Part shown: in pieces, positions 1 through 64,000 of the stretch
Layout of the letters: the number at the start of each line of letters is the position of its first letter
How positions within the stretch are numbered: the stretch's first letter is position 1
Origin: Polyangia bacterium
GTDB lineage: Bacteria; Myxococcota_A; Polyangia; Palsa-1104; JAEUJZ01
Assembly (NCBI GenBank): GCA_046351615.1
Contig: JAXLYF010000011.1
Coordinates: forward strand, 74,882-138,881
Direction: 5' to 3'
DNA length: 64,000 nucleotides
The notes under the pieces: generated by a model
Seen by the model: the letters and a program-made list of their open reading frames with translations, nothing else
What the model was told of the DNA's origin: nothing
Database searches by the model: none
Position numbers and translations under genes: made by a program

Positions 1-793
1 ACGAGCCCGTCGTCTGAACATTGACGGCGAACCCGTGACCATGCATGCACGTTCCTGAGACGCCACCAACGATGGGATTGATGTCGATCCGCCCTTTTTC
101 TTCAGCGACGGGTCCGTGATCGCGCAGGATCGCAAACAGATCTTTGGGACCGCTCGCCAGCATCGCGCGTCCTTGGGTCCGAGGCTGACGCAGTCGACAG
201 CGTGACGCCCAGGTTCGCAGCTTGTCACTGTGCGCTTCAGCAAAGCCGGGAATCGTCAGGCCGTTGGAAATGCTGCGGGCATCGAGCACTTCTTCGATGG
301 CGTGGTGGGGTCCAGCGGTTTCCAGGACGAAGGCGCGACGACGGTCCGCGACGATGAAGCTGCTGAAGTAGCGAAAGACGCTGCCGTGACGGTCGCAGTC
401 GCCGCCTTGACCAAACTGCGCCATTAGGTCGAGCATCACCTCGATGGCTTCCGACGCAGAGCTTGCTCGCTCGCAGCCAAGGCGCAGCAGATCCATGCCC
501 GTCAGCCCCAGTCGAGGAACGCGATGCTGCGTAAACACGGCCTCGTTGCCGATGGTGACACCGTGTTCATTGGTCGCCATCTCTGCGCCCCACATCCACG
601 ATGGACGCGACATCATCACCGCGTGCGTTCGTCGCGCCTGTGGAATCCGCAGGTGCGTACATGTGACGAAGCTTCCCGGCGGATGCTCGCGCGCGGGCTG
701 CCAGTCGATGATCTGCGCTTCATCAGGCGGACGATCCGAGTTCTTCGCGAACAGCACGCAGTGTGGCTGCACGACGACGAGCGTGTCACACAT
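1..793 (-). CDS. Peptidase C69 / secernin-like Ntn-hydrolase dipeptidase; the C-terminal part runs off the window start
   Basis: Minus strand from ATG (complement of 791-793) translates MCDTLVVVQPHCVLFAKNSDRPPDEAQ...GAEMATNEHGVTIGNEAVFT. The Met-Cys start, NSDR and NEHGV motifs are typical of C69/secernin N-terminal-nucleophile peptidases. The frame stays open to position 1; it is absent from the ORF track because there is no stop in the window. Confidence 0.55.
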   Translation of the reverse strand, partial: MCDTLVVVQPHCVLFAKNSDRPPDEAQIIDWQPAREHPPGSFVTCTHLRIPQARRTHAVMMSRPSWMWGAEMATNEHGVTIGNEAVFTQHRVPRLGLTGMDLLRLGCERASSASEAIEVMLDLMAQFGQGGDCDRHGSVFRYFSSFIVADRRRAFVLETAGPHHAIEEVLDARSISNGLTIPGFAEAHSDKLRTWASRCRLRQPRTQGRAMLASGPKDLFAILRDHGPVAEEKGRIDINPIVGGVSGTCMHGHGFAVNVQTTGS

Positions 794-841
794 GTTCTAG
801 CGTTCCCCTTTGGCTGCTCTCCGATTATGCTCGCCGCTCGC

Positions 842-1945
842 ATGAAACCAAAGCTACGTGCCATGGTCTTGGGCGCGACAGGAGTTGCTGGGCAACAGTT
901 CGTCGCTGCCTTGAGTGGTCATCCCTGGTTTGCCCTGGCTCGCGTCTGTGCATCGGAACGATCCGCCGGTCGCAGCTACGGTCAGGCCCTTCGCGATGAG
1001 CGAGGCAGCCTGCGCTGGTACGCCGGTGGTGAGCCTCCGCCTGAGTCGCTCGACCTGCCGGTGATCGCCGCCAAAGATGCAACCACCGACGGAATTGATG
1101 TCGTTTTTTCAGCGGTGGAAAGCGACGCAGCCAAAGAGCTAGAGCCCAAGTTCGCCGCCACCGTTCCGGTCTTTTCGACGGCCAGTGCGTTTCGGTACGA
1201 GCCCGATGTCCCGATTCTGCTTCCCGGCGTGAACCGCGATCATGCCAAGCTGATTCGAACCCAGCAGCAGCGACGGGGATTTGCGGGCTTTATCGCGCCA
1301 GGTCCAAACTGTACCACCGTCGGTCTTGCCATGACGCTGGCTCCGATTCGCGCGGCGTTTGGGCTGCGTCGTGTCGTGATGACGTCGCTGCAAGCGGTAT
1401 CCGGGGCAGGGCGATCACCGGGCGTGGCGGCGCTCGATATCGTCGACAACATCATCCCGTACATTCCCGGTGAAGAAGAAAAGGTCGAGCGAGAGACGCG
1501 CAAGATCTTGGGAGCGTGCCTCGGGGATTCTGACGCAGCGCTCGCGATTTCACCGCTGGATGTCGCGGTCAGCTGTACCTGCACCAGGGTTGCTGTGCTC
1601 GATGGACACACCGAAGCGGTGTTTTGCGAAACCGAGCGTCCCGCGTCCCTCGGCGATGTCAAGGCCGCGCTGCTGTCGTTTGGAAGCGAGCTTCGGGCAC
1701 TGAACCTCCCGTCGCTCCCAGCGCAGCTGATTGCGGTGACCGATGATCCGTTTCGTCCTCAGCCGCGCCTTGATCGCGATCACGGACAGGGAATGACCAC
1801 GGTGGTGGGCCGCTTGCGAGAAGAGCGAGCCCTGGGTCCACACGGCGTGAAGTACGTTTTGCTGTCTCACAACACCAAGATGGGGGCCGCACAGGGGGCC
1901 TTGCTGACCGCTGAGCAGCTCTTGGTCGATGGCTACTTTCGCTAA
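842..1945 (+). CDS. asd: Aspartate-semialdehyde dehydrogenase
   Basis: Internal ATG of ORF 524..1945 gives MKPKLRAMVLGATGVAGQQFVAAL, an NAD-binding GATG motif, and an ASADH-like C-terminus ending at the TAA at 1943-1945. Sequence upstream of 842 in the ORF track reads as non-coding read-through. Confidence 0.8.
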   Translation: MKPKLRAMVLGATGVAGQQFVAALSGHPWFALARVCASERSAGRSYGQALRDERGSLRWYAGGEPPPESLDLPVIAAKDATTDGIDVVFSAVESDAAKELEPKFAATVPVFSTASAFRYEPDVPILLPGVNRDHAKLIRTQQQRRGFAGFIAPGPNCTTVGLAMTLAPIRAAFGLRRVVMTSLQAVSGAGRSPGVAALDIVDNIIPYIPGEEEKVERETRKILGACLGDSDAALAISPLDVAVSCTCTRVAVLDGHTEAVFCETERPASLGDVKAALLSFGSELRALNLPSLPAQLIAVTDDPFRPQPRLDRDHGQGMTTVVGRLREERALGPHGVKYVLLSHNTKMGAAQGALLTAEQLLVDGYFR

Positions 1946-2302
1946 ACACCGTCTGTGACATCGCATTTGCGATCGGCACGCTGTGGCACCGATCGCGAAT
2001 CGATGCAGCGCTAGGTTCTCTCAGCGGCCCGTGTGCCGCGCTGACGTTGGGAAGTCCGGGGCCCAAAAAACGGGTTTCACGTTGACTTTATTCCCCAGTC
2101 CTTGTGGAATGCCTCATTAGTACACTGTTGTGCGAAATGTCGCTTCCGTCCCCAAACCACCTGTTTCAGCTGCTTCCGCTTCGGCGATTTGTCGTCGGGG
2201 GAAGTCGTGTGCGTGGCGGAACGACATGGATCTCACGGTTTTCCAGATTTGGCGCCGGGGCCTGCAATCCCGGTGTGGTCGTCGTGAAGGAGCTTCGAGC
2301 CG

Positions 2303-3610
2303 ATGAAGAAGCGTAAAAAGTCACTGTTTCTTGGTGCCGTCGCGAGCCTGATGTTGCTTGGGGCTTGCAATGACTTTCTGACGGGTCAGGACGGCGAGCC
2401 CACGGGCCCGCTGAAGGTCGTGCGGCTGACCCTGATTGACTTCGGTCTGAACACGGGCCATTTGGTCTTCACTGATACCAGCGTGCCGTCTGACTGTACG
2501 CTGGCCCAGTACAAAGACCTGAAGCAGTGTACGAGTGACCCCTTCATGGACACCTATGGTGTCAAGAAGAGCCCGCCCAATCCGGACTCGCTGCGTCGTC
2601 TGCGTGTGGTGTTCAACAAGCCACCGCTGCTGGACCTGGATGCACCGAGCCGTGGTCTGAACTCGACGGAGCTTGAGCTGGTTCCCGAGTCGGGCGTTCC
2701 GACGGATCTGATGCTCGTCGACCAGAAGGTGATTGGCCTGTCGTGCACGAACTGCTCGACGGATGCTGGCGCGGTTGGTATTCCGCTGACCTATAACAGC
2801 TTGCAGCTGACGGGCTCGGACCTGAGCCCCGATCCATCGCAGTTTCCGTACGGACCTGGCCTGCAGATGGAAGTGCTGACGAGCTGCACGAGCGCCGCCA
2901 ACAAGTTCAAGTGCGACAAGATTGGTCTGACCTCGAAGAACGTGGATCCGCTGGCCGCACTGGAGCCGGACTCGAGCTACACCGTGACCCTGTCGAAGGG
3001 TCTGTCGGGACGTGACAAAGAGCGAATCCTCATCGACGATCACGCGACGGCGCTTTTGTCGTTCCGTACCGAGCCGCTGCAGATCAACACGGTGGGCAAT
3101 GGCGACGGTGAGCACGGTGCAGAAGTGCGTGGTGGGGAAAGCGGCACGGGAACGGCTAGCGATCCGTATGTGGTTGCAGATGCGCTGATTCCGCTCGATG
3201 GCGCGCTTGAGATCGGGACGAATGCTCCGATTGACTACAGCCGCTTGAATGGCACGTCGGCGACGGCGGAAGTTTCGATAAACGGTGGCGCACCCAAGGC
3301 GGTCGCTGTGACCGTCAGCCCGAACGTCGATGGCGACTGTGGCAACTTGCGCTCGATTTACGTTGCGCCTGCGGCTGGTGCGAACTGGGCAACTCCGACG
3401 AACCCGATGACCGATGAGGTTGTCGTGACCGTGACGCTCAAGGGCGCGGCGGTGTACGACCTGAGCCAGGTCAAGGGACACCCAATCGGCAAGGGCATTC
3501 ACACGATGGGCAAGGACCTCGTGATTCGCGCCAAGTTGCTCAAGGGATCAGCGGCGACGGACTACGCCGGTGCTCTGTCGAGCGCAATCCAAGATCCCAA
3601 CAACTGCTAG
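2303..3610 (+). CDS. Lipoprotein of unknown function (signal peptide with LLGAC lipobox)
   Basis: MKKRKKSLFLGAVASLMLLGACNDF has a typical lipobox. A 24-bp gap separates it from the Oar-like receptor gene, so the two are probably co-transcribed. Confidence 0.65.
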   Translation: MKKRKKSLFLGAVASLMLLGACNDFLTGQDGEPTGPLKVVRLTLIDFGLNTGHLVFTDTSVPSDCTLAQYKDLKQCTSDPFMDTYGVKKSPPNPDSLRRLRVVFNKPPLLDLDAPSRGLNSTELELVPESGVPTDLMLVDQKVIGLSCTNCSTDAGAVGIPLTYNSLQLTGSDLSPDPSQFPYGPGLQMEVLTSCTSAANKFKCDKIGLTSKNVDPLAALEPDSSYTVTLSKGLSGRDKERILIDDHATALLSFRTEPLQINTVGNGDGEHGAEVRGGESGTGTASDPYVVADALIPLDGALEIGTNAPIDYSRLNGTSATAEVSINGGAPKAVAVTVSPNVDGDCGNLRSIYVAPAAGANWATPTNPMTDEVVVTVTLKGAAVYDLSQVKGHPIGKGIHTMGKDLVIRAKLLKGSAATDYAGALSSAIQDPNNC

Positions 3611-3634
3611 TACGACCCGCCAGGAGTTTGAACG

Positions 3635-6600
3635 ATGCGACGAAAGAATTCGAAGAACCAGGGACGGGCCGCTGTTGTGCTGCGCGCCAAGCTGCTTCCC
3701 TGGTTGCTGGTGCTTCCGGGGGCGTACCTTGCACCGCAGGCTGCTCTCGCCCAGCAGACGCTGGCCCAGATTCAGGGCACGGTAAAAGACGAAAACGGCA
3801 AGCCGCTGGCGGGCGTGACCGTCGTTGTGCAGAGCCCGGCTCTGCAAGGTGAGCAGGCCGAAATCACCGACAACAACGGTCGATACATCATCACCCAGCT
3901 TCCGTCGGGCGATGACTACAAGGTCAGCTTCTTTTTCGGTTCGGATGACAAGCCCCGCGTCGAGCGTCCCGGCATTCGTCTGAGCCTCGGCAAGACCATT
4001 ACGGTCAACGGTGAGATCAACCTCAGCTCGACCAAGCGAGAGGTGAAGGTCATTCGCGAGTCGGCTCCTGTCGTCGATACCGCGAGCACCTCGACCGGCG
4101 TGGAAGTGAACCAGGAAGTTCTTCGTGCGACGCCAGTTCGTGGTCGTACGTTCGAGTCGGTGCTGACGCTGGCTCCTGGTACGTCGGATGTGGCCGGTAA
4201 GACGGGCGCTGCCGGTGGCGACGTTGGTGTGCAGATCTCGGGCTCGACGGGCAGCGAGAACAACTACATCATCGACGGTCTCAACACCTCGGACCCGAAC
4301 AAGGGTCTGATTGGCACCGAGCTTTCGCAGTACTTCATTCAAGAAGTCAACGTCATCACCGGTGGTTACCAGGCCGAATACGGTCGCGCGACCGGTGGTG
4401 TCGTCAACATCGCGACGAAGACCGGCGGTAACGAGTTCAAGGGCTCGGTGTTCGGTTCGTTCCAGCCATTCCAGCTGGAGCCGCGTGGCGTTGCTCGTCT
4501 GGGCGAAGCGCTGATTACGCGCTCGCGGACGAACCTGCTCTACGACTTCGGCTTCGAGCTGGGTGGACCCATCGTCAAGGACAAGATCTGGTTCTACCTG
4601 GGCTTTGCGCCGACGTTTAAGGAGTTCTTGTACCAGCGCAATGCGCGCTCGCTGACGTTTAATTCAGCGACGGGAAGTGCCCTGATCGATGCGGACTTCC
4701 AGTGCCCGAGCTACCTGGCCAACTCGTCGCTGTGTGACGGGCCTCGTACGCTGGCACTGCGCACCGACGAAATCGCGTACGGTCAGGAAGCGGGCGGCAT
4801 TGAGCGGCTCTACAACGGCATCGCCAAGCTGCAGTTCAACCTGAACCCGGACCACAACATCCAGCTGACCTATATCGCTTCGCCGAAGATCACGGACGAC
4901 TATGCGGCCATCCGCGCGGTCGATCTGGGCTCGCAGCGGTTCAATCAGAAGGATCAAGTCCACGACGCGATCTTCCACTACATCGGCAAGCTGTTTGACC
5001 GGAAGCTCCAGCTCGACGTCCTGTACGGTTATCACTACCAGGCTTCGACGCAGACCCCAGAGCAGCCGAACCTGCCGAGCATCGCGTGGGCCGCAGCGCA
5101 GACCGATCCGTTTACGCTGGCTGACTTTGAAGATGTCGGTGCCTGCCGTCGCTCGATGCGAACCGATGCGATGGGCCGCATGGTCAACTTCAACCCATGC
5201 CCGCTCACCGCTTATACGCGCGGTTACGGTGGCTACTCGGACAGCCTGCTGCAGCGTCATCAGCTGATTGCTTCGGCGACGTACTTTCTGCACATGACCT
5301 CGGCGTGGAACCCGCTGCGCGGTATTCACGCACTCAAGGTCGGCTTCGAGTTCGAGTACCTCGACAGCTACAACAACCGCACCTACACCGGCTCTGACCT
5401 GGATCCGAACGATCCGGCGAGCGGTCACCGTGCGTACAGCCAGCAGCCCGACGGCTCCATCCAGATCACCCGCGAGTACGCTCGTCAGAACCTGGAAACC
5501 AAGGAAATCGAGCACCTCAACAACTTCGAGGGTCGCAGCTACACGCAGAACTTCTCTGCCTACCTGCGCGACTCGTGGTCGATTGGCTGGGCGCCGGGTC
5601 TGGTGCTCAACGCCGGTGTGCGCTGGGAAGGTCAGGAACTGTACGGCGCGGACGGCAAGCGCTACATCGACATCAAGGACAACTGGGCGCCGCGTATCGG
5701 TCTTGTCTACGACTTTACGCAGCTGACGTCGCGTCCTGGCCGTTCGAAGGTGTTCTTCAACTACGGTCGGTTCTACCAGTCGATTCCGCTCAACATCAAC
5801 GACCGCCAGCTGACCGCCGAGGGTATCTACTCGTCGGGCTTTGTGCCGGGCGCAAACTGCTCGCCTGTCACGCTACAGCCGGGTGGTCGTGCGGTTCCGG
5901 TTCCGTCGGCAGGCTGCCAGTTCCTGGCGGCAGACGGTGGTGTTGTGAACGGTGGTCGTGCGCCGCTCATCTCGCCGGTCATCCAGGGCCAGTACATCAA
6001 CGAGATCACGCTCGGTATGAACTACGACGTGGGTCTCGATATCGTCCTCGGCATCAGCTACATCCACCGCGACCTTGGCAACATCGTCGAGGATATGTCG
6101 CCGGACGGTGGCTCGACCTACCTGCTCGCGAACCCCGGCGTGCCGAGCGATCCGAACGTCGTCAAGCAGCTTCAGGACGAAGTGGAGCGACTCAAGCCAG
6201 CCGGTACCGCAGGCAATGCGAAGGTTGCGGATCAGCTTGCGTACCAGGATGCGGTCGCGCTGCTCTCTGCGTATAAGCTCGTCGGCGCGGTGTTCCCGAA
6301 GGCCCGCCGCAACTACGACGCCCTGGTGCTGACGCTCAACAAGCGTCTGTCGAACCGCTTCTCGATCATCTCGAGCTACACCTACTCGCGTACCCTCGGT
6401 AACTACCCGGGAACCTTCTCTGCGTCGAACGGCCAGAGCGATCCGAACATCTCGTCGCAGTTTGACTTGATCGACCTGCTCGCGAACCGCAACGGACCGC
6501 TTCCCACCGACCGTCCGCACAACTTCAAGGCGACGGCGTTCTATGACCAGCCGCTCTTTGGCGACAAAGGCAAGCTGACCATCGGTCTGACCTTCACCGC

Positions 6601-6988
6601 CACGAGCGGTCGTCCGATCGAAGTCCTCGGTCGTCACCCGTACTACGGTCGTCGTGAAGTCTACATCCTGCCGCGTGGATCGGGCGGTCGTACCCCGACG
6701 GTGACGCAGTTCGACTTGCACATCGGCTACGATCACAAGCTGACCCAGACGGTGGCGATGAACCTGTTTGTGGACGTGGTCAACCTGTTCAATCAGCGCG
6801 AAGTCGTCAACGTCGATGACGAGTTCACCGCCACCACGGTGTCGCCGATCGTGAACGGCCAGGTCGCGGACCTCAAGCACCTGAAGGCCAACAACGGTAC
6901 GCTGCCGACGTTCAACTCGAACTACGGCCAGCCGACCGGCTACCAGCTGCCGCTGTTTATGCGCTTTGGCTGGCGCCTGACCTTCTAG
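3635..6988 (+). CDS. TonB-dependent receptor-like outer membrane protein with N-terminal carboxypeptidase-regulatory-like domain (Oar family)
   Basis: It has a signal peptide. The N-terminal GTVKDENGKPLAGVTVVV...TDNNGRYII matches a CarboxypepD_reg-like fold. It is 1117 aa with a plug/barrel-like composition and ends in an aromatic residue (WRLTF), as TonB-dependent barrels do. Confidence 0.75.
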   Translation: MRRKNSKNQGRAAVVLRAKLLPWLLVLPGAYLAPQAALAQQTLAQIQGTVKDENGKPLAGVTVVVQSPALQGEQAEITDNNGRYIITQLPSGDDYKVSFFFGSDDKPRVERPGIRLSLGKTITVNGEINLSSTKREVKVIRESAPVVDTASTSTGVEVNQEVLRATPVRGRTFESVLTLAPGTSDVAGKTGAAGGDVGVQISGSTGSENNYIIDGLNTSDPNKGLIGTELSQYFIQEVNVITGGYQAEYGRATGGVVNIATKTGGNEFKGSVFGSFQPFQLEPRGVARLGEALITRSRTNLLYDFGFELGGPIVKDKIWFYLGFAPTFKEFLYQRNARSLTFNSATGSALIDADFQCPSYLANSSLCDGPRTLALRTDEIAYGQEAGGIERLYNGIAKLQFNLNPDHNIQLTYIASPKITDDYAAIRAVDLGSQRFNQKDQVHDAIFHYIGKLFDRKLQLDVLYGYHYQASTQTPEQPNLPSIAWAAAQTDPFTLADFEDVGACRRSMRTDAMGRMVNFNPCPLTAYTRGYGGYSDSLLQRHQLIASATYFLHMTSAWNPLRGIHALKVGFEFEYLDSYNNRTYTGSDLDPNDPASGHRAYSQQPDGSIQITREYARQNLETKEIEHLNNFEGRSYTQNFSAYLRDSWSIGWAPGLVLNAGVRWEGQELYGADGKRYIDIKDNWAPRIGLVYDFTQLTSRPGRSKVFFNYGRFYQSIPLNINDRQLTAEGIYSSGFVPGANCSPVTLQPGGRAVPVPSAGCQFLAADGGVVNGGRAPLISPVIQGQYINEITLGMNYDVGLDIVLGISYIHRDLGNIVEDMSPDGGSTYLLANPGVPSDPNVVKQLQDEVERLKPAGTAGNAKVADQLAYQDAVALLSAYKLVGAVFPKARRNYDALVLTLNKRLSNRFSIISSYTYSRTLGNYPGTFSASNGQSDPNISSQFDLIDLLANRNGPLPTDRPHNFKATAFYDQPLFGDKGKLTIGLTFTATSGRPIEVLGRHPYYGRREVYILPRGSGGRTPTVTQFDLHIGYDHKLTQTVAMNLFVDVVNLFNQREVVNVDDEFTATTVSPIVNGQVADLKHLKANNGTLPTFNSNYGQPTGYQLPLFMRFGWRLTF

Positions 6989-7126
6989 TTCGAATCCCTG
7001 CGGTGCGTTGCCGCAGGGTCGCTTCGCTTCCTTCCCGCTTCGATTCCTTCCCGCTTCGTCTCTTCCCCTTCATCGTTCATACAGACTGCGTCGCCTTCTG
7101 CGGAGAAGGTGCGCTACTGTACGCGC

Positions 7127-7546
7127 ATGAAGATCGTTCGAATCGACCACATTGCGCTGTGCGTGCCCGAGCTTGGCAGTGCCATTGCGTCGTGGCAGTC
7201 GGTGCTGCCGCTGCTGCTTGGCCCGCGTGAGTACGTTCCCACCCAGCTGACCGAGGCCGCGTTCCTTCTCACCCCTGCCGAAGCCGATGCCTGCGTCGAG
7301 CTGATCGCGCCGCTGCCTCGCGGTCAGAATGTCGGGCTGGAAAAGTTTCTGGAAAAGCGCGGTGGACTTCATCACATCGCGTTCGCGGTCGAAGACATTG
7401 CCGGGGCGCTGCGAGAGCTAGACGAGCGTGGCGTTCCGCTCATCGACAAGGTGCCGCGACCCGGTGCGCGCGGTCATCAGGTTGCGTTCCTACATCCCAA
7501 GGCGCTTGGTGGAACCTTGGTCGAGCTGGTCAGCGCCGACCATTAG
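7127..7546 (+). CDS. Methylmalonyl-CoA epimerase / glyoxalase-VOC family protein
   Basis: MKIVRIDHIALCVPELGSA...LHHIAFAVEDIAGALRELDERGVPLID is a paired beta-alpha-beta-beta-beta VOC signature with an epimerase-like spacing. Confidence 0.65.
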   Translation: MKIVRIDHIALCVPELGSAIASWQSVLPLLLGPREYVPTQLTEAAFLLTPAEADACVELIAPLPRGQNVGLEKFLEKRGGLHHIAFAVEDIAGALRELDERGVPLIDKVPRPGARGHQVAFLHPKALGGTLVELVSADH

Positions 7547-7754
7547 CCGAGACGGCTTGCCGCAGGTTCTGACTCGATACAAGGTGCGACAGCGGCTACC
7601 TGACGTGAAGGCTTCGCACCACTGTGCGCGATTGTCTGCGGAATCCCGATATCTGCATAGTGGTTAAGTCGAAACAGATCCGATAGCTGCATTGCGCTTC
7701 GCGGATGGATACCGCTCAAGATCCCTGCCGGAGCTTGTGCGTTATGATGGTGTC

Positions 7755-8162
7755 ATGAAGACCCTTCTCCGTGCGCTGTCGCTGTCCTTTTCGGTCGGCG
7801 CTCTCATTCTTCTGACCGGCCACGCGGCCTCTGATGGTGCGGGCTGTAGCTCGTCATCCGCTTCGAAAGAGCCGACCAAAGCGCTTCCCACGAGCGCACC
7901 GACCCAAGCGGCACCGGCTGCGACGCCTGCGACACCAGCGGCACCGGCTGCGACGCCTGCGACACCAGCGGCACCGGCTGCTCCGACGCCGCCAGCGAGC
8001 GCGCCCGGTGGGGACGCACCTTCCCCAAACCAGCTTGATCCACTCAACCGACCCGGTCCCGATCGTTTCATGGGCGCATCCAAGTCTGCGGCGGTCTTCA
8101 TTCGTCGACCAAGACCCGATGCGGGAGTGTCAGTCGGAGCCTCGCGCCCGAAGGCCAACTGA
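7755..8162 (+). CDS. Small secreted/lipoprotein-like Pro-Ala-rich protein with internal 30-bp tandem repeat
   Basis: MKTLLRALSLSFSVGALILLTGHAASDGAGCSS is a signal peptide with a Cys. This is followed by AAPAATPATP repeats encoded by a 30-bp DNA repeat at 7911..7982. The stop TGA overlaps the ATG of the next gene. Confidence 0.4.
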   Translation: MKTLLRALSLSFSVGALILLTGHAASDGAGCSSSSASKEPTKALPTSAPTQAAPAATPATPAAPAATPATPAAPAAPTPPASAPGGDAPSPNQLDPLNRPGPDRFMGASKSAAVFIRRPRPDAGVSVGASRPKAN

Positions 8163-8929
8163 TGGCTGCGCTCGCGTCGTTCTTTCAAGACTGGCTGATC
8201 GCGGCGCTTGGGAGCTTGGCCGTGCTCATCGCGGTGTTTGTGCCGCTGGAGCGTCTGTTTCCCGCCCGCAGTCAGTCGATCTTTCGTCCCGCGCTCGCCA
8301 CCGACCTGGCGTTTTTCTTTGGTCAGTATCTGCTGTGGAACGGGCTGTCGCTGCTCTTGCTACGGCTCATCAGCGTCTCCCTGTGGGGCGCGCTGTCAGT
8401 CCCATGGCCGATGGCGATGCAGTGTGTGGTCGCGGTGGTGCTGGGCGATGTGCTGGTCTACTTCTTTCATCGCGCTTGTCACGCTTCGTCGCTTCTGTGG
8501 CGCTTTCACTCGGTTCATCACTCCAGCGAGCACCTGGACTTTCTGGCCGCGCACCGAGAGCATCCAATCGACGGCATCCTGACGCAGCTTGCGCAGAACC
8601 TGCCAGCGATTGCGCTGGGCGTGTCTCCGCGCGTGCTGGCTGGACTGGCGGTCTTCCGTGGCATGTGGGCGATCTTCATTCACTCGAACATTCGCTTGCC
8701 ACTCGGACCGCTGGCCTATCTGCTCGGCTCGCCGCAGCATCACCACTATCACCACGCCAAAGGACATGGACGGAGCAACTTTGGCAACCTGGCACCGTGG
8801 CTGGATGTGGTGTTTGGGACCCACGAAACTGCGCCGAGCGACGACTATCCGCTCGGCATCGAAGGAGCGCCGACCCTGCGCTTTTGGACCGCGCTGTGGA
8901 CGCCGTTTGTCAGTGCTCGCAGAGGCTGA
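8162..8929 (+). CDS. Fatty acid hydroxylase / sterol desaturase superfamily membrane protein
   Basis: Histidine boxes HRACH, HSVHHS and HHHYHH sit in a multi-TM protein. Confidence 0.7.
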   Translation: MAALASFFQDWLIAALGSLAVLIAVFVPLERLFPARSQSIFRPALATDLAFFFGQYLLWNGLSLLLLRLISVSLWGALSVPWPMAMQCVVAVVLGDVLVYFFHRACHASSLLWRFHSVHHSSEHLDFLAAHREHPIDGILTQLAQNLPAIALGVSPRVLAGLAVFRGMWAIFIHSNIRLPLGPLAYLLGSPQHHHYHHAKGHGRSNFGNLAPWLDVVFGTHETAPSDDYPLGIEGAPTLRFWTALWTPFVSARRG

Positions 8930-10349
8930 CCGCCCGAACGTTGAGCGACTGCTTGTGGCGGCGACGCTCTTCCATCAGCTCCAGCCGAATGCGCAGCGCT
9001 TCTTCATGCGGAATCACCCCTTGCTGCGGAGCGACTTCTCGGGTCGACGGAATCTTCACGTTCGGATCAACGATCCAAAACACGATCACCCGACGCCGTG
9101 CTTCCTTCGCACCTTGGGTCACTTTCAGCATGTTTAGCTTGTGAATGTGCGAGTTCGGGAAGACCACCAAGCGGCCTTTGCTCGTCGCCACCGTGCCGAC
9201 CGGAATCGTCCCTTCATTGACCAGCTCTTCAATCGGACGAGGCCGGCACTGATCAATGTTCCAGAACAGCAGACCCGCTTCTTCGATGGTGTAGGCCCGC
9301 TTAAAGCTCAGGTCGCCGCCTTGCAGGGAGTCATCCCGATCCAGGATGTACACGCAGGTCGCGACGATGTGCTCGTGGCTCATGCCTTCAACGTGCCAGA
9401 CTCCTTCGTGCGTTTCGTTTGCTGCCAGCCGGTATTCGACGATCTTGGGAATGACCAGCAGCTCTTTGCCGTGCAGCGACGCGCCGCTGACTTTTTTCCG
9501 GGTCCGCTTCACCTTTTCCGGCAGCTCGCCCTCATGTTCGATGTCGGCGGTGTCTTCGTGCCAGAACTTGGTCTGCTCGACGTAGCCCACGACGCTTTCG
9601 ATGAGCGGCAGCGCGGTCGAAAACAGCGCAGCCAGGTCGTCATAGACCGCACCAAACTGCGTTCGATCCAGGTTGTTGATGTACGACGCAATCGTGACCG
9701 AGCCATCGCGGCCAATCTGAAACGGCGTCGGCAGCCACTGATAGAGCGACTCCTCGTACGTCCGGCCAAAGCGATCGTAGTCGGGTGATGTCTCGACGGT
9801 CTTTTTGAACGTCTTGGGCAGCACCGAGCGTCCTTCCACAAACGGATACAGCGACGGATGCACGATGTCGCGAACCTTGGTTCCCGATCCTGGGTGATGG
9901 TCCACCGGCAGCTTGTCACAGAGCAGGTCGACGTCCGCTTGCAGTCGCTTCACCAGCTCGGGAGAGACCAGCCCATCGGCAAACGCAACTCCGTCCGGCG
10001 TGGGCGTCCGCAGGTGCTGATCCCAAATGCCCGACAGCGTCGGCGAAGCCACGACCCGCATCCACAGGTCTTCGGTCGATAGCTCCACCTGCGTTTGGGT
10101 GTTGGGGATCCGAAATGTGGCAGCACCGTCTGTCCGGCTGACCAGCTCGAAGGTGTTTTCGTCAGGCAGCTCACCGGAGATGACGTGTTCCTCGCTCACC
10201 TCTTCGATTTCGACGGTGTCGCCCGGGACGGCGCTGTACTCTTCACCGTGACTGAGCAGGTCGTCGATGAACTTGAAGTCAGTCGTATGAGCAAGCTGGA
10301 TCTTGGACATGAGCTCTCCGTTGCGTGCGGCTTTGGGGCTGGTGTGCAT
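8910..10349 (-). CDS. Hypothetical protein, DUF4246-like, possible 2OG-Fe(II)-oxygenase/cupin-type fold
   Basis: 479 aa with no signal peptide. An H-x-E ... H arrangement (WHVEG ... NSHIHKL) and a downstream RRRVIVFW Arg resemble the facial triad plus 2OG-binding Arg. The DUF4246 family assignment is from memory only. Confidence 0.45.
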   Translation of the reverse strand: MHTSPKAARNGELMSKIQLAHTTDFKFIDDLLSHGEEYSAVPGDTVEIEEVSEEHVISGELPDENTFELVSRTDGAATFRIPNTQTQVELSTEDLWMRVVASPTLSGIWDQHLRTPTPDGVAFADGLVSPELVKRLQADVDLLCDKLPVDHHPGSGTKVRDIVHPSLYPFVEGRSVLPKTFKKTVETSPDYDRFGRTYEESLYQWLPTPFQIGRDGSVTIASYINNLDRTQFGAVYDDLAALFSTALPLIESVVGYVEQTKFWHEDTADIEHEGELPEKVKRTRKKVSGASLHGKELLVIPKIVEYRLAANETHEGVWHVEGMSHEHIVATCVYILDRDDSLQGGDLSFKRAYTIEEAGLLFWNIDQCRPRPIEELVNEGTIPVGTVATSKGRLVVFPNSHIHKLNMLKVTQGAKEARRRVIVFWIVDPNVKIPSTREVAPQQGVIPHEEALRIRLELMEERRRHKQSLNVRAVSLCEH

Positions 10350-10404
10350 CAGCGCGATCTGCGCGAGCCATTACAGTAATCGAGTCGACTGACAGCCGGG
10401 ATGT

Positions 10405-12348
10405 CTACAGCGTTTTTCGTACGATGGACTCACCGCTGCCTACCACCACCAGCTCGTTTGGGGTCGTAAAGCCGATGCTGTTGCCCTCGAAGTGAAGCGA
10501 GTGGATGACGGGCGGCTTGCCTTCGTGAAGCTCGATCACCTCACCTCCGCTTACCAGCACCCACAGACCGCGCGGGCTGCTTCGCTCGCCAGCGATCCCG
10601 ACCACCATGCGGTAGTTTCGCTGTCCAAAGCGCAGCTGCGGCAGTGCAACCGACGAAAAGCCGCTGCCATCAAAGCGCAGCAAGGTGGACTGATCGCCGC
10701 CGACGTAGACTTCGCTGCTGCTGACCACATGCACCGCAGCCAGGTCTACCGTCGTTCCGGTGGGCATCAGCGCAAATCCCGAAGGAGCCTTGCGTCGCCA
10801 CGCCGCACCGCCATTGCCCACCGCCCAGACATCGCTGCCTGCGACGCCATCGACATCGTTTACCCAGCCGTAGGTTCCCACGCTGAGAAGCCGCGTAAAG
10901 CTGCCGCTCTGGTAGCTGACGATGCCGGACTGACCGACGAAGATCAGCTCGCCGGTGTCGGGGCTCTGCCAGCTCTGACTCATCCAGAAGCTCGCAGCGG
11001 CGGTGGCTTTGGGCTCAAAGCGCGCTCCGTTCCAGTAGAGCACCGCATCGGCGCTGGAGCTGGTGCTGACCGCCCACGCATGGGTCGCGTCGATCGGCAA
11101 GATGCCGCCGACTTCGAGCTTGTCATGCGGCGTCTTTTGCCAGGGGCCGCCGCGCATCTTGCGCAGAAGGGATCCGCCTGCGACTGACCACTCGACACCG
11201 TCTTTGGCTCGGATGCCTCCGGCGAAGGTGTAGTCGCTGCCCGGTCCTGCGTTCTCTACGACCCAGCCTGTGCCACTGCGAGTCAGGATGCGACCGTAGG
11301 TGCCGACGCCAACGCCGGTGCTGCCGATGCTGGTGATGCTGCGGACCGAGCGCTCGCGGCTCGATTCGGTGACGGACCATGCGGTTCCATCAAAGTGACC
11401 GATGCCCGCGTTGCCAAACAGCCAGACATCACCTGCGGACGTTGACTCGACGGCGCACTGGTTTTGGGCCAGCTGCCGCACCGCGTCCGGCATCATCACC
11501 CGCACGAAGTCTTTGCCGTTCCACTTTCGCAGCGGATAGGGCTCTTGCGGGACGCAGGCGTACACCGCATCCGTTGTCTTGCCGCTGATTCCCGTTGCGG
11601 CATGTGATCCCAGGTTGGTGTCGAGATCTGCAACGGTCCACGCCGAGCCATTCCAGAACTGCACCACGCCCGCGTGTGTCATCCACAGGTGTGACGCGTC
11701 GACGCTGTGCAGGTACGTCTTCGTGGTCGGTGCATACGGAGCCGTCACGGCCTGCCACACGCTGCCGCTGCGCCGATACAGGACTTTTTCGCCTGCAATC
11801 CACGCTTCGCTACCCGCTGGCATCGTGACGTCATACAGGTTGGCGCTGGTGCCCAGATCGACCGAGCGCCAGCTTGTGCCGTCGTACGCAATCACCGTTC
11901 CCGCATCGCCAACCGCCAGGATGCTGCTGCGGCTCTGACCTGCGATGCCGTACAGCGAGTGGCGCGTCGGCGATGGGGTGATGTTCCAGCTTGTGCCATC
12001 GAAGTGCAGGATCGCGCCGCTTTCCCCCACCGCCCAGACATCGGTCGGGGATGACGCCCACACATCGTTTAGCGTGATGCCAAACCGACTCGGATGCTCA
12101 AAGCAAAAGCCCGTCGCCGTACACAGCGCGCCCACGGGAGTCGTGCCGCCGTCTCCACCATCGGGCACCTGGCTCAGATCGGGCAGTCCACCATCACCGA
12201 CGCTGCCATCAGGGCGCGGCAGGCCAAGGTCGGAAGGGTCTTGGCCCAAGTCTCGCTCGTTGTTTCCTGTGGAGTGACAGCCCAGCCCCAAGCTCATCGA
12301 CACCACCGCCGAGGCCAGCCACGCGAACTGCTTTGTCTTCACGGTCAC
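10405..12348 (-). CDS. Beta-propeller-type repeat lipoprotein (Ycf48/BNR-like repeats)
   Basis: MTVKTKQFAWLASAVVSMSLGLGC lipobox. The body has many repeats of the form G-x-x-G-x-I-x-x-x-D-G-x-x-W (e.g. GESGAILHFDGTSW, GDAGTVIAYDGTSW, GNAGIGHFDGTAW). Confidence 0.6.
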   Translation of the reverse strand: MTVKTKQFAWLASAVVSMSLGLGCHSTGNNERDLGQDPSDLGLPRPDGSVGDGGLPDLSQVPDGGDGGTTPVGALCTATGFCFEHPSRFGITLNDVWASSPTDVWAVGESGAILHFDGTSWNITPSPTRHSLYGIAGQSRSSILAVGDAGTVIAYDGTSWRSVDLGTSANLYDVTMPAGSEAWIAGEKVLYRRSGSVWQAVTAPYAPTTKTYLHSVDASHLWMTHAGVVQFWNGSAWTVADLDTNLGSHAATGISGKTTDAVYACVPQEPYPLRKWNGKDFVRVMMPDAVRQLAQNQCAVESTSAGDVWLFGNAGIGHFDGTAWSVTESSRERSVRSITSIGSTGVGVGTYGRILTRSGTGWVVENAGPGSDYTFAGGIRAKDGVEWSVAGGSLLRKMRGGPWQKTPHDKLEVGGILPIDATHAWAVSTSSSADAVLYWNGARFEPKATAAASFWMSQSWQSPDTGELIFVGQSGIVSYQSGSFTRLLSVGTYGWVNDVDGVAGSDVWAVGNGGAAWRRKAPSGFALMPTGTTVDLAAVHVVSSSEVYVGGDQSTLLRFDGSGFSSVALPQLRFGQRNYRMVVGIAGERSSPRGLWVLVSGGEVIELHEGKPPVIHSLHFEGNSIGFTTPNELVVVGSGESIVRKTL

Positions 12349-12475
12349 ACGCTCTTTCTACGGATGAATGTGCGCGAAGCTGTACCACGACTTGCGCCAT
12401 CGGCAGCGTGCCTTGGCTCATCGGCCCGACCGCGTGCGGTAGGGACGGTCCCGCGCGCAGCGAAAGCCCTTGCGC

Positions 12476-13171
12476 ATGGAATCAGGGATAGACTGGTGGC
12501 AGGATCCAAGCTCGGTTGTGAATCGTCAAAAGGCTCTACGTATCGCGGTGATCGCTCTGGTGGTGGTGGTGCTGGTCGTGGCCTACCGGACCGGGGTGCT
12601 TGCCCGGTTTTCCAGTCGCCAGCTTGCGCAGCAGACGCTGCTTGGGCTGGGAGGTCTTGGCTATCTGGCCTTCATTTTGGCCTACACCGCGCTTCAGCCG
12701 TTTGGCATTCCCGGTACGATCTTTGTGTTCGTTGCGCCGCTCATCTGGCCGTTTCAGACCGCGTTTGCGCTGTCGATGATCGGCACGATGTCAGCCAGCG
12801 TGGTCGGCTTTTCCTTTTCCCGCTTTGTCGCGCGCGACTGGCTGGCTCCCAAGATTCCAGCCCGCTTTGCCCGCTACAACGACGACCTGGAGCGCCGCGC
12901 CTTTGTGACCGTGGTCCTTCTGCGCATGGTCTTCTGGATGTCGCAGCCGCTGCATGCCTTCCTGGGCCTGTCGAAAGTTCCGTTCTGGACGCACTTTTGG
13001 GGCTCCTTTGCGGGGTATCTGCCTGTGCTGGCTGCAACCAGCTACTTTGGCCCCGCGCTGATTGACTGGATGAAGGCACATCCGCTGCTCGGCCTGCTGA
13101 TCTTGGCGACGCTGTTTCTGCTGATCGTTGCGTGGCACTACCGCAAGCTGTCGCGTCCTGTCGTTCGCTAG
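12476..13171 (+). CDS. TVP38/TMEM64 (DedA-related) family membrane protein
   Basis: Multi-TM protein with the FGIPGT motif and overall DedA/TVP38 topology. Confidence 0.7.
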   Translation: MESGIDWWQDPSSVVNRQKALRIAVIALVVVVLVVAYRTGVLARFSSRQLAQQTLLGLGGLGYLAFILAYTALQPFGIPGTIFVFVAPLIWPFQTAFALSMIGTMSASVVGFSFSRFVARDWLAPKIPARFARYNDDLERRAFVTVVLLRMVFWMSQPLHAFLGLSKVPFWTHFWGSFAGYLPVLAATSYFGPALIDWMKAHPLLGLLILATLFLLIVAWHYRKLSRPVVR

Positions 13172-13270
13172 CGTCCGAGCGGCTTTTTCAATCGGCTTCC
13201 CATCCTCCGTGGTATGTGACTGCCTTCCCGTTTCGCGAAGGCAACCCCCCGTGCTTTGGAGGCGTGCAGG

Positions 13271-14959
13271 ATGCGCAAGGTTCTCTGTAGAACAACCCGC
13301 CAGCGTCAGGGACTGCGCGTCCTTGGACTGGGCCTTCTTGCTGCGTCGCTCGGCGGCTGCGCGCCAGACCTGGACGTTCATTCGTCCGCGCCAGCTGTCT
13401 CAGCCGCCCCGCCTCAGCTTCAGCGGCTGACCAGCAGTCGCTATCTGTCCACCCTGCACAGTCTGTTTGAGGTCGAGGGCTTTGCGGCCCTGCGCTGGCC
13501 CACCCAGCTGGAGCGCGACACCTTGCTGCACGGCTATTCGACCGTCGGCGCCACTGAGCTGACCATCTCGCCCCGTGCTGCCGAGCTGTACGAAGATGCG
13601 GCGCTCGATCTGACCGGACAGGTCTTTGCCGAATCCGCCCGGCGCAGAGCCTGGGTCGGCTGCGAGCCCAAGTCGAGTGAGCCGAGCGATGACTGCGTGC
13701 GCTCGTTTGTGCAGAACACCGGCGCGCGCTTTTATCGCAGGCCGCTCACCACGCAAGAGCAGGACGAGTACCTGACCCTCATCGAAAAGACCGGCAAGGA
13801 GCTGGGCGATCCCTGGCAGGGCCTGCGCTTTGCGACCGTCGCCTGGCTCCAGTCTCCGCACGTCCTGTATCTGGTGGAGCAAGGCGAGCCCGATCCCGAC
13901 CGACCCGACCGCCTGCGCCTGACCGGCCATGAGCTGGCGACCCGACTGTCCTATCTTCTGTGGAATACCTCTCCCGATGACGAGCTGTTGCGTGCCGCCC
14001 AGTCCGATGAGCTGCTGACGGAGGAAGGCCTTTTGCGGCAGACCCGGCGGCTGCTGCAGTCGCCCAAGGCGCAGCCCTTTACCGACCAGTTTTTTGGCGA
14101 GTTTTTGTACCTCGATCGGCTCGATACGGTCAGCAAAGACGCCAAGCTGTTTCCAGAGTGGACGCCCCAGCTTGCCACTGCGATGCGCGGCGAGCTGCTG
14201 CGCCTTTTGCGCGAGCTGGCCCAGTCTGATGCGCATGACATGCGTGAGCTGTTTGATACCCGCACCACCTTCGTCAACGGAGAGCTGGCCAGCCACTACG
14301 GACTGCCTGCGGAGCTGACTCCACCACCGGGCATCTGGAAACAGATCGAGCTTCCCAGCGCCATGCAGCCCGGACTGCTTGGGCGCGCCGGAATCCTGTC
14401 TCTGTTTGCGCATGCGACCGTGACTTCACCGACCCTGCGCGGCAAGTTCATTCGTCAGCAGATCCTGTGTCAGGACATTCCGCCGCCGCCGCCAGGTGCT
14501 GCCGTCAACTTGGAAGCCGATACCGCTGGTGGGCCCAAGACCATGCGCGAAAAGCTGGCCAAGCATCGCGACGCCGCAGGGTGTGAGGGCTGTCATCGCA
14601 TGATGGACCCGATTGGACTTGCGCTCGAGCACTTCGGACCGACCGGCAAATACCGCGACAACGACAGCGGCCTGCCGATCGATCCCAGCGGAGAGCTGGA
14701 TGGAAAGCCGTTTGCGGACAGCCAAGAGCTGGCGTCCTTGCTTCGCCAAAGTCCGCGCATTGCAGAGTGTCTGACCCGTCAGCTCTATCGCTACGCCACC
14801 GCCCACTTGGAGCTACACAGCGAGCAGGAACAGATCCTCCTCCTCGGTCGGAAGTTTGCGCAAAACGGCTTCCGCTTCCCGCAGCTTGTGGAGTCTTTGG
14901 TGCTCAGCGAAGGATTCCGTTACGCCGCCCGGCCCCTGCTTTCGACGGACAGCGAGTAA
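13271..14959 (+). CDS. DUF1592/DUF1595/DUF1587/DUF1588/DUF1585 (PSD1-type) protein with c-type heme motif
   Basis: Signal peptide or lipobox LGGCAP. There is a CEGCH (CxxCH) motif encoded near 14582..14596. The gene pairs with the downstream DUF1552 gene, as in Planctomycetes and Myxococcota. Confidence 0.7.
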   Translation: MRKVLCRTTRQRQGLRVLGLGLLAASLGGCAPDLDVHSSAPAVSAAPPQLQRLTSSRYLSTLHSLFEVEGFAALRWPTQLERDTLLHGYSTVGATELTISPRAAELYEDAALDLTGQVFAESARRRAWVGCEPKSSEPSDDCVRSFVQNTGARFYRRPLTTQEQDEYLTLIEKTGKELGDPWQGLRFATVAWLQSPHVLYLVEQGEPDPDRPDRLRLTGHELATRLSYLLWNTSPDDELLRAAQSDELLTEEGLLRQTRRLLQSPKAQPFTDQFFGEFLYLDRLDTVSKDAKLFPEWTPQLATAMRGELLRLLRELAQSDAHDMRELFDTRTTFVNGELASHYGLPAELTPPPGIWKQIELPSAMQPGLLGRAGILSLFAHATVTSPTLRGKFIRQQILCQDIPPPPPGAAVNLEADTAGGPKTMREKLAKHRDAAGCEGCHRMMDPIGLALEHFGPTGKYRDNDSGLPIDPSGELDGKPFADSQELASLLRQSPRIAECLTRQLYRYATAHLELHSEQEQILLLGRKFAQNGFRFPQLVESLVLSEGFRYAARPLLSTDSE

Positions 14960-14968
14960 GAGGTCATC

Positions 14969-16279
14969 ATGTCCAGAATCATCATCCCCCGACGGACGTT
15001 TCTCAAAGGCATGCTGCACGGCGCCCAGGTTGCGCTGGCGCTTCCGCTGCTTGAGTCGATGACCCCAGCGCGTGCAGAGGCGACCGCACCACGTCGCTGC
15101 GGTCTGTGGTTTTGGGGCAACGGCATTCGTCGTGCGCACTGGATTCCCAAGACCACCGGAATGGACTGGGATGCACCCGAAGAGCTGGCTCCGCTTGCGA
15201 GCGTGCGCCGCTACGTCAACGTCATCACCGGCCTAGAGATCAAGACCGCGACCCATCCGCATCACTCGGGCATGACCGGCATCCTAACCGGTGCCAAGTA
15301 TCACCAAGTCGGCACCACCCGCGACACCATCGTCACCACCTGTGCACAGAAGACCGTCGATCAGGTCGCGGCGGACCACCTGGGACAGGGCACTCCCTTC
15401 CGATCCCTGGAGCTTGGCATCTGTCGCTTTCGCGGCACCGATGAAGGAACGACCTTCCAGCACCTGTCCCACAACGGTCCGAACAACGTCAATCCGTCCG
15501 AGTACTCGGCGCCTGCGCTGTTCAATCGGCTGTTTCCCAAGCTTCCGAACCCGGCAGAGCTGTCGGCGCGGCGCAGCGTGCTCGATGCAGTTCGTGGTCA
15601 GGTCAGTCGGCTGCGTGGACAGGTCTCTGCGCTCGATCGGCAGCGGCTCGAGCAGCACACCGAAAGCATTCGCAGCATCGAGCGTCGGCTGGAGATGACT
15701 GCCCAGACGTGTCAGGCTCCGTCTCGCCCCAGCGACCATCCCGATGTCATGGGTCAAGAGCAGATCGAGCAGCACAACCAAGTGATGAGCGACCTGCTCG
15801 CGCTGGCGCTGTCGTGCGATCTGACCCGCGTGTTCTCGGTGCTGTTTAGCAGTGCCGGGTCCGGCGTGATTGTCTGGCAAGCGGGCGCAATGAACGGCCT
15901 GCATCAGCTCTGTCATGACGAGCCCGCGCCGCAGCCAGTGGTGCATCAAGCCATCGTCTTTACGATGAAGCAGCTTGGTTACTTCCTTTCGCGCCTGCGC
16001 GACACGCCAGAGCTTGGCGGCAACCTGCTCGATAGCTGCGCGATCCTGTGTACCACCGAGCTGTCCGAAGGAAACGTCCACAGCAACGACGAGTTCCCGA
16101 TCCTGACGGCGGGTCTTGCGGGCGGCAAGCTGCGCGGCGGACTGCACGTCCGATCCACAGCCAAAGGAAACACCAGCCTGGTGCCGCTCACGGTCCTGCA
16201 AGCGGCGGGCTGTCCGATCGCAAGCTTTGGCTACGGACCCGGTCGCGTCGATGAAGGACTTAGCGACCTCTTGGTGTAA
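14969..16279 (+). CDS. DUF1552 family protein (Tat-signal), partner of PSD1-type protein
   Basis: MSRIIIPRRTFLKGML has a twin-arginine-like signal. The gene starts 10 bp after the previous stop, and an AGAGG RBS is present. Confidence 0.7.
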   Translation: MSRIIIPRRTFLKGMLHGAQVALALPLLESMTPARAEATAPRRCGLWFWGNGIRRAHWIPKTTGMDWDAPEELAPLASVRRYVNVITGLEIKTATHPHHSGMTGILTGAKYHQVGTTRDTIVTTCAQKTVDQVAADHLGQGTPFRSLELGICRFRGTDEGTTFQHLSHNGPNNVNPSEYSAPALFNRLFPKLPNPAELSARRSVLDAVRGQVSRLRGQVSALDRQRLEQHTESIRSIERRLEMTAQTCQAPSRPSDHPDVMGQEQIEQHNQVMSDLLALALSCDLTRVFSVLFSSAGSGVIVWQAGAMNGLHQLCHDEPAPQPVVHQAIVFTMKQLGYFLSRLRDTPELGGNLLDSCAILCTTELSEGNVHSNDEFPILTAGLAGGKLRGGLHVRSTAKGNTSLVPLTVLQAAGCPIASFGYGPGRVDEGLSDLLV

Positions 16280-16324
16280 AGAGGGCTTCGTCCCTTCGCC
16301 TGCGCCTTCCCTCCTGGCTGGCTC

Positions 16325-18184
16325 CTAGACCGACAGTCCGAACTGCTGATCTTGATACAGCCGGTCTAGGTCCGGTCGGTACTTCTCTTCCACCTCGCGG
16401 CGTCGCACCTTCATCGTGGGCGTTAGCTCGCCGTGTTCCTGGCACAGATCGCGCGGCAGGATCAGCACCCGCCGCACTTGCTCAACGTGGGCCAGGTGCT
16501 CGTTGCCCCTGCGAATCGCCGCGAGCAGCCGCTCGGCAAACGCCTGACTCTGCACAATCGGCTCCATCGCCTGCGCCAGTGCCTCACTGCGCGCGCTCGG
16601 ATTGGCCACAAGCTCCTCGGTGCGCGCCTTCACCTCGGCTTTGCTCACCAGGCCGCGATCGAGTCCCCAGTCGAGCGTCTCCAGCGGGCTCGGCGCGATG
16701 ATGGCGCTGACGTAGGGCCGCATGTCCCCGTGCGCGATCACATGGCTGATGAGCGGATCGGTGCTCTTGAGGGCAGACTCGATGTTCCCCGGAGACAGGT
16801 TCTTTCCACCCGCCGTGATGATCAGGTGTTTTTTGCGGTCGGTGATGCGCAAAAAGCCATCGGCATCGATCGAGCCAATGTCGCCGGTATGCAGCCAGCC
16901 ATCGACAATCGCTTGGGCCGTCGCTTCCGGGTTGCGATAGTAGCCTTGGAACACCTGCGGACCGCGAATCAGGATCTCGCCATCGTCCGCCAGCTTCTGT
17001 TCCAGTCCCGACAGCAGCCGTCCCACTGTTCCCAGCCGTGCCGACTCCAGCGTGTTTACGTGCGTCACAGCGGTGGCTTCGGTCATTCCGTACGCTTCCA
17101 GGATCGGCATCCCGGCGGCCCAGAAAAAGCGCAGCACATCCTTGGGCGTCGGTGCCGCACCCACGATGAAGTAGCGCACCCGACCCCCGAAAAACGCGCG
17201 AATCTTGCGCCACAGCAGCCGATCCGCCACTTGATGCTGAAGCGCAAGCGACCACGGGATCGGCTCACCGGCTTGCTGCTTGTCCAGTCGCTCGCCGCTC
17301 ACCTGACGGGCCCACGCAAACAGGCTGCGTACTGGAGCCGGCTTGCGCTCCACCTCCGTCAGGATCTTGCTGTACGCCTTTTCAAAGATGCGCGGCACCG
17401 ATCCAAACACCGTCGGACCTACCTCACGTAGCTCTTCAAGCAGGCGGCTCATGCTGCTGGCAAAGGCCGTGGCCACGCCGGTCGAAACCCGCCCATAAAA
17501 CGACAGCACCCGCTCTGCCGAGTGCGCCATCGGTAGAAAGCTGATCGTCAGGTCATCCGCGAAAAAGCTCGCAAAGCCCTTGTTGTTCCCGAGCAGCGCC
17601 AGCAGGTTTCGGTGCGTCAGCATCGCGCCCTTGGGCGGCCCAGTCGTCCCTGAGGTGTAGATCAGGATCGCCGTGTCGTCCGGTGAGATGGCGGACAGCG
17701 ACTCACTGACCTGCTGTGGCGTCAGCGCAGGCACTTCCAGCACACTGGGCGACTGAAGCCGCGGATCGGTCCCTTGATACCGCACATGCAGCGCCTCATC
17801 CCACGGGATGATCGTGGTCAGGCTTGGCAGATCGCTCGCGGCACGGAGCACGCACTGTAGCTCGGACTCATCGCCGACCAGCACCACCTGCGCTTGGCTG
17901 TGGTCGAGCAGGTAGCGAATCTGCTCCTCTGTCTGTCCCTGATAGATGCCGAAGCTGACCAGCCCCAGCATCTGCGCCGCCAGGTCGTACAAAGACCACG
18001 GCAGCTTGGTCGGTCCGACGATCGCCAGCCGGTCCCCTCGCCGCAGCGACAGCTTGCGCAGCCCCGCCGCGATCCGCAGGACCTTTTGATAGGCCTGCGC
18101 CCAGGTGTACGGTCGCCAGCCGCTGCCTTCTCGCTCGAAGAAGGCTTGCCGGTCCGGGGTGGCTTCGACTCGCTTGCGCAGCAT
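16325..18184 (-). CDS. Long-chain fatty-acid--CoA ligase (AMP-dependent synthetase/ligase)
   Basis: The AMP-binding motif YTSGTTGPPKGAMLTHRNL is present and the length is about 620 aa. The start is taken at the internal ATG (MLRKRVEATPDRQAFF). Confidence 0.8.
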   Translation of the reverse strand: MLRKRVEATPDRQAFFEREGSGWRPYTWAQAYQKVLRIAAGLRKLSLRRGDRLAIVGPTKLPWSLYDLAAQMLGLVSFGIYQGQTEEQIRYLLDHSQAQVVLVGDESELQCVLRAASDLPSLTTIIPWDEALHVRYQGTDPRLQSPSVLEVPALTPQQVSESLSAISPDDTAILIYTSGTTGPPKGAMLTHRNLLALLGNNKGFASFFADDLTISFLPMAHSAERVLSFYGRVSTGVATAFASSMSRLLEELREVGPTVFGSVPRIFEKAYSKILTEVERKPAPVRSLFAWARQVSGERLDKQQAGEPIPWSLALQHQVADRLLWRKIRAFFGGRVRYFIVGAAPTPKDVLRFFWAAGMPILEAYGMTEATAVTHVNTLESARLGTVGRLLSGLEQKLADDGEILIRGPQVFQGYYRNPEATAQAIVDGWLHTGDIGSIDADGFLRITDRKKHLIITAGGKNLSPGNIESALKSTDPLISHVIAHGDMRPYVSAIIAPSPLETLDWGLDRGLVSKAEVKARTEELVANPSARSEALAQAMEPIVQSQAFAERLLAAIRRGNEHLAHVEQVRRVLILPRDLCQEHGELTPTMKVRRREVEEKYRPDLDRLYQDQQFGLSV

Positions 18185-18294
18185 ATCGCCGAGCGTGCGC
18201 GACGAGTGCGAGATGTGAAGCGCGGGCACATGCGGAGCATTTACCGAAAGCATCGCGCCGCCAGAGTATGCAAATCTGCGCGGCGCCCCAACGG

Positions 18295-19194
18295 CTAATT
18301 GTGCAGGGTCTGCGCGAAGAACGCCGCGACGTGCTGGGTATACCCAGCCGGGTCGGCATCAAAGCCCGCCGCGTGACGGGCCCCGGGCTGAATCCACACC
18401 GCCGAGCCGGGGAGCTGTGCCGCCATTTCCTGCGAGTCACTCGGCGCAATCAGCGTGTCGTCCGCCGCGTGCGTAAACAGCACCTTTCCCTTGATGGCGG
18501 GCACATGATCCACCGGCCTGACCGACAGCACATCCGTGCCGAGCCACAGCCGCGCCACCAGTCGCGCCGCAGGCATCACCAGCGAGGGCAGGTGGGTGCG
18601 ACGGTGCCACTCTCTGCGCATCAGTCGTCCGAAGTCGGCATAGCCACAGTCGGCGATGACGGCGGGTACCTGCGGATCTTGGGCCGCTGCCAGCAGCACA
18701 GACGCCGCGCCCATCGACACACCATGCAGACCAATCTGGCTGCGGCTGTAGCCTTGGCCCGTCAGGTAGTCGACTCCGCCGAGCACGTCTCGGCTTTCGT
18801 GAACGCCAAAGCTAAAGCGCGCATCCGACGACTGACCGTGTCCGCGCAGATCGATCGCCAGCAGTGCAAAGCCCTGCTTGTGTAGTGCGTCCAGAAACTC
18901 CAGGTTGCGACGGTGCTGTTCGTTGGTGCGACTGCCATCTTTGCCGTGCACCATCACCAGCGCGGCGCGGTGGCTGTCGTGCGGTAGATACCAGCCGGCC
19001 AGCTGCGCATCGCCGCCACGGGCCGGAAAGCGGACATCTTGGTAGATCAGTCCGAGCTGTCCGGGGTTTTTGCTGGTGTCGAAGTTGCGCTGTGGCTTGC
19101 TGAGCACCGCCACCACCGCAAAGCCCAAGGCAACGTACAAGAGCGCCGCAGCCAGAAAGAGGCGACCAAGCAGGCGAAGAGCGGGCGACTTCAT
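18295..19194 (-). CDS. Alpha/beta hydrolase with N-terminal membrane anchor
   Basis: Nucleophile elbow GVSMGA (G-x-S-x-G), a downstream Asp/His, and one N-terminal TM helix. Confidence 0.65.
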   Translation of the reverse strand: MKSPALRLLGRLFLAAALLYVALGFAVVAVLSKPQRNFDTSKNPGQLGLIYQDVRFPARGGDAQLAGWYLPHDSHRAALVMVHGKDGSRTNEQHRRNLEFLDALHKQGFALLAIDLRGHGQSSDARFSFGVHESRDVLGGVDYLTGQGYSRSQIGLHGVSMGAASVLLAAAQDPQVPAVIADCGYADFGRLMRREWHRRTHLPSLVMPAARLVARLWLGTDVLSVRPVDHVPAIKGKVLFTHAADDTLIAPSDSQEMAAQLPGSAVWIQPGARHAAGFDADPAGYTQHVAAFFAQTLHN

Positions 19195-19275
19195 CAGCAA
19201 CTCCGGTCCGACGCACCACCGCGTCGAGAAAACAGGGACGTGGCTCTACTGTAGCGCGGATCGCAGGTAGGGGGA

Positions 19276-20052
19276 CTAGCGCCGATCGGTCCCTTGGCTG
19301 TCTAGGCTGCGGAGGATCTGCGCGACTTCTTCGGACGGCCAGCGGTGCTGATAGTCACGCAGCAGCACTTTGGCCTCTTGGATTCGTCCCGTCGCCAAGG
19401 CAGACACCGCCAGATCGAGCCGCTGGGCCTTGAGCGCCTGCTCCTCGCTGCGCGACAGCTGAACCCTGGCTCGCTGCTCTTTGATGATCTTGACGCCAAA
19501 CAGCGCCAGGATGAGCCCACACAGTCCGCCGATGATGCCGACGACAAACGGGTAGTACAGCCGCTGGCGCACTGCGGACGTTGACTGGGTCTTGGGTGGC
19601 TGCGGAATGGGCCGCACCTCGGTGAGCTGTAGCAGCGGCGCCGACGGACCCGGTCTGCGCGGCTGGCCAAGTCCTCCCGCCAGCGCTGGGGTTGGGGCTC
19701 TGGGGGACGTGCTCGGCTCGGGAGGGGACCGCCCAGGGTCATGACCCAGAAAGCCAAGCTGTGGCAGCGCCTGCGTGGGCTGGTTGAGCAGTGGCGGAAT
19801 GTGGGTGGACTCCTCCCAGGGACTCGGATCGGACGGCACCGCCGCAGCGGAGGGCTTACCTTGGGCCTGGGCGGCTTGGGTCTGGGTCTGCTCTTCAAAC
19901 GAATCGAGCGGTGCCTTGGGCTGGGGATGCAGCGGCTCTGGGCCAAGCAGCGAGATTCCAAACGCGCTGGCCGCGTGCTCGGCTTCGTACAGCGTGGGCT
20001 CTTCCTGAAAGGCCCGGCGCGCGGCGTCAGCCTGTGGGGGTGCGACCTTCAT
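19276..20052 (-). CDS. Proline-rich hypothetical protein with a single C-proximal TM helix
   Basis: A low-complexity P/Q/A-rich region is followed by YYPFVVGIIGGLCGLILALFGV and then a charged tail. The coding call is supported mainly by ORF length. Confidence 0.35.
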   Translation of the reverse strand: MKVAPPQADAARRAFQEEPTLYEAEHAASAFGISLLGPEPLHPQPKAPLDSFEEQTQTQAAQAQGKPSAAAVPSDPSPWEESTHIPPLLNQPTQALPQLGFLGHDPGRSPPEPSTSPRAPTPALAGGLGQPRRPGPSAPLLQLTEVRPIPQPPKTQSTSAVRQRLYYPFVVGIIGGLCGLILALFGVKIIKEQRARVQLSRSEEQALKAQRLDLAVSALATGRIQEAKVLLRDYQHRWPSEEVAQILRSLDSQGTDRR

Positions 20053-20148
20053 TGCGACCGGACTGTATCGCAAGCAGCCCCTGCCATCGCAAAAATGACG
20101 GGTCACACAAGGCGCTTTTGCGAGGCAGGTTGACGTGATAGCCTAACC

Positions 20149-21222
20149 TTGGTGTCAAAGCGTCCGCCGCTCCTTGGCTATAACCATAACGTCCGTCACG
20201 CTGGACGGCTGTTTCACGTCCAGACTGAGGACTCGGGACCGGCTCGTCCGGTTCTTTCCACGCACCTCTTCATCGAGGGGACCATCCTTTCGTCCCAGCG
20301 GACGACCTATCCGCTCGACGAGCCGGAGACGGTCACTCAGAAGCGGATGCAAGAGCAGCACAAAGACATGCTCAAGCGTCTGCGCAATGGGCAGTTCGAT
20401 CTCTTGCCGATTGTGCAGCGCTATCCCGTGACCAAGCCGGGAGAGCATGGCGCGCCCACTGCCAGCGCAGGTGCAGGGGACACCCAAAAGACGGCGGTGC
20501 CTCCGGCTGGGCAGGAGCCATCGCCCAAGGACACCGGATCTTCGCCCATCTTGTCCCCGGTTCCACCGCCACCGGCTGGGCCGACCGCTGGGACGGGGAC
20601 GCTGGCCGAGCGCCTGCGCAAGCTGAGCGGAGCGGCTGCTGCCTCGGCTGGTGCGCCTTCTCGGCCTCCGGTTCCCGATAGCAAGGTCGTGATCGCACCG
20701 GAGCTGCTGTCGGGTGGCGATGACGCCGTGGTGGAAATCGAAGCAGCTGCCGATGATGACGAGCCGGCAGTGACCTTCGAGGCCGAGGCCGATGACGAGG
20801 ATATGCTGAGCCAGAACACGCCGCTGCCCAAGGCACGGCCCATGGCGCAGCTCGATGAAGACAACACCGCGCAGTTTGGTGCCAGCCAGATGCCGGTGGT
20901 GAACCTGCCGCCGTCGCTGTCTCGCTCGATGGCGCCGCCTTCAGTGCTGCCATCGCCGCCGCAGCGCTCGATCCCGACCTATACGATTCCACCGGAGCTG
21001 TTTAAGCCACGGCCCACGGCGGAAGGTGTGACGCTCAAGCGCTCTCCACCTGTGCCGATTTCGCGCGCACCAAGTGATCCGATTCGGACGACGATTGTAC
21101 GGGCCCGCCCGACCCGACCTGCGCCGCTGGCGCCTTCGCTGCGGCCCGGTCAGACCTTGCCGCCGGACAGCCCGCTGGACGCTGAGCTGCTGGCCTATCT
21201 GGCGCGCGGCTCGAGTCGCTAA
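20149..21222 (+). CDS. Conserved hypothetical protein with a globular N-terminus (LGYNHNVRHAGRLFHVQTEDSG) and a long Pro/Ala-rich tail
   Basis: The start is a TTG or GTG (20149/20152). The N-terminal 90 aa look globular and the remainder is disordered P/A/S-rich sequence. Confidence 0.45.
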   Translation: MVSKRPPLLGYNHNVRHAGRLFHVQTEDSGPARPVLSTHLFIEGTILSSQRTTYPLDEPETVTQKRMQEQHKDMLKRLRNGQFDLLPIVQRYPVTKPGEHGAPTASAGAGDTQKTAVPPAGQEPSPKDTGSSPILSPVPPPPAGPTAGTGTLAERLRKLSGAAAASAGAPSRPPVPDSKVVIAPELLSGGDDAVVEIEAAADDDEPAVTFEAEADDEDMLSQNTPLPKARPMAQLDEDNTAQFGASQMPVVNLPPSLSRSMAPPSVLPSPPQRSIPTYTIPPELFKPRPTAEGVTLKRSPPVPISRAPSDPIRTTIVRARPTRPAPLAPSLRPGQTLPPDSPLDAELLAYLARGSSR

Positions 21223-21259
21223 GTCGCCGGTCCGTTCCCTTTCTCCTCGCCTGATCCTT

Positions 21260-21502
21260 CCACTGTGGAAAGCGAAAGACCCTTGCGAAAGTGGGCAGCG
21301 AGCCGTGAGCGAAGGGGGAAGACCCTTGCGAAAGTGGATAGCGAGCCGTGAGCGAAGGGTGAAGACCCTTGCGAAAGTGGGCAGCGAGCCGTGAGCGAAG
21401 GGTGAAGACCCTTGCGCAAGTGGATAGCGAGCAGTGAGCGGAGGGTGAAGACCCTTGCGCAAGTGGATAGCGAGCAGTGGGAGAAGGGTGAAGACCCTGT
21501 CT
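21260..21502. repeat. 43-bp tandem direct repeat array, about 5.5 copies, between convergent genes
   Basis: Unit GAAGACCCTTGCGAAAGTGGGCAGCGAGCCGTGAGCGAAGGGT. Copies start at about 21275, 21318, 21361, 21404 and 21447, with a partial copy at 21490. Copies differ by a few point substitutions (GGGCAGCGAGCC vs GGATAGCGAGCA). Each unit junction forms AAGGGT-GAAG-ACCCTT, a 6-bp-arm inverted repeat. Confidence 0.85.
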
Positions 21503-21525
21503 GGGTGACTGCGCGGGTCGCTGGG

Positions 21526-24500
21526 TTACTCAAACAGGGGAATGTGGGCGGCTTGGCTCTGGTGAACAAGCTGCTCGGCGCGCTCCACCAGGTCCGCGAC
21601 GCCCTGCTCGGTCAGCCCCAGCAGCAGCCACGGGCCACCTGACTCGCTGGCTGGGGCCAGGTAGCGCCCCGGTCCCAGCACTGTCAGTCCTGGCTGGGTG
21701 CCGAGTGGCTTGCGGGCAAAGCGGGCCAGGCTGGGATCGGTGTGCGGGGCTGGCACGGCGCGACCAGAGCGCAGGTCAACTGCCGCCACCAGGTACAGCT
21801 CCTGCGGGAGCGTCGCACGCGGTAGCAGCGCCAGTTGCCGCAGGGTCTGGGCCGACAGCGCGGGCACTGGTGGGCTGTGCGGATACAGCTTGGCCAGCGG
21901 CTGCCAGTCTGGATCGGCATCGTCGGAATAGTAGGGCAGGCCATCGAGCGACCGTCCGTTGTCGATGCTGTAGATCCGAGTCGGCGTGAGCGGCTGCCAC
22001 AGGAAGTTGTCTGCGTAGTTGGCATCGCCATGGTGGATAAGGACCAAGAAGGTCCACAGGTCCGCGATGGCGTGGCGATAGCCACGGTCGATGCGGAAGC
22101 GCTCGGGGTTCCACAGCTCACCGTGGAAGCGAAGCGGCATCACGGCGTCATCAATCCAGTCGGTCAGCGCACCGAGCACCAGGTGATCATTGATCTCGGG
22201 GAAGGTCGCGGCGGTGTCCGACCCCATGATCTTGGGGACTGTTCGGCAGGCGCGATCGCAGGGCACGTTGCGATGAAAGGCGCGGACCACCACTTCCGGT
22301 ACGAGCTGACGCTCGGGCGCATCGGGGAAGAGGAAGCGGTCGATGCGACGGGCGGCCAGCTCACAGCGCGGCGCGTTGTTGCCTTCGATGCCGTCTTGCT
22401 GCTCGCTGGCCTGTGGCCCGAGCGGCTTCCACTTGGCGGTGAGCGAGCACCCAGGTCCGCTGTATTCCCCGCGACAGTCGGTCCGTGAAAGCGTAAGCCG
22501 ATAGACCGTCGGATTCACCTGTGCCACCGCGGTCAGCGTGAGATCCTGGGACAGCAGCTCGTCTTCGGTGGGCGATCGGCGCGGCGAAGGGGGCGACAGC
22601 CGGGAAAGGTACAGCTCACCCGCTGGAAGCTTCTGGGCCAACGGGGACTCTGCTTCAGTGGACAGGACATAGACCGGACGGTCCTGGGCAATCGCTTGCT
22701 CGATGTCCTGCACGCTGCGGGTCGGGGTGTAAAAGCGCAGGCTCAAGGTGGTCAGGTGTTCGGTCTGGCGTAGGTTCGCTGGGGTCTGGCCCAGGTACTT
22801 TTGCACCTGCGGTGTGCGCTGGGTATAGAGCTGGAAGTACGACACGAGCAGGCGGTCATCGACCAGGATCTCGGCGGCGGGCGGAAGCCATAGATCGAGC
22901 CACGTCACCAGGTCTTTGAGCGGCAGGGTGGGACGCGCAGGCAGCGCCAGATAGGCGGCGACGCGATCGGCCTTGTGGGCGGCGGCGTGCTGGCTGTGAC
23001 CCAGCCCCACGCCGAGCAGTGCGACCAGCGCCGTGGCCACAGCCTTTCGCAGCCAGAGCCAGCGCGCATCGGACACAAGGCCGAGCGAGCCGAGCAGCAC
23101 AAGGCACAGCGAAGCGGGGGCCCAAGACTCTGGGTTGGTAGGCTCAAAGAAGAAGAAGTGTCCGAGCAGCAGCAGGGGCCACGCCGCAAGCCGCGCAGTC
23201 ACAGCCGGTGCGGCGCGCAGGGCGTGGCGGCCCAGCCACAGCGCTCCGAGTCCGCCCAGGCCAGCTTCCCACGGCAGCAGGGGGGCCGGACGTTCACCGA
23301 ACAGCCAGGTGCTAAGTCCGCGATAGCAGTCGAGCAGGCGCTGCGGCACGCTCTGCGGTACGGACAGAAACTCACCGGACAGGTGATATTCCAGGTAGAA
23401 GCGCAGCAGGTCGGGGCCACTGCGGACTCCACCTGGACCGATGCCGAGCCACACAAGAAACGGTCCCAGCAGCGCGGCGGCGGTCAGCACGATGCGGAGC
23501 TGCGCACCGAGCAGATCCTTTTGGGGCCGATGCAGCAGCAGATCCACCAGCAACCAGACAAAGAGCAGCCCGCTGAGCAGGTGGATGGCCGTCGCAAGGG
23601 CCAGGAGCCCGCCGAGGATCGACTGCTGCTGCCTGGCTGAGAGACGGTCAAAGCCTGGCAGACCCAGGTCGAGCAGCCCGCGATGGTGAAGGTACAGCAG
23701 CAAAAACAGGCTGCTTGCCAGCTGCATGGACTCCTTTTCCTGTCCGCACAGGACCAGCTGCCAGCGTCCACGGGCGAGCAGGTAGAGCAGGCAGGCCAGG
23801 GTCGCTGTGAGCGCCTTGTGGCAAGGCTGCGGCTGGAGCGCGCGGGCCGCCAGGTAGAGGAGCGCCATGTTTCCGCCCAGGCTGAACGACTCACGAACCA
23901 GCACCGCCACGAGCGGATCATCGGTGAAGAGGAGAAACGGTGCGGTGAGCGGGATGATGAGCGGATGTGCAAAGAACAGCCAGTCGCCCAGGGCTGCTGC
24001 CCGGCCTTGGTGCAGCACGTTGGCGGTCATCAGCGCATCCCACTGCGGGTCCGCACCGAAGCGAAACAAGAGCTGCGCGGCGGTCGCAAGCATCCCGATG
24101 GAAAGCGCGGGCAAGAGCGGGGAGCGGCGTGGACCCAGGCTGCGCGCAATCACCTGGCTGAGCAGCGTCACTGGGAGCAGCAGGGGCGCGGCGAGGAGCA
24201 GCAGTCCGCTGGCGGTCAGGATGCCGAGCACAAAGCCGTTGTTTTCGTGGAAGAACAGGGCGGCGGGGTCGGGGGCGTGCTGACCTCGGCGGGCCAAAAA
24301 GAGTCCGCCATAGCCACCCGCAGCGAGAGCGGTCGCCATCACCAGCAGGTGCGTCCGGTGTGAAAACGCGGCGTACTCTGTCGCCAGCGCGGAGATACCC
24401 AGCAAGATCGGCGCGAGCACCGCGAGCGTGCGCTCGGGCCGGTCGTGGTCGGTGGTCGGATGGGAACCTTGGGCGTGCTGGGTCCACTTCGCGCCAAACA

Positions 24501-24663
24501 ATCCGCCGAGCAGCCAGCACAGGACGACGACAAACCAGGCGGTGGTGCTGGCAGACAGGCCACGCATTGCCACAAAGCCAAGCGTCACCTGGATGCAGGC
24601 GAGGGCAAAGCCGGTCACAAACGGCTCGCCGAGGCGCTGGGCTAGGGAAGGGCGCGGTGGCAT
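21526..24663 (-). CDS. Large polytopic membrane protein (about 13+ TM N-terminal half) with about 450-aa soluble C-terminal domain; function unknown
   Basis: 1045 aa. Hydrophobic helices run through the first 600 aa. The start is 10 bp after the stop of the upstream speE-like gene. Confidence 0.55.
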   Translation of the reverse strand: MPPRPSLAQRLGEPFVTGFALACIQVTLGFVAMRGLSASTTAWFVVVLCWLLGGLFGAKWTQHAQGSHPTTDHDRPERTLAVLAPILLGISALATEYAAFSHRTHLLVMATALAAGGYGGLFLARRGQHAPDPAALFFHENNGFVLGILTASGLLLLAAPLLLPVTLLSQVIARSLGPRRSPLLPALSIGMLATAAQLLFRFGADPQWDALMTANVLHQGRAAALGDWLFFAHPLIIPLTAPFLLFTDDPLVAVLVRESFSLGGNMALLYLAARALQPQPCHKALTATLACLLYLLARGRWQLVLCGQEKESMQLASSLFLLLYLHHRGLLDLGLPGFDRLSARQQQSILGGLLALATAIHLLSGLLFVWLLVDLLLHRPQKDLLGAQLRIVLTAAALLGPFLVWLGIGPGGVRSGPDLLRFYLEYHLSGEFLSVPQSVPQRLLDCYRGLSTWLFGERPAPLLPWEAGLGGLGALWLGRHALRAAPAVTARLAAWPLLLLGHFFFFEPTNPESWAPASLCLVLLGSLGLVSDARWLWLRKAVATALVALLGVGLGHSQHAAAHKADRVAAYLALPARPTLPLKDLVTWLDLWLPPAAEILVDDRLLVSYFQLYTQRTPQVQKYLGQTPANLRQTEHLTTLSLRFYTPTRSVQDIEQAIAQDRPVYVLSTEAESPLAQKLPAGELYLSRLSPPSPRRSPTEDELLSQDLTLTAVAQVNPTVYRLTLSRTDCRGEYSGPGCSLTAKWKPLGPQASEQQDGIEGNNAPRCELAARRIDRFLFPDAPERQLVPEVVVRAFHRNVPCDRACRTVPKIMGSDTAATFPEINDHLVLGALTDWIDDAVMPLRFHGELWNPERFRIDRGYRHAIADLWTFLVLIHHGDANYADNFLWQPLTPTRIYSIDNGRSLDGLPYYSDDADPDWQPLAKLYPHSPPVPALSAQTLRQLALLPRATLPQELYLVAAVDLRSGRAVPAPHTDPSLARFARKPLGTQPGLTVLGPGRYLAPASESGGPWLLLGLTEQGVADLVERAEQLVHQSQAAHIPLFE

Positions 24664-24672
24664 GTCCTGGGG

Positions 24673-26250
24673 CTACTCGCGAGCGTAGGCGTGACGCGCC
24701 AGCAAAAGGACGCCGAGCAGGTCGCGGTCAGACAGCGGACGTACCGCGTGGATGAGGCGTCGGACCTGGGCATCGGCAAAGAGCAGGACTGCACCCTGCG
24801 GGTCACGCGCTGTGACCGCTTGCTCGACCTGCGTGGGGGAAAAGGGCAGCTTGCGGGCGGCGTAAAGGACCGGCAGACCGACGGCGCTGCTGTCCACCAC
24901 CAGGATGTCGGCAAAGACTTGGGCGGCGGACTGGGCGATTCGCTGGGCGAGCGGCTCAGACAGCGCTTCACACAGGCTGAGCGACACCACGCCACCTGGG
25001 GTGAGGTGCTCGGCGACCTGACGATAGAACGTCGGGGTGTGCAGCAGCGCGGTGGCAATCCGATACGGTGCAGGGACATCGAGCACGATGAGGTCGAAGC
25101 GCTCGGTGCTGTGGGCCAGCGCATGTCGCGCATCATCCAGGGTCAGCGTGATGTCGTGGGGCGACAGGCGATGGACGCTGGCGAAGTGAGCAAAGCCCAG
25201 CGAGGCGACGCGGGCATCCAGCTCGATCACCTGGACGCGATAGCCCAGGCGGTGCAAGCGGGCCGCCGAAGAGAAGCTGCCACTGCCGACCACCAGCGCG
25301 TGGCCGCGTGTCGGTCGCATCGCTCCGGGGACTTCGGCCAGCAGGACGGAAAAGGCATCGAGCGAGCCCGAGCGATAGAACGGCACGCCATCGAGAAACA
25401 AGGCCGTCTCTGCGTCATCCCGAACGACATCAATGCGCTGATGGGGGGAGTAGTCGCTGGCGAGAAGCTGCGGAGACTTGATCCCATGGACGTGCCGGAA
25501 ATAGGCAGCTGTGACGTGCTGGTCGAGGTGTGAGCCAAGGCCGATGAGCGTCGCCGACCCGAGCAGTGTTCCCAGCGCCACCTTCCGACCGTAGCGAAGC
25601 AGGGCCATGACGACCGGCACAAGTAGATAGCCTGCGCGCAGCAGCTGGTAGGACGGCCCCAGCGCGATGCCGACCAGGAAGATCAGGGCTCCGGCCAGCT
25701 CTGCGGCATACAAGCGGGGCAGCGAGTCGGTCTTGGCGTACAGCGGCAGCAGCACCGCGCAGTATCCGCACGGGATCGTGATGAGCACGGTGGCCAGGAT
25801 GAGGGCCCAAGCTGGATGGGCTGTGCTGAGTGCAGCGCTGAGGGCTCGGATGCTCCAGGGGAGGGTTGCGTGCGCAAGGAACGCGACGGCGGCCCACAGG
25901 TGTTCGATGCTGCCACCAAGCGTTAGGCGGCTACCGAGCGCGTAGCCCAGGCTGGGACCCAGCAGCGTGATGAGCGTGGCGAGCAGCAGCGACAGCTCAG
26001 TGACAAAGAACGTCGAGCCCAGCTCTCGCGAGGCGACGTACTGACAGGCGAACAGGGCTGCACCACCGCTGGCCAGCACGGCGGACGCTAGGAACCCGCG
26101 TGGGAGAGACAGGGGAAGACGCAAAGCCGACGGCACAGCAGCTCTGCAGCGTAGCACAGGCGCTGCGCCTGGCTTGCTCGAAACTGTGCAGCTAGCGGGG
26201 CTGTCCGTAGAACGTGCCGCGACCGTTGGTGCCGATGTAGACGCGACCAA
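24673..26250 (-). CDS. Membrane-bound spermidine-synthase-like (aminopropyltransferase-fold) protein
   Basis: An N-terminal multi-TM region is followed by HQRIDVVRDD...LFLDGVPFYRSG...ALVVGSGSFS...DLIVLDVPAPY, resembling the SpeE core. The glycine-rich motif is VVGSGSFS rather than the canonical GGGDGG. The true start is probably downstream of 26250, because it overlaps the next gene. Confidence 0.6.
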   Translation of the reverse strand: MVASTSAPTVAARSTDSPASCTVSSKPGAAPVLRCRAAVPSALRLPLSLPRGFLASAVLASGGAALFACQYVASRELGSTFFVTELSLLLATLITLLGPSLGYALGSRLTLGGSIEHLWAAVAFLAHATLPWSIRALSAALSTAHPAWALILATVLITIPCGYCAVLLPLYAKTDSLPRLYAAELAGALIFLVGIALGPSYQLLRAGYLLVPVVMALLRYGRKVALGTLLGSATLIGLGSHLDQHVTAAYFRHVHGIKSPQLLASDYSPHQRIDVVRDDAETALFLDGVPFYRSGSLDAFSVLLAEVPGAMRPTRGHALVVGSGSFSSAARLHRLGYRVQVIELDARVASLGFAHFASVHRLSPHDITLTLDDARHALAHSTERFDLIVLDVPAPYRIATALLHTPTFYRQVAEHLTPGGVVSLSLCEALSEPLAQRIAQSAAQVFADILVVDSSAVGLPVLYAARKLPFSPTQVEQAVTARDPQGAVLLFADAQVRRLIHAVRPLSDRDLLGVLLLARHAYARE

Positions 26251-28420
26251 AGACGCGCGGGTCGGCTTCCATCACCATCGCTTGGTCGCCGATGGGCTGG
26301 CTGGGGCTGTCGATGCGCAGGTAGGTGAGGCCCAGGTCTTCACTGCGGAAGATGCCGGGGACGCCGCCGATGATGCCGTAGACAAACAGGGTGGACTGGC
26401 TGCTGCCGGGGGCGGGACGACCGAGCGCAAAGAGCTGGCAGTGGTCGATGCCTGCGACCTTGTGGAACGACAGTCCGGCGTCATCGGATCGAAACAGTCC
26501 GTTTTCGGCCAGGCAGACAAAGACCTGTCCGCGCACGCCCGGTGTGGTCTTGACGGAGGGTCCGGGCTGTCCGCTGCGGGTGTCAAAGGGGGGCGCGGGA
26601 AGCTGGGCGGTCTGCTGGAAGTGCTGTCCGCCATCGCTGCTGACGTAAAACGCACCTTGAAGGAACAGATAGAACAGGGCGGAAGAGGTGCGGTCGGACG
26701 CGAGCGGATGGGTGTAGTCCCAGCGGTCGGAGATGGCGTTTTTGGGGGCACCTTGGCTGGGCTTCCAGGTCTTGCCGCCATCACTGGTGAAGGAGGGGAT
26801 CGCGTTTTGCGGGACCCACACCGCACGCTGACAGTCGCTGCCAGCCAAGACGATGCGGCCATTTTTGGCCTTGGCAAAGGGCAGGGTGGCAAAGCGGACA
26901 AAGGAAGCGGCTCCATCTTCGGATCGCGCACCTCGGAATGGACCGCCGCGCTCTTCGCCGACGCGCATGACGACGCTGGGGTTTGCCTCGCAGAAGTCGA
27001 GCCCGGTGGTGTCGCCGTCTTCGCCCTTGGGTCCGATCATGCGGGTCTTGGGATACGCGTCGAGATCTTCATGGCGAAAGCCATCGACATCAGCCACGCC
27101 GCTGAGCAGAGGCACCCCGGCTGGGGGACTGCGCAGGACAAACGGCTCGACTTCCTCATGGCCAGCTTGCAGGGTGGACCACGAGGAGGGCACTTGGTAG
27201 ACGTCGTTGGTCTTCCAGGTTCCGTAGTAGTCGGTCAGAAACACCCGACTGGGCCGGTGCGGATCGATGAGCAGCGAGGATGTGTGTCCGGTAAAGAAGC
27301 GCTGCGGCCACCACGGAACCTCTGCTTGACGCAGGATGGCGAGCGGCTGCCAGGACGCGCCTCGGTCGTGGCTTTCAAACAGCGGGGTCGGAAAGACATC
27401 GCTGGCGGGGGCGACGAGCAGGTGGCCCGGATCGCTTGGATCGACGCTGATTCCGCCATAGTCGTAGCGGGTCTTGCTGGTCGGCGTGATGCGGAACCAG
27501 CGGTCGGCTTGCAGCTTGTAGACGCCGCCAGGCTGGGTCTTGTCGCCGACCGACGTGACATAGAGCACGCCATCGGTGGCGAGAGCGGCGCGCTGTGGGC
27601 TACGCGGGAAGGGTCCGCTGCCAAGCCTGGCCCAGGTGACGCCTGCGTCTTGGCTGCGGAAGATGCCTTCGCCTGCGACGCCGACAAACAGGACCTGGCT
27701 CGGCTGGCCGCTCAGGCTGCTTTTGCCGTCGAATAAGACAAACGAAAGACCCAGCTCGGCGGTGCCGGTTGCGGGGAAGGACGCGACGCGAGAAAAGTGC
27801 TGGCCTTCATCGTCGCTCTTCCACAGACCATCGGTGCGTGAGCCGTAGTAGAGGATCTTGGGCTGGCTTGGATCGATGGCCAGGCGCTCTCCGACCCAGC
27901 GGAAGTTTTCGTTGCCACCGATGGGGACGGGGAGTCCGAGCTTGCGCCACACGGTGCCGCCGTCTTCGGAGCGGTACAGACCCGAGGGCTGCGAAAGCCA
28001 CGGACGCGGCAGGTACTTTCCCAGCGCGGCGTAGAGGATCTGCGGGTTTTCGGGATGGAGCGCGACGCTCTCGACGCCGTACAGGTGCCAGTCCTGGCGG
28101 GGAAAGGAGTCAAGGAGCGGCACCCAGCGCTGCGCGGTGGTGTTCCATTTGTACAGGCCGCCGACATCGGTGCGAATGTAGATCTGGTCGGGGACCTTGG
28201 GATGGATGACGATGCCGGTGACGTAGCCGCCGCCGCCCACCACGACAGAGCGCCAGGAGTAGTCGGCTGCGGGGGCCGTCCCATTGGCTTCGGGTCGCCG
28301 GGCTGTGGGCTGAGTGGGCAGCGCTGCGCAGCTTGCGACAAAGGGAGCCAGCAGCAGGACGGAGCCGCGTGCGCGGTGAAGACGCAGTCGATGCGGAGCC
28401 TTCGGCGAGGAGACTGTCAT
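26192..28420 (-). CDS. Secreted BNR/Asp-box repeat protein, GH74-xyloglucanase/sortilin-like
   Basis: Signal peptide present. GGGGYVTGIVIHP...IYIRTDVGGLYKWN, and repeated Asp-boxes (YRSEDGGTVW, FRSQDAGVTW, HDRGASW, SDGGKTW, SSDGGQHF, FRSDDAGLSF). Confidence 0.65.
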   Translation of the reverse strand: MTVSSPKAPHRLRLHRARGSVLLLAPFVASCAALPTQPTARRPEANGTAPAADYSWRSVVVGGGGYVTGIVIHPKVPDQIYIRTDVGGLYKWNTTAQRWVPLLDSFPRQDWHLYGVESVALHPENPQILYAALGKYLPRPWLSQPSGLYRSEDGGTVWRKLGLPVPIGGNENFRWVGERLAIDPSQPKILYYGSRTDGLWKSDDEGQHFSRVASFPATGTAELGLSFVLFDGKSSLSGQPSQVLFVGVAGEGIFRSQDAGVTWARLGSGPFPRSPQRAALATDGVLYVTSVGDKTQPGGVYKLQADRWFRITPTSKTRYDYGGISVDPSDPGHLLVAPASDVFPTPLFESHDRGASWQPLAILRQAEVPWWPQRFFTGHTSSLLIDPHRPSRVFLTDYYGTWKTNDVYQVPSSWSTLQAGHEEVEPFVLRSPPAGVPLLSGVADVDGFRHEDLDAYPKTRMIGPKGEDGDTTGLDFCEANPSVVMRVGEERGGPFRGARSEDGAASFVRFATLPFAKAKNGRIVLAGSDCQRAVWVPQNAIPSFTSDGGKTWKPSQGAPKNAISDRWDYTHPLASDRTSSALFYLFLQGAFYVSSDGGQHFQQTAQLPAPPFDTRSGQPGPSVKTTPGVRGQVFVCLAENGLFRSDDAGLSFHKVAGIDHCQLFALGRPAPGSSQSTLFVYGIIGGVPGIFRSEDLGLTYLRIDSPSQPIGDQAMVMEADPRVFGRVYIGTNGRGTFYGQPR

Positions 28421-28471
28421 GCGCGCACTATGGCGCAGATGAGGTGAGCTTGGGAACGTACAGCGGTCGTA

Positions 28472-47349: not shown

Positions 47350-47824
47350 GTATCCTCCCTGCTGGACCCTCAGGAGCGCGCTGTCCGCGACGCAGCTTCT
47401 GCGGGCCCAAGTGTGCTTCATTCATCAACAAAATGAAGAAATGCGATGAATGCTCTGCTGCTGCAATGGCAACTCTGATAGTGAAAGATGGTAGCGACAA
47501 ATCATGATATGTAAATCGGAAATATTTTTAATATGAAAATCGAATGCTTGACTTGTCTGTGTATGGGAAGGTGCCGAAAGGAGCTGGAAATTTTGAGTTC
47601 AGACGGAAAAATTCACGATGTCGGGCACTTGATGACAGCGTGATGTCCTTTGTGTTGATTTGTCTTTGCTTTTTATGTGAATGGATATTGAGCCTGAACT
47701 GTTTCGCTGTGAATGATTGATTTGATTGCGCAATTTTGAGGTTGTTGTTCAAAGCTCAAATAGATCATGTGGTTAGACCAAGACCGATGCTTCGTGTATC
47801 ATCCCTGCGCACAGGACTCCTTTC

Positions 47825-48838
47825 GTGTCGCAGACTTCGACTCCTTCCCACGCTTCTTCCTCGCTTCGCAAAGACTCCGATTCATCGGCTTCTCCTCCCT
47901 CTGATTCCGTCGCAGATCGTGGCACTTCTTCTGCGCGTGAATCGACACCGCCGGGTCGTGACTCTCAGGTTCGGCGTGATCTGCGCAGCTTGCGACTGTC
48001 GGCGATCTTGTATGTGGTGATGTTTGTTGCAAAGCTCGGGGTGTACTTTGCGACGTCGGTGATGGCGCTGCTCGCGGAAGCGATGCACACGCTGAGCGAT
48101 GTGATTGTGGTGGGATTTTTGCTGCTGGGACTGCGCTGGTCTGCCGATGAACCGGACGAAGAACACATGTTCGGACACGAGCGCGGACAGAGTGTGGCGG
48201 CCCTGGTTGCTGCGACGCTGTTTGTGTCCTTTACCAGCCTGCGTCTGTTTGAAGAATCGATTCCGCGTCTATTGGGAATCGGGCACTCCTTTTCGGCTCC
48301 ACAGCGGTTCGAGCTGGCGATCGGGGTGCTGCTGTTTTCGATGCTGATTGCCGCGATTCCGCTGTTCCAGATGCTGATTCACAAGCCAAGCGGAGCGGCT
48401 GCCAAGGCGCAGTTTCTGGAGCTTCTGAACGATGAGCTGTCGCTGATCGCGGCGCTGATCGGAACGGTGCTCACGCACTTGGGTTATCCGCTGGCGGATC
48501 CGGCTGCGACTGCGATTGTCGCGACGGTGATTGCGTGGAACGGAGTCGCTCTGTTTCGTGAAAACTTCGATCTAATTGTCGGTCGATCGCCGGGGCAGAA
48601 AGTGCTGACAGAGATCGCGCAGGTTGCGCTGTCGGTGGATGGCGTGCTGGATGCACACGATGTGCGGGCCGAGCGCTACGGGCACGGAATGATTCGCTGT
48701 GAGCTGCATATCACCGTCGTGCGTGGGACTCCGATTGAGGAAGCGCATCGCATCGATCAGGAAGTCCGCAGACGCATCATCCAGATCGAAGGAATGCGCA
48801 TGTGTCATGTTCACATCGATGCTTCGAAGAGCACGTAG
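47825..48838 (+). CDS. Cation diffusion facilitator (CDF) family metal transporter
   Basis: Six-TM core with HTLSD...D motifs and a C-terminal cytoplasmic domain (HDVRAERYGHGMIRCELHI). GTG start; the N-terminus is Ser-rich and disordered. Confidence 0.75.
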   Translation: MSQTSTPSHASSSLRKDSDSSASPPSDSVADRGTSSARESTPPGRDSQVRRDLRSLRLSAILYVVMFVAKLGVYFATSVMALLAEAMHTLSDVIVVGFLLLGLRWSADEPDEEHMFGHERGQSVAALVAATLFVSFTSLRLFEESIPRLLGIGHSFSAPQRFELAIGVLLFSMLIAAIPLFQMLIHKPSGAAAKAQFLELLNDELSLIAALIGTVLTHLGYPLADPAATAIVATVIAWNGVALFRENFDLIVGRSPGQKVLTEIAQVALSVDGVLDAHDVRAERYGHGMIRCELHITVVRGTPIEEAHRIDQEVRRRIIQIEGMRMCHVHIDASKST

Positions 48839-48890
48839 CGCAGTAGGAATCGCAGTGGGAATCGCAGTAGGAATCGCAGTAGGAATCGCG
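48839..48890. repeat. 12-bp tandem repeat CGCAGTAGGAAT x4 filling the CDF-RR intergenic space
   Basis: Copies start at 48839, 48851 (G variant), 48863 and 48875. The last AGGAA lies 9 nt upstream of the response-regulator ATG and probably serves as its RBS. Confidence 0.85.
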
Positions 48891-48892
48891 TC

Positions 48893-49588
48893 ATGAAGAT
48901 TCTGATCGTTGAAGATGAGGAGAAGATGGCGCGGCTTCTGCGGCGCGGACTGCAAGAGGAAGGACACTCGGTCGATGTCTGTGAAACGGCGGATGCGGCG
49001 GCAGAGCAGGCGCTGCTGATTTCCTACGATGTGATCTTGCTCGACTGGATGCTGCCTGATCAAGACGGGGTGGCGCTCTTGCGATCGTGGCGACAGAAGG
49101 GACTGCGAACGCCGGTGCTGATGCTGACGGCGCGCGGAACGACCGGCGAAAAGGTGACGGGACTGCGAGCGGGGGCCGATGACTACATGGCCAAGCCGTT
49201 TGACTTCGATGAGCTGCTGGCGCGGATTGAAGCGCTTCATCGTCGCGGCGGCGCGCATGATCGGTCGGCGCAGCTTGGCAACCTGACGCTGGATGCCAGG
49301 CGGCGTGTGCTGCAAGGGCCCGACGGAGAAGCGCCGCTTACCGCGCGTGAGTTCGAGCTTCTGTCGGAGCTTTGCGGTCATCGTGGCGAAGTGCTGACGC
49401 GATCGAAGCTGCTGAGCTGCGTGTGGGGAACCGACTTCGAGGGCAGTCCCAACGTCGTCGACGTCTACATCGGTTATCTGCGTGCCAAGATCGAGCAGCT
49501 CCGAGGCGAAGGCGTGTCTCTTCAGACGGTGCGCGGCATCGGCTATCGCATGGTTGTTGATGCGCAGACGGAAGGATCGCGGCGATGA
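48893..49588 (+). CDS. OmpR-family response regulator
   Basis: MKILIVEDEEKMARLL...DVILLDWMLPDQDG receiver domain; winged-helix C-terminus (LTAREFELLSEL...VRGIGYRM). Confidence 0.85.
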   Translation: MKILIVEDEEKMARLLRRGLQEEGHSVDVCETADAAAEQALLISYDVILLDWMLPDQDGVALLRSWRQKGLRTPVLMLTARGTTGEKVTGLRAGADDYMAKPFDFDELLARIEALHRRGGAHDRSAQLGNLTLDARRRVLQGPDGEAPLTAREFELLSELCGHRGEVLTRSKLLSCVWGTDFEGSPNVVDVYIGYLRAKIEQLRGEGVSLQTVRGIGYRMVVDAQTEGSRR

Positions 49589-50991
49589 AGCTGGCGACGC
49601 GAATGTGGCTGCTCGGAGCGGCGGTTCCGGCGCTGGGGATGCTGCTCGGGCTGATCGTCGCGGGCGGCTGGTTTCGGCATCACCTGGAAGCGGCGGTGGA
49701 TCGGGCGCTGCTGGCGCAAGCTGCCGTCGAGAGCGTCAGTCTGTTCGACGGTCCCGAAGGTGGCGTTCACTTGCACATGGCCAGCTCGCCGCTGGTGGAA
49801 AGTGTTCGGCTGTTTGCTCCGACGGGGGATTTGTTTGGTCCCGACGGAAAGCTGGTGATGAGCTATCCGCCGCGTCTGTCAGAAGAGCCTCCGTCGACGG
49901 AAGTGGTGCCGCCGGGCGTGGTCGGTCAGCCGCCTCGGCTGCTGACGCAGCGCGGTGTGGACGGTGCGCGCTTTCGGGTGCTGCTGGTGACGGTGGCGGC
50001 TCCGCGTGGTGGGCTGTATACGCTGCGGCTGTCGGCGTCGCTGGCGCAGCTGGATGGATCGGCGAAGGCGTTTCATCGGACGACGCTGAGCCTGGCGCTG
50101 CTGTTCGGGGTGCTGCTGTTTTTGCTGCAAGCGGTGCAGGCGCAGAAGCTCAAAGCACGGCTGCGACGGCAGCGTGAGCACATTGCGGCGCTGCGAGAAG
50201 GACTGCTCGACCACACGCTCGCGGATGATCCGAGCCGCGACGAGATTGGCGAGCTAAACCAAGTGCTGCGCGAGACAACGGCGAAGCTGCGGGCGGCGCG
50301 GGCCGGGCAAGAGCGGTTTCTGGCCGACGCTGCGCATGAGCTACGGACGCCGCTTGGGCTGATGCGGACGAGCTTGGATCTGGCGCTGCGAAGACCTCGG
50401 CCCGTCGAGGAGCTGCGTACAACGATCGAAGAAGTACGGCAAGAAGTGGTGCGTCTGGGCGCGCTGTGTCAGCGACTGCTCGATCGATCGATGATGGCGC
50501 AGGCGGAGTGGGATCGCAGTCCGGTGCGGCTTCTGCGGCTGGCGGAAGAAGCGGTGCAAGCGGCGCGGGCTGAAGCCGAGACGCGCGGTGTGCTCATCGA
50601 GATTCGCAGCGACGATCCGAGTGCAAGCGTGAGCGGACATGCGCCGGCGCTGCGGCAAGCGCTGGACAACCTGCTCAGTAACGCGCTGCGTTATGCGCCG
50701 CGTGGGAGCACGATCTTCGTCGAGATTGAGCATGCTTCGTCGGCGATTCGGCTGGCGGTTCGTGATGAAGGTCCGGGCGTTCCCGCGTCGCTGCGCGAGC
50801 ACATCTTTTCGCCGTTTCGCTGCGATCGTCCGCTCAGCACGAGCAAGTCCGACGGATATGGGCAAGGACACGGACACGGGCTGGGGCTCAACATCACGCA
50901 AGAGATCGCCACGCGTCATGCGGGACGGCTGTTTATCGATGATCAGCGCCGACCTGGGGCGCGCTTTGTGATCGAGTTTCCGACGGGATAG
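49585..50991 (+). CDS. Sensor histidine kinase
   Basis: Two TM helices. H-box AAHELRTPL, N/G boxes (LLSNALRYAP, VRDEGPGVP, GHGLGL). ATGA overlaps the response-regulator stop. Confidence 0.8.
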   Translation: MKLATRMWLLGAAVPALGMLLGLIVAGGWFRHHLEAAVDRALLAQAAVESVSLFDGPEGGVHLHMASSPLVESVRLFAPTGDLFGPDGKLVMSYPPRLSEEPPSTEVVPPGVVGQPPRLLTQRGVDGARFRVLLVTVAAPRGGLYTLRLSASLAQLDGSAKAFHRTTLSLALLFGVLLFLLQAVQAQKLKARLRRQREHIAALREGLLDHTLADDPSRDEIGELNQVLRETTAKLRAARAGQERFLADAAHELRTPLGLMRTSLDLALRRPRPVEELRTTIEEVRQEVVRLGALCQRLLDRSMMAQAEWDRSPVRLLRLAEEAVQAARAEAETRGVLIEIRSDDPSASVSGHAPALRQALDNLLSNALRYAPRGSTIFVEIEHASSAIRLAVRDEGPGVPASLREHIFSPFRCDRPLSTSKSDGYGQGHGHGLGLNITQEIATRHAGRLFIDDQRRPGARFVIEFPTG

Positions 50992-51059
50992 CGGCAAGTG
51001 TAAGAAGGCTCTTAGAGAGTCCTCATGCAGGCTTTGCGCGTGTTCGGTAGCTGTTCTAC

Positions 51060-52319
51060 ATGCGGTATGCGCGTGCAGTCTGGGGCGTGGCGTTGCTGGT
51101 CGTCTGGCCAGCGACGGTGTTTTGTCATCCGGCGGATCGCTCGATCACCTTTGCGGAGACGCTGTCTCGCTGCAAAGAGGCTCCGTCGGTGCGAGCGGTG
51201 TCAGAGGCGCTGCGGGTCAAGCGCAGCCTCGATGCGAACCTGGGCGCGATGGTTGCGAATCCGCAGCTGACGGTGCAGGCGGGCTATCGCAATGACACGG
51301 GTGGGCAAGGCACCGACGTGCAGGTGTCGATTCAGCAGGGACTGAACCTGGCGGGCTTTGCCAAAGCGCGACGGCGAGCGGCGGAGCTAGAGTCGGCGAC
51401 GCTGCAAGCGGAGTGGCAGGCGGCGCTGCTTCACGAGCAGCTCGGGGCGGTGCGGCTGTGGAGCGAGCTGTGGGGCGCGGAGCAAGCCGAAGAAAACGCG
51501 AGTGAAGAGGTCGAGCTGGCCAAGCAGCTGCTGTTGCGGACGGAGCGACTGTTTGCGGGCGGCGCGGTGACGCAGGTCGATGTGGCGTCGGCGAAGACCT
51601 ATCTGGCGGAAGTGCAGACGCGACACCTGTCGATCGAAGGGGAAGTGGTGGAGCTGGGGCTTTCGCTGTCTCGCTGGCTGGGTCAGTCGGGGGCGCTGCA
51701 CGCGATTGGCAGGCCGCACGAGCCGAAGCTGCCGCTGCTGGATGATTCGCTGGTGAGCGAGGCGCTGCGTCGGCTGGGAGAGCTGCCAGAGCCTTTGCGA
51801 CGACGGCTGGGCGAGCAGAGCGAGCGCGCGAGGGCGGAAGAGGTTGCTGCCGAGCGTGGTACGCAGCTTGCCGTCGGTGCGATGGTACTGCGTGAGCCGA
51901 CAGCACCGTGGGCGGCGTTTGGCACGCTGTCGCTGAGCGTCCCGGTCTTTGATCGCGGTCAGCGAGAAAGAGCGAACCTGATGGCGACGGCGGCGCGGAT
52001 GAAGATCGAGAGTGAATCGGCGCTCAGCGAGGCGCAGGGGGACTTTCGGCAGATGCTCCACGATGTCAGTCACTTTGGCGAGCTGTCGAAGCTGATTACA
52101 GAGACGCTGCTTCCGTCGGCGCAGCGGGAAGTGAGCCTGCGTGAGCGCTTGCTCGTGGCCGGGGACGCAACGGTGCTGGAAGTGCTACAGGCTCGACGGG
52201 CGTACTTGGCGGCGCGGACGCAAGCGGCGCGGGTGCAGGCGAGCCTTCTGTGGAGTCGGCAACGCATGGCGCTGTATCTGACCGCGCTGGGACTGTTTGA
52301 CGGGGAGAACGTGCGATGA
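51060..52319 (+). CDS. Outer membrane efflux protein (TolC/CzcC-like)
   Basis: Signal peptide. Duplicated OEP-like halves with coiled-coil segments. It heads a three-gene operon with translational coupling. Confidence 0.65.
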   Translation: MRYARAVWGVALLVVWPATVFCHPADRSITFAETLSRCKEAPSVRAVSEALRVKRSLDANLGAMVANPQLTVQAGYRNDTGGQGTDVQVSIQQGLNLAGFAKARRRAAELESATLQAEWQAALLHEQLGAVRLWSELWGAEQAEENASEEVELAKQLLLRTERLFAGGAVTQVDVASAKTYLAEVQTRHLSIEGEVVELGLSLSRWLGQSGALHAIGRPHEPKLPLLDDSLVSEALRRLGELPEPLRRRLGEQSERARAEEVAAERGTQLAVGAMVLREPTAPWAAFGTLSLSVPVFDRGQRERANLMATAARMKIESESALSEAQGDFRQMLHDVSHFGELSKLITETLLPSAQREVSLRERLLVAGDATVLEVLQARRAYLAARTQAARVQASLLWSRQRMALYLTALGLFDGENVR

Positions 52320-53470
52320 GGTGCGAGCGGAGTAAGGGCTTGGCGCTGGGCGTATTGCTGCTGGGACTGACTGGCTGCCCGCGCGGTGAGGTTGCGACGG
52401 AAAGTAACACGGTCGTGTCACTGGATGCGGGGGCCGTGGCGACGAAGACTGACACACAGGTGTCACCAGAAGGAGAGGTTCGCTCGCTGGCGTGGGCTCC
52501 GCTGCTGGTGGGTGACGGTGCGCTGCTGTGGGAAGTGCCCGCGCAGAGCCTGGGTTCGGCGCAGCAGCGGGGCGAGGTGATGCCAGCGTTTCGGGCGCAG
52601 GTTCTGCAAGTGCTGGTCGAGCCAGGACAGACGGTAGCCGTCGGTGAGCCGCTGGTGGTGGTGCGCATGCCCGAGGTGCTGCGTGCAGCGGGCGCGTACG
52701 TCGCGGCGGGCCTGCGCGTGTCGGCGCACAACCAGCGACGTGAACAGCTCGTGTCACTGCGGGGCGAAGGGCTGGCGCGGCTGTCGGACCTGGCGGAAGT
52801 GCAGGCGGCGCTGGCAGAGGCGCAGGCGGCACAGAAGGAAGCGCAGGCGGTGCTGGCGGCGGCGGGTGTGACAACCAGTGAAGCACCGTCGCTGTGCGAG
52901 GGGTCGGGGAAGGTGACGCTGCGCAGTCCGATTGCAGGCGTGGTGACGACGGTGACGGCATCGCTTGGACAGCTGGTCGAGCCGGGCGGGGCGGCGCTGG
53001 TGAAGCTGTCGGGGAAAGGCTCGTCGCGGGTCGAAGCGCGGCTGCCGGATGCGGGGACGCTTCAGCTTCGCTATGAGCTACAGCTGGCCGATGGGCGGGT
53101 GCTGGCGCTGCGGCAGGTGTCGCGGGCTCCGATGCTGGATCCTCGTGATGGGATGGCGCAGACGTGGCTGGTGGCACAAAACGACGAGCCGCTGCTTTCT
53201 GGGCTGAGCGGACGGCTGCGGGTGCGGCTGGACAAGTCTCCGACGGAAGATCGACTGTGGCTTGTGCCAGCGCGGGCGCTGCGGCTGGGCGACGGACAAG
53301 TGACGGTGCTTCGTCAGCGGAGCGGACAGCTGCGGACGGTGCGGGTGAAAGTCGCGGCGAGCGCGGGCGGCAAAGCGCTGCTGTCAGCGACGGATGCAAG
53401 CGAGCTTTCACTGGGGGATCGGGTTGCGCTGGACCCGAGCTTGACGGAATCGACAGGAGAGAAGCCATGA
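52316..53470 (+). CDS. Efflux RND periplasmic adaptor (membrane fusion protein, CzcB/CusB-like)
   Basis: N-terminal lipobox LLGLTGC. The architecture is coiled-coil hairpin plus beta-barrel. ATGA overlaps at both ends. Confidence 0.7.
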   Translation: MRCERSKGLALGVLLLGLTGCPRGEVATESNTVVSLDAGAVATKTDTQVSPEGEVRSLAWAPLLVGDGALLWEVPAQSLGSAQQRGEVMPAFRAQVLQVLVEPGQTVAVGEPLVVVRMPEVLRAAGAYVAAGLRVSAHNQRREQLVSLRGEGLARLSDLAEVQAALAEAQAAQKEAQAVLAAAGVTTSEAPSLCEGSGKVTLRSPIAGVVTTVTASLGQLVEPGGAALVKLSGKGSSRVEARLPDAGTLQLRYELQLADGRVLALRQVSRAPMLDPRDGMAQTWLVAQNDEPLLSGLSGRLRVRLDKSPTEDRLWLVPARALRLGDGQVTVLRQRSGQLRTVRVKVAASAGGKALLSATDASELSLGDRVALDPSLTESTGEKP

Positions 53471-56400
53471 GCGAGTCGTGGATCGCTCGGCTGGTTCGGG
53501 GATCGGTAACGCATCGCGTCATGGTGCTGCTGGTGTCGCTTTTGCTGGTGGTTGGTTCGTCGCTGATGGCGATGCGGCTGAAGCTGGATGCGCTGCCGGA
53601 TGTGACGAACAACCAAGTGCTGGTGCTGACGGGCGCGCCGGGTCTGTCGCCGGAAGAAGTCGAGCGGCTGGTGACGCGACCGATTGAGACGGCGCTTGGG
53701 GGCATGCCTCGGCTTGTGGAGCTGCGGAGCATCTCGCGCTATGGCATCTCGGCGGTGACGGCGGTGTTCGAGGACGACTCGCCGCCGCACCTGGCGCGGC
53801 AGATCACGGCGGAGCGACTGGCGACGGTGGTGCTGCCGCCGGAAGTGGAGACGCCAGCGCTCGGGCCGCTGACGGGCGGACTTGGCGAGGTGTTTCATTT
53901 TTCGATCACGTCGTCGCAGCGCACGCTGTCGGAGCTGCTCGAGCTGTCGACGCTGCGGATCTCGCCTCGGCTGCGGATGGTTCCGGGCATCGTCGAGGTA
54001 AACACCTGGGGCGGCAGTGAACGTCGGCTGGAAGTGCGGGCTGATCCGCTGAAGCTGGCGTCGCGCAAGCTGTCGCTTCAGCAGCTTGCGCAAGGTCTGG
54101 CGGACAGCATCGGTGCGACGGCTGGCGCGAGTGTTCCGTCGGGAAGTGGGCAAGCGCTGCTGCGTGCGGTGTTTCGTCCGCATCGTCCCGAGGAGCTTTC
54201 GGCGCTGCTTCTGCCGAGTGTGACGAATGGGACGGAGCACGCAAGCGACGGTGTCCCGCACAGGTTGGTCGTCGGAGACTTGGCGCAGGTGACGGAAGGG
54301 GAAGCGCCGCGACTCGGGGCAGCGACGCAGGACGGTCACGGGGAAGTGGTCTATCTGATGGCGCAGATGCTGCGGGGCGAAAATGCGCTAGAAGTGCTGC
54401 GCGGCATTCACGAGCGGATGAGTGAGCTGGAAAAGACGCTGCCGCCCGACGTGAAGGTGCAGGTGATCTACGACCGCAGTGTGCTGGTGCATGCGACGCT
54501 GCGGACGGTGGGAAAGAACCTGCTCGAAGGAGGGCTGCTGGTGGCGACGGTGCTGCTGCTGATGCTGGGAAGCTGGCGTGCGGGGCTGCTCGTCGCGCTG
54601 GTGATTCCGCTGTCGATGCTGGGCGCGGCGGTGGCGATGGTGCTCGTCGGAGTTCCTGGCAACCTGATGAGCCTGGGCGCGGTAGACTTCGGCTTGCTGG
54701 TCGACGGTGCGGTGGTGATGGTCGAGCACCTGTTTCATCATCCCGGACAGGCTTCGTCAGACGGAACGGCGGGATCTTTGTCCTCGATTTCTCGGCGAGC
54801 AAGTGAGGTGGCAAAGCCGGTGCTGTTTTCGGTGCTGATCATCTTGCTGGTCTATCTGCCGGTGCTGCTGCTCGACGGAGTGGAAGGCAAGATGTTTCGC
54901 CCGATGGCGGTGACGGTGGTGTGCGCGCTGTTTACGGCGCTGATCTTGTCGCTGCTGTTTATTCCGGCGGGCGCGGCGCTGCTGCTTCGGCCCAAGGATC
55001 TGGAAGAAGTTCGTCCGCCGCTGCTCGTGCGGGTGATGGAGCGGCTGTATCGGCCCGTGCTCGATGTCGCACTGCGTCATTCGCTGCTGGTGGGCGTGCT
55101 GGCGACGGTGCTGCTCGGTGCTGGGGTGACGGCGCTGTGGAAAAGTGGCAGTGAGTTTTTGCCGCAGCTCGACGAGGGCGACTTGGTGATTCAGACGACA
55201 CGCAGTGCCGATATCTCGCTGGAGCAGGCGGTCAAGCAAGCCGGTCGCGTCGAGCAGGTGCTGCGGCAGCTTCCCGAGGTTCGTCAGGTGGTGTCGCGCG
55301 TCGGAAGTCCGGCGGTGGCGACCGACATCATGGGCCTGGAGCAAGCGGATGTCTTCGTCGGTCTGCGTCCGCGCAGCGAGTGGCGAAGTGGGCTTTCGCG
55401 CGACGGGCTGATTCACGAGATGGAGCGGCTGCTCGACGAAAAAGCGCCTGGTGGTGAGCCGTCGTTTACGCAGCCGATTCAGATGCGCTTTAACGAAATC
55501 CTCGCCGGAGCAGTGACGGACGTGGTGGTGAGCGTCTACGGGGAAGATCTTCATCAGATCGAGCAGCTTGCGCACGCGGTGGCGAAGGCTTGTGCGGCGG
55601 AGCCTGGCGCGGAAGATGTGCGGGTGCTGGCGCCTCCGGCGGTGCCGCTGGTGGAAGTGCGTCCTCGTCCGATCGAGGCGGCGCAGGCGGGACTGACGCC
55701 CAAAGACATTCTGTCGGCGGTGCAGGCGGTGCGCAGTGGTCTTGTCGTCGGGACAAGCTACGACGGGCCGGTGCGTCTGCCGGTGGTGCTGCGGCTGGGT
55801 GAGTCGGTGCCCGACGCGGTGGGTCTGTCGGCGCTGCCGCTGCCTTTGGCCGACGGAACGAGCGTGCCGCTTGGACGGGTGAGCGACATTTCGTTTACGC
55901 CAACGCCGACGCTGATTCAGAGGCACAACGGTCAGCGACGGCTGATGGTGGGCTTTAACGTGCGGGGTGTGGACCTGGGCTCGCTGCTGCATCGGGCGGA
56001 AGCGCGGGTGATAAAGCAGGTGAAGCTGCCACCGGGCTATCGACTGACGTGGGGCGGTCAGTATGAGACGTTCGAGGCAGCGCGAGCGCGGCTGGGCGTG
56101 CTGATTCCGGCGGTGCTGCTGATCATCATCGTGGCGCTGTGGCGACTGTTTGGCAGCCTGCGCAAGGCGCTGATCCTGTTTTTGGCGGTGCCGTTTGCGG
56201 GAACGGGCGGGATGATCCTGTTGTGGGCGCGCGGGATGCCGGTGTCGATCTCGGCGGCGATTGGCTTTATCGCGCTGTCGGGAATTGCGGTGCTAAACGG
56301 CGTGGTGCTGATGGTGCGGCTGCTCGATCTGGAACGACAAGGTCTGACGCCACGGCAAGCAGCGGCAGAGGCAGCAAAGACGCGGATGCGGCCCGTGATG

Positions 56401-56607
56401 GTGACGGCGCTCGTTGCGGCGCTGGGCTTTGTGCCGATGGCGATGGCGCAGGGTGTGGGCGCAGAAGTACAAAGGCCGCTGGCGACGGTGGTGGTCGGGG
56501 GTCTGTGTACGTCGACGGCGCTGACACTGCTCATCTTGCCGAGCCTGTATCCCAGTCTGTCGGCGCTGATGGATGCGCTGTCTCGCAAGCGGAAGCCGGT
56601 CGGGTAA
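53467..56607 (+). CDS. Heavy-metal efflux RND transporter (CzcA/CusA family)
   Basis: The start is taken at ATG 53467 (MSESWIARLVRGSVTHRVMVLLVSLLL). It is about 1046 aa with 12 TM helices and two large periplasmic loops, typical of HME-RND. The upstream extension in the ORF track (from 53164) overlaps the MFP and is rejected. Confidence 0.85.
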   Translation: MSESWIARLVRGSVTHRVMVLLVSLLLVVGSSLMAMRLKLDALPDVTNNQVLVLTGAPGLSPEEVERLVTRPIETALGGMPRLVELRSISRYGISAVTAVFEDDSPPHLARQITAERLATVVLPPEVETPALGPLTGGLGEVFHFSITSSQRTLSELLELSTLRISPRLRMVPGIVEVNTWGGSERRLEVRADPLKLASRKLSLQQLAQGLADSIGATAGASVPSGSGQALLRAVFRPHRPEELSALLLPSVTNGTEHASDGVPHRLVVGDLAQVTEGEAPRLGAATQDGHGEVVYLMAQMLRGENALEVLRGIHERMSELEKTLPPDVKVQVIYDRSVLVHATLRTVGKNLLEGGLLVATVLLLMLGSWRAGLLVALVIPLSMLGAAVAMVLVGVPGNLMSLGAVDFGLLVDGAVVMVEHLFHHPGQASSDGTAGSLSSISRRASEVAKPVLFSVLIILLVYLPVLLLDGVEGKMFRPMAVTVVCALFTALILSLLFIPAGAALLLRPKDLEEVRPPLLVRVMERLYRPVLDVALRHSLLVGVLATVLLGAGVTALWKSGSEFLPQLDEGDLVIQTTRSADISLEQAVKQAGRVEQVLRQLPEVRQVVSRVGSPAVATDIMGLEQADVFVGLRPRSEWRSGLSRDGLIHEMERLLDEKAPGGEPSFTQPIQMRFNEILAGAVTDVVVSVYGEDLHQIEQLAHAVAKACAAEPGAEDVRVLAPPAVPLVEVRPRPIEAAQAGLTPKDILSAVQAVRSGLVVGTSYDGPVRLPVVLRLGESVPDAVGLSALPLPLADGTSVPLGRVSDISFTPTPTLIQRHNGQRRLMVGFNVRGVDLGSLLHRAEARVIKQVKLPPGYRLTWGGQYETFEAARARLGVLIPAVLLIIIVALWRLFGSLRKALILFLAVPFAGTGGMILLWARGMPVSISAAIGFIALSGIAVLNGVVLMVRLLDLERQGLTPRQAAAEAAKTRMRPVMVTALVAALGFVPMAMAQGVGAEVQRPLATVVVGGLCTSTALTLLILPSLYPSLSALMDALSRKRKPVG

Positions 56608-56671
56608 CGATCGCGTGGGACGATCGGTCCGCGTGCGCGTAGAGTGATGAGGGGACACTTGTGAGGCGACG

Positions 56672-58480
56672 ATGAGACGGCTTTCGGCTGTGCTGAAACA
56701 AGAGGTGCGATCTCGGCTGTTTGCGACGCGACTGGGATCGGTGCTGGGGAAGGTGCTGGCCCGATCGATTCCGGTGTACTACGACCCGGCGTATCGGCTA
56801 CCGCTGCCCGCGTTCGAGGGGAAGATGGGCGCGGAGCCTCGACGAGCGGACTTCGTTGCGTGGTACTGCCAAGCAGAGCCGCTGCTGTCGCGCTGTGTGC
56901 TGCGTCGTCCCGAGCGAATCCAGTATGAAGATCTGCTCCGGGTGCATACGCCGACGTATCTGGACGCTGTGAATCATGTGGAAGAGCTGGGGCGAATTTT
57001 CGCGAGCGATCCGACCGAGCTGCCGCTTGATGAGCTGATGTTGTCGATGCGGCTCGGCTGTGGCGCAACGCTGTCTGCGACGCGCTGGGTGCTGTCCAAA
57101 GGAGGCGCTGCGGTGAACCTTCATGGCGGCTTTCATCACGCAGCACGCGCGCACGGAAGCGGACTGTGTGTGTGGAACGATCTGGCGGTTGCGATTGCGG
57201 TGGTGCGCAGCGAAGGGTTTTCAGGACAGGTTGTGATCTTGGATCTGGATGCGCATCCTCCCGACGGATCGGCGGACTGTTTGGGAGCCGATGAAAAGGT
57301 GTTTATCGGATCGCTGTCTGGATCAGACTTTGGAACGCTCGGTCCGGCTGATGTGGCCGATGCGCACCATCGCATCGACGAGACGCTGCTTCCTGAAGGC
57401 TGTGAGGACGGACGCTATCTGGCGGCGCTGTCATCGCTTCTGTCGCGGATTCCGAAGCCCGATCTGCTGATGGTGATCGCGGGCGGAGACGTGCTCCGAA
57501 ACGATCGCTTGGGAAAGCTGGGTCTGTCGCTTGAGGGCGCGCGCGCACGCGATCGCATGATCGTGCATGCACTGCCTGATGTTCCGACGGTGTGGACACC
57601 GGGTGGCGGCTACAGTGCGGACGCGTGGAAGGTGCTGGCTGGCACGCTGCTCGCGGTGGCTGCGGACTCTTCGCAGCGCATCCTGTCGGACTATGATCCG
57701 CTGCGCTCGCGCTTTGCGAACATTGCCAGCGATCTGTCTGTTTCATCGCTGGGTGGTGCCGATGAAATCAGTGAAGAAGATCTCGCGGATCTGCTGGGTG
57801 CGCCAGTGGAACGGAGACGACTTCTCGACTACTACACCGCCGAGGGACTGGAATACGGACTGACGCGCTACGGAGTCCTTCCGTTTCTGCGCAGGCTTGG
57901 CTATGACCGCTTCCGCATCGAAGTCCGAAGGGCTGCGTCCGGTGGGGATACGATGCATCTGTTTGGACAAGTCAAAGACGGAAAGGAGTCTCTGCTCATC
58001 GACTGTAGCGTCGAAAAACAGCAGCTCGGACAAGATCCCGTGCTCTATGTTCACTGGCTGAACTTGCGCAATCCGCAAGCGCAGTTTTCCGTTAGAAGAC
58101 CGCAGCTTCCGGGCCAAGATGTTCCAGGGTTAGGAATCGCGCGTGAGATGGTGGAAGTACTGGGTCGCGTCGCAGCGCGGCTGAAGCTACACGGGGTTGC
58201 GTATCGTCCTGCGTACTTTCATACCGCGTATCCGGCGCGTCATCGCTTTCGCTTTGTGCAGCCTGACAGGCAGGGGCGATTCTTGGCGCTGGTGCGCGAT
58301 CTGTCGTATCTGTCTTTGCTGGATGCGTCGACGGCGCTGGCGGAAGGAAGGGTGCGTCTGTGCGGGGCTCCCTATCAGTGGGAAGCCGATGAGATGGTGT
58401 ACTTTTTGACGCCGCGTAGTGAAGACGAAGAGCAGATCCGACATGCGCTGGCAGAGTGCCAGTTCACCGTCGTTTCATAG
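56672..58480 (+). CDS. Histone-deacetylase-family (arginase/deacetylase fold) protein with about 250-aa C-terminal extension
   Basis: VYYDPAY...LHGGFHHAARAHGSGLCVWNDLAVAI...ILDLDAHPPDGSADC are HDAC/AcuC-like zinc-site motifs. The C-terminal extension is of unknown fold. Confidence 0.65.
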   Translation: MRRLSAVLKQEVRSRLFATRLGSVLGKVLARSIPVYYDPAYRLPLPAFEGKMGAEPRRADFVAWYCQAEPLLSRCVLRRPERIQYEDLLRVHTPTYLDAVNHVEELGRIFASDPTELPLDELMLSMRLGCGATLSATRWVLSKGGAAVNLHGGFHHAARAHGSGLCVWNDLAVAIAVVRSEGFSGQVVILDLDAHPPDGSADCLGADEKVFIGSLSGSDFGTLGPADVADAHHRIDETLLPEGCEDGRYLAALSSLLSRIPKPDLLMVIAGGDVLRNDRLGKLGLSLEGARARDRMIVHALPDVPTVWTPGGGYSADAWKVLAGTLLAVAADSSQRILSDYDPLRSRFANIASDLSVSSLGGADEISEEDLADLLGAPVERRRLLDYYTAEGLEYGLTRYGVLPFLRRLGYDRFRIEVRRAASGGDTMHLFGQVKDGKESLLIDCSVEKQQLGQDPVLYVHWLNLRNPQAQFSVRRPQLPGQDVPGLGIAREMVEVLGRVAARLKLHGVAYRPAYFHTAYPARHRFRFVQPDRQGRFLALVRDLSYLSLLDASTALAEGRVRLCGAPYQWEADEMVYFLTPRSEDEEQIRHALAECQFTVVS

Positions 58481-58487
58481 GTGTGCG

Positions 58488-59495
58488 CTACTTGCTGTGG
58501 GAATCGCCGCTGCGTGAGGAATCGGAAGGCAGACAGTCGTATTCCTCTTTTCCGGGGGCCTGTCCGCAGGTCTGCGCCGTGCTGGCGCAGTCGACGCTGG
58601 CGAGTGATCCTTCATAGCAAAAGACAAGGACGGTCTTGTCGCAGCGTCCTGCGGAAGTGACGTCTCCACAGGCAGCATGCGAGGCCGGATGCGGACAGTC
58701 CGCACAGGTTCCAGACTCTCCCAAGTCTGGCTGGGAACGCAACAGCTCTTCAACGCTCAGCTTTTCATCACGCGCTTTGTGCGAAAGCGCGGTTCCAAGG
58801 TAGCGAATGTGCCATGGCTCGGGACGATAGCCGGTGATGCGCTGCTTCTGTGCAGGATAGCTGAGCGCAAAGCCAAAGTCCGCCGCATGGGACGCGAGCC
58901 ATTCAATGGCGGCTCCCGTCGGAATCCGTAGATCAATCACGCTGCCCAGCTGATGTTCACTGTGTCCCGGACGTGCAGCGCGACCGATCTCTTTGATCGT
59001 GGTGAACACACGCACTTGATCTTCATAGGAACGATACGCGGACTCAATCCGCAGCGCGTGACCTTGGGCTCTGGCCGCCGTGAGAAGCGAAACCAGGGGC
59101 TCGCGCACTTCGGACAAGACGCGATGTCGGCCCTTTTCGTCTTCTTCCCCGCGATCATTTACGCGCGTCAGCTTGTTTGCAGGATCGAACGCACAGCTTG
59201 GCAGACAGCGCGCGGGATTGACCCACGGAATGCGCGGACTTGCGTCGGGACCGCGTGCCAGCTGGGCGTCCGGCTCGCTGGCTGTCTTGGGCTCGGGCTT
59301 GGGCTCGGGCTTGGGAACCGCTGGCGTGATCGGCGGACGGATCGACGCTTCAGGAATCGGAACTGGCTGTGGTCGCGGCTGCACTGCGCTGGTACAGCCA
59401 GCGAGCAGCAGCATCGCCAGCAGGGGACGGAATCGCTGCGGATTGGCCCGGCAGTGCGGATGCTGGGACTGCAAAGACGGAAGGTGAATGATCAT
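58488..59495 (-). CDS. Peptidase M15 (VanY/LdcB-like D-Ala-D-Ala carboxypeptidase) lipoprotein with Cys-rich C-terminal domain
   Basis: Start at the internal ATG (MIIHLPSLQSQ...LLAMLLLAGC lipobox). HSEHQLGSVIDL matches the VanY SxHxxGxAxD motif. The C-terminal 70 aa have 10 Cys. Confidence 0.6.
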   Translation of the reverse strand: MIIHLPSLQSQHPHCRANPQRFRPLLAMLLLAGCTSAVQPRPQPVPIPEASIRPPITPAVPKPEPKPEPKTASEPDAQLARGPDASPRIPWVNPARCLPSCAFDPANKLTRVNDRGEEDEKGRHRVLSEVREPLVSLLTAARAQGHALRIESAYRSYEDQVRVFTTIKEIGRAARPGHSEHQLGSVIDLRIPTGAAIEWLASHAADFGFALSYPAQKQRITGYRPEPWHIRYLGTALSHKARDEKLSVEELLRSQPDLGESGTCADCPHPASHAACGDVTSAGRCDKTVLVFCYEGSLASVDCASTAQTCGQAPGKEEYDCLPSDSSRSGDSHSK

Positions 59496-60310
59496 GGCGT
59501 TTGCGTCTTGGGAGGAAGCGGAAACAGGCGCGAAGTGGTGCGCTGATACGCAGCATATGCGGGATACTTTTTCTTGGTGATGGCTTCCGTAAAGCGCGTC
59601 GATCCGTCGAAGAGCAGCGTCAGTAGCACCGCTCCCAGCGTGGTCCAGTCCGGCCACGTTCCGCTCGCTGCGTACGCAAACGCGGAAAACACCCACCACT
59701 GCGAGATCTCGCAAAAGTAGTTCGGATGACGGCTGAAGCGGAACAGTCCTGTCGTGAGGAATCCTGGCTCTACCGACACGCCGTTTCGCTTCTGCTCTGC
59801 TTTGTGAAGGTGAAAGTTCCACTGCTGCTGATCTGCGAGGGTTTCACCCGCAAGCAGCACCAGAAACAGCGCGGCCAGTGTGTAGTCGATGAATCCCAGT
59901 GGCGTTCCGCGATGTAGCCACGCTGTGTGAACCGGCGCGGCAATCAGGTACAGCAGCACGTTTTGATAGGGCGCAATAAACGTTGCATTGAAGAGCTGAA
60001 ACTTCACCGGACCGAGTCGCTCCCGAAGGATCTGCCAGCGATAGTCTTCGCCTCCTTTGGCATAGCCTCCCTTGCGTCCGAAGTTGTACGTCAGCCGCGC
60101 GCCCCACAACGTCACCAGCACCGCCATCAGGTTCAGCCGCGCATCGGAAAAGGACTCCCGATAGGCGACGTACGTTACAAATCCCGGCGGTGTGATCGAC
60201 CAGATGCGATCGACCCATGAACACTCTTTGGTCAGCACCGATAGGAGCCAACACAAAAAGATGATTCCTAACAGGACCGGAAGCAGATCGAAAAAAGGAC
60301 CGTTCATCAC
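59492..60310 (-). CDS. DUF1295 / steroid-5-alpha-reductase-like membrane protein
   Basis: Multi-TM protein with the C-terminal FSRHPNYFCEI motif typical of the 3-oxo-5-alpha-steroid 4-dehydrogenase/ICMT-like superfamily. Its stop overlaps the ATG of the M15 gene (ATGA). Confidence 0.6.
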   Translation of the reverse strand: MMNGPFFDLLPVLLGIIFLCWLLSVLTKECSWVDRIWSITPPGFVTYVAYRESFSDARLNLMAVLVTLWGARLTYNFGRKGGYAKGGEDYRWQILRERLGPVKFQLFNATFIAPYQNVLLYLIAAPVHTAWLHRGTPLGFIDYTLAALFLVLLAGETLADQQQWNFHLHKAEQKRNGVSVEPGFLTTGLFRFSRHPNYFCEISQWWVFSAFAYAASGTWPDWTTLGAVLLTLLFDGSTRFTEAITKKKYPAYAAYQRTTSRLFPLPPKTQTP

Positions 60311-60437
60311 ACACTTTGTATCGTGAATTGCGCGCGCTGAATAGCAGCTTGTTTGCGTCTGCCGGTTCCGCTACGTTCCCGCTCGGTCTTTGGATGACGC
60401 AGCGACTACTACCCCTACTGCCAAACAGGAGGCGACC

Positions 60438-61856
60438 ATGAGCGCTTTCAGGAATCGTACAGATGCATCCGCTTCCAGACTGTGGACTGTGCTTGGTGCG
60501 GCTCTGCTTGTACTGCAAGTGACCTGCACGCAGGAACGCAACAGCAGAACCATTGATGACGATCCAACGCCGATCGGTGCGATCGATATGACCGTTACGA
60601 CGCCGCAGTGCATGGGACTCGGCTGCAAGATCGCCGCGTGTCCACCATCGGGAAGTGACACGGTGGTGTACGGAAAAGTGACGGCTCCAAACGGAATCGA
60701 TCCGATCCGCGAAGCCATCGTCTACGTTCCTTCCAGCGGCGTTCCCGAAGAGTTCCCAAGCGAAGTAAGCTGCGAGGTCTGCAACAGTCCCGTAGGCGGT
60801 GTTCCCGTCACGCAGGCCATTACCGGAATCGACGGTACGTTCGAGCTGAAGCGCGTTCCTGTGACCGACAACACGCCGATTGTGATCCAGAAGGGTCGCT
60901 GGCGAAAGATGACCCGGATCAAGGTCGAAAAGTGTGAGCGCCAAGCGCTGTCTGCGGAAGATGCGCGGCTGCCGCGTACGCAAGGGGAGGGCGGCATTCC
61001 TCGCATGGCTGTTGCGGTAGGAAACTGGGATGCGATTGAGTGTGTGCTGCGCGGAGTCGGTCTGTCGGAGCGCGAGTTCAGTGCGCCAAGTGGATCGGGC
61101 GCGGTGCATCTTTACAACAATCGCACCGACGGTGACGGAGCCCCGGGAAGCGTCAACGTACGTGAGCTTCTCACCGATCTGAAGAAGATGAAGCAGTACA
61201 ACTTGATCTTCCTCAACTGTAGCGATGATACGTACTCTGCTTCGCTCCTGACGAATGCGCAGGTGAAGAAGAACCTGGTCGATTACGCAGCAGCCGGAGG
61301 ACGCATTTACGTCACCGATTGGTCGTATGACTTCATTGGACAGCCGCCGGAGTTTGCTCCCTACATCTGCTTTAACGACAACAAACCCTGCACGGATCTG
61401 AGCCCGCACGGACGGTTTACAGCGACGGATGGATTCCGAACTGGCAGCGTGAATCCACTGTGGGCAGAGATCGATCAGAGCCACCAAGGAGGCAAGAACT
61501 TGGCAAGCTGGATGGCCATGCTGGCGGACCCTTCGCCGGGTGGGAAGGTCAAGGTGGTTGATGATGTCGGCTCCTGGGTTCTGATGCGACAGACAGCGCA
61601 AGATCAGACCAAGTATCCTTCGACCACTTGGCTGTGGGGCACGATCAAGGGAGAGCGTCGTCCGGTGACGGTTTCCTTCGATTATCCCGCGCAGAATGCC
61701 TGCGGAAAGGTGCTGTATTCCAGCTATCACACGCGCGAACACAACGAGAGCGGACTGTTTCCTGCGTACTGTCCCAAGACCAAGCTGATCGCGCAAGAGC
61801 AGGTGCTGGAGTACTTGATCTTTGAGATCAGCTCTTGCATTGGTCCCATCGGTTAG
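60438..61856 (+). CDS. Secreted hypothetical protein
   Basis: Start at the internal ATG (MSAFRNRTDASASRLWTVLGAALLVLQVTC signal), with a CAGGAGG RBS. It is about 470 aa with several Cys pairs and no recognisable family. Confidence 0.45.
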   Translation: MSAFRNRTDASASRLWTVLGAALLVLQVTCTQERNSRTIDDDPTPIGAIDMTVTTPQCMGLGCKIAACPPSGSDTVVYGKVTAPNGIDPIREAIVYVPSSGVPEEFPSEVSCEVCNSPVGGVPVTQAITGIDGTFELKRVPVTDNTPIVIQKGRWRKMTRIKVEKCERQALSAEDARLPRTQGEGGIPRMAVAVGNWDAIECVLRGVGLSEREFSAPSGSGAVHLYNNRTDGDGAPGSVNVRELLTDLKKMKQYNLIFLNCSDDTYSASLLTNAQVKKNLVDYAAAGGRIYVTDWSYDFIGQPPEFAPYICFNDNKPCTDLSPHGRFTATDGFRTGSVNPLWAEIDQSHQGGKNLASWMAMLADPSPGGKVKVVDDVGSWVLMRQTAQDQTKYPSTTWLWGTIKGERRPVTVSFDYPAQNACGKVLYSSYHTREHNESGLFPAYCPKTKLIAQEQVLEYLIFEISSCIGPIG

Positions 61857-61951
61857 GATTGCAGTTCTCCGTACATCCGCGTCGATAGACTCCTGTCTCC
61901 TAAGCCGTTGTTTTTGCTGCGAATCATCGGCTATGATCGCTGCGCGTTATC

Positions 61952-63568
61952 ATGCAACGGCAGATCTTGACAGGCCCACCTGTAGAGACTCCCAGCTTAA
62001 GTCCTGCACCTTCCCTGCAACTGGCTCTTGTCATCCTGTGGTCTGCGCGTGAGCCACATCGGGTTGCCCAGAGTGCCATTTGTGAGACGGGAAAGCGGCT
62101 GATTCTGGGACGTTCTCCTAGTGCTGGGACAGATGAACATGCGCTCGGGTTTGTGCCGCAGCGAAGTCTTGGCGCGTCTTCCTTGTCCCGCAGTGCGGTG
62201 CATCATCAGACCGACACAGAGCTGCTGGGAGAAGCTCTGTCGCGACGACAGCTAGAGATCGTTGTCGATGGAGATGAGCTGTGCGTGCGCAACATCGGGC
62301 GCTGTCCGATGTGGGTGAATGGCGTTCTTACCGGTGCTGCGCAGGTGCGACATGGCGATACGATTCACTTGCAGCAGCAGCTTCTTTTGCTCTGTGTACG
62401 GCGCAGTGAGCGGCCTGTGCTGCGCTTCTATCCCGTCGAGCGCGCGGAGTCCTTTGGGATGGCAGATCGAGACGGAATCGTAGGAGAGAGCGCTGCGGTC
62501 TGGACACTTCGCGAAGAGCTTGCGGCCTGCGCATCCGGGGATGGTCATGTGCTGGTGCTGGGGGAAAGCGGAGTCGGAAAGGAGCTGGTTGCCCAGACCC
62601 TTCATCGCTTGTCTGTACGCAGTACGCGAACGCTGGTCTGTGAAAACGGAGCCGCACTGTCTGCGGGAATTGGCGCCGCGCTGCTGTTTGGGAATCGTCG
62701 CAACTTCCCCAATCCTGGCATGGAGGAACGCAAAGGACTCATCGGTGTCGCCGAGGGTGGGTCGCTGTTTTTGGATGAGATCGGCGATCTTCCGATTGAT
62801 CTTCAGCCGATGCTGCTGCGTGTGATGGAGCGCAGCGGTGAGTACATTCGTTTGGGAGAGGAGTCGAGTCCGCGTCGTGCCAATGTCCGCGTGATCGGTG
62901 CGACCAATCATCCAGAGCGGATTCGTCTGGAGCTGCGTCGCCGGTTTCATCACGAGATCATGGTTCCGAGTCTGTCCGATCGGCGCGAAGACATTCCGCT
63001 GCTGGTTCGTCACTGGCTGTGCAGTCAAGCGAGTACCCGACCTGCGCTTCGTCGCTTCCTTCGCAATCAGCAGCCACAGCTTGATCCGCTGCTGCTCGAT
63101 CAGCTGGTGCGTCACGGCTATCGAACGCATGTTGCAGAGCTTTCCTTTTTGCTAGAGCAAGCGGTACGGCGCAGTCCGGGCGACGTTCTTGTGCCCAGTG
63201 CAAGTGGCCTGATGGTAGGGCGAGAAGGAGGCTGGGATGCGGTGTCTCCTTCGCTGTCTGCGCGGGCTCCGACCTTGCGTCCTCGTACGATCGAGCTGCC
63301 TTGCGGTCCTGCGCTTCCGGGCTTGCTTGATGCGCCCTCTGTTCCGCTTGGGAGTCCGCCACTTCCGACGGCAGAACAGGCCCAGCGTGCGCTGGATGAA
63401 GCCGGTGGACAGGTGGTCCGCGCCGCTGCGATGCTGGCGATTACCAGACATCAGCTCAATCGCATGATTCGGCGGAACGGACTGGAAGTCCGGCGCAAGA
63501 GTGCGGGCAGTGCTACAGAGGACGCTGCGATCTGCGATGCCACTCGAACAAGATCAGCGCGAGGATGA
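61952..63568 (+). CDS. Sigma-54-dependent transcriptional activator with N-terminal FHA domain
   Basis: FHA-like N-terminus (KRLILGRSPSAG...HGDTIHL). AAA+ sigma-54 interaction domain (VLVLGESGVGKELVAQ, FLDEIGDLP, GAxNHP region). C-terminal HTH (QVVRAAAMLAITRHQLNRMIRRNGL). Confidence 0.8.
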   Translation: MQRQILTGPPVETPSLSPAPSLQLALVILWSAREPHRVAQSAICETGKRLILGRSPSAGTDEHALGFVPQRSLGASSLSRSAVHHQTDTELLGEALSRRQLEIVVDGDELCVRNIGRCPMWVNGVLTGAAQVRHGDTIHLQQQLLLLCVRRSERPVLRFYPVERAESFGMADRDGIVGESAAVWTLREELAACASGDGHVLVLGESGVGKELVAQTLHRLSVRSTRTLVCENGAALSAGIGAALLFGNRRNFPNPGMEERKGLIGVAEGGSLFLDEIGDLPIDLQPMLLRVMERSGEYIRLGEESSPRRANVRVIGATNHPERIRLELRRRFHHEIMVPSLSDRREDIPLLVRHWLCSQASTRPALRRFLRNQQPQLDPLLLDQLVRHGYRTHVAELSFLLEQAVRRSPGDVLVPSASGLMVGREGGWDAVSPSLSARAPTLRPRTIELPCGPALPGLLDAPSVPLGSPPLPTAEQAQRALDEAGGQVVRAAAMLAITRHQLNRMIRRNGLEVRRKSAGSATEDAAICDATRTRSARG

Positions 63569-63989
63569 ACGGATACAGCAGCAGCAAGTAGGCGCGCGGA
63601 ACGTCCTTTTGCCACGCTGCCACAATCACTGCCAGCGCCGGAATGGATGACAGCACATACATGCTGGGCATCGAGTTGCGCGCGATGGTGAGCATCGCTC
63701 CAAACCACGTCACCATCTCATAGACAAACACGATTCGGGTCGGAATCGCGGGCAGATAGATGAGCGCCAGCCGAGACATGAAGTTCTGCGCAAAGGTGAT
63801 GAGTAGCTGCGTGTAGATGGTTCGATGAAAGCGATTGCTGCGGAGTGCCTTTCGATGCACAACGCCCAAACAGAGCGTCACGGCCAGCAGCGCCAGCGAC
63901 AGCTTGACCGCACTGCCAATGATCCGCGTCTGATTCATCGACAAGTACTGAAGTGCAACCAGGCTGAAGACAACGACCACCGCGAGCAC
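63513..63989 (-). CDS. Hypothetical multi-TM membrane protein; the N-terminus may extend beyond window end
   Basis: 158-aa ORF with 4-5 hydrophobic helices. The frame is open up to the window edge, so the true start is uncertain. Confidence 0.3.
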   Translation of the reverse strand: MLAVVVVFSLVALQYLSMNQTRIIGSAVKLSLALLAVTLCLGVVHRKALRSNRFHRTIYTQLLITFAQNFMSRLALIYLPAIPTRIVFVYEMVTWFGAMLTIARNSMPSMYVLSSIPALAVIVAAWQKDVPRAYLLLLYPFILALILFEWHRRSQRPL

Positions 63990-64000
63990 TTGAACGATCT

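Follow-up and report, generated by a model that had tools for sequence, protein, structure and literature searches.

A lineage-specific 43-bp minisatellite between two convergent genes of Myxococcota and its candidate recognition-site core

Tandem repeats in the spacers between bacterial genes raise a recurrent question, namely whether they are elements with a function of their own or the products of repeat turnover. This question is raised by a 43-bp tandem array in a 64,000-nucleotide stretch of Polyangia DNA (the window), which occupies the spacer between two convergent genes. A preliminary description, prepared from the letters of the window, proposed three readings for this array: a stack of terminators serving both genes, an array of binding sites for a dyad-recognising protein, or a mobile element of the REP/MITE type. 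In the following, we consider the architecture of the array, its distribution and turnover in related genomes, and the constraint on the junctions between its units, before comparing it with known systems.

The array and its genomic setting

The array was located by Tandem Repeats Finder at window positions 21276-21498, with a period of 43, 5.2 copies, 92% matches, no indels and a score of 362, which makes it by far the top-scoring repeat in the window. The preliminary description had given positions 21260-21502 and about 5.5 copies; the 43-bp array is real, and only its left edge had been drawn slightly too generously. The description was also right in recognising three variant haplotypes, all of which are present among the five full units: GGGCAGCGAGCC in units 1 and 3, GGATAGCGAGCC in unit 2 and GGATAGCGAGCA in units 4 and 5. 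The unit it quoted is unit 3. When the two halves of the unit (20-21 nt each) were searched separately, each gave five matches with up to three mismatches, compared with 0.01 expected from shuffled sequence, and neither half matched anywhere else in the 64 kb. The array thus consists of head-to-tail units within the 10-100 bp range that is typical of minisatellites and variable-number tandem repeats (VNTRs).

The convergent arrangement of the neighbouring genes is likewise as first described, with the plus-strand gene ending at 21222 and the minus-strand gene at 21526. The spacer between the two stop codons is 303 bp long and mostly occupied by the array. The locus is composed of the following features:

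20149-21222, plus strand: gene for a regulatory protein with a RomY N-terminal domain, 357 aa as listed, start codon uncertain (NCBIfam NF053858, E 1.3e-27)
21223-21275, no strand: left spacer flank, non-repeat, holding the palindrome CTTCCAC-T-GTGGAAG at about 21256-21270
21276-21318, 21319-21361, 21362-21404, 21405-21447 and 21448-21490, no strand: the five full units (Tandem Repeats Finder and repeat-family register)
21491-21498, no strand: sixth unit, first 8 nt only, AAGACCCT (Tandem Repeats Finder)
21499-21525, no strand: right spacer flank, non-repeat, weakly similar to the final 27 nt of the RomY-like gene
21526-24663, minus strand: convergent gene for a predicted membrane protein of 1045 aa, without family assignment

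The product of the RomY-domain gene has no Pfam match. RomY itself is a co-GAP for the polarity GTPase MglA in Myxococcus xanthus (PMC9481161). The 1045-aa gene is located downstream of a spermidine-synthase-like gene (24673-26250).

Several further features of the window are worth recording in their own right. Three shorter intergenic arrays have the hexamer GGAATC (or GATTCC) and a period of 11-12 bp in common. The first, GGAATCGnnnn in 8.6 copies (45990-46084), is found between convergent ORFs; the second, GCAGTAGGAATC in 4.2 copies (48839-48889), stops 4 nt short of the ATG of the gene for an OmpR/PhoB-type response regulator (48893-49588), which follows a cation-efflux gene and precedes genes for a histidine kinase and RND efflux; the third, CTGCCTGATTC in 3.1 copies (39607-39640), lies upstream of an ORF for a WD40 protein. 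GGAATC occurs 77 times in the window, compared with 29 expected occurrences, and these arrays look like putative helically phased binding-site arrays for one regulator. A 977-aa ORF on the minus strand (30524-33457) contains the Major Vault Protein shoulder domain (PF11978, 8e-19) together with Vault_3 and Vault_4 and encodes a bacterial MVP-like protein. Finally, the G+C content drops from about 65% to 53-59% over approximately 12 kb (about 36000-48000), with the lowest value in the 46-48 kb bin, and most short tandem repeats of the window are located there. The genes in this stretch include a fatty-acid desaturase, a reductase, a sulfotransferase and the WD40 protein, and the stretch may be an acquired island.

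Distribution and turnover of the array

Relatives of the locus were found through the 1045-aa protein and the RomY-like protein, whose homologues lie in the same gene neighbourhood in uncultured relatives. Beyond the species of the window, these loci comprise:

L005: 1045-aa protein 89%; array of 6.3 units of 43 bp, 97% alike
L006: 1045-aa protein 76%; about 6 units, 42-45 bp long, with indels and a mutual identity of only 51-91%
L007: 1045-aa protein 73%; at least one recognisable unit, within which the contig terminates (9136-9213)
L008/L009 and L014: 1045-aa protein about 50%; 14-15 bp between the stop codons, array absent
L020: RomY-like protein 79%; spacer of 59 bp, unit not significant

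A profile of the unit detected neither a unit nor a proto-unit at the loci of the array-less relatives. Judged from this distribution, the array is a gain in one small clade that appears to have been retained at its locus through species-level divergence. It would have been gained once, in the ancestor of this clade, within a formerly very short spacer between convergent genes. No neighbouring gene was gained or lost together with the array among the loci compared, and no candidate factor emerged from this comparison. The 59-bp spacer of L020 (4138-4196) contains GGGTCTTC, the complement of GAAGACCC in the junction core, as well as CTTGCGCAGGTG, which is reminiscent of CTTGCGCAAGTG in the unit. 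This spacer was considered as a single-copy 'proto-unit' and rejected, because the resemblance corresponds to a profile E of 30.

The species of the window is represented by four assemblies in total: the arrays of the window, L001 and L004 are fully read, while L002 and L003, counted together, are two contigs with the same terminal sequence that stop within the array. In L002, L003 and L004, where it was checked, the 1045-aa protein shows 98-100% identity, and over 5.9 kb of flanking sequence the window, L001 and L004 have 99.4-99.8% identity. Nevertheless, L001 contains 3.2 copies of the unit as against 5.2 in the window and in L004, in short-read metagenome assemblies that are prone to collapse or mis-order tandem repeats. 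The window and L004 have equal copy number, yet they carry different units in positions 1-4, and they differ at 11 of 223 array positions compared with 20 of 5900 flank positions (Fisher p 5e-9), i.e. about 15 times more in the array. With the same proviso about short-read assemblies, unit number therefore differs among strains of one species, and the hypervariable copy number anticipated in the preliminary description is borne out by 3.2 versus 5.2 copies and by two different five-unit arrays between near-identical flanks. The left flank shows 1-4 point differences in L001, L004 and L016 and is diverged in L005 and L006; its perfect palindrome is kept in the former three and absent from the latter two.

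Contigs from Logan end inside the array in three cases from the species of the window (L002 at 5879-5974, L003 at 5153-5248 and L016 at 4072-4154), as would be expected of a k-mer assembler that encounters near-identical 43-bp units, and the Logan contig L007 of the 73% relative ends in the same way. Assemblies break systematically at this repeat, and the picture of the array that public assemblies provide is biased by it. As a separate observation, the 1045-aa gene is 98% identical between the window and L004 over its whole length and 94% identical at four-fold sites, despite the 99.4-99.8% identity near the array. This lower identity across the gene than in the array-side flanks suggests mosaic recombination between strains.

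A different behaviour is seen in the species that is related at 76%, where the arrays of four samples (L006 and L017-L019) differ by one SNP. The array thus varies in the species whose units are alike and is stable in the one whose units have drifted apart, as expected of slippage or unequal exchange. After its gain, the array would have evolved by replication slippage or by unequal exchange among units. Where units are near-identical, as in the species of the window, their number and order shift faster than the flanks mutate; where they have drifted apart, the array is frozen.

The assertion that the array is non-coding also withstood comparison with the relatives. The period is not a multiple of three, the orthologous array of L005 contains two to six stops per frame in all six frames, and gene callers called nothing within the orthologous arrays. 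The two minus-strand ORFs of 116 and 173 aa had been dismissed as artefacts, and the open frames of the window are indeed not conserved. The minus strand of the window is open across the array because it is a pyrimidine-rich strand without stop triplets.

An exact junction-spanning 23-mer, searched against one genome per GTDB species, gave one match, which is the same locus in a metagenome-assembled genome of an 'uncultured Myxococcales bacterium' (L001). A degenerate 24-mer, searched against JGI/ENA metagenome contigs, also gave one match, again the same locus (L004). Plasmid BLAST in distant mode yielded no match, and a profile HMM of the unit (nhmmer --max), run over the window and 22 fetched loci, recovered array units only. 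Among viral contigs, an 18-mer of the core had a single isolated match in an AT-rich phage gene, without an array, which was rejected as a chance match.

These searches bear directly on the proposal of a mobile element. REP/BIME elements often lie between convergent genes and contain small dyads, and the array resembles them in both respects. A dispersed mobile repeat of the REP/BIME, MITE or MIRU kind, amplified at this locus, could also have left the weak, direct-repeat-like similarity between the 3' end of the RomY-like gene and the right flank. The unit, however, is confined to one locus in the window, the 22 related loci and the genome, metagenome and plasmid scans; no second locus, and hence no family of many genomic copies, turned up in the sequence searched when the dispersal of the unit was checked as the preliminary description had advised. 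In addition, terminal inverted repeats are missing from the array, the scanned neighbours include neither a transposase nor a RAYT gene, and the flank similarity is not significant in the window and absent in L006. A mobile origin is thus largely refuted, and we regard it as very improbable.

The flank similarity itself deserves a brief description. The 27 nt that end the RomY-like gene (21194-21220) and the 27 nt after the array (21496-21522) are 70% alike in the window, and in L005 a 9-mer, GGCTCGCGG, is common to the 3' end of the gene and the flank behind the array. In shuffles, the similarity has a p of 0.06 in the window, 0.0085 in L005 and 0.96 in L006. As a weak lead, this likeness hints that the spacer was perhaps born of a duplication involving the 3' end of the gene.

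Taken together, the array is very probably a single-locus, lineage-specific, variable and non-coding minisatellite. Its locus would help to tell strains of an uncultured Myxococcales lineage apart, and it presents a minisatellite that was apparently born in a 14-bp spacer and can be traced through three species, in which 'live' arrays, homogeneous and variable, can be compared with 'frozen' ones, diverged and stable.

Constraint at the unit junctions

According to the preliminary description, every junction between units creates the dyad AAGGGT-GAAG-ACCCTT, a hairpin or palindrome with 6-bp arms. Only two of the five junctions have this exact dyad, and imperfect versions are present at the other three (AAGGGGGAAGACCCTT, GAGGGTGAAGACCCTT and AAGGGTGAAGACCCTG). 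Common to the junctions is instead a 14-nt core, AGGGnnAAGACCCT, which is found at the following positions:

21313-21326, plus strand: core AGGGnnAAGACCCT at junction 1/2, which reads AGGGGGAAGACCCT and lacks the inner T-A pair
21356-21369, plus strand: core at junction 2/3 (AGGGTGAAGACCCT, inside the full dyad AAGGGTGAAGACCCTT)
21399-21412, plus strand: core at junction 3/4
21442-21455, plus strand: core at junction 4/5 (outer pair G.T)
21485-21498, plus strand: core at the last junction (outer pair A/G mismatch)

In the Logan contigs L002 and L003, the last junction reads CAGGGTGAAGACCCTG. Twelve of the 14 core positions never change among 18 distinct junction types from three species. Within the L006 array, all 12 of these core columns are invariant compared with 6 of the 33 remaining columns (p 6e-7), a value that is indicative only, because the core was defined after the data had been seen and few independent lineages (three species and a fragment) contribute to it. 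A GAGC block in the middle of the unit, about 18 nt downstream of the core, is likewise invariant. For the unit as a whole, a hand count of the consensus gave 77% identity to L005 and 65% to L006, while four-fold sites of the flanking gene are 79% and 60% identical, respectively. Since the divergence of the unit approximates that of four-fold sites, most of the unit is unconstrained, and constraint would be limited to the core and the GAGC block. Solitary cores are found nowhere else in the 64 kb or in the related loci; therefore, the core is not the site of a global regulator in the available sequence.

Two other explanations for the junction sequence were rejected. A sigma-54 promoter across the junction (GG-N10-GC) deviates by one from the expected spacing in the window as well as in L005, as judged by eye. 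A CRISPR array is incompatible with the homologous segments between the cores, in which the GAGC and TGG blocks are aligned, with a 14-nt part that is too short for a CRISPR repeat, and with scanned neighbours that include no cas genes.

The core could be maintained for the hairpin that it forms in RNA. At junction 2/3 of the window's species, this hairpin reaches -11.1 kcal/mol on the plus strand and -8.3 kcal/mol on the minus strand (z -4.3 and -3.5 against shuffles). It is weaker in L005 (-7.6 and -5.6 kcal/mol, z -2.3 and -1.4) and in L006 (-5.9 to -6.9 kcal/mol, z near 0). Over the 18 junction types, only a 4-bp helix of AGGG and CCCT always pairs, and this helix is itself invariant; the inner T-A pair is broken in 7 junction types and the outer pair in 10. 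Covariation in the 8-bp junction helix is not beyond chance (score 0.068 compared with 0.070 in shuffles), and the loop bases AAGA are invariant in all junction types. An invariant loop, a stem that shrinks to 4 bp and absent covariation are the signature of a constraint on sequence rather than on pairing. On this comparison, the hairpin with 6-bp arms is a local feature of one species; the dyad that is conserved has 4 bp per arm and an asymmetric, conserved centre and differs from the longer palindrome first described.

Folding of the whole spacer gave z values of -1.85 and -2.55 for the two strands of the window and -1.1 and -1.0 for those of L005, relative to shuffles. The junction hairpin expected in the preliminary description is stable in the window's species, and the spacer-wide folds (z -1.0 to -2.6) are unconvincing. 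At the gathering score, Rfam produced no match anywhere in the window, and the matches to the spacer at E up to 10 were at chance level. The array exhibits neither compensatory pairs nor a match to a curated RNA family. A promoter and terminator scan returned 0 sites between 20900 and 21900 on both strands, and the junction hairpins are followed by GCG or CGC instead of the T/U run of an intrinsic terminator.

These data also allow an RNA-level module at the 3' ends of the two genes to be assessed. In this scenario, the junction hairpins would stabilise or terminate the plus-strand transcript, while the minus-strand read-through RNA of the 1045-aa gene, being C-rich and G-poor, would offer Rho a rut-like loading tract, and transcriptional collision would be averted. 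The position of the array exactly between the two stop codons, the stable hairpin in the window's species and the near-absence of a spacer in array-less relatives are in line with such a role. So is the composition of the minus-strand RNA, which in each of the three species would contain about 38-42% C and only 19-25% G along a stretch exceeding 200 nt. The strand bias, however, may merely be the composition of the amplified unit, and a 14-bp spacer suffices in the relatives. Neither the missing T-run, the empty terminator scan, the weaker hairpins of L005 and L006 and the frequently broken outer pair, nor a loop whose invariance is not required by stem stability alone, would be expected of the module. 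We consider it improbable, and the proposed terminator stack is weak for the same reasons: its hairpin does form in the window's species, but it lacks a T-run and a scan match and its stem shrinks to 4 bp in the sister species.

More weight has to be given to a neutral minisatellite, in which a 43-bp segment was duplicated by slippage in an unselected spacer and the uniform core reflects an anchor of slippage or conversion. The divergence of the unit consensus tracks four-fold sites, relatives of the same gene order do without the array, which makes it dispensable, and folding remains near shuffled controls. Several more intergenic tandem arrays in the window indicate that this genome tolerates or generates such arrays. 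It is possible that conversion tracts, or slippage anchored at the microhomology of the junctions, keep the core uniform in the absence of a binding factor. Difficult to reconcile with neutrality is the L006 array, in which homogenisation has largely stopped, as evident from units that are 51-91% alike and contain indels, and yet the core columns stay invariant. Furthermore, the position, the 42-45 bp period and at least five units are kept across species at 60% four-fold identity. We rate a purely neutral origin as credible, although less likely than not.

The core is invariant, its loop included, without covariation, and it is on this ground that a recognition site is inferred. The array core would accordingly be a selected recognition-site array, which we propose as a candidate only and with somewhat less than even confidence. 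Each core would be a putative site for a sequence-specific factor, repeated every 42-45 bp (about four helical turns) where the two genes meet at their 3' ends; it could be read as DNA or as 3'-UTR RNA, and both modes are compatible with the data. Of the readings first proposed for this locus, the binding-site array is thus the favoured one, since 12 of the 14 core positions stay fixed while the unit drifts, even though the motif differs from the dyad with 6-bp arms. The full statement, which combines the minisatellite with this functional interpretation of its core, is close to evenly balanced and tips slightly towards doubt. A more specific version is doubtful: here, the array would be a selected cis-acting module acquired de novo in one Myxococcota clade, with five to six copies of AGGGnnAAGACCCT to which a putative protein binds, either on DNA, where it would insulate colliding transcription units or serve as a roadblock between them, or on RNA, in the 3' UTR common to both genes, and with a core that selection keeps while the rest drifts. 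If the core is indeed a binding site, the locus would exemplify a regulatory or insulating array made by tandem amplification between convergent genes; otherwise, it would represent ordinary repeat turnover.

Comparison with known systems

REP/BIME elements of enterobacteria are extragenic, imperfect palindromes, sometimes clustered, which are present in hundreds of dispersed copies and in alternating orientation. The array shares with them its extragenic position between convergent genes and its imperfect palindromes. By this general description, it is set apart as a single head-to-tail array in one orientation. Intrinsic terminators, including bidirectional ones, are comparable in being located at the 3' ends of both genes and in the G+C-rich hairpin that is possible on both strands. 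In contrast to them, the array has no T/U tract, its hairpin strength is not conserved and shows no covariation, and five to six copies are present rather than one.

A closer numerical parallel is provided by sopC of plasmid F, in which a 43-bp sequence is directly repeated 12 times and every copy contains an inverted repeat of 16 bp (PMC3177203). Here, too, direct repeats follow each other with a period of 43 bp and each unit contributes one inverted-repeat motif of about 16 bp, and the array could be imagined as a sopC-like centromere whose five 43-bp repeats, with a 16-bp imperfect inverted repeat per junction, are bound by a ParB-type protein. In contrast to sopC, the array is chromosomal, in an ordinary context, and its sequence is unrelated. 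Genes similar to sopA or sopB are missing nearby, and Pfam and NCBIfam assignments revealed no ParA or ParB gene in about 30 neighbours. The dyad is conserved over just 4 bp per arm around an asymmetric conserved centre, plasmid sequences exhibit no similarity, and relatives of the same synteny lack the array. A centromere function is hence hardly credible.

The closest kind is the bacterial minisatellite or VNTR, of which all three defining features that were tested, i.e. head-to-tail units of 10-100 bp, unit numbers that differ among strains of one species and a non-coding sequence, are found in the array. MIRUs form a family that is spread over about 40 loci (PMC3635867). Different from these, the unit described here occupies a single locus, which is orthologous across species, and a 14-nt core is kept in it. 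Like the MIRU-VNTR loci of Mycobacterium tuberculosis (PMC3635867), the array occupies a non-coding spacer with head-to-tail units that are each some tens of bp long, and copy number and unit order vary among close strains. As in minisatellites and VNTR loci in general, units within an array are more similar to each other than units from different species, which is the pattern of concerted evolution.

Follow-up and report, generated by a model that had tools for sequence, protein, structure and literature searches.

NHMT (Aspergillus AN4663) is a 7TM SpdS-like N-terminal histidine methyltransferase of LPMOs, whose substrates are secreted and whose 7TM region was reported to be fungus-specific. 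Its methyltransferase activity was demonstrated experimentally, and the protein was set apart from spermidine synthases by its cofactor motif (PMC10349129). A further system of this kind is METTL13 with its SpdS-like domain. The plan of a transmembrane (TM) domain followed by a PABS domain is also that of the membrane SpeE proteins (NF037959/PRK03612), and it is shared by the protein analyzed here, designated SPE.

SPE is encoded in a 64,000-nucleotide stretch of DNA (the window) from a Polyangia bacterium, an uncultured Myxococcales MAG; all coordinates below refer to the window, and all features lie on its minus strand. A preliminary description had recognized three genes, and all three open reading frames were found to be real genes with homologues or solved-structure matches: a GH74 gene (26192-28420, 742 aa), SPE (24673-26136, 487 aa, counted from GTG 26136) and BIG (21526-24663), encoding a 1045-aa fusion of M1, M2, an α/β domain and M3. 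The genes had been described as tightly packed, with gaps of 10 bp or overlaps. The gap between SPE and BIG is 9 nt (24664-24672). GH74 and SPE overlap only if the longest SPE ORF is assumed (24673-26250, 525 aa, TTG at 26250). P0012, a public protein 99% identical to SPE, is annotated as 487 aa, a length that fits the GTG 26136 start and puts a 55-nt gap between the GH74 stop (26192) and SPE. The earlier interpretation was partly supported.

The membrane SpdS-like protein SPE

Database searches identified 75 homologues of SPE. The protein matches Pfam PF01564 (33.7 bits, cutoff 22.9) and NCBIfam NF037959 'fused MFS/spermidine synthase' (40.7 bits, cutoff 40), the latter match being limited to the catalytic region (profile positions 276-411). 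The TM domain (25522-26136, aa 1-205) contains ~7 hydrophobic segments and a conserved Q-x-x-x-x-R-E-x-G-S-T...T-E signature, as revealed by a hydrophobicity and conservation profile of 65 sequences. The catalytic domain (24676-25473, aa 222-487) was aligned to the SpeE structures 1uir, 3anx, 1iy9 and 6o65. It carries the motifs GSGSFS (25270-25287, aa 284-289, within VVGSGSFS), ELD (25216-25227, coordinates of the matched string IELD), DDA (25129-25140, matched string LDDA) and LDVPAPY (25063-25083), of which GSGSFS and DVPAPY are conserved throughout the family. The SpeE fold, the non-canonical VVGSGSFS and the multi-TM N-terminus noted previously were thus confirmed, and because of this combination SPE is unlikely to make spermidine.

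Selection of dcSAM depends on the acid in GxG(D/E)G. Ser takes its place in the whole SPE family, and the catalytic motif has also lost its second acidic residue. Since the dcSAM-selecting acid is replaced family-wide, as in NHMT, SPE is probably a SAM methyltransferase and not a polyamine synthase. In both proteins, ~7 TM helices at the N-terminus precede a domain with the spermidine-synthase fold, and the position of the acid is neutral (Ile in NHMT, Ser in SPE). Unlike NHMT, SPE is always found with a separate 6-TM partner, M1, and may depend on it. Canonical NF037959 members such as P0086 likewise lack the acidic residue (GVGNS). P0086, the only canonical member inspected, lacks a HENNGF module and shows, by eye, a YE..W.R-type motif in two copies. 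In the systems described here, the second membrane unit is either the N-terminus of BIG or a HENNGF protein encoded separately.

SPE could instead be a true membrane aminopropyltransferase making spermidine or a longer polyamine, which M1 and the SPE TM domain would export to decorate the envelope. The two substitutions just described argue against this, the speE equivalog models score only 36-65 bits on SPE against cutoffs of 250-470, and no speD/dcSAM decarboxylase gene was found among the recurring neighbours. We consider such an activity very unlikely. Regarding the preferred reading of SPE as a methyltransferase, the catalytic domain was placed outside in 41 of 71 crude topology predictions, and the positive-inside pattern at the last TM helix leans the same way. 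A domain located outside would have no obvious methyl donor, because no SAM pool is known in the bacterial periplasm.

The GH74 gene and the SPE/BIG pair

The upstream gene had been described as encoding a secreted BNR/GH74-like protein, which agrees with our results. Comparison with the PDB (phmmer) yielded full-length matches to 17 GH74 structures (E 1e-110 to 1e-61), including 2cn2, Xgh74A (E 1.7e-110). The protein has a lipobox (VASC, aa 28-31) and retains the equivalents of both catalytic Asp residues (RTDVGG, aa 83-88; VADVDGF, aa 442-448). It therefore resembles the GH74 xyloglucanases of Clostridium thermocellum (Xgh74A) and Paenibacillus/Caldicellulosiruptor over the full length, differing in minor respects: it has no CBM, it is a lipoprotein and, by synteny, it is unrelated to SPE/BIG.

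The shared strand and short gaps, the intact catalytic residues of a secreted lipoprotein, and the fact that envelope glycans are targets of GT-C enzymes and glycoside hydrolases alike would fit the single three-gene machine proposed earlier, in a version that builds or remodels a β-glucan or xyloglucan-like exopolysaccharide. Synteny largely refutes this. SPE and BIG proved strictly syntenic: in the full-length loci, which are L001 and L004-L007 besides the contig of the window itself (L003), the distance from the end of SPE to BIG is always 9-60 nt. Between the cyclase gene and SPE, L004 and L005 have no GH74; L007 yielded neither a GH74 nor a cyclase match. In L001 it is split and ~480 nt shorter, and in L006 it is frameshifted, while SPE and BIG are intact in all five. 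Moreover, GH74 was found in none of 35 more distant loci with SPE+M1 or M2. The three-gene machine thus retains only a very slim chance. The upstream gene is an independent, dispensable GH74 glycan hydrolase, which adjoins the conserved functional unit, the SPE + BIG gene pair, and is not a conserved part of it. SPE/BIG is a conserved, unnamed cell-envelope enzyme pair.

The modules of BIG

BIG is an inner-membrane multi-enzyme protein with 10 full-length homologues (46-89% identity) besides an identical copy; its full-length AF2 model is of moderate quality (mean pLDDT 59.7). It is a fusion of modules that elsewhere stand apart: M1, M2 (with the α/β domain) and M3. Neither this independent occurrence of three modules nor the role of the first 178 aa as the true conserved partner of SPE had been noticed before. 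Pfam and NCBIfam contain no family for M1, M2 or M3, in keeping with the earlier view that the system has no characterised counterpart: the modules are new, with no curated family or name.

M1 (24130-24663, aa 1-178) is a 6-helix membrane module with the invariant motif FFHENNGF (24232-24255). In loci chosen solely by the BIG-derived motifs FFHENNGF (M1) and WLFFAHPL (M2), an SPE homologue lies directly beside M1, or is fused to it, in all 41 informative cases. These loci come from Nitrospinota, Nitrospirota, Ignavibacteria, Scalindua, Hydrogenedentota, Gammaproteobacteria, Elusimicrobia and Myxococcota. Single-chain M1-SPE fusions were found (P0149, P0215 and ORFs in L008, L012 and L018), and Minicystis rosea carries two tandem SPE+M1 pairs. 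Homology between M1 and the SPE TM domain was not significant (hhalign probability 2.7-13%). From gene order and the fusions, we infer that SPE and M1 may interact physically.

M2 (22939-24129, aa 179-575) is a transmembrane, putative glycosyltransferase domain of 11 helices. It has the GT-C fold, which had been suspected for the 1045-aa protein. Its W208-D209 pair (within DPQWDALMTA, 24022-24051) lies in the first outer loop, and all 17 divergent M2 proteins compared have this WD motif in the first loop that follows TM1; the motif set also comprises FAHP, GEEK, EYH and PExW. The last TM helix is followed by a small α/β domain (22564-22938, aa 576-700; AF2 secondary structure, pLDDT ~65-83), which also occurs in standalone M2 proteins and so belongs to the M2 family. 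At sequence level M2 falls into no Pfam or NCBIfam GT family, the only trace being a weak TMEM260-like match in one distant relative. Compared with ArnT, PMT1/2/4, ALG12/ALG9/ALG3, PglB/AglB/STT3, AftA/B/D and TMEM260, M2 has its own motif set, is preceded by a putative enzyme-recruiting 6-TM module and is followed by a kinase-like domain. Neither addition was found described for any GT-C enzyme.

The soluble C-terminal part of BIG, previously reported as 450 aa of unknown fold, was correctly delimited (~aa 576-1045, after the last predicted TM helix), but it includes a kinase-like domain that is predicted to be exported. This domain, M3 (21529-22563, aa 701-1045), has a PI4KII/Fam20-like atypical kinase fold, as judged from a high-confidence model matching PI4KIIα and Fam20 at 13-17% identity. 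The catalytic residue set is complete (K744, E768, H878-x-D880-xxxxx-N886, D901-N-G). All 47 sequences compared share D880 and N886, and K744, E768, H878 and D901 are each retained in at least 90% of them. Standalone M3 relatives carry a Sec or lipoprotein signal, and a pair of Cys residues recurs among them. M3 differs from the Fam20B xylose kinase, Fam20C and type II PI 4-kinase in being bacterial and either periplasmic, as predicted, or lipoprotein-anchored. The bacterial periplasm is generally considered to be without ATP, and an exported kinase domain would therefore have no obvious phosphate donor.

This difficulty disappears if M3 is a binding domain, that is, a pseudokinase positioning the acceptor for the GT-C domain. 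Alternatively, M3 might be a PI4K-type lipid kinase acting on inositol or another head group: PI4KIIα is the top structural match, PI3K/PI4K enzymes make up much of the list, and the only sequence-level matches of the M3 family are to PI3_PI4_kinase and Vps34, the family profile matching the Vps34 catalytic loop. The window M3 itself gave no Pfam PI3_PI4_kinase match, and distant relatives reached 19 bits (cutoff 27). We regard both alternatives to a periplasmic glycan kinase, taken together, as unlikely.

Proposed assembly and module combinations

Taken as a whole, SPE/BIG may combine a GT-C glycosyltransferase, an exported kinase-like domain and an M1-docked SPE methyltransferase, a reading whose chemistry derives from folds and to which we give an even chance. 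M2 would use a polyprenyl-phosphate-linked sugar donor to glycosylate an acceptor at the periplasmic face, with the invariant Asp209 of the first outer loop as the candidate catalytic acid or base. The α/β domain and M3 would be located in the periplasm, where M3 may phosphorylate, or otherwise modify in a nucleotide-dependent manner, the glycan or acceptor handled by M2, much as Fam20B or POMK act on lumenal glycans. M1 would serve as the docking subunit for SPE, bringing both membrane parts into one assembly and setting the SPE catalytic domain beside the glycosyltransferase. SPE, as a SAM-dependent and probably N-methyltransferase, might act on this same glycoconjugate of the envelope or on the lipid-linked precursor of it.

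A coupling of M2 with M3 is supported by L047, in which a standalone M2 gene and an M3 gene with a signal peptide overlap by 4 nt, and by an M3 fusion protein flanked by GT87 and DUF2079, both GT-C-type families. The modules of BIG can also work in other combinations, as M2+M3 in L047 and M1+M2 without M3 in L044 show. SPE+M1 and M2+M3 might have unrelated functions and have been fused by chance, with no mechanistic meaning, in one myxobacterial lineage. Most phyla indeed have SPE+M1 without M2 or M3, M2+M3 occur on the 9.4-kb contig L047, where no SPE was seen, and the contexts of standalone M3 genes vary. However, the M1-M2 fusion persists in Myxococcales, Polyangia and a 'Pseudomonadota' MAG over identities of 37% to 100%, and it also exists without M3 (P0090-P0093 and L044), which makes a chance fusion quite unlikely. 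In the Neomarinimicrobiota/FCB loci L008 and L018, a standalone M2 gene is convergent with, and touches, the M1-SPE fusion gene, and therefore represents a second, independent association of M2 with M1/SPE.

Gene layout and the GH74 gene

The three minus-strand ORFs of the preliminary description were borne out, at 26192-28420 (742 aa), 24673-26250 (525 aa as the longest ORF) and 21526-24663 (1045 aa), and since homologues exist for all three, the genes are real. The window derives from an uncultured Myxococcales MAG, and genome locus L003 (contig CALMML010000123) is 99.6-100% identical to it. The close packing reported for these genes stood in one part and fell in the other: the middle gene (SPE, for a membrane spermidine-synthase-like protein) and the downstream gene (BIG, for the 1045-aa protein) are separated by only 9 nt, while the upstream and middle genes overlap only if the longest ORF is taken for SPE, which makes that overlap an artefact. 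The public protein P0012, 99% identical to SPE, is called at 487 aa, corresponding to a GTG start at position 26136, and with this start 55 nt lie between SPE and the stop codon of the upstream gene (26192). A promoter and terminator scan of the 20.5-34.5 kb region gave no useful signal.

The upstream gene (26192-28420, minus strand; here GH74) matched 17 GH74 sequences in the PDB with E values of 1.7e-110 to 3.4e-61. The matches covered the full length of the tandem seven-bladed β-propeller catalytic module (aa 46-742), and the best of them was Xgh74A of C. thermocellum (E 1.7e-110). At its N-terminus the protein has a lipoprotein signal whose last residues are VASC. Both catalytic aspartates are present, D85 (RTDVGG) being the equivalent of D70 and D444 (VADVDGF) that of D480. 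We take D70 and D480 to be the catalytic residue numbers of Xgh74A; the position of D70 was found from the difference between entries 2cn2 and 2cn3 (D70A), and that of D480 (SEQRES position 453, VGD) through the resulting numbering offset.

It had been proposed that the products of the three genes act as one envelope modification machine. Synteny argues against this, and the proposal was rejected. GH74 is absent between the neighbouring cyclase gene and SPE in loci L004 and L005, neither GH74 nor the cyclase was matched in L007, in L001 the GH74 gene is ~480 nt shorter and broken into two ORFs, and in L006 it carries a frameshift, whereas SPE and BIG are intact in all five of these loci. No GH74 gene was found in the more distant loci of the motif-seeded genome scan described below. 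The SPE-BIG gene pair is thus conserved and GH74 was ruled out as its partner; judged from its sequence, the upstream gene encodes an ordinary GH74 enzyme.

The spermidine-synthase-like protein and its six-helix partner

SPE (24673-26136, minus strand) consists of about seven hydrophobic segments in a single block followed by a spermidine-synthase-fold domain. The PABS (SpeE) fold was recognised by Pfam PF01564 (33.7 bits; cutoff 22.9) and by phmmer matches to 10 SpeE structures, and the motifs were read from an alignment to SpeE structures together with a 65-sequence family profile. In at least 90% of the 65 family members GSGSFS stands in place of the canonical GGGDGG, and the acid of GxG(D/E)G, which binds the amine of dcSAM and excludes SAM, is a serine in the family. 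The acidic ribose-binding residue (ELD) and the DDA motif are retained. The catalytic, amine-binding D-(S/T)-(S/T)-(D/E)-P motif reads L-D-V-P-A-P, with the first Asp kept and the second acid changed to Ala. The scores of SPE against the speE equivalog models were far under the cutoffs (TIGR00417, 36.6 vs 249.6; PRK00811, 64.7 vs 260; PRK03612, 49.2 vs 472 bits). The earlier view that the SPE motif is non-canonical and spermidine synthesis unlikely is therefore upheld, both by the family-wide GSGSFS and by these scores.

The fungal 7TM methyltransferase NHMT, whose activity was shown experimentally, is told from spermidine synthases by the loss of the GxG(D/E)G acid (PMC10349129). The same loss, by analogy, leads us to read SPE as a SAM-dependent methyltransferase-like enzyme that is probably no polyamine synthase. 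The alternative, a true membrane polyamine synthase and exporter, is disfavoured by the SPE motifs. As the family probably does not make polyamines, a systematic mis-annotation is likely to be corrected here. Ahead of the last SPE helix lies a positively charged loop, RYGRK, and a crude script combining hydrophobicity with the positive-inside rule placed the catalytic domain outside in 41 and inside in 30 of 71 homologues. The periplasm is not known to contain a SAM pool.

The NCBIfam model of fused MFS/spermidine synthases (NF037959) was passed narrowly by SPE (40.7 bits; cutoff 40), and only at profile positions 276-411, the catalytic part. The complete membrane domain of that family is made of two repeated units in one chain (its canonical member P0086 has two copies of a YE..W.R-type motif by eye), whereas in SPE the second unit is a separate module, M1. 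Six helices are predicted for M1 (aa 1-178 of BIG in the window), unlike the twelve of MFS proteins, which form two homologous halves of one protein, and its FFHENNGF motif is invariant. The alignment of M1 with the SPE membrane domain was co-linear and not significant (hhalign probability 2.7% by default and 13% in greedy mode; pairwise E 0.017 and 0.002), and no homology between the two is claimed. When M1 was compared with the membrane units of canonical fused MFS/SpdS proteins, E was 0.12.

With the BIG motifs FFHENNGF (M1) and WLFFAHPL (from the second module, M2) as seeds, a genome scan gave 42 loci from many phyla. Locus L002, which ends at a contig end, was left out as uninformative. 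An SPE homologue adjoins M1 or shares one chain with it in every informative locus, the stop and start codons of the two often overlap, and Minicystis rosea has two SPE+M1 pairs in tandem. Gene order and fusion thus point to M1 as the conserved partner of SPE, which in the window simply forms the N-terminus of BIG. Two tandem HENNGF units, in some cases followed by an SPE unit, were found in locus L012 (9938-13006) and in P0163, P0216, P0206 and the M1-SPE fusion proteins P0149 and P0215, where they are joined to a SpdS domain; the M1 unit can accordingly be duplicated, and it may oligomerise. The SPE+M1 pair occurs in at least ten phyla, annotated only as 'spermidine synthase' or 'hypothetical'.

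No common pathway was apparent among the neighbours of SPE+M1 in distant loci, where the recurring genes are lineage-specific, such as pseudopilins with GGDEF proteins or an AMP-ligase with a carrier protein. In loci L017, L020, L037 and L040 the AMP-ligase, the carrier protein and sometimes a large membrane protein directly follow SPE+M1. Other neighbours are an exosortase-A-type ligase in Scalindua, which passes the exosortase-A-associated model TIGR03098 (612 vs 592 bits), and a KamA-like radical-SAM enzyme in Nitrospinota. In L008 and L018, from Neomarinimicrobiota/FCB-type MAGs, a standalone M2 (GT-C) gene is convergent with an M1-SPE fusion gene, and the surroundings encode three to five large pseudopilin-like proteins (N_methyl and T2SSG matches) and a GGDEF response regulator.

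Modules of the 1045-aa protein

A search of 5.8 billion clustered proteins gave 11 matches to BIG (21526-24663, minus strand), namely an identical copy and 10 full-length homologues. The full-length protein had no match in Pfam, NCBIfam or the PDB sequences, and a signal emerged only once it was split into modules. A profile search of 1.84 billion representatives identified 274 relatives, whose spread indicates that the three parts also occur alone: M1 (aa ~10-175) as proteins of 160-190 aa, M2 (aa ~180-690) as proteins of 510-560 aa and the C-terminal M3 (aa ~700-1045) as proteins of 320-400 aa, with M1+M2 proteins of ~700 aa in addition. It could be supposed that a fusion of such separable parts is meaningless. 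Against this, the fusion is kept down to 37% identity, M1+M2 proteins without M3 exist, and in the Neomarinimicrobiota/FCB loci a standalone M2 gene is the immediate neighbour of a gene for an M1-SPE fusion.

M2 (aa 179-575) has the GT-C membrane fold that had been suspected in the large membrane protein. Match scores were 22.1 for ALG12, 19.8 for ArnT, 19.5 for Pmt4, 18.7 for AglB, 18.4 for STT3B and 15.9 for PglB, and AftA, AftB, AftD and DPY19 were matched as well. Many structures of the cell envelope, lipid A, arabinogalactan and protein glycans among them, are assembled or decorated by GT-C enzymes, several of which are determinants of resistance or virulence. Curated GT family models (GT39, GT83, GT66, GT87, DUF2723 etc.; Pfam/NCBIfam) matched neither BIG nor standalone M2, the sole GT family trace being a TMEM260-like one in P0135 (E 1.2e-3).

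The pair W208-D209, 8 residues after the first M2 helix, is invariant in 17 divergent M2 proteins, which also have A232, H233, L235, P238, E258, E309, K310, H361, E512 and W514 in common. Eleven helices, with positive charges in alternate loops, were counted by eye from the sequence and the model helices. This charge distribution, taken together with the exported M3, suggests that M2 starts with its N-terminus inside and has its C-terminal region outside. In that orientation W208-D209 is predicted to lie in the first outer loop, like the catalytic acid of GT-C enzymes.

M3 (aa 701-1045) is separated from M2 by a small α/β domain. In the AF2 model of full-length BIG, aa 712-954 fall below pLDDT 50; this model was therefore not used for M3, which was re-modelled from a 47-sequence alignment. 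The module has a bilobal PKL fold of the PI4KII/Fam20 type, with match scores of 15.1 for PI4K type IIα, 14.4-14.9 for Fam20 kinases, 12.0 for H. pylori CtkA, 11.4 for CotH, 11.0 for actin-fragmin kinase and about 10 for both HipA and PI3K/PIKK. The M3 family profile matched Vps34 (E 4.8e-5), with H-x-D-xxxxx-N corresponding to the kinase catalytic loop (GDRHxDN) and D-N-G to IDFG. D880 and N886 are invariant in the 47 sequences, K744, E768, H878 and D901 are at least 90% conserved, and the kinase catalytic set (ATP-binding Lys, helix-C Glu, catalytic-loop Asp and Asn, metal-binding Asp) is complete. As alternatives, the roles of a lipid kinase and of a pseudokinase were considered for M3. The window protein and 10 close relatives gave no match at the gathering score of Pfam PF00454, and distant relatives scored 19.2-19.5 vs 27.1 bits; all sources call the M3 relatives 'hypothetical'.

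Standalone M3 relatives start with lipoboxes or Sec signals (P0098, VGAC; P0106, AAA/EE) and Cys pairs recur in the family, features from which M3 is predicted to be extracytoplasmic, in agreement with the M2 topology. The phosphate donor of a periplasmic M3 kinase is uncertain, and ATP-dependent transfer is putative. M3 is linked independently to GT-C enzymes in two places. In locus L047 the gene for a standalone M2 and that for an M3 protein with a signal peptide overlap by 4 nt, and the gene for P0326 (locus L052, 6692-8413), in which M3 is fused to a VanX-like Peptidase_M15 domain, is flanked by GT87 and DUF2079 genes, presumably of GT-C-type families. M3 is also fused to a β-lactamase-family domain in P0235. 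Fusion with such cell-wall-type enzymes hints that the M3 family may act on peptidoglycan or on envelope components.

Proposed pathway and other genes in the window

In the pathway that we propose, M2 would move a sugar from a polyprenyl-phosphate donor at the outer face of the inner membrane. M3 would phosphorylate, or similarly modify, the glycan or the acceptor of M2, a step modelled on Fam20B and POMK, which phosphorylate glycans in the eukaryotic secretory pathway. M1 would dock SPE, and methylation would thereby be coupled to the same substrate stream.

A further reading, which we regard as improbable, places the GT-C site, the Fam20/PI4KII-like kinase and the SpdS-like methyltransferase all in the periplasm, with the MFS-like units (M1 and the SPE transmembrane domain) serving as a conduit through which SAM, and perhaps also a nucleotide, would cross the inner membrane. 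Such a system would be a bacterial counterpart of the toolkit of the eukaryotic ER/Golgi lumen, where ALG and PMT enzymes glycosylate, Fam20/POMK-type kinases phosphorylate glycans and NHMT methylates secreted proteins. If true, it would mean SAM- and ATP-dependent chemistry in the periplasm of many phyla by way of the widespread SPE+M1 pair.

Each of the catalytic folds is known, and the M1, M2 and M3 families are unnamed. In the literature searched and the family databases queried, we found no description of a GT-C enzyme fused to an exported kinase-fold domain, of a dedicated 6-TM adaptor joining a GT-C enzyme to a membrane SpdS-like methyltransferase, or of the SPE+M1 pair and its multi-phylum spread. 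The literature on membrane-bound or fused spermidine synthases and on bacterial Fam20-like periplasmic kinases held nothing on these families except the NHMT paper. Three unnamed families are hereby defined, with clear catalytic residues for mutation, and the question is raised of how bacteria could supply kinase-type, and perhaps SAM-dependent, reactions beyond their cytoplasm.

The gene next upstream of GH74 (28472-30364, minus strand) encodes a 630-aa class III adenylate/guanylate cyclase (PF00211, E 9e-27) with ~440 N-terminal residues that have no domain assignment. Its position directly upstream of SPE (or GH74) is shared by all five Myxococcales/Polyangia loci that cover that side; it is absent from the 'Pseudomonadota' MAG locus L007. 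Beyond it, at 30524-33457 (minus strand), is a gene for a 977-aa protein with major-vault-protein domains (Pfam MVP_shoulder, E 8e-19; Vault_3; Vault_4), a bacterial MVP homologue that is strongly conserved, with 94% identity to its counterpart in the related MAG locus L001 compared to ~73-79% for neighbouring genes there.

On the other side, convergent with BIG and conserved in related MAGs, a gene at 20149-21222 (plus strand) encodes a protein with the N-terminal domain of RomY (NCBIfam NF053858, 96 bits; cutoff 50), which we take to be a Myxococcus polarity regulator. A FadD-type AMP-ligase (642 aa) and an α/β hydrolase are encoded at 16325-19200 (minus strand), the latter with a weak, below-cutoff match to TIGR03100 ('hydrolase 1, exosortase A system-associated'; E 7e-8). 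At 13256-16279 (plus strand) there is an adjacent pair of genes for a DUF1592/DUF1588/DUF1595/DUF1585/DUF1587 protein and a DUF1552 (HXXSHH) protein, an arrangement that we assume to be common in Planctomycetota and Myxococcota. The GC content falls to 0.53-0.58 at 38-48 kb, and the GC skew is strongly positive (0.18-0.23) at 48-58 kb, a stretch that includes a gene for an AcrB-type RND pump (53164-56607).
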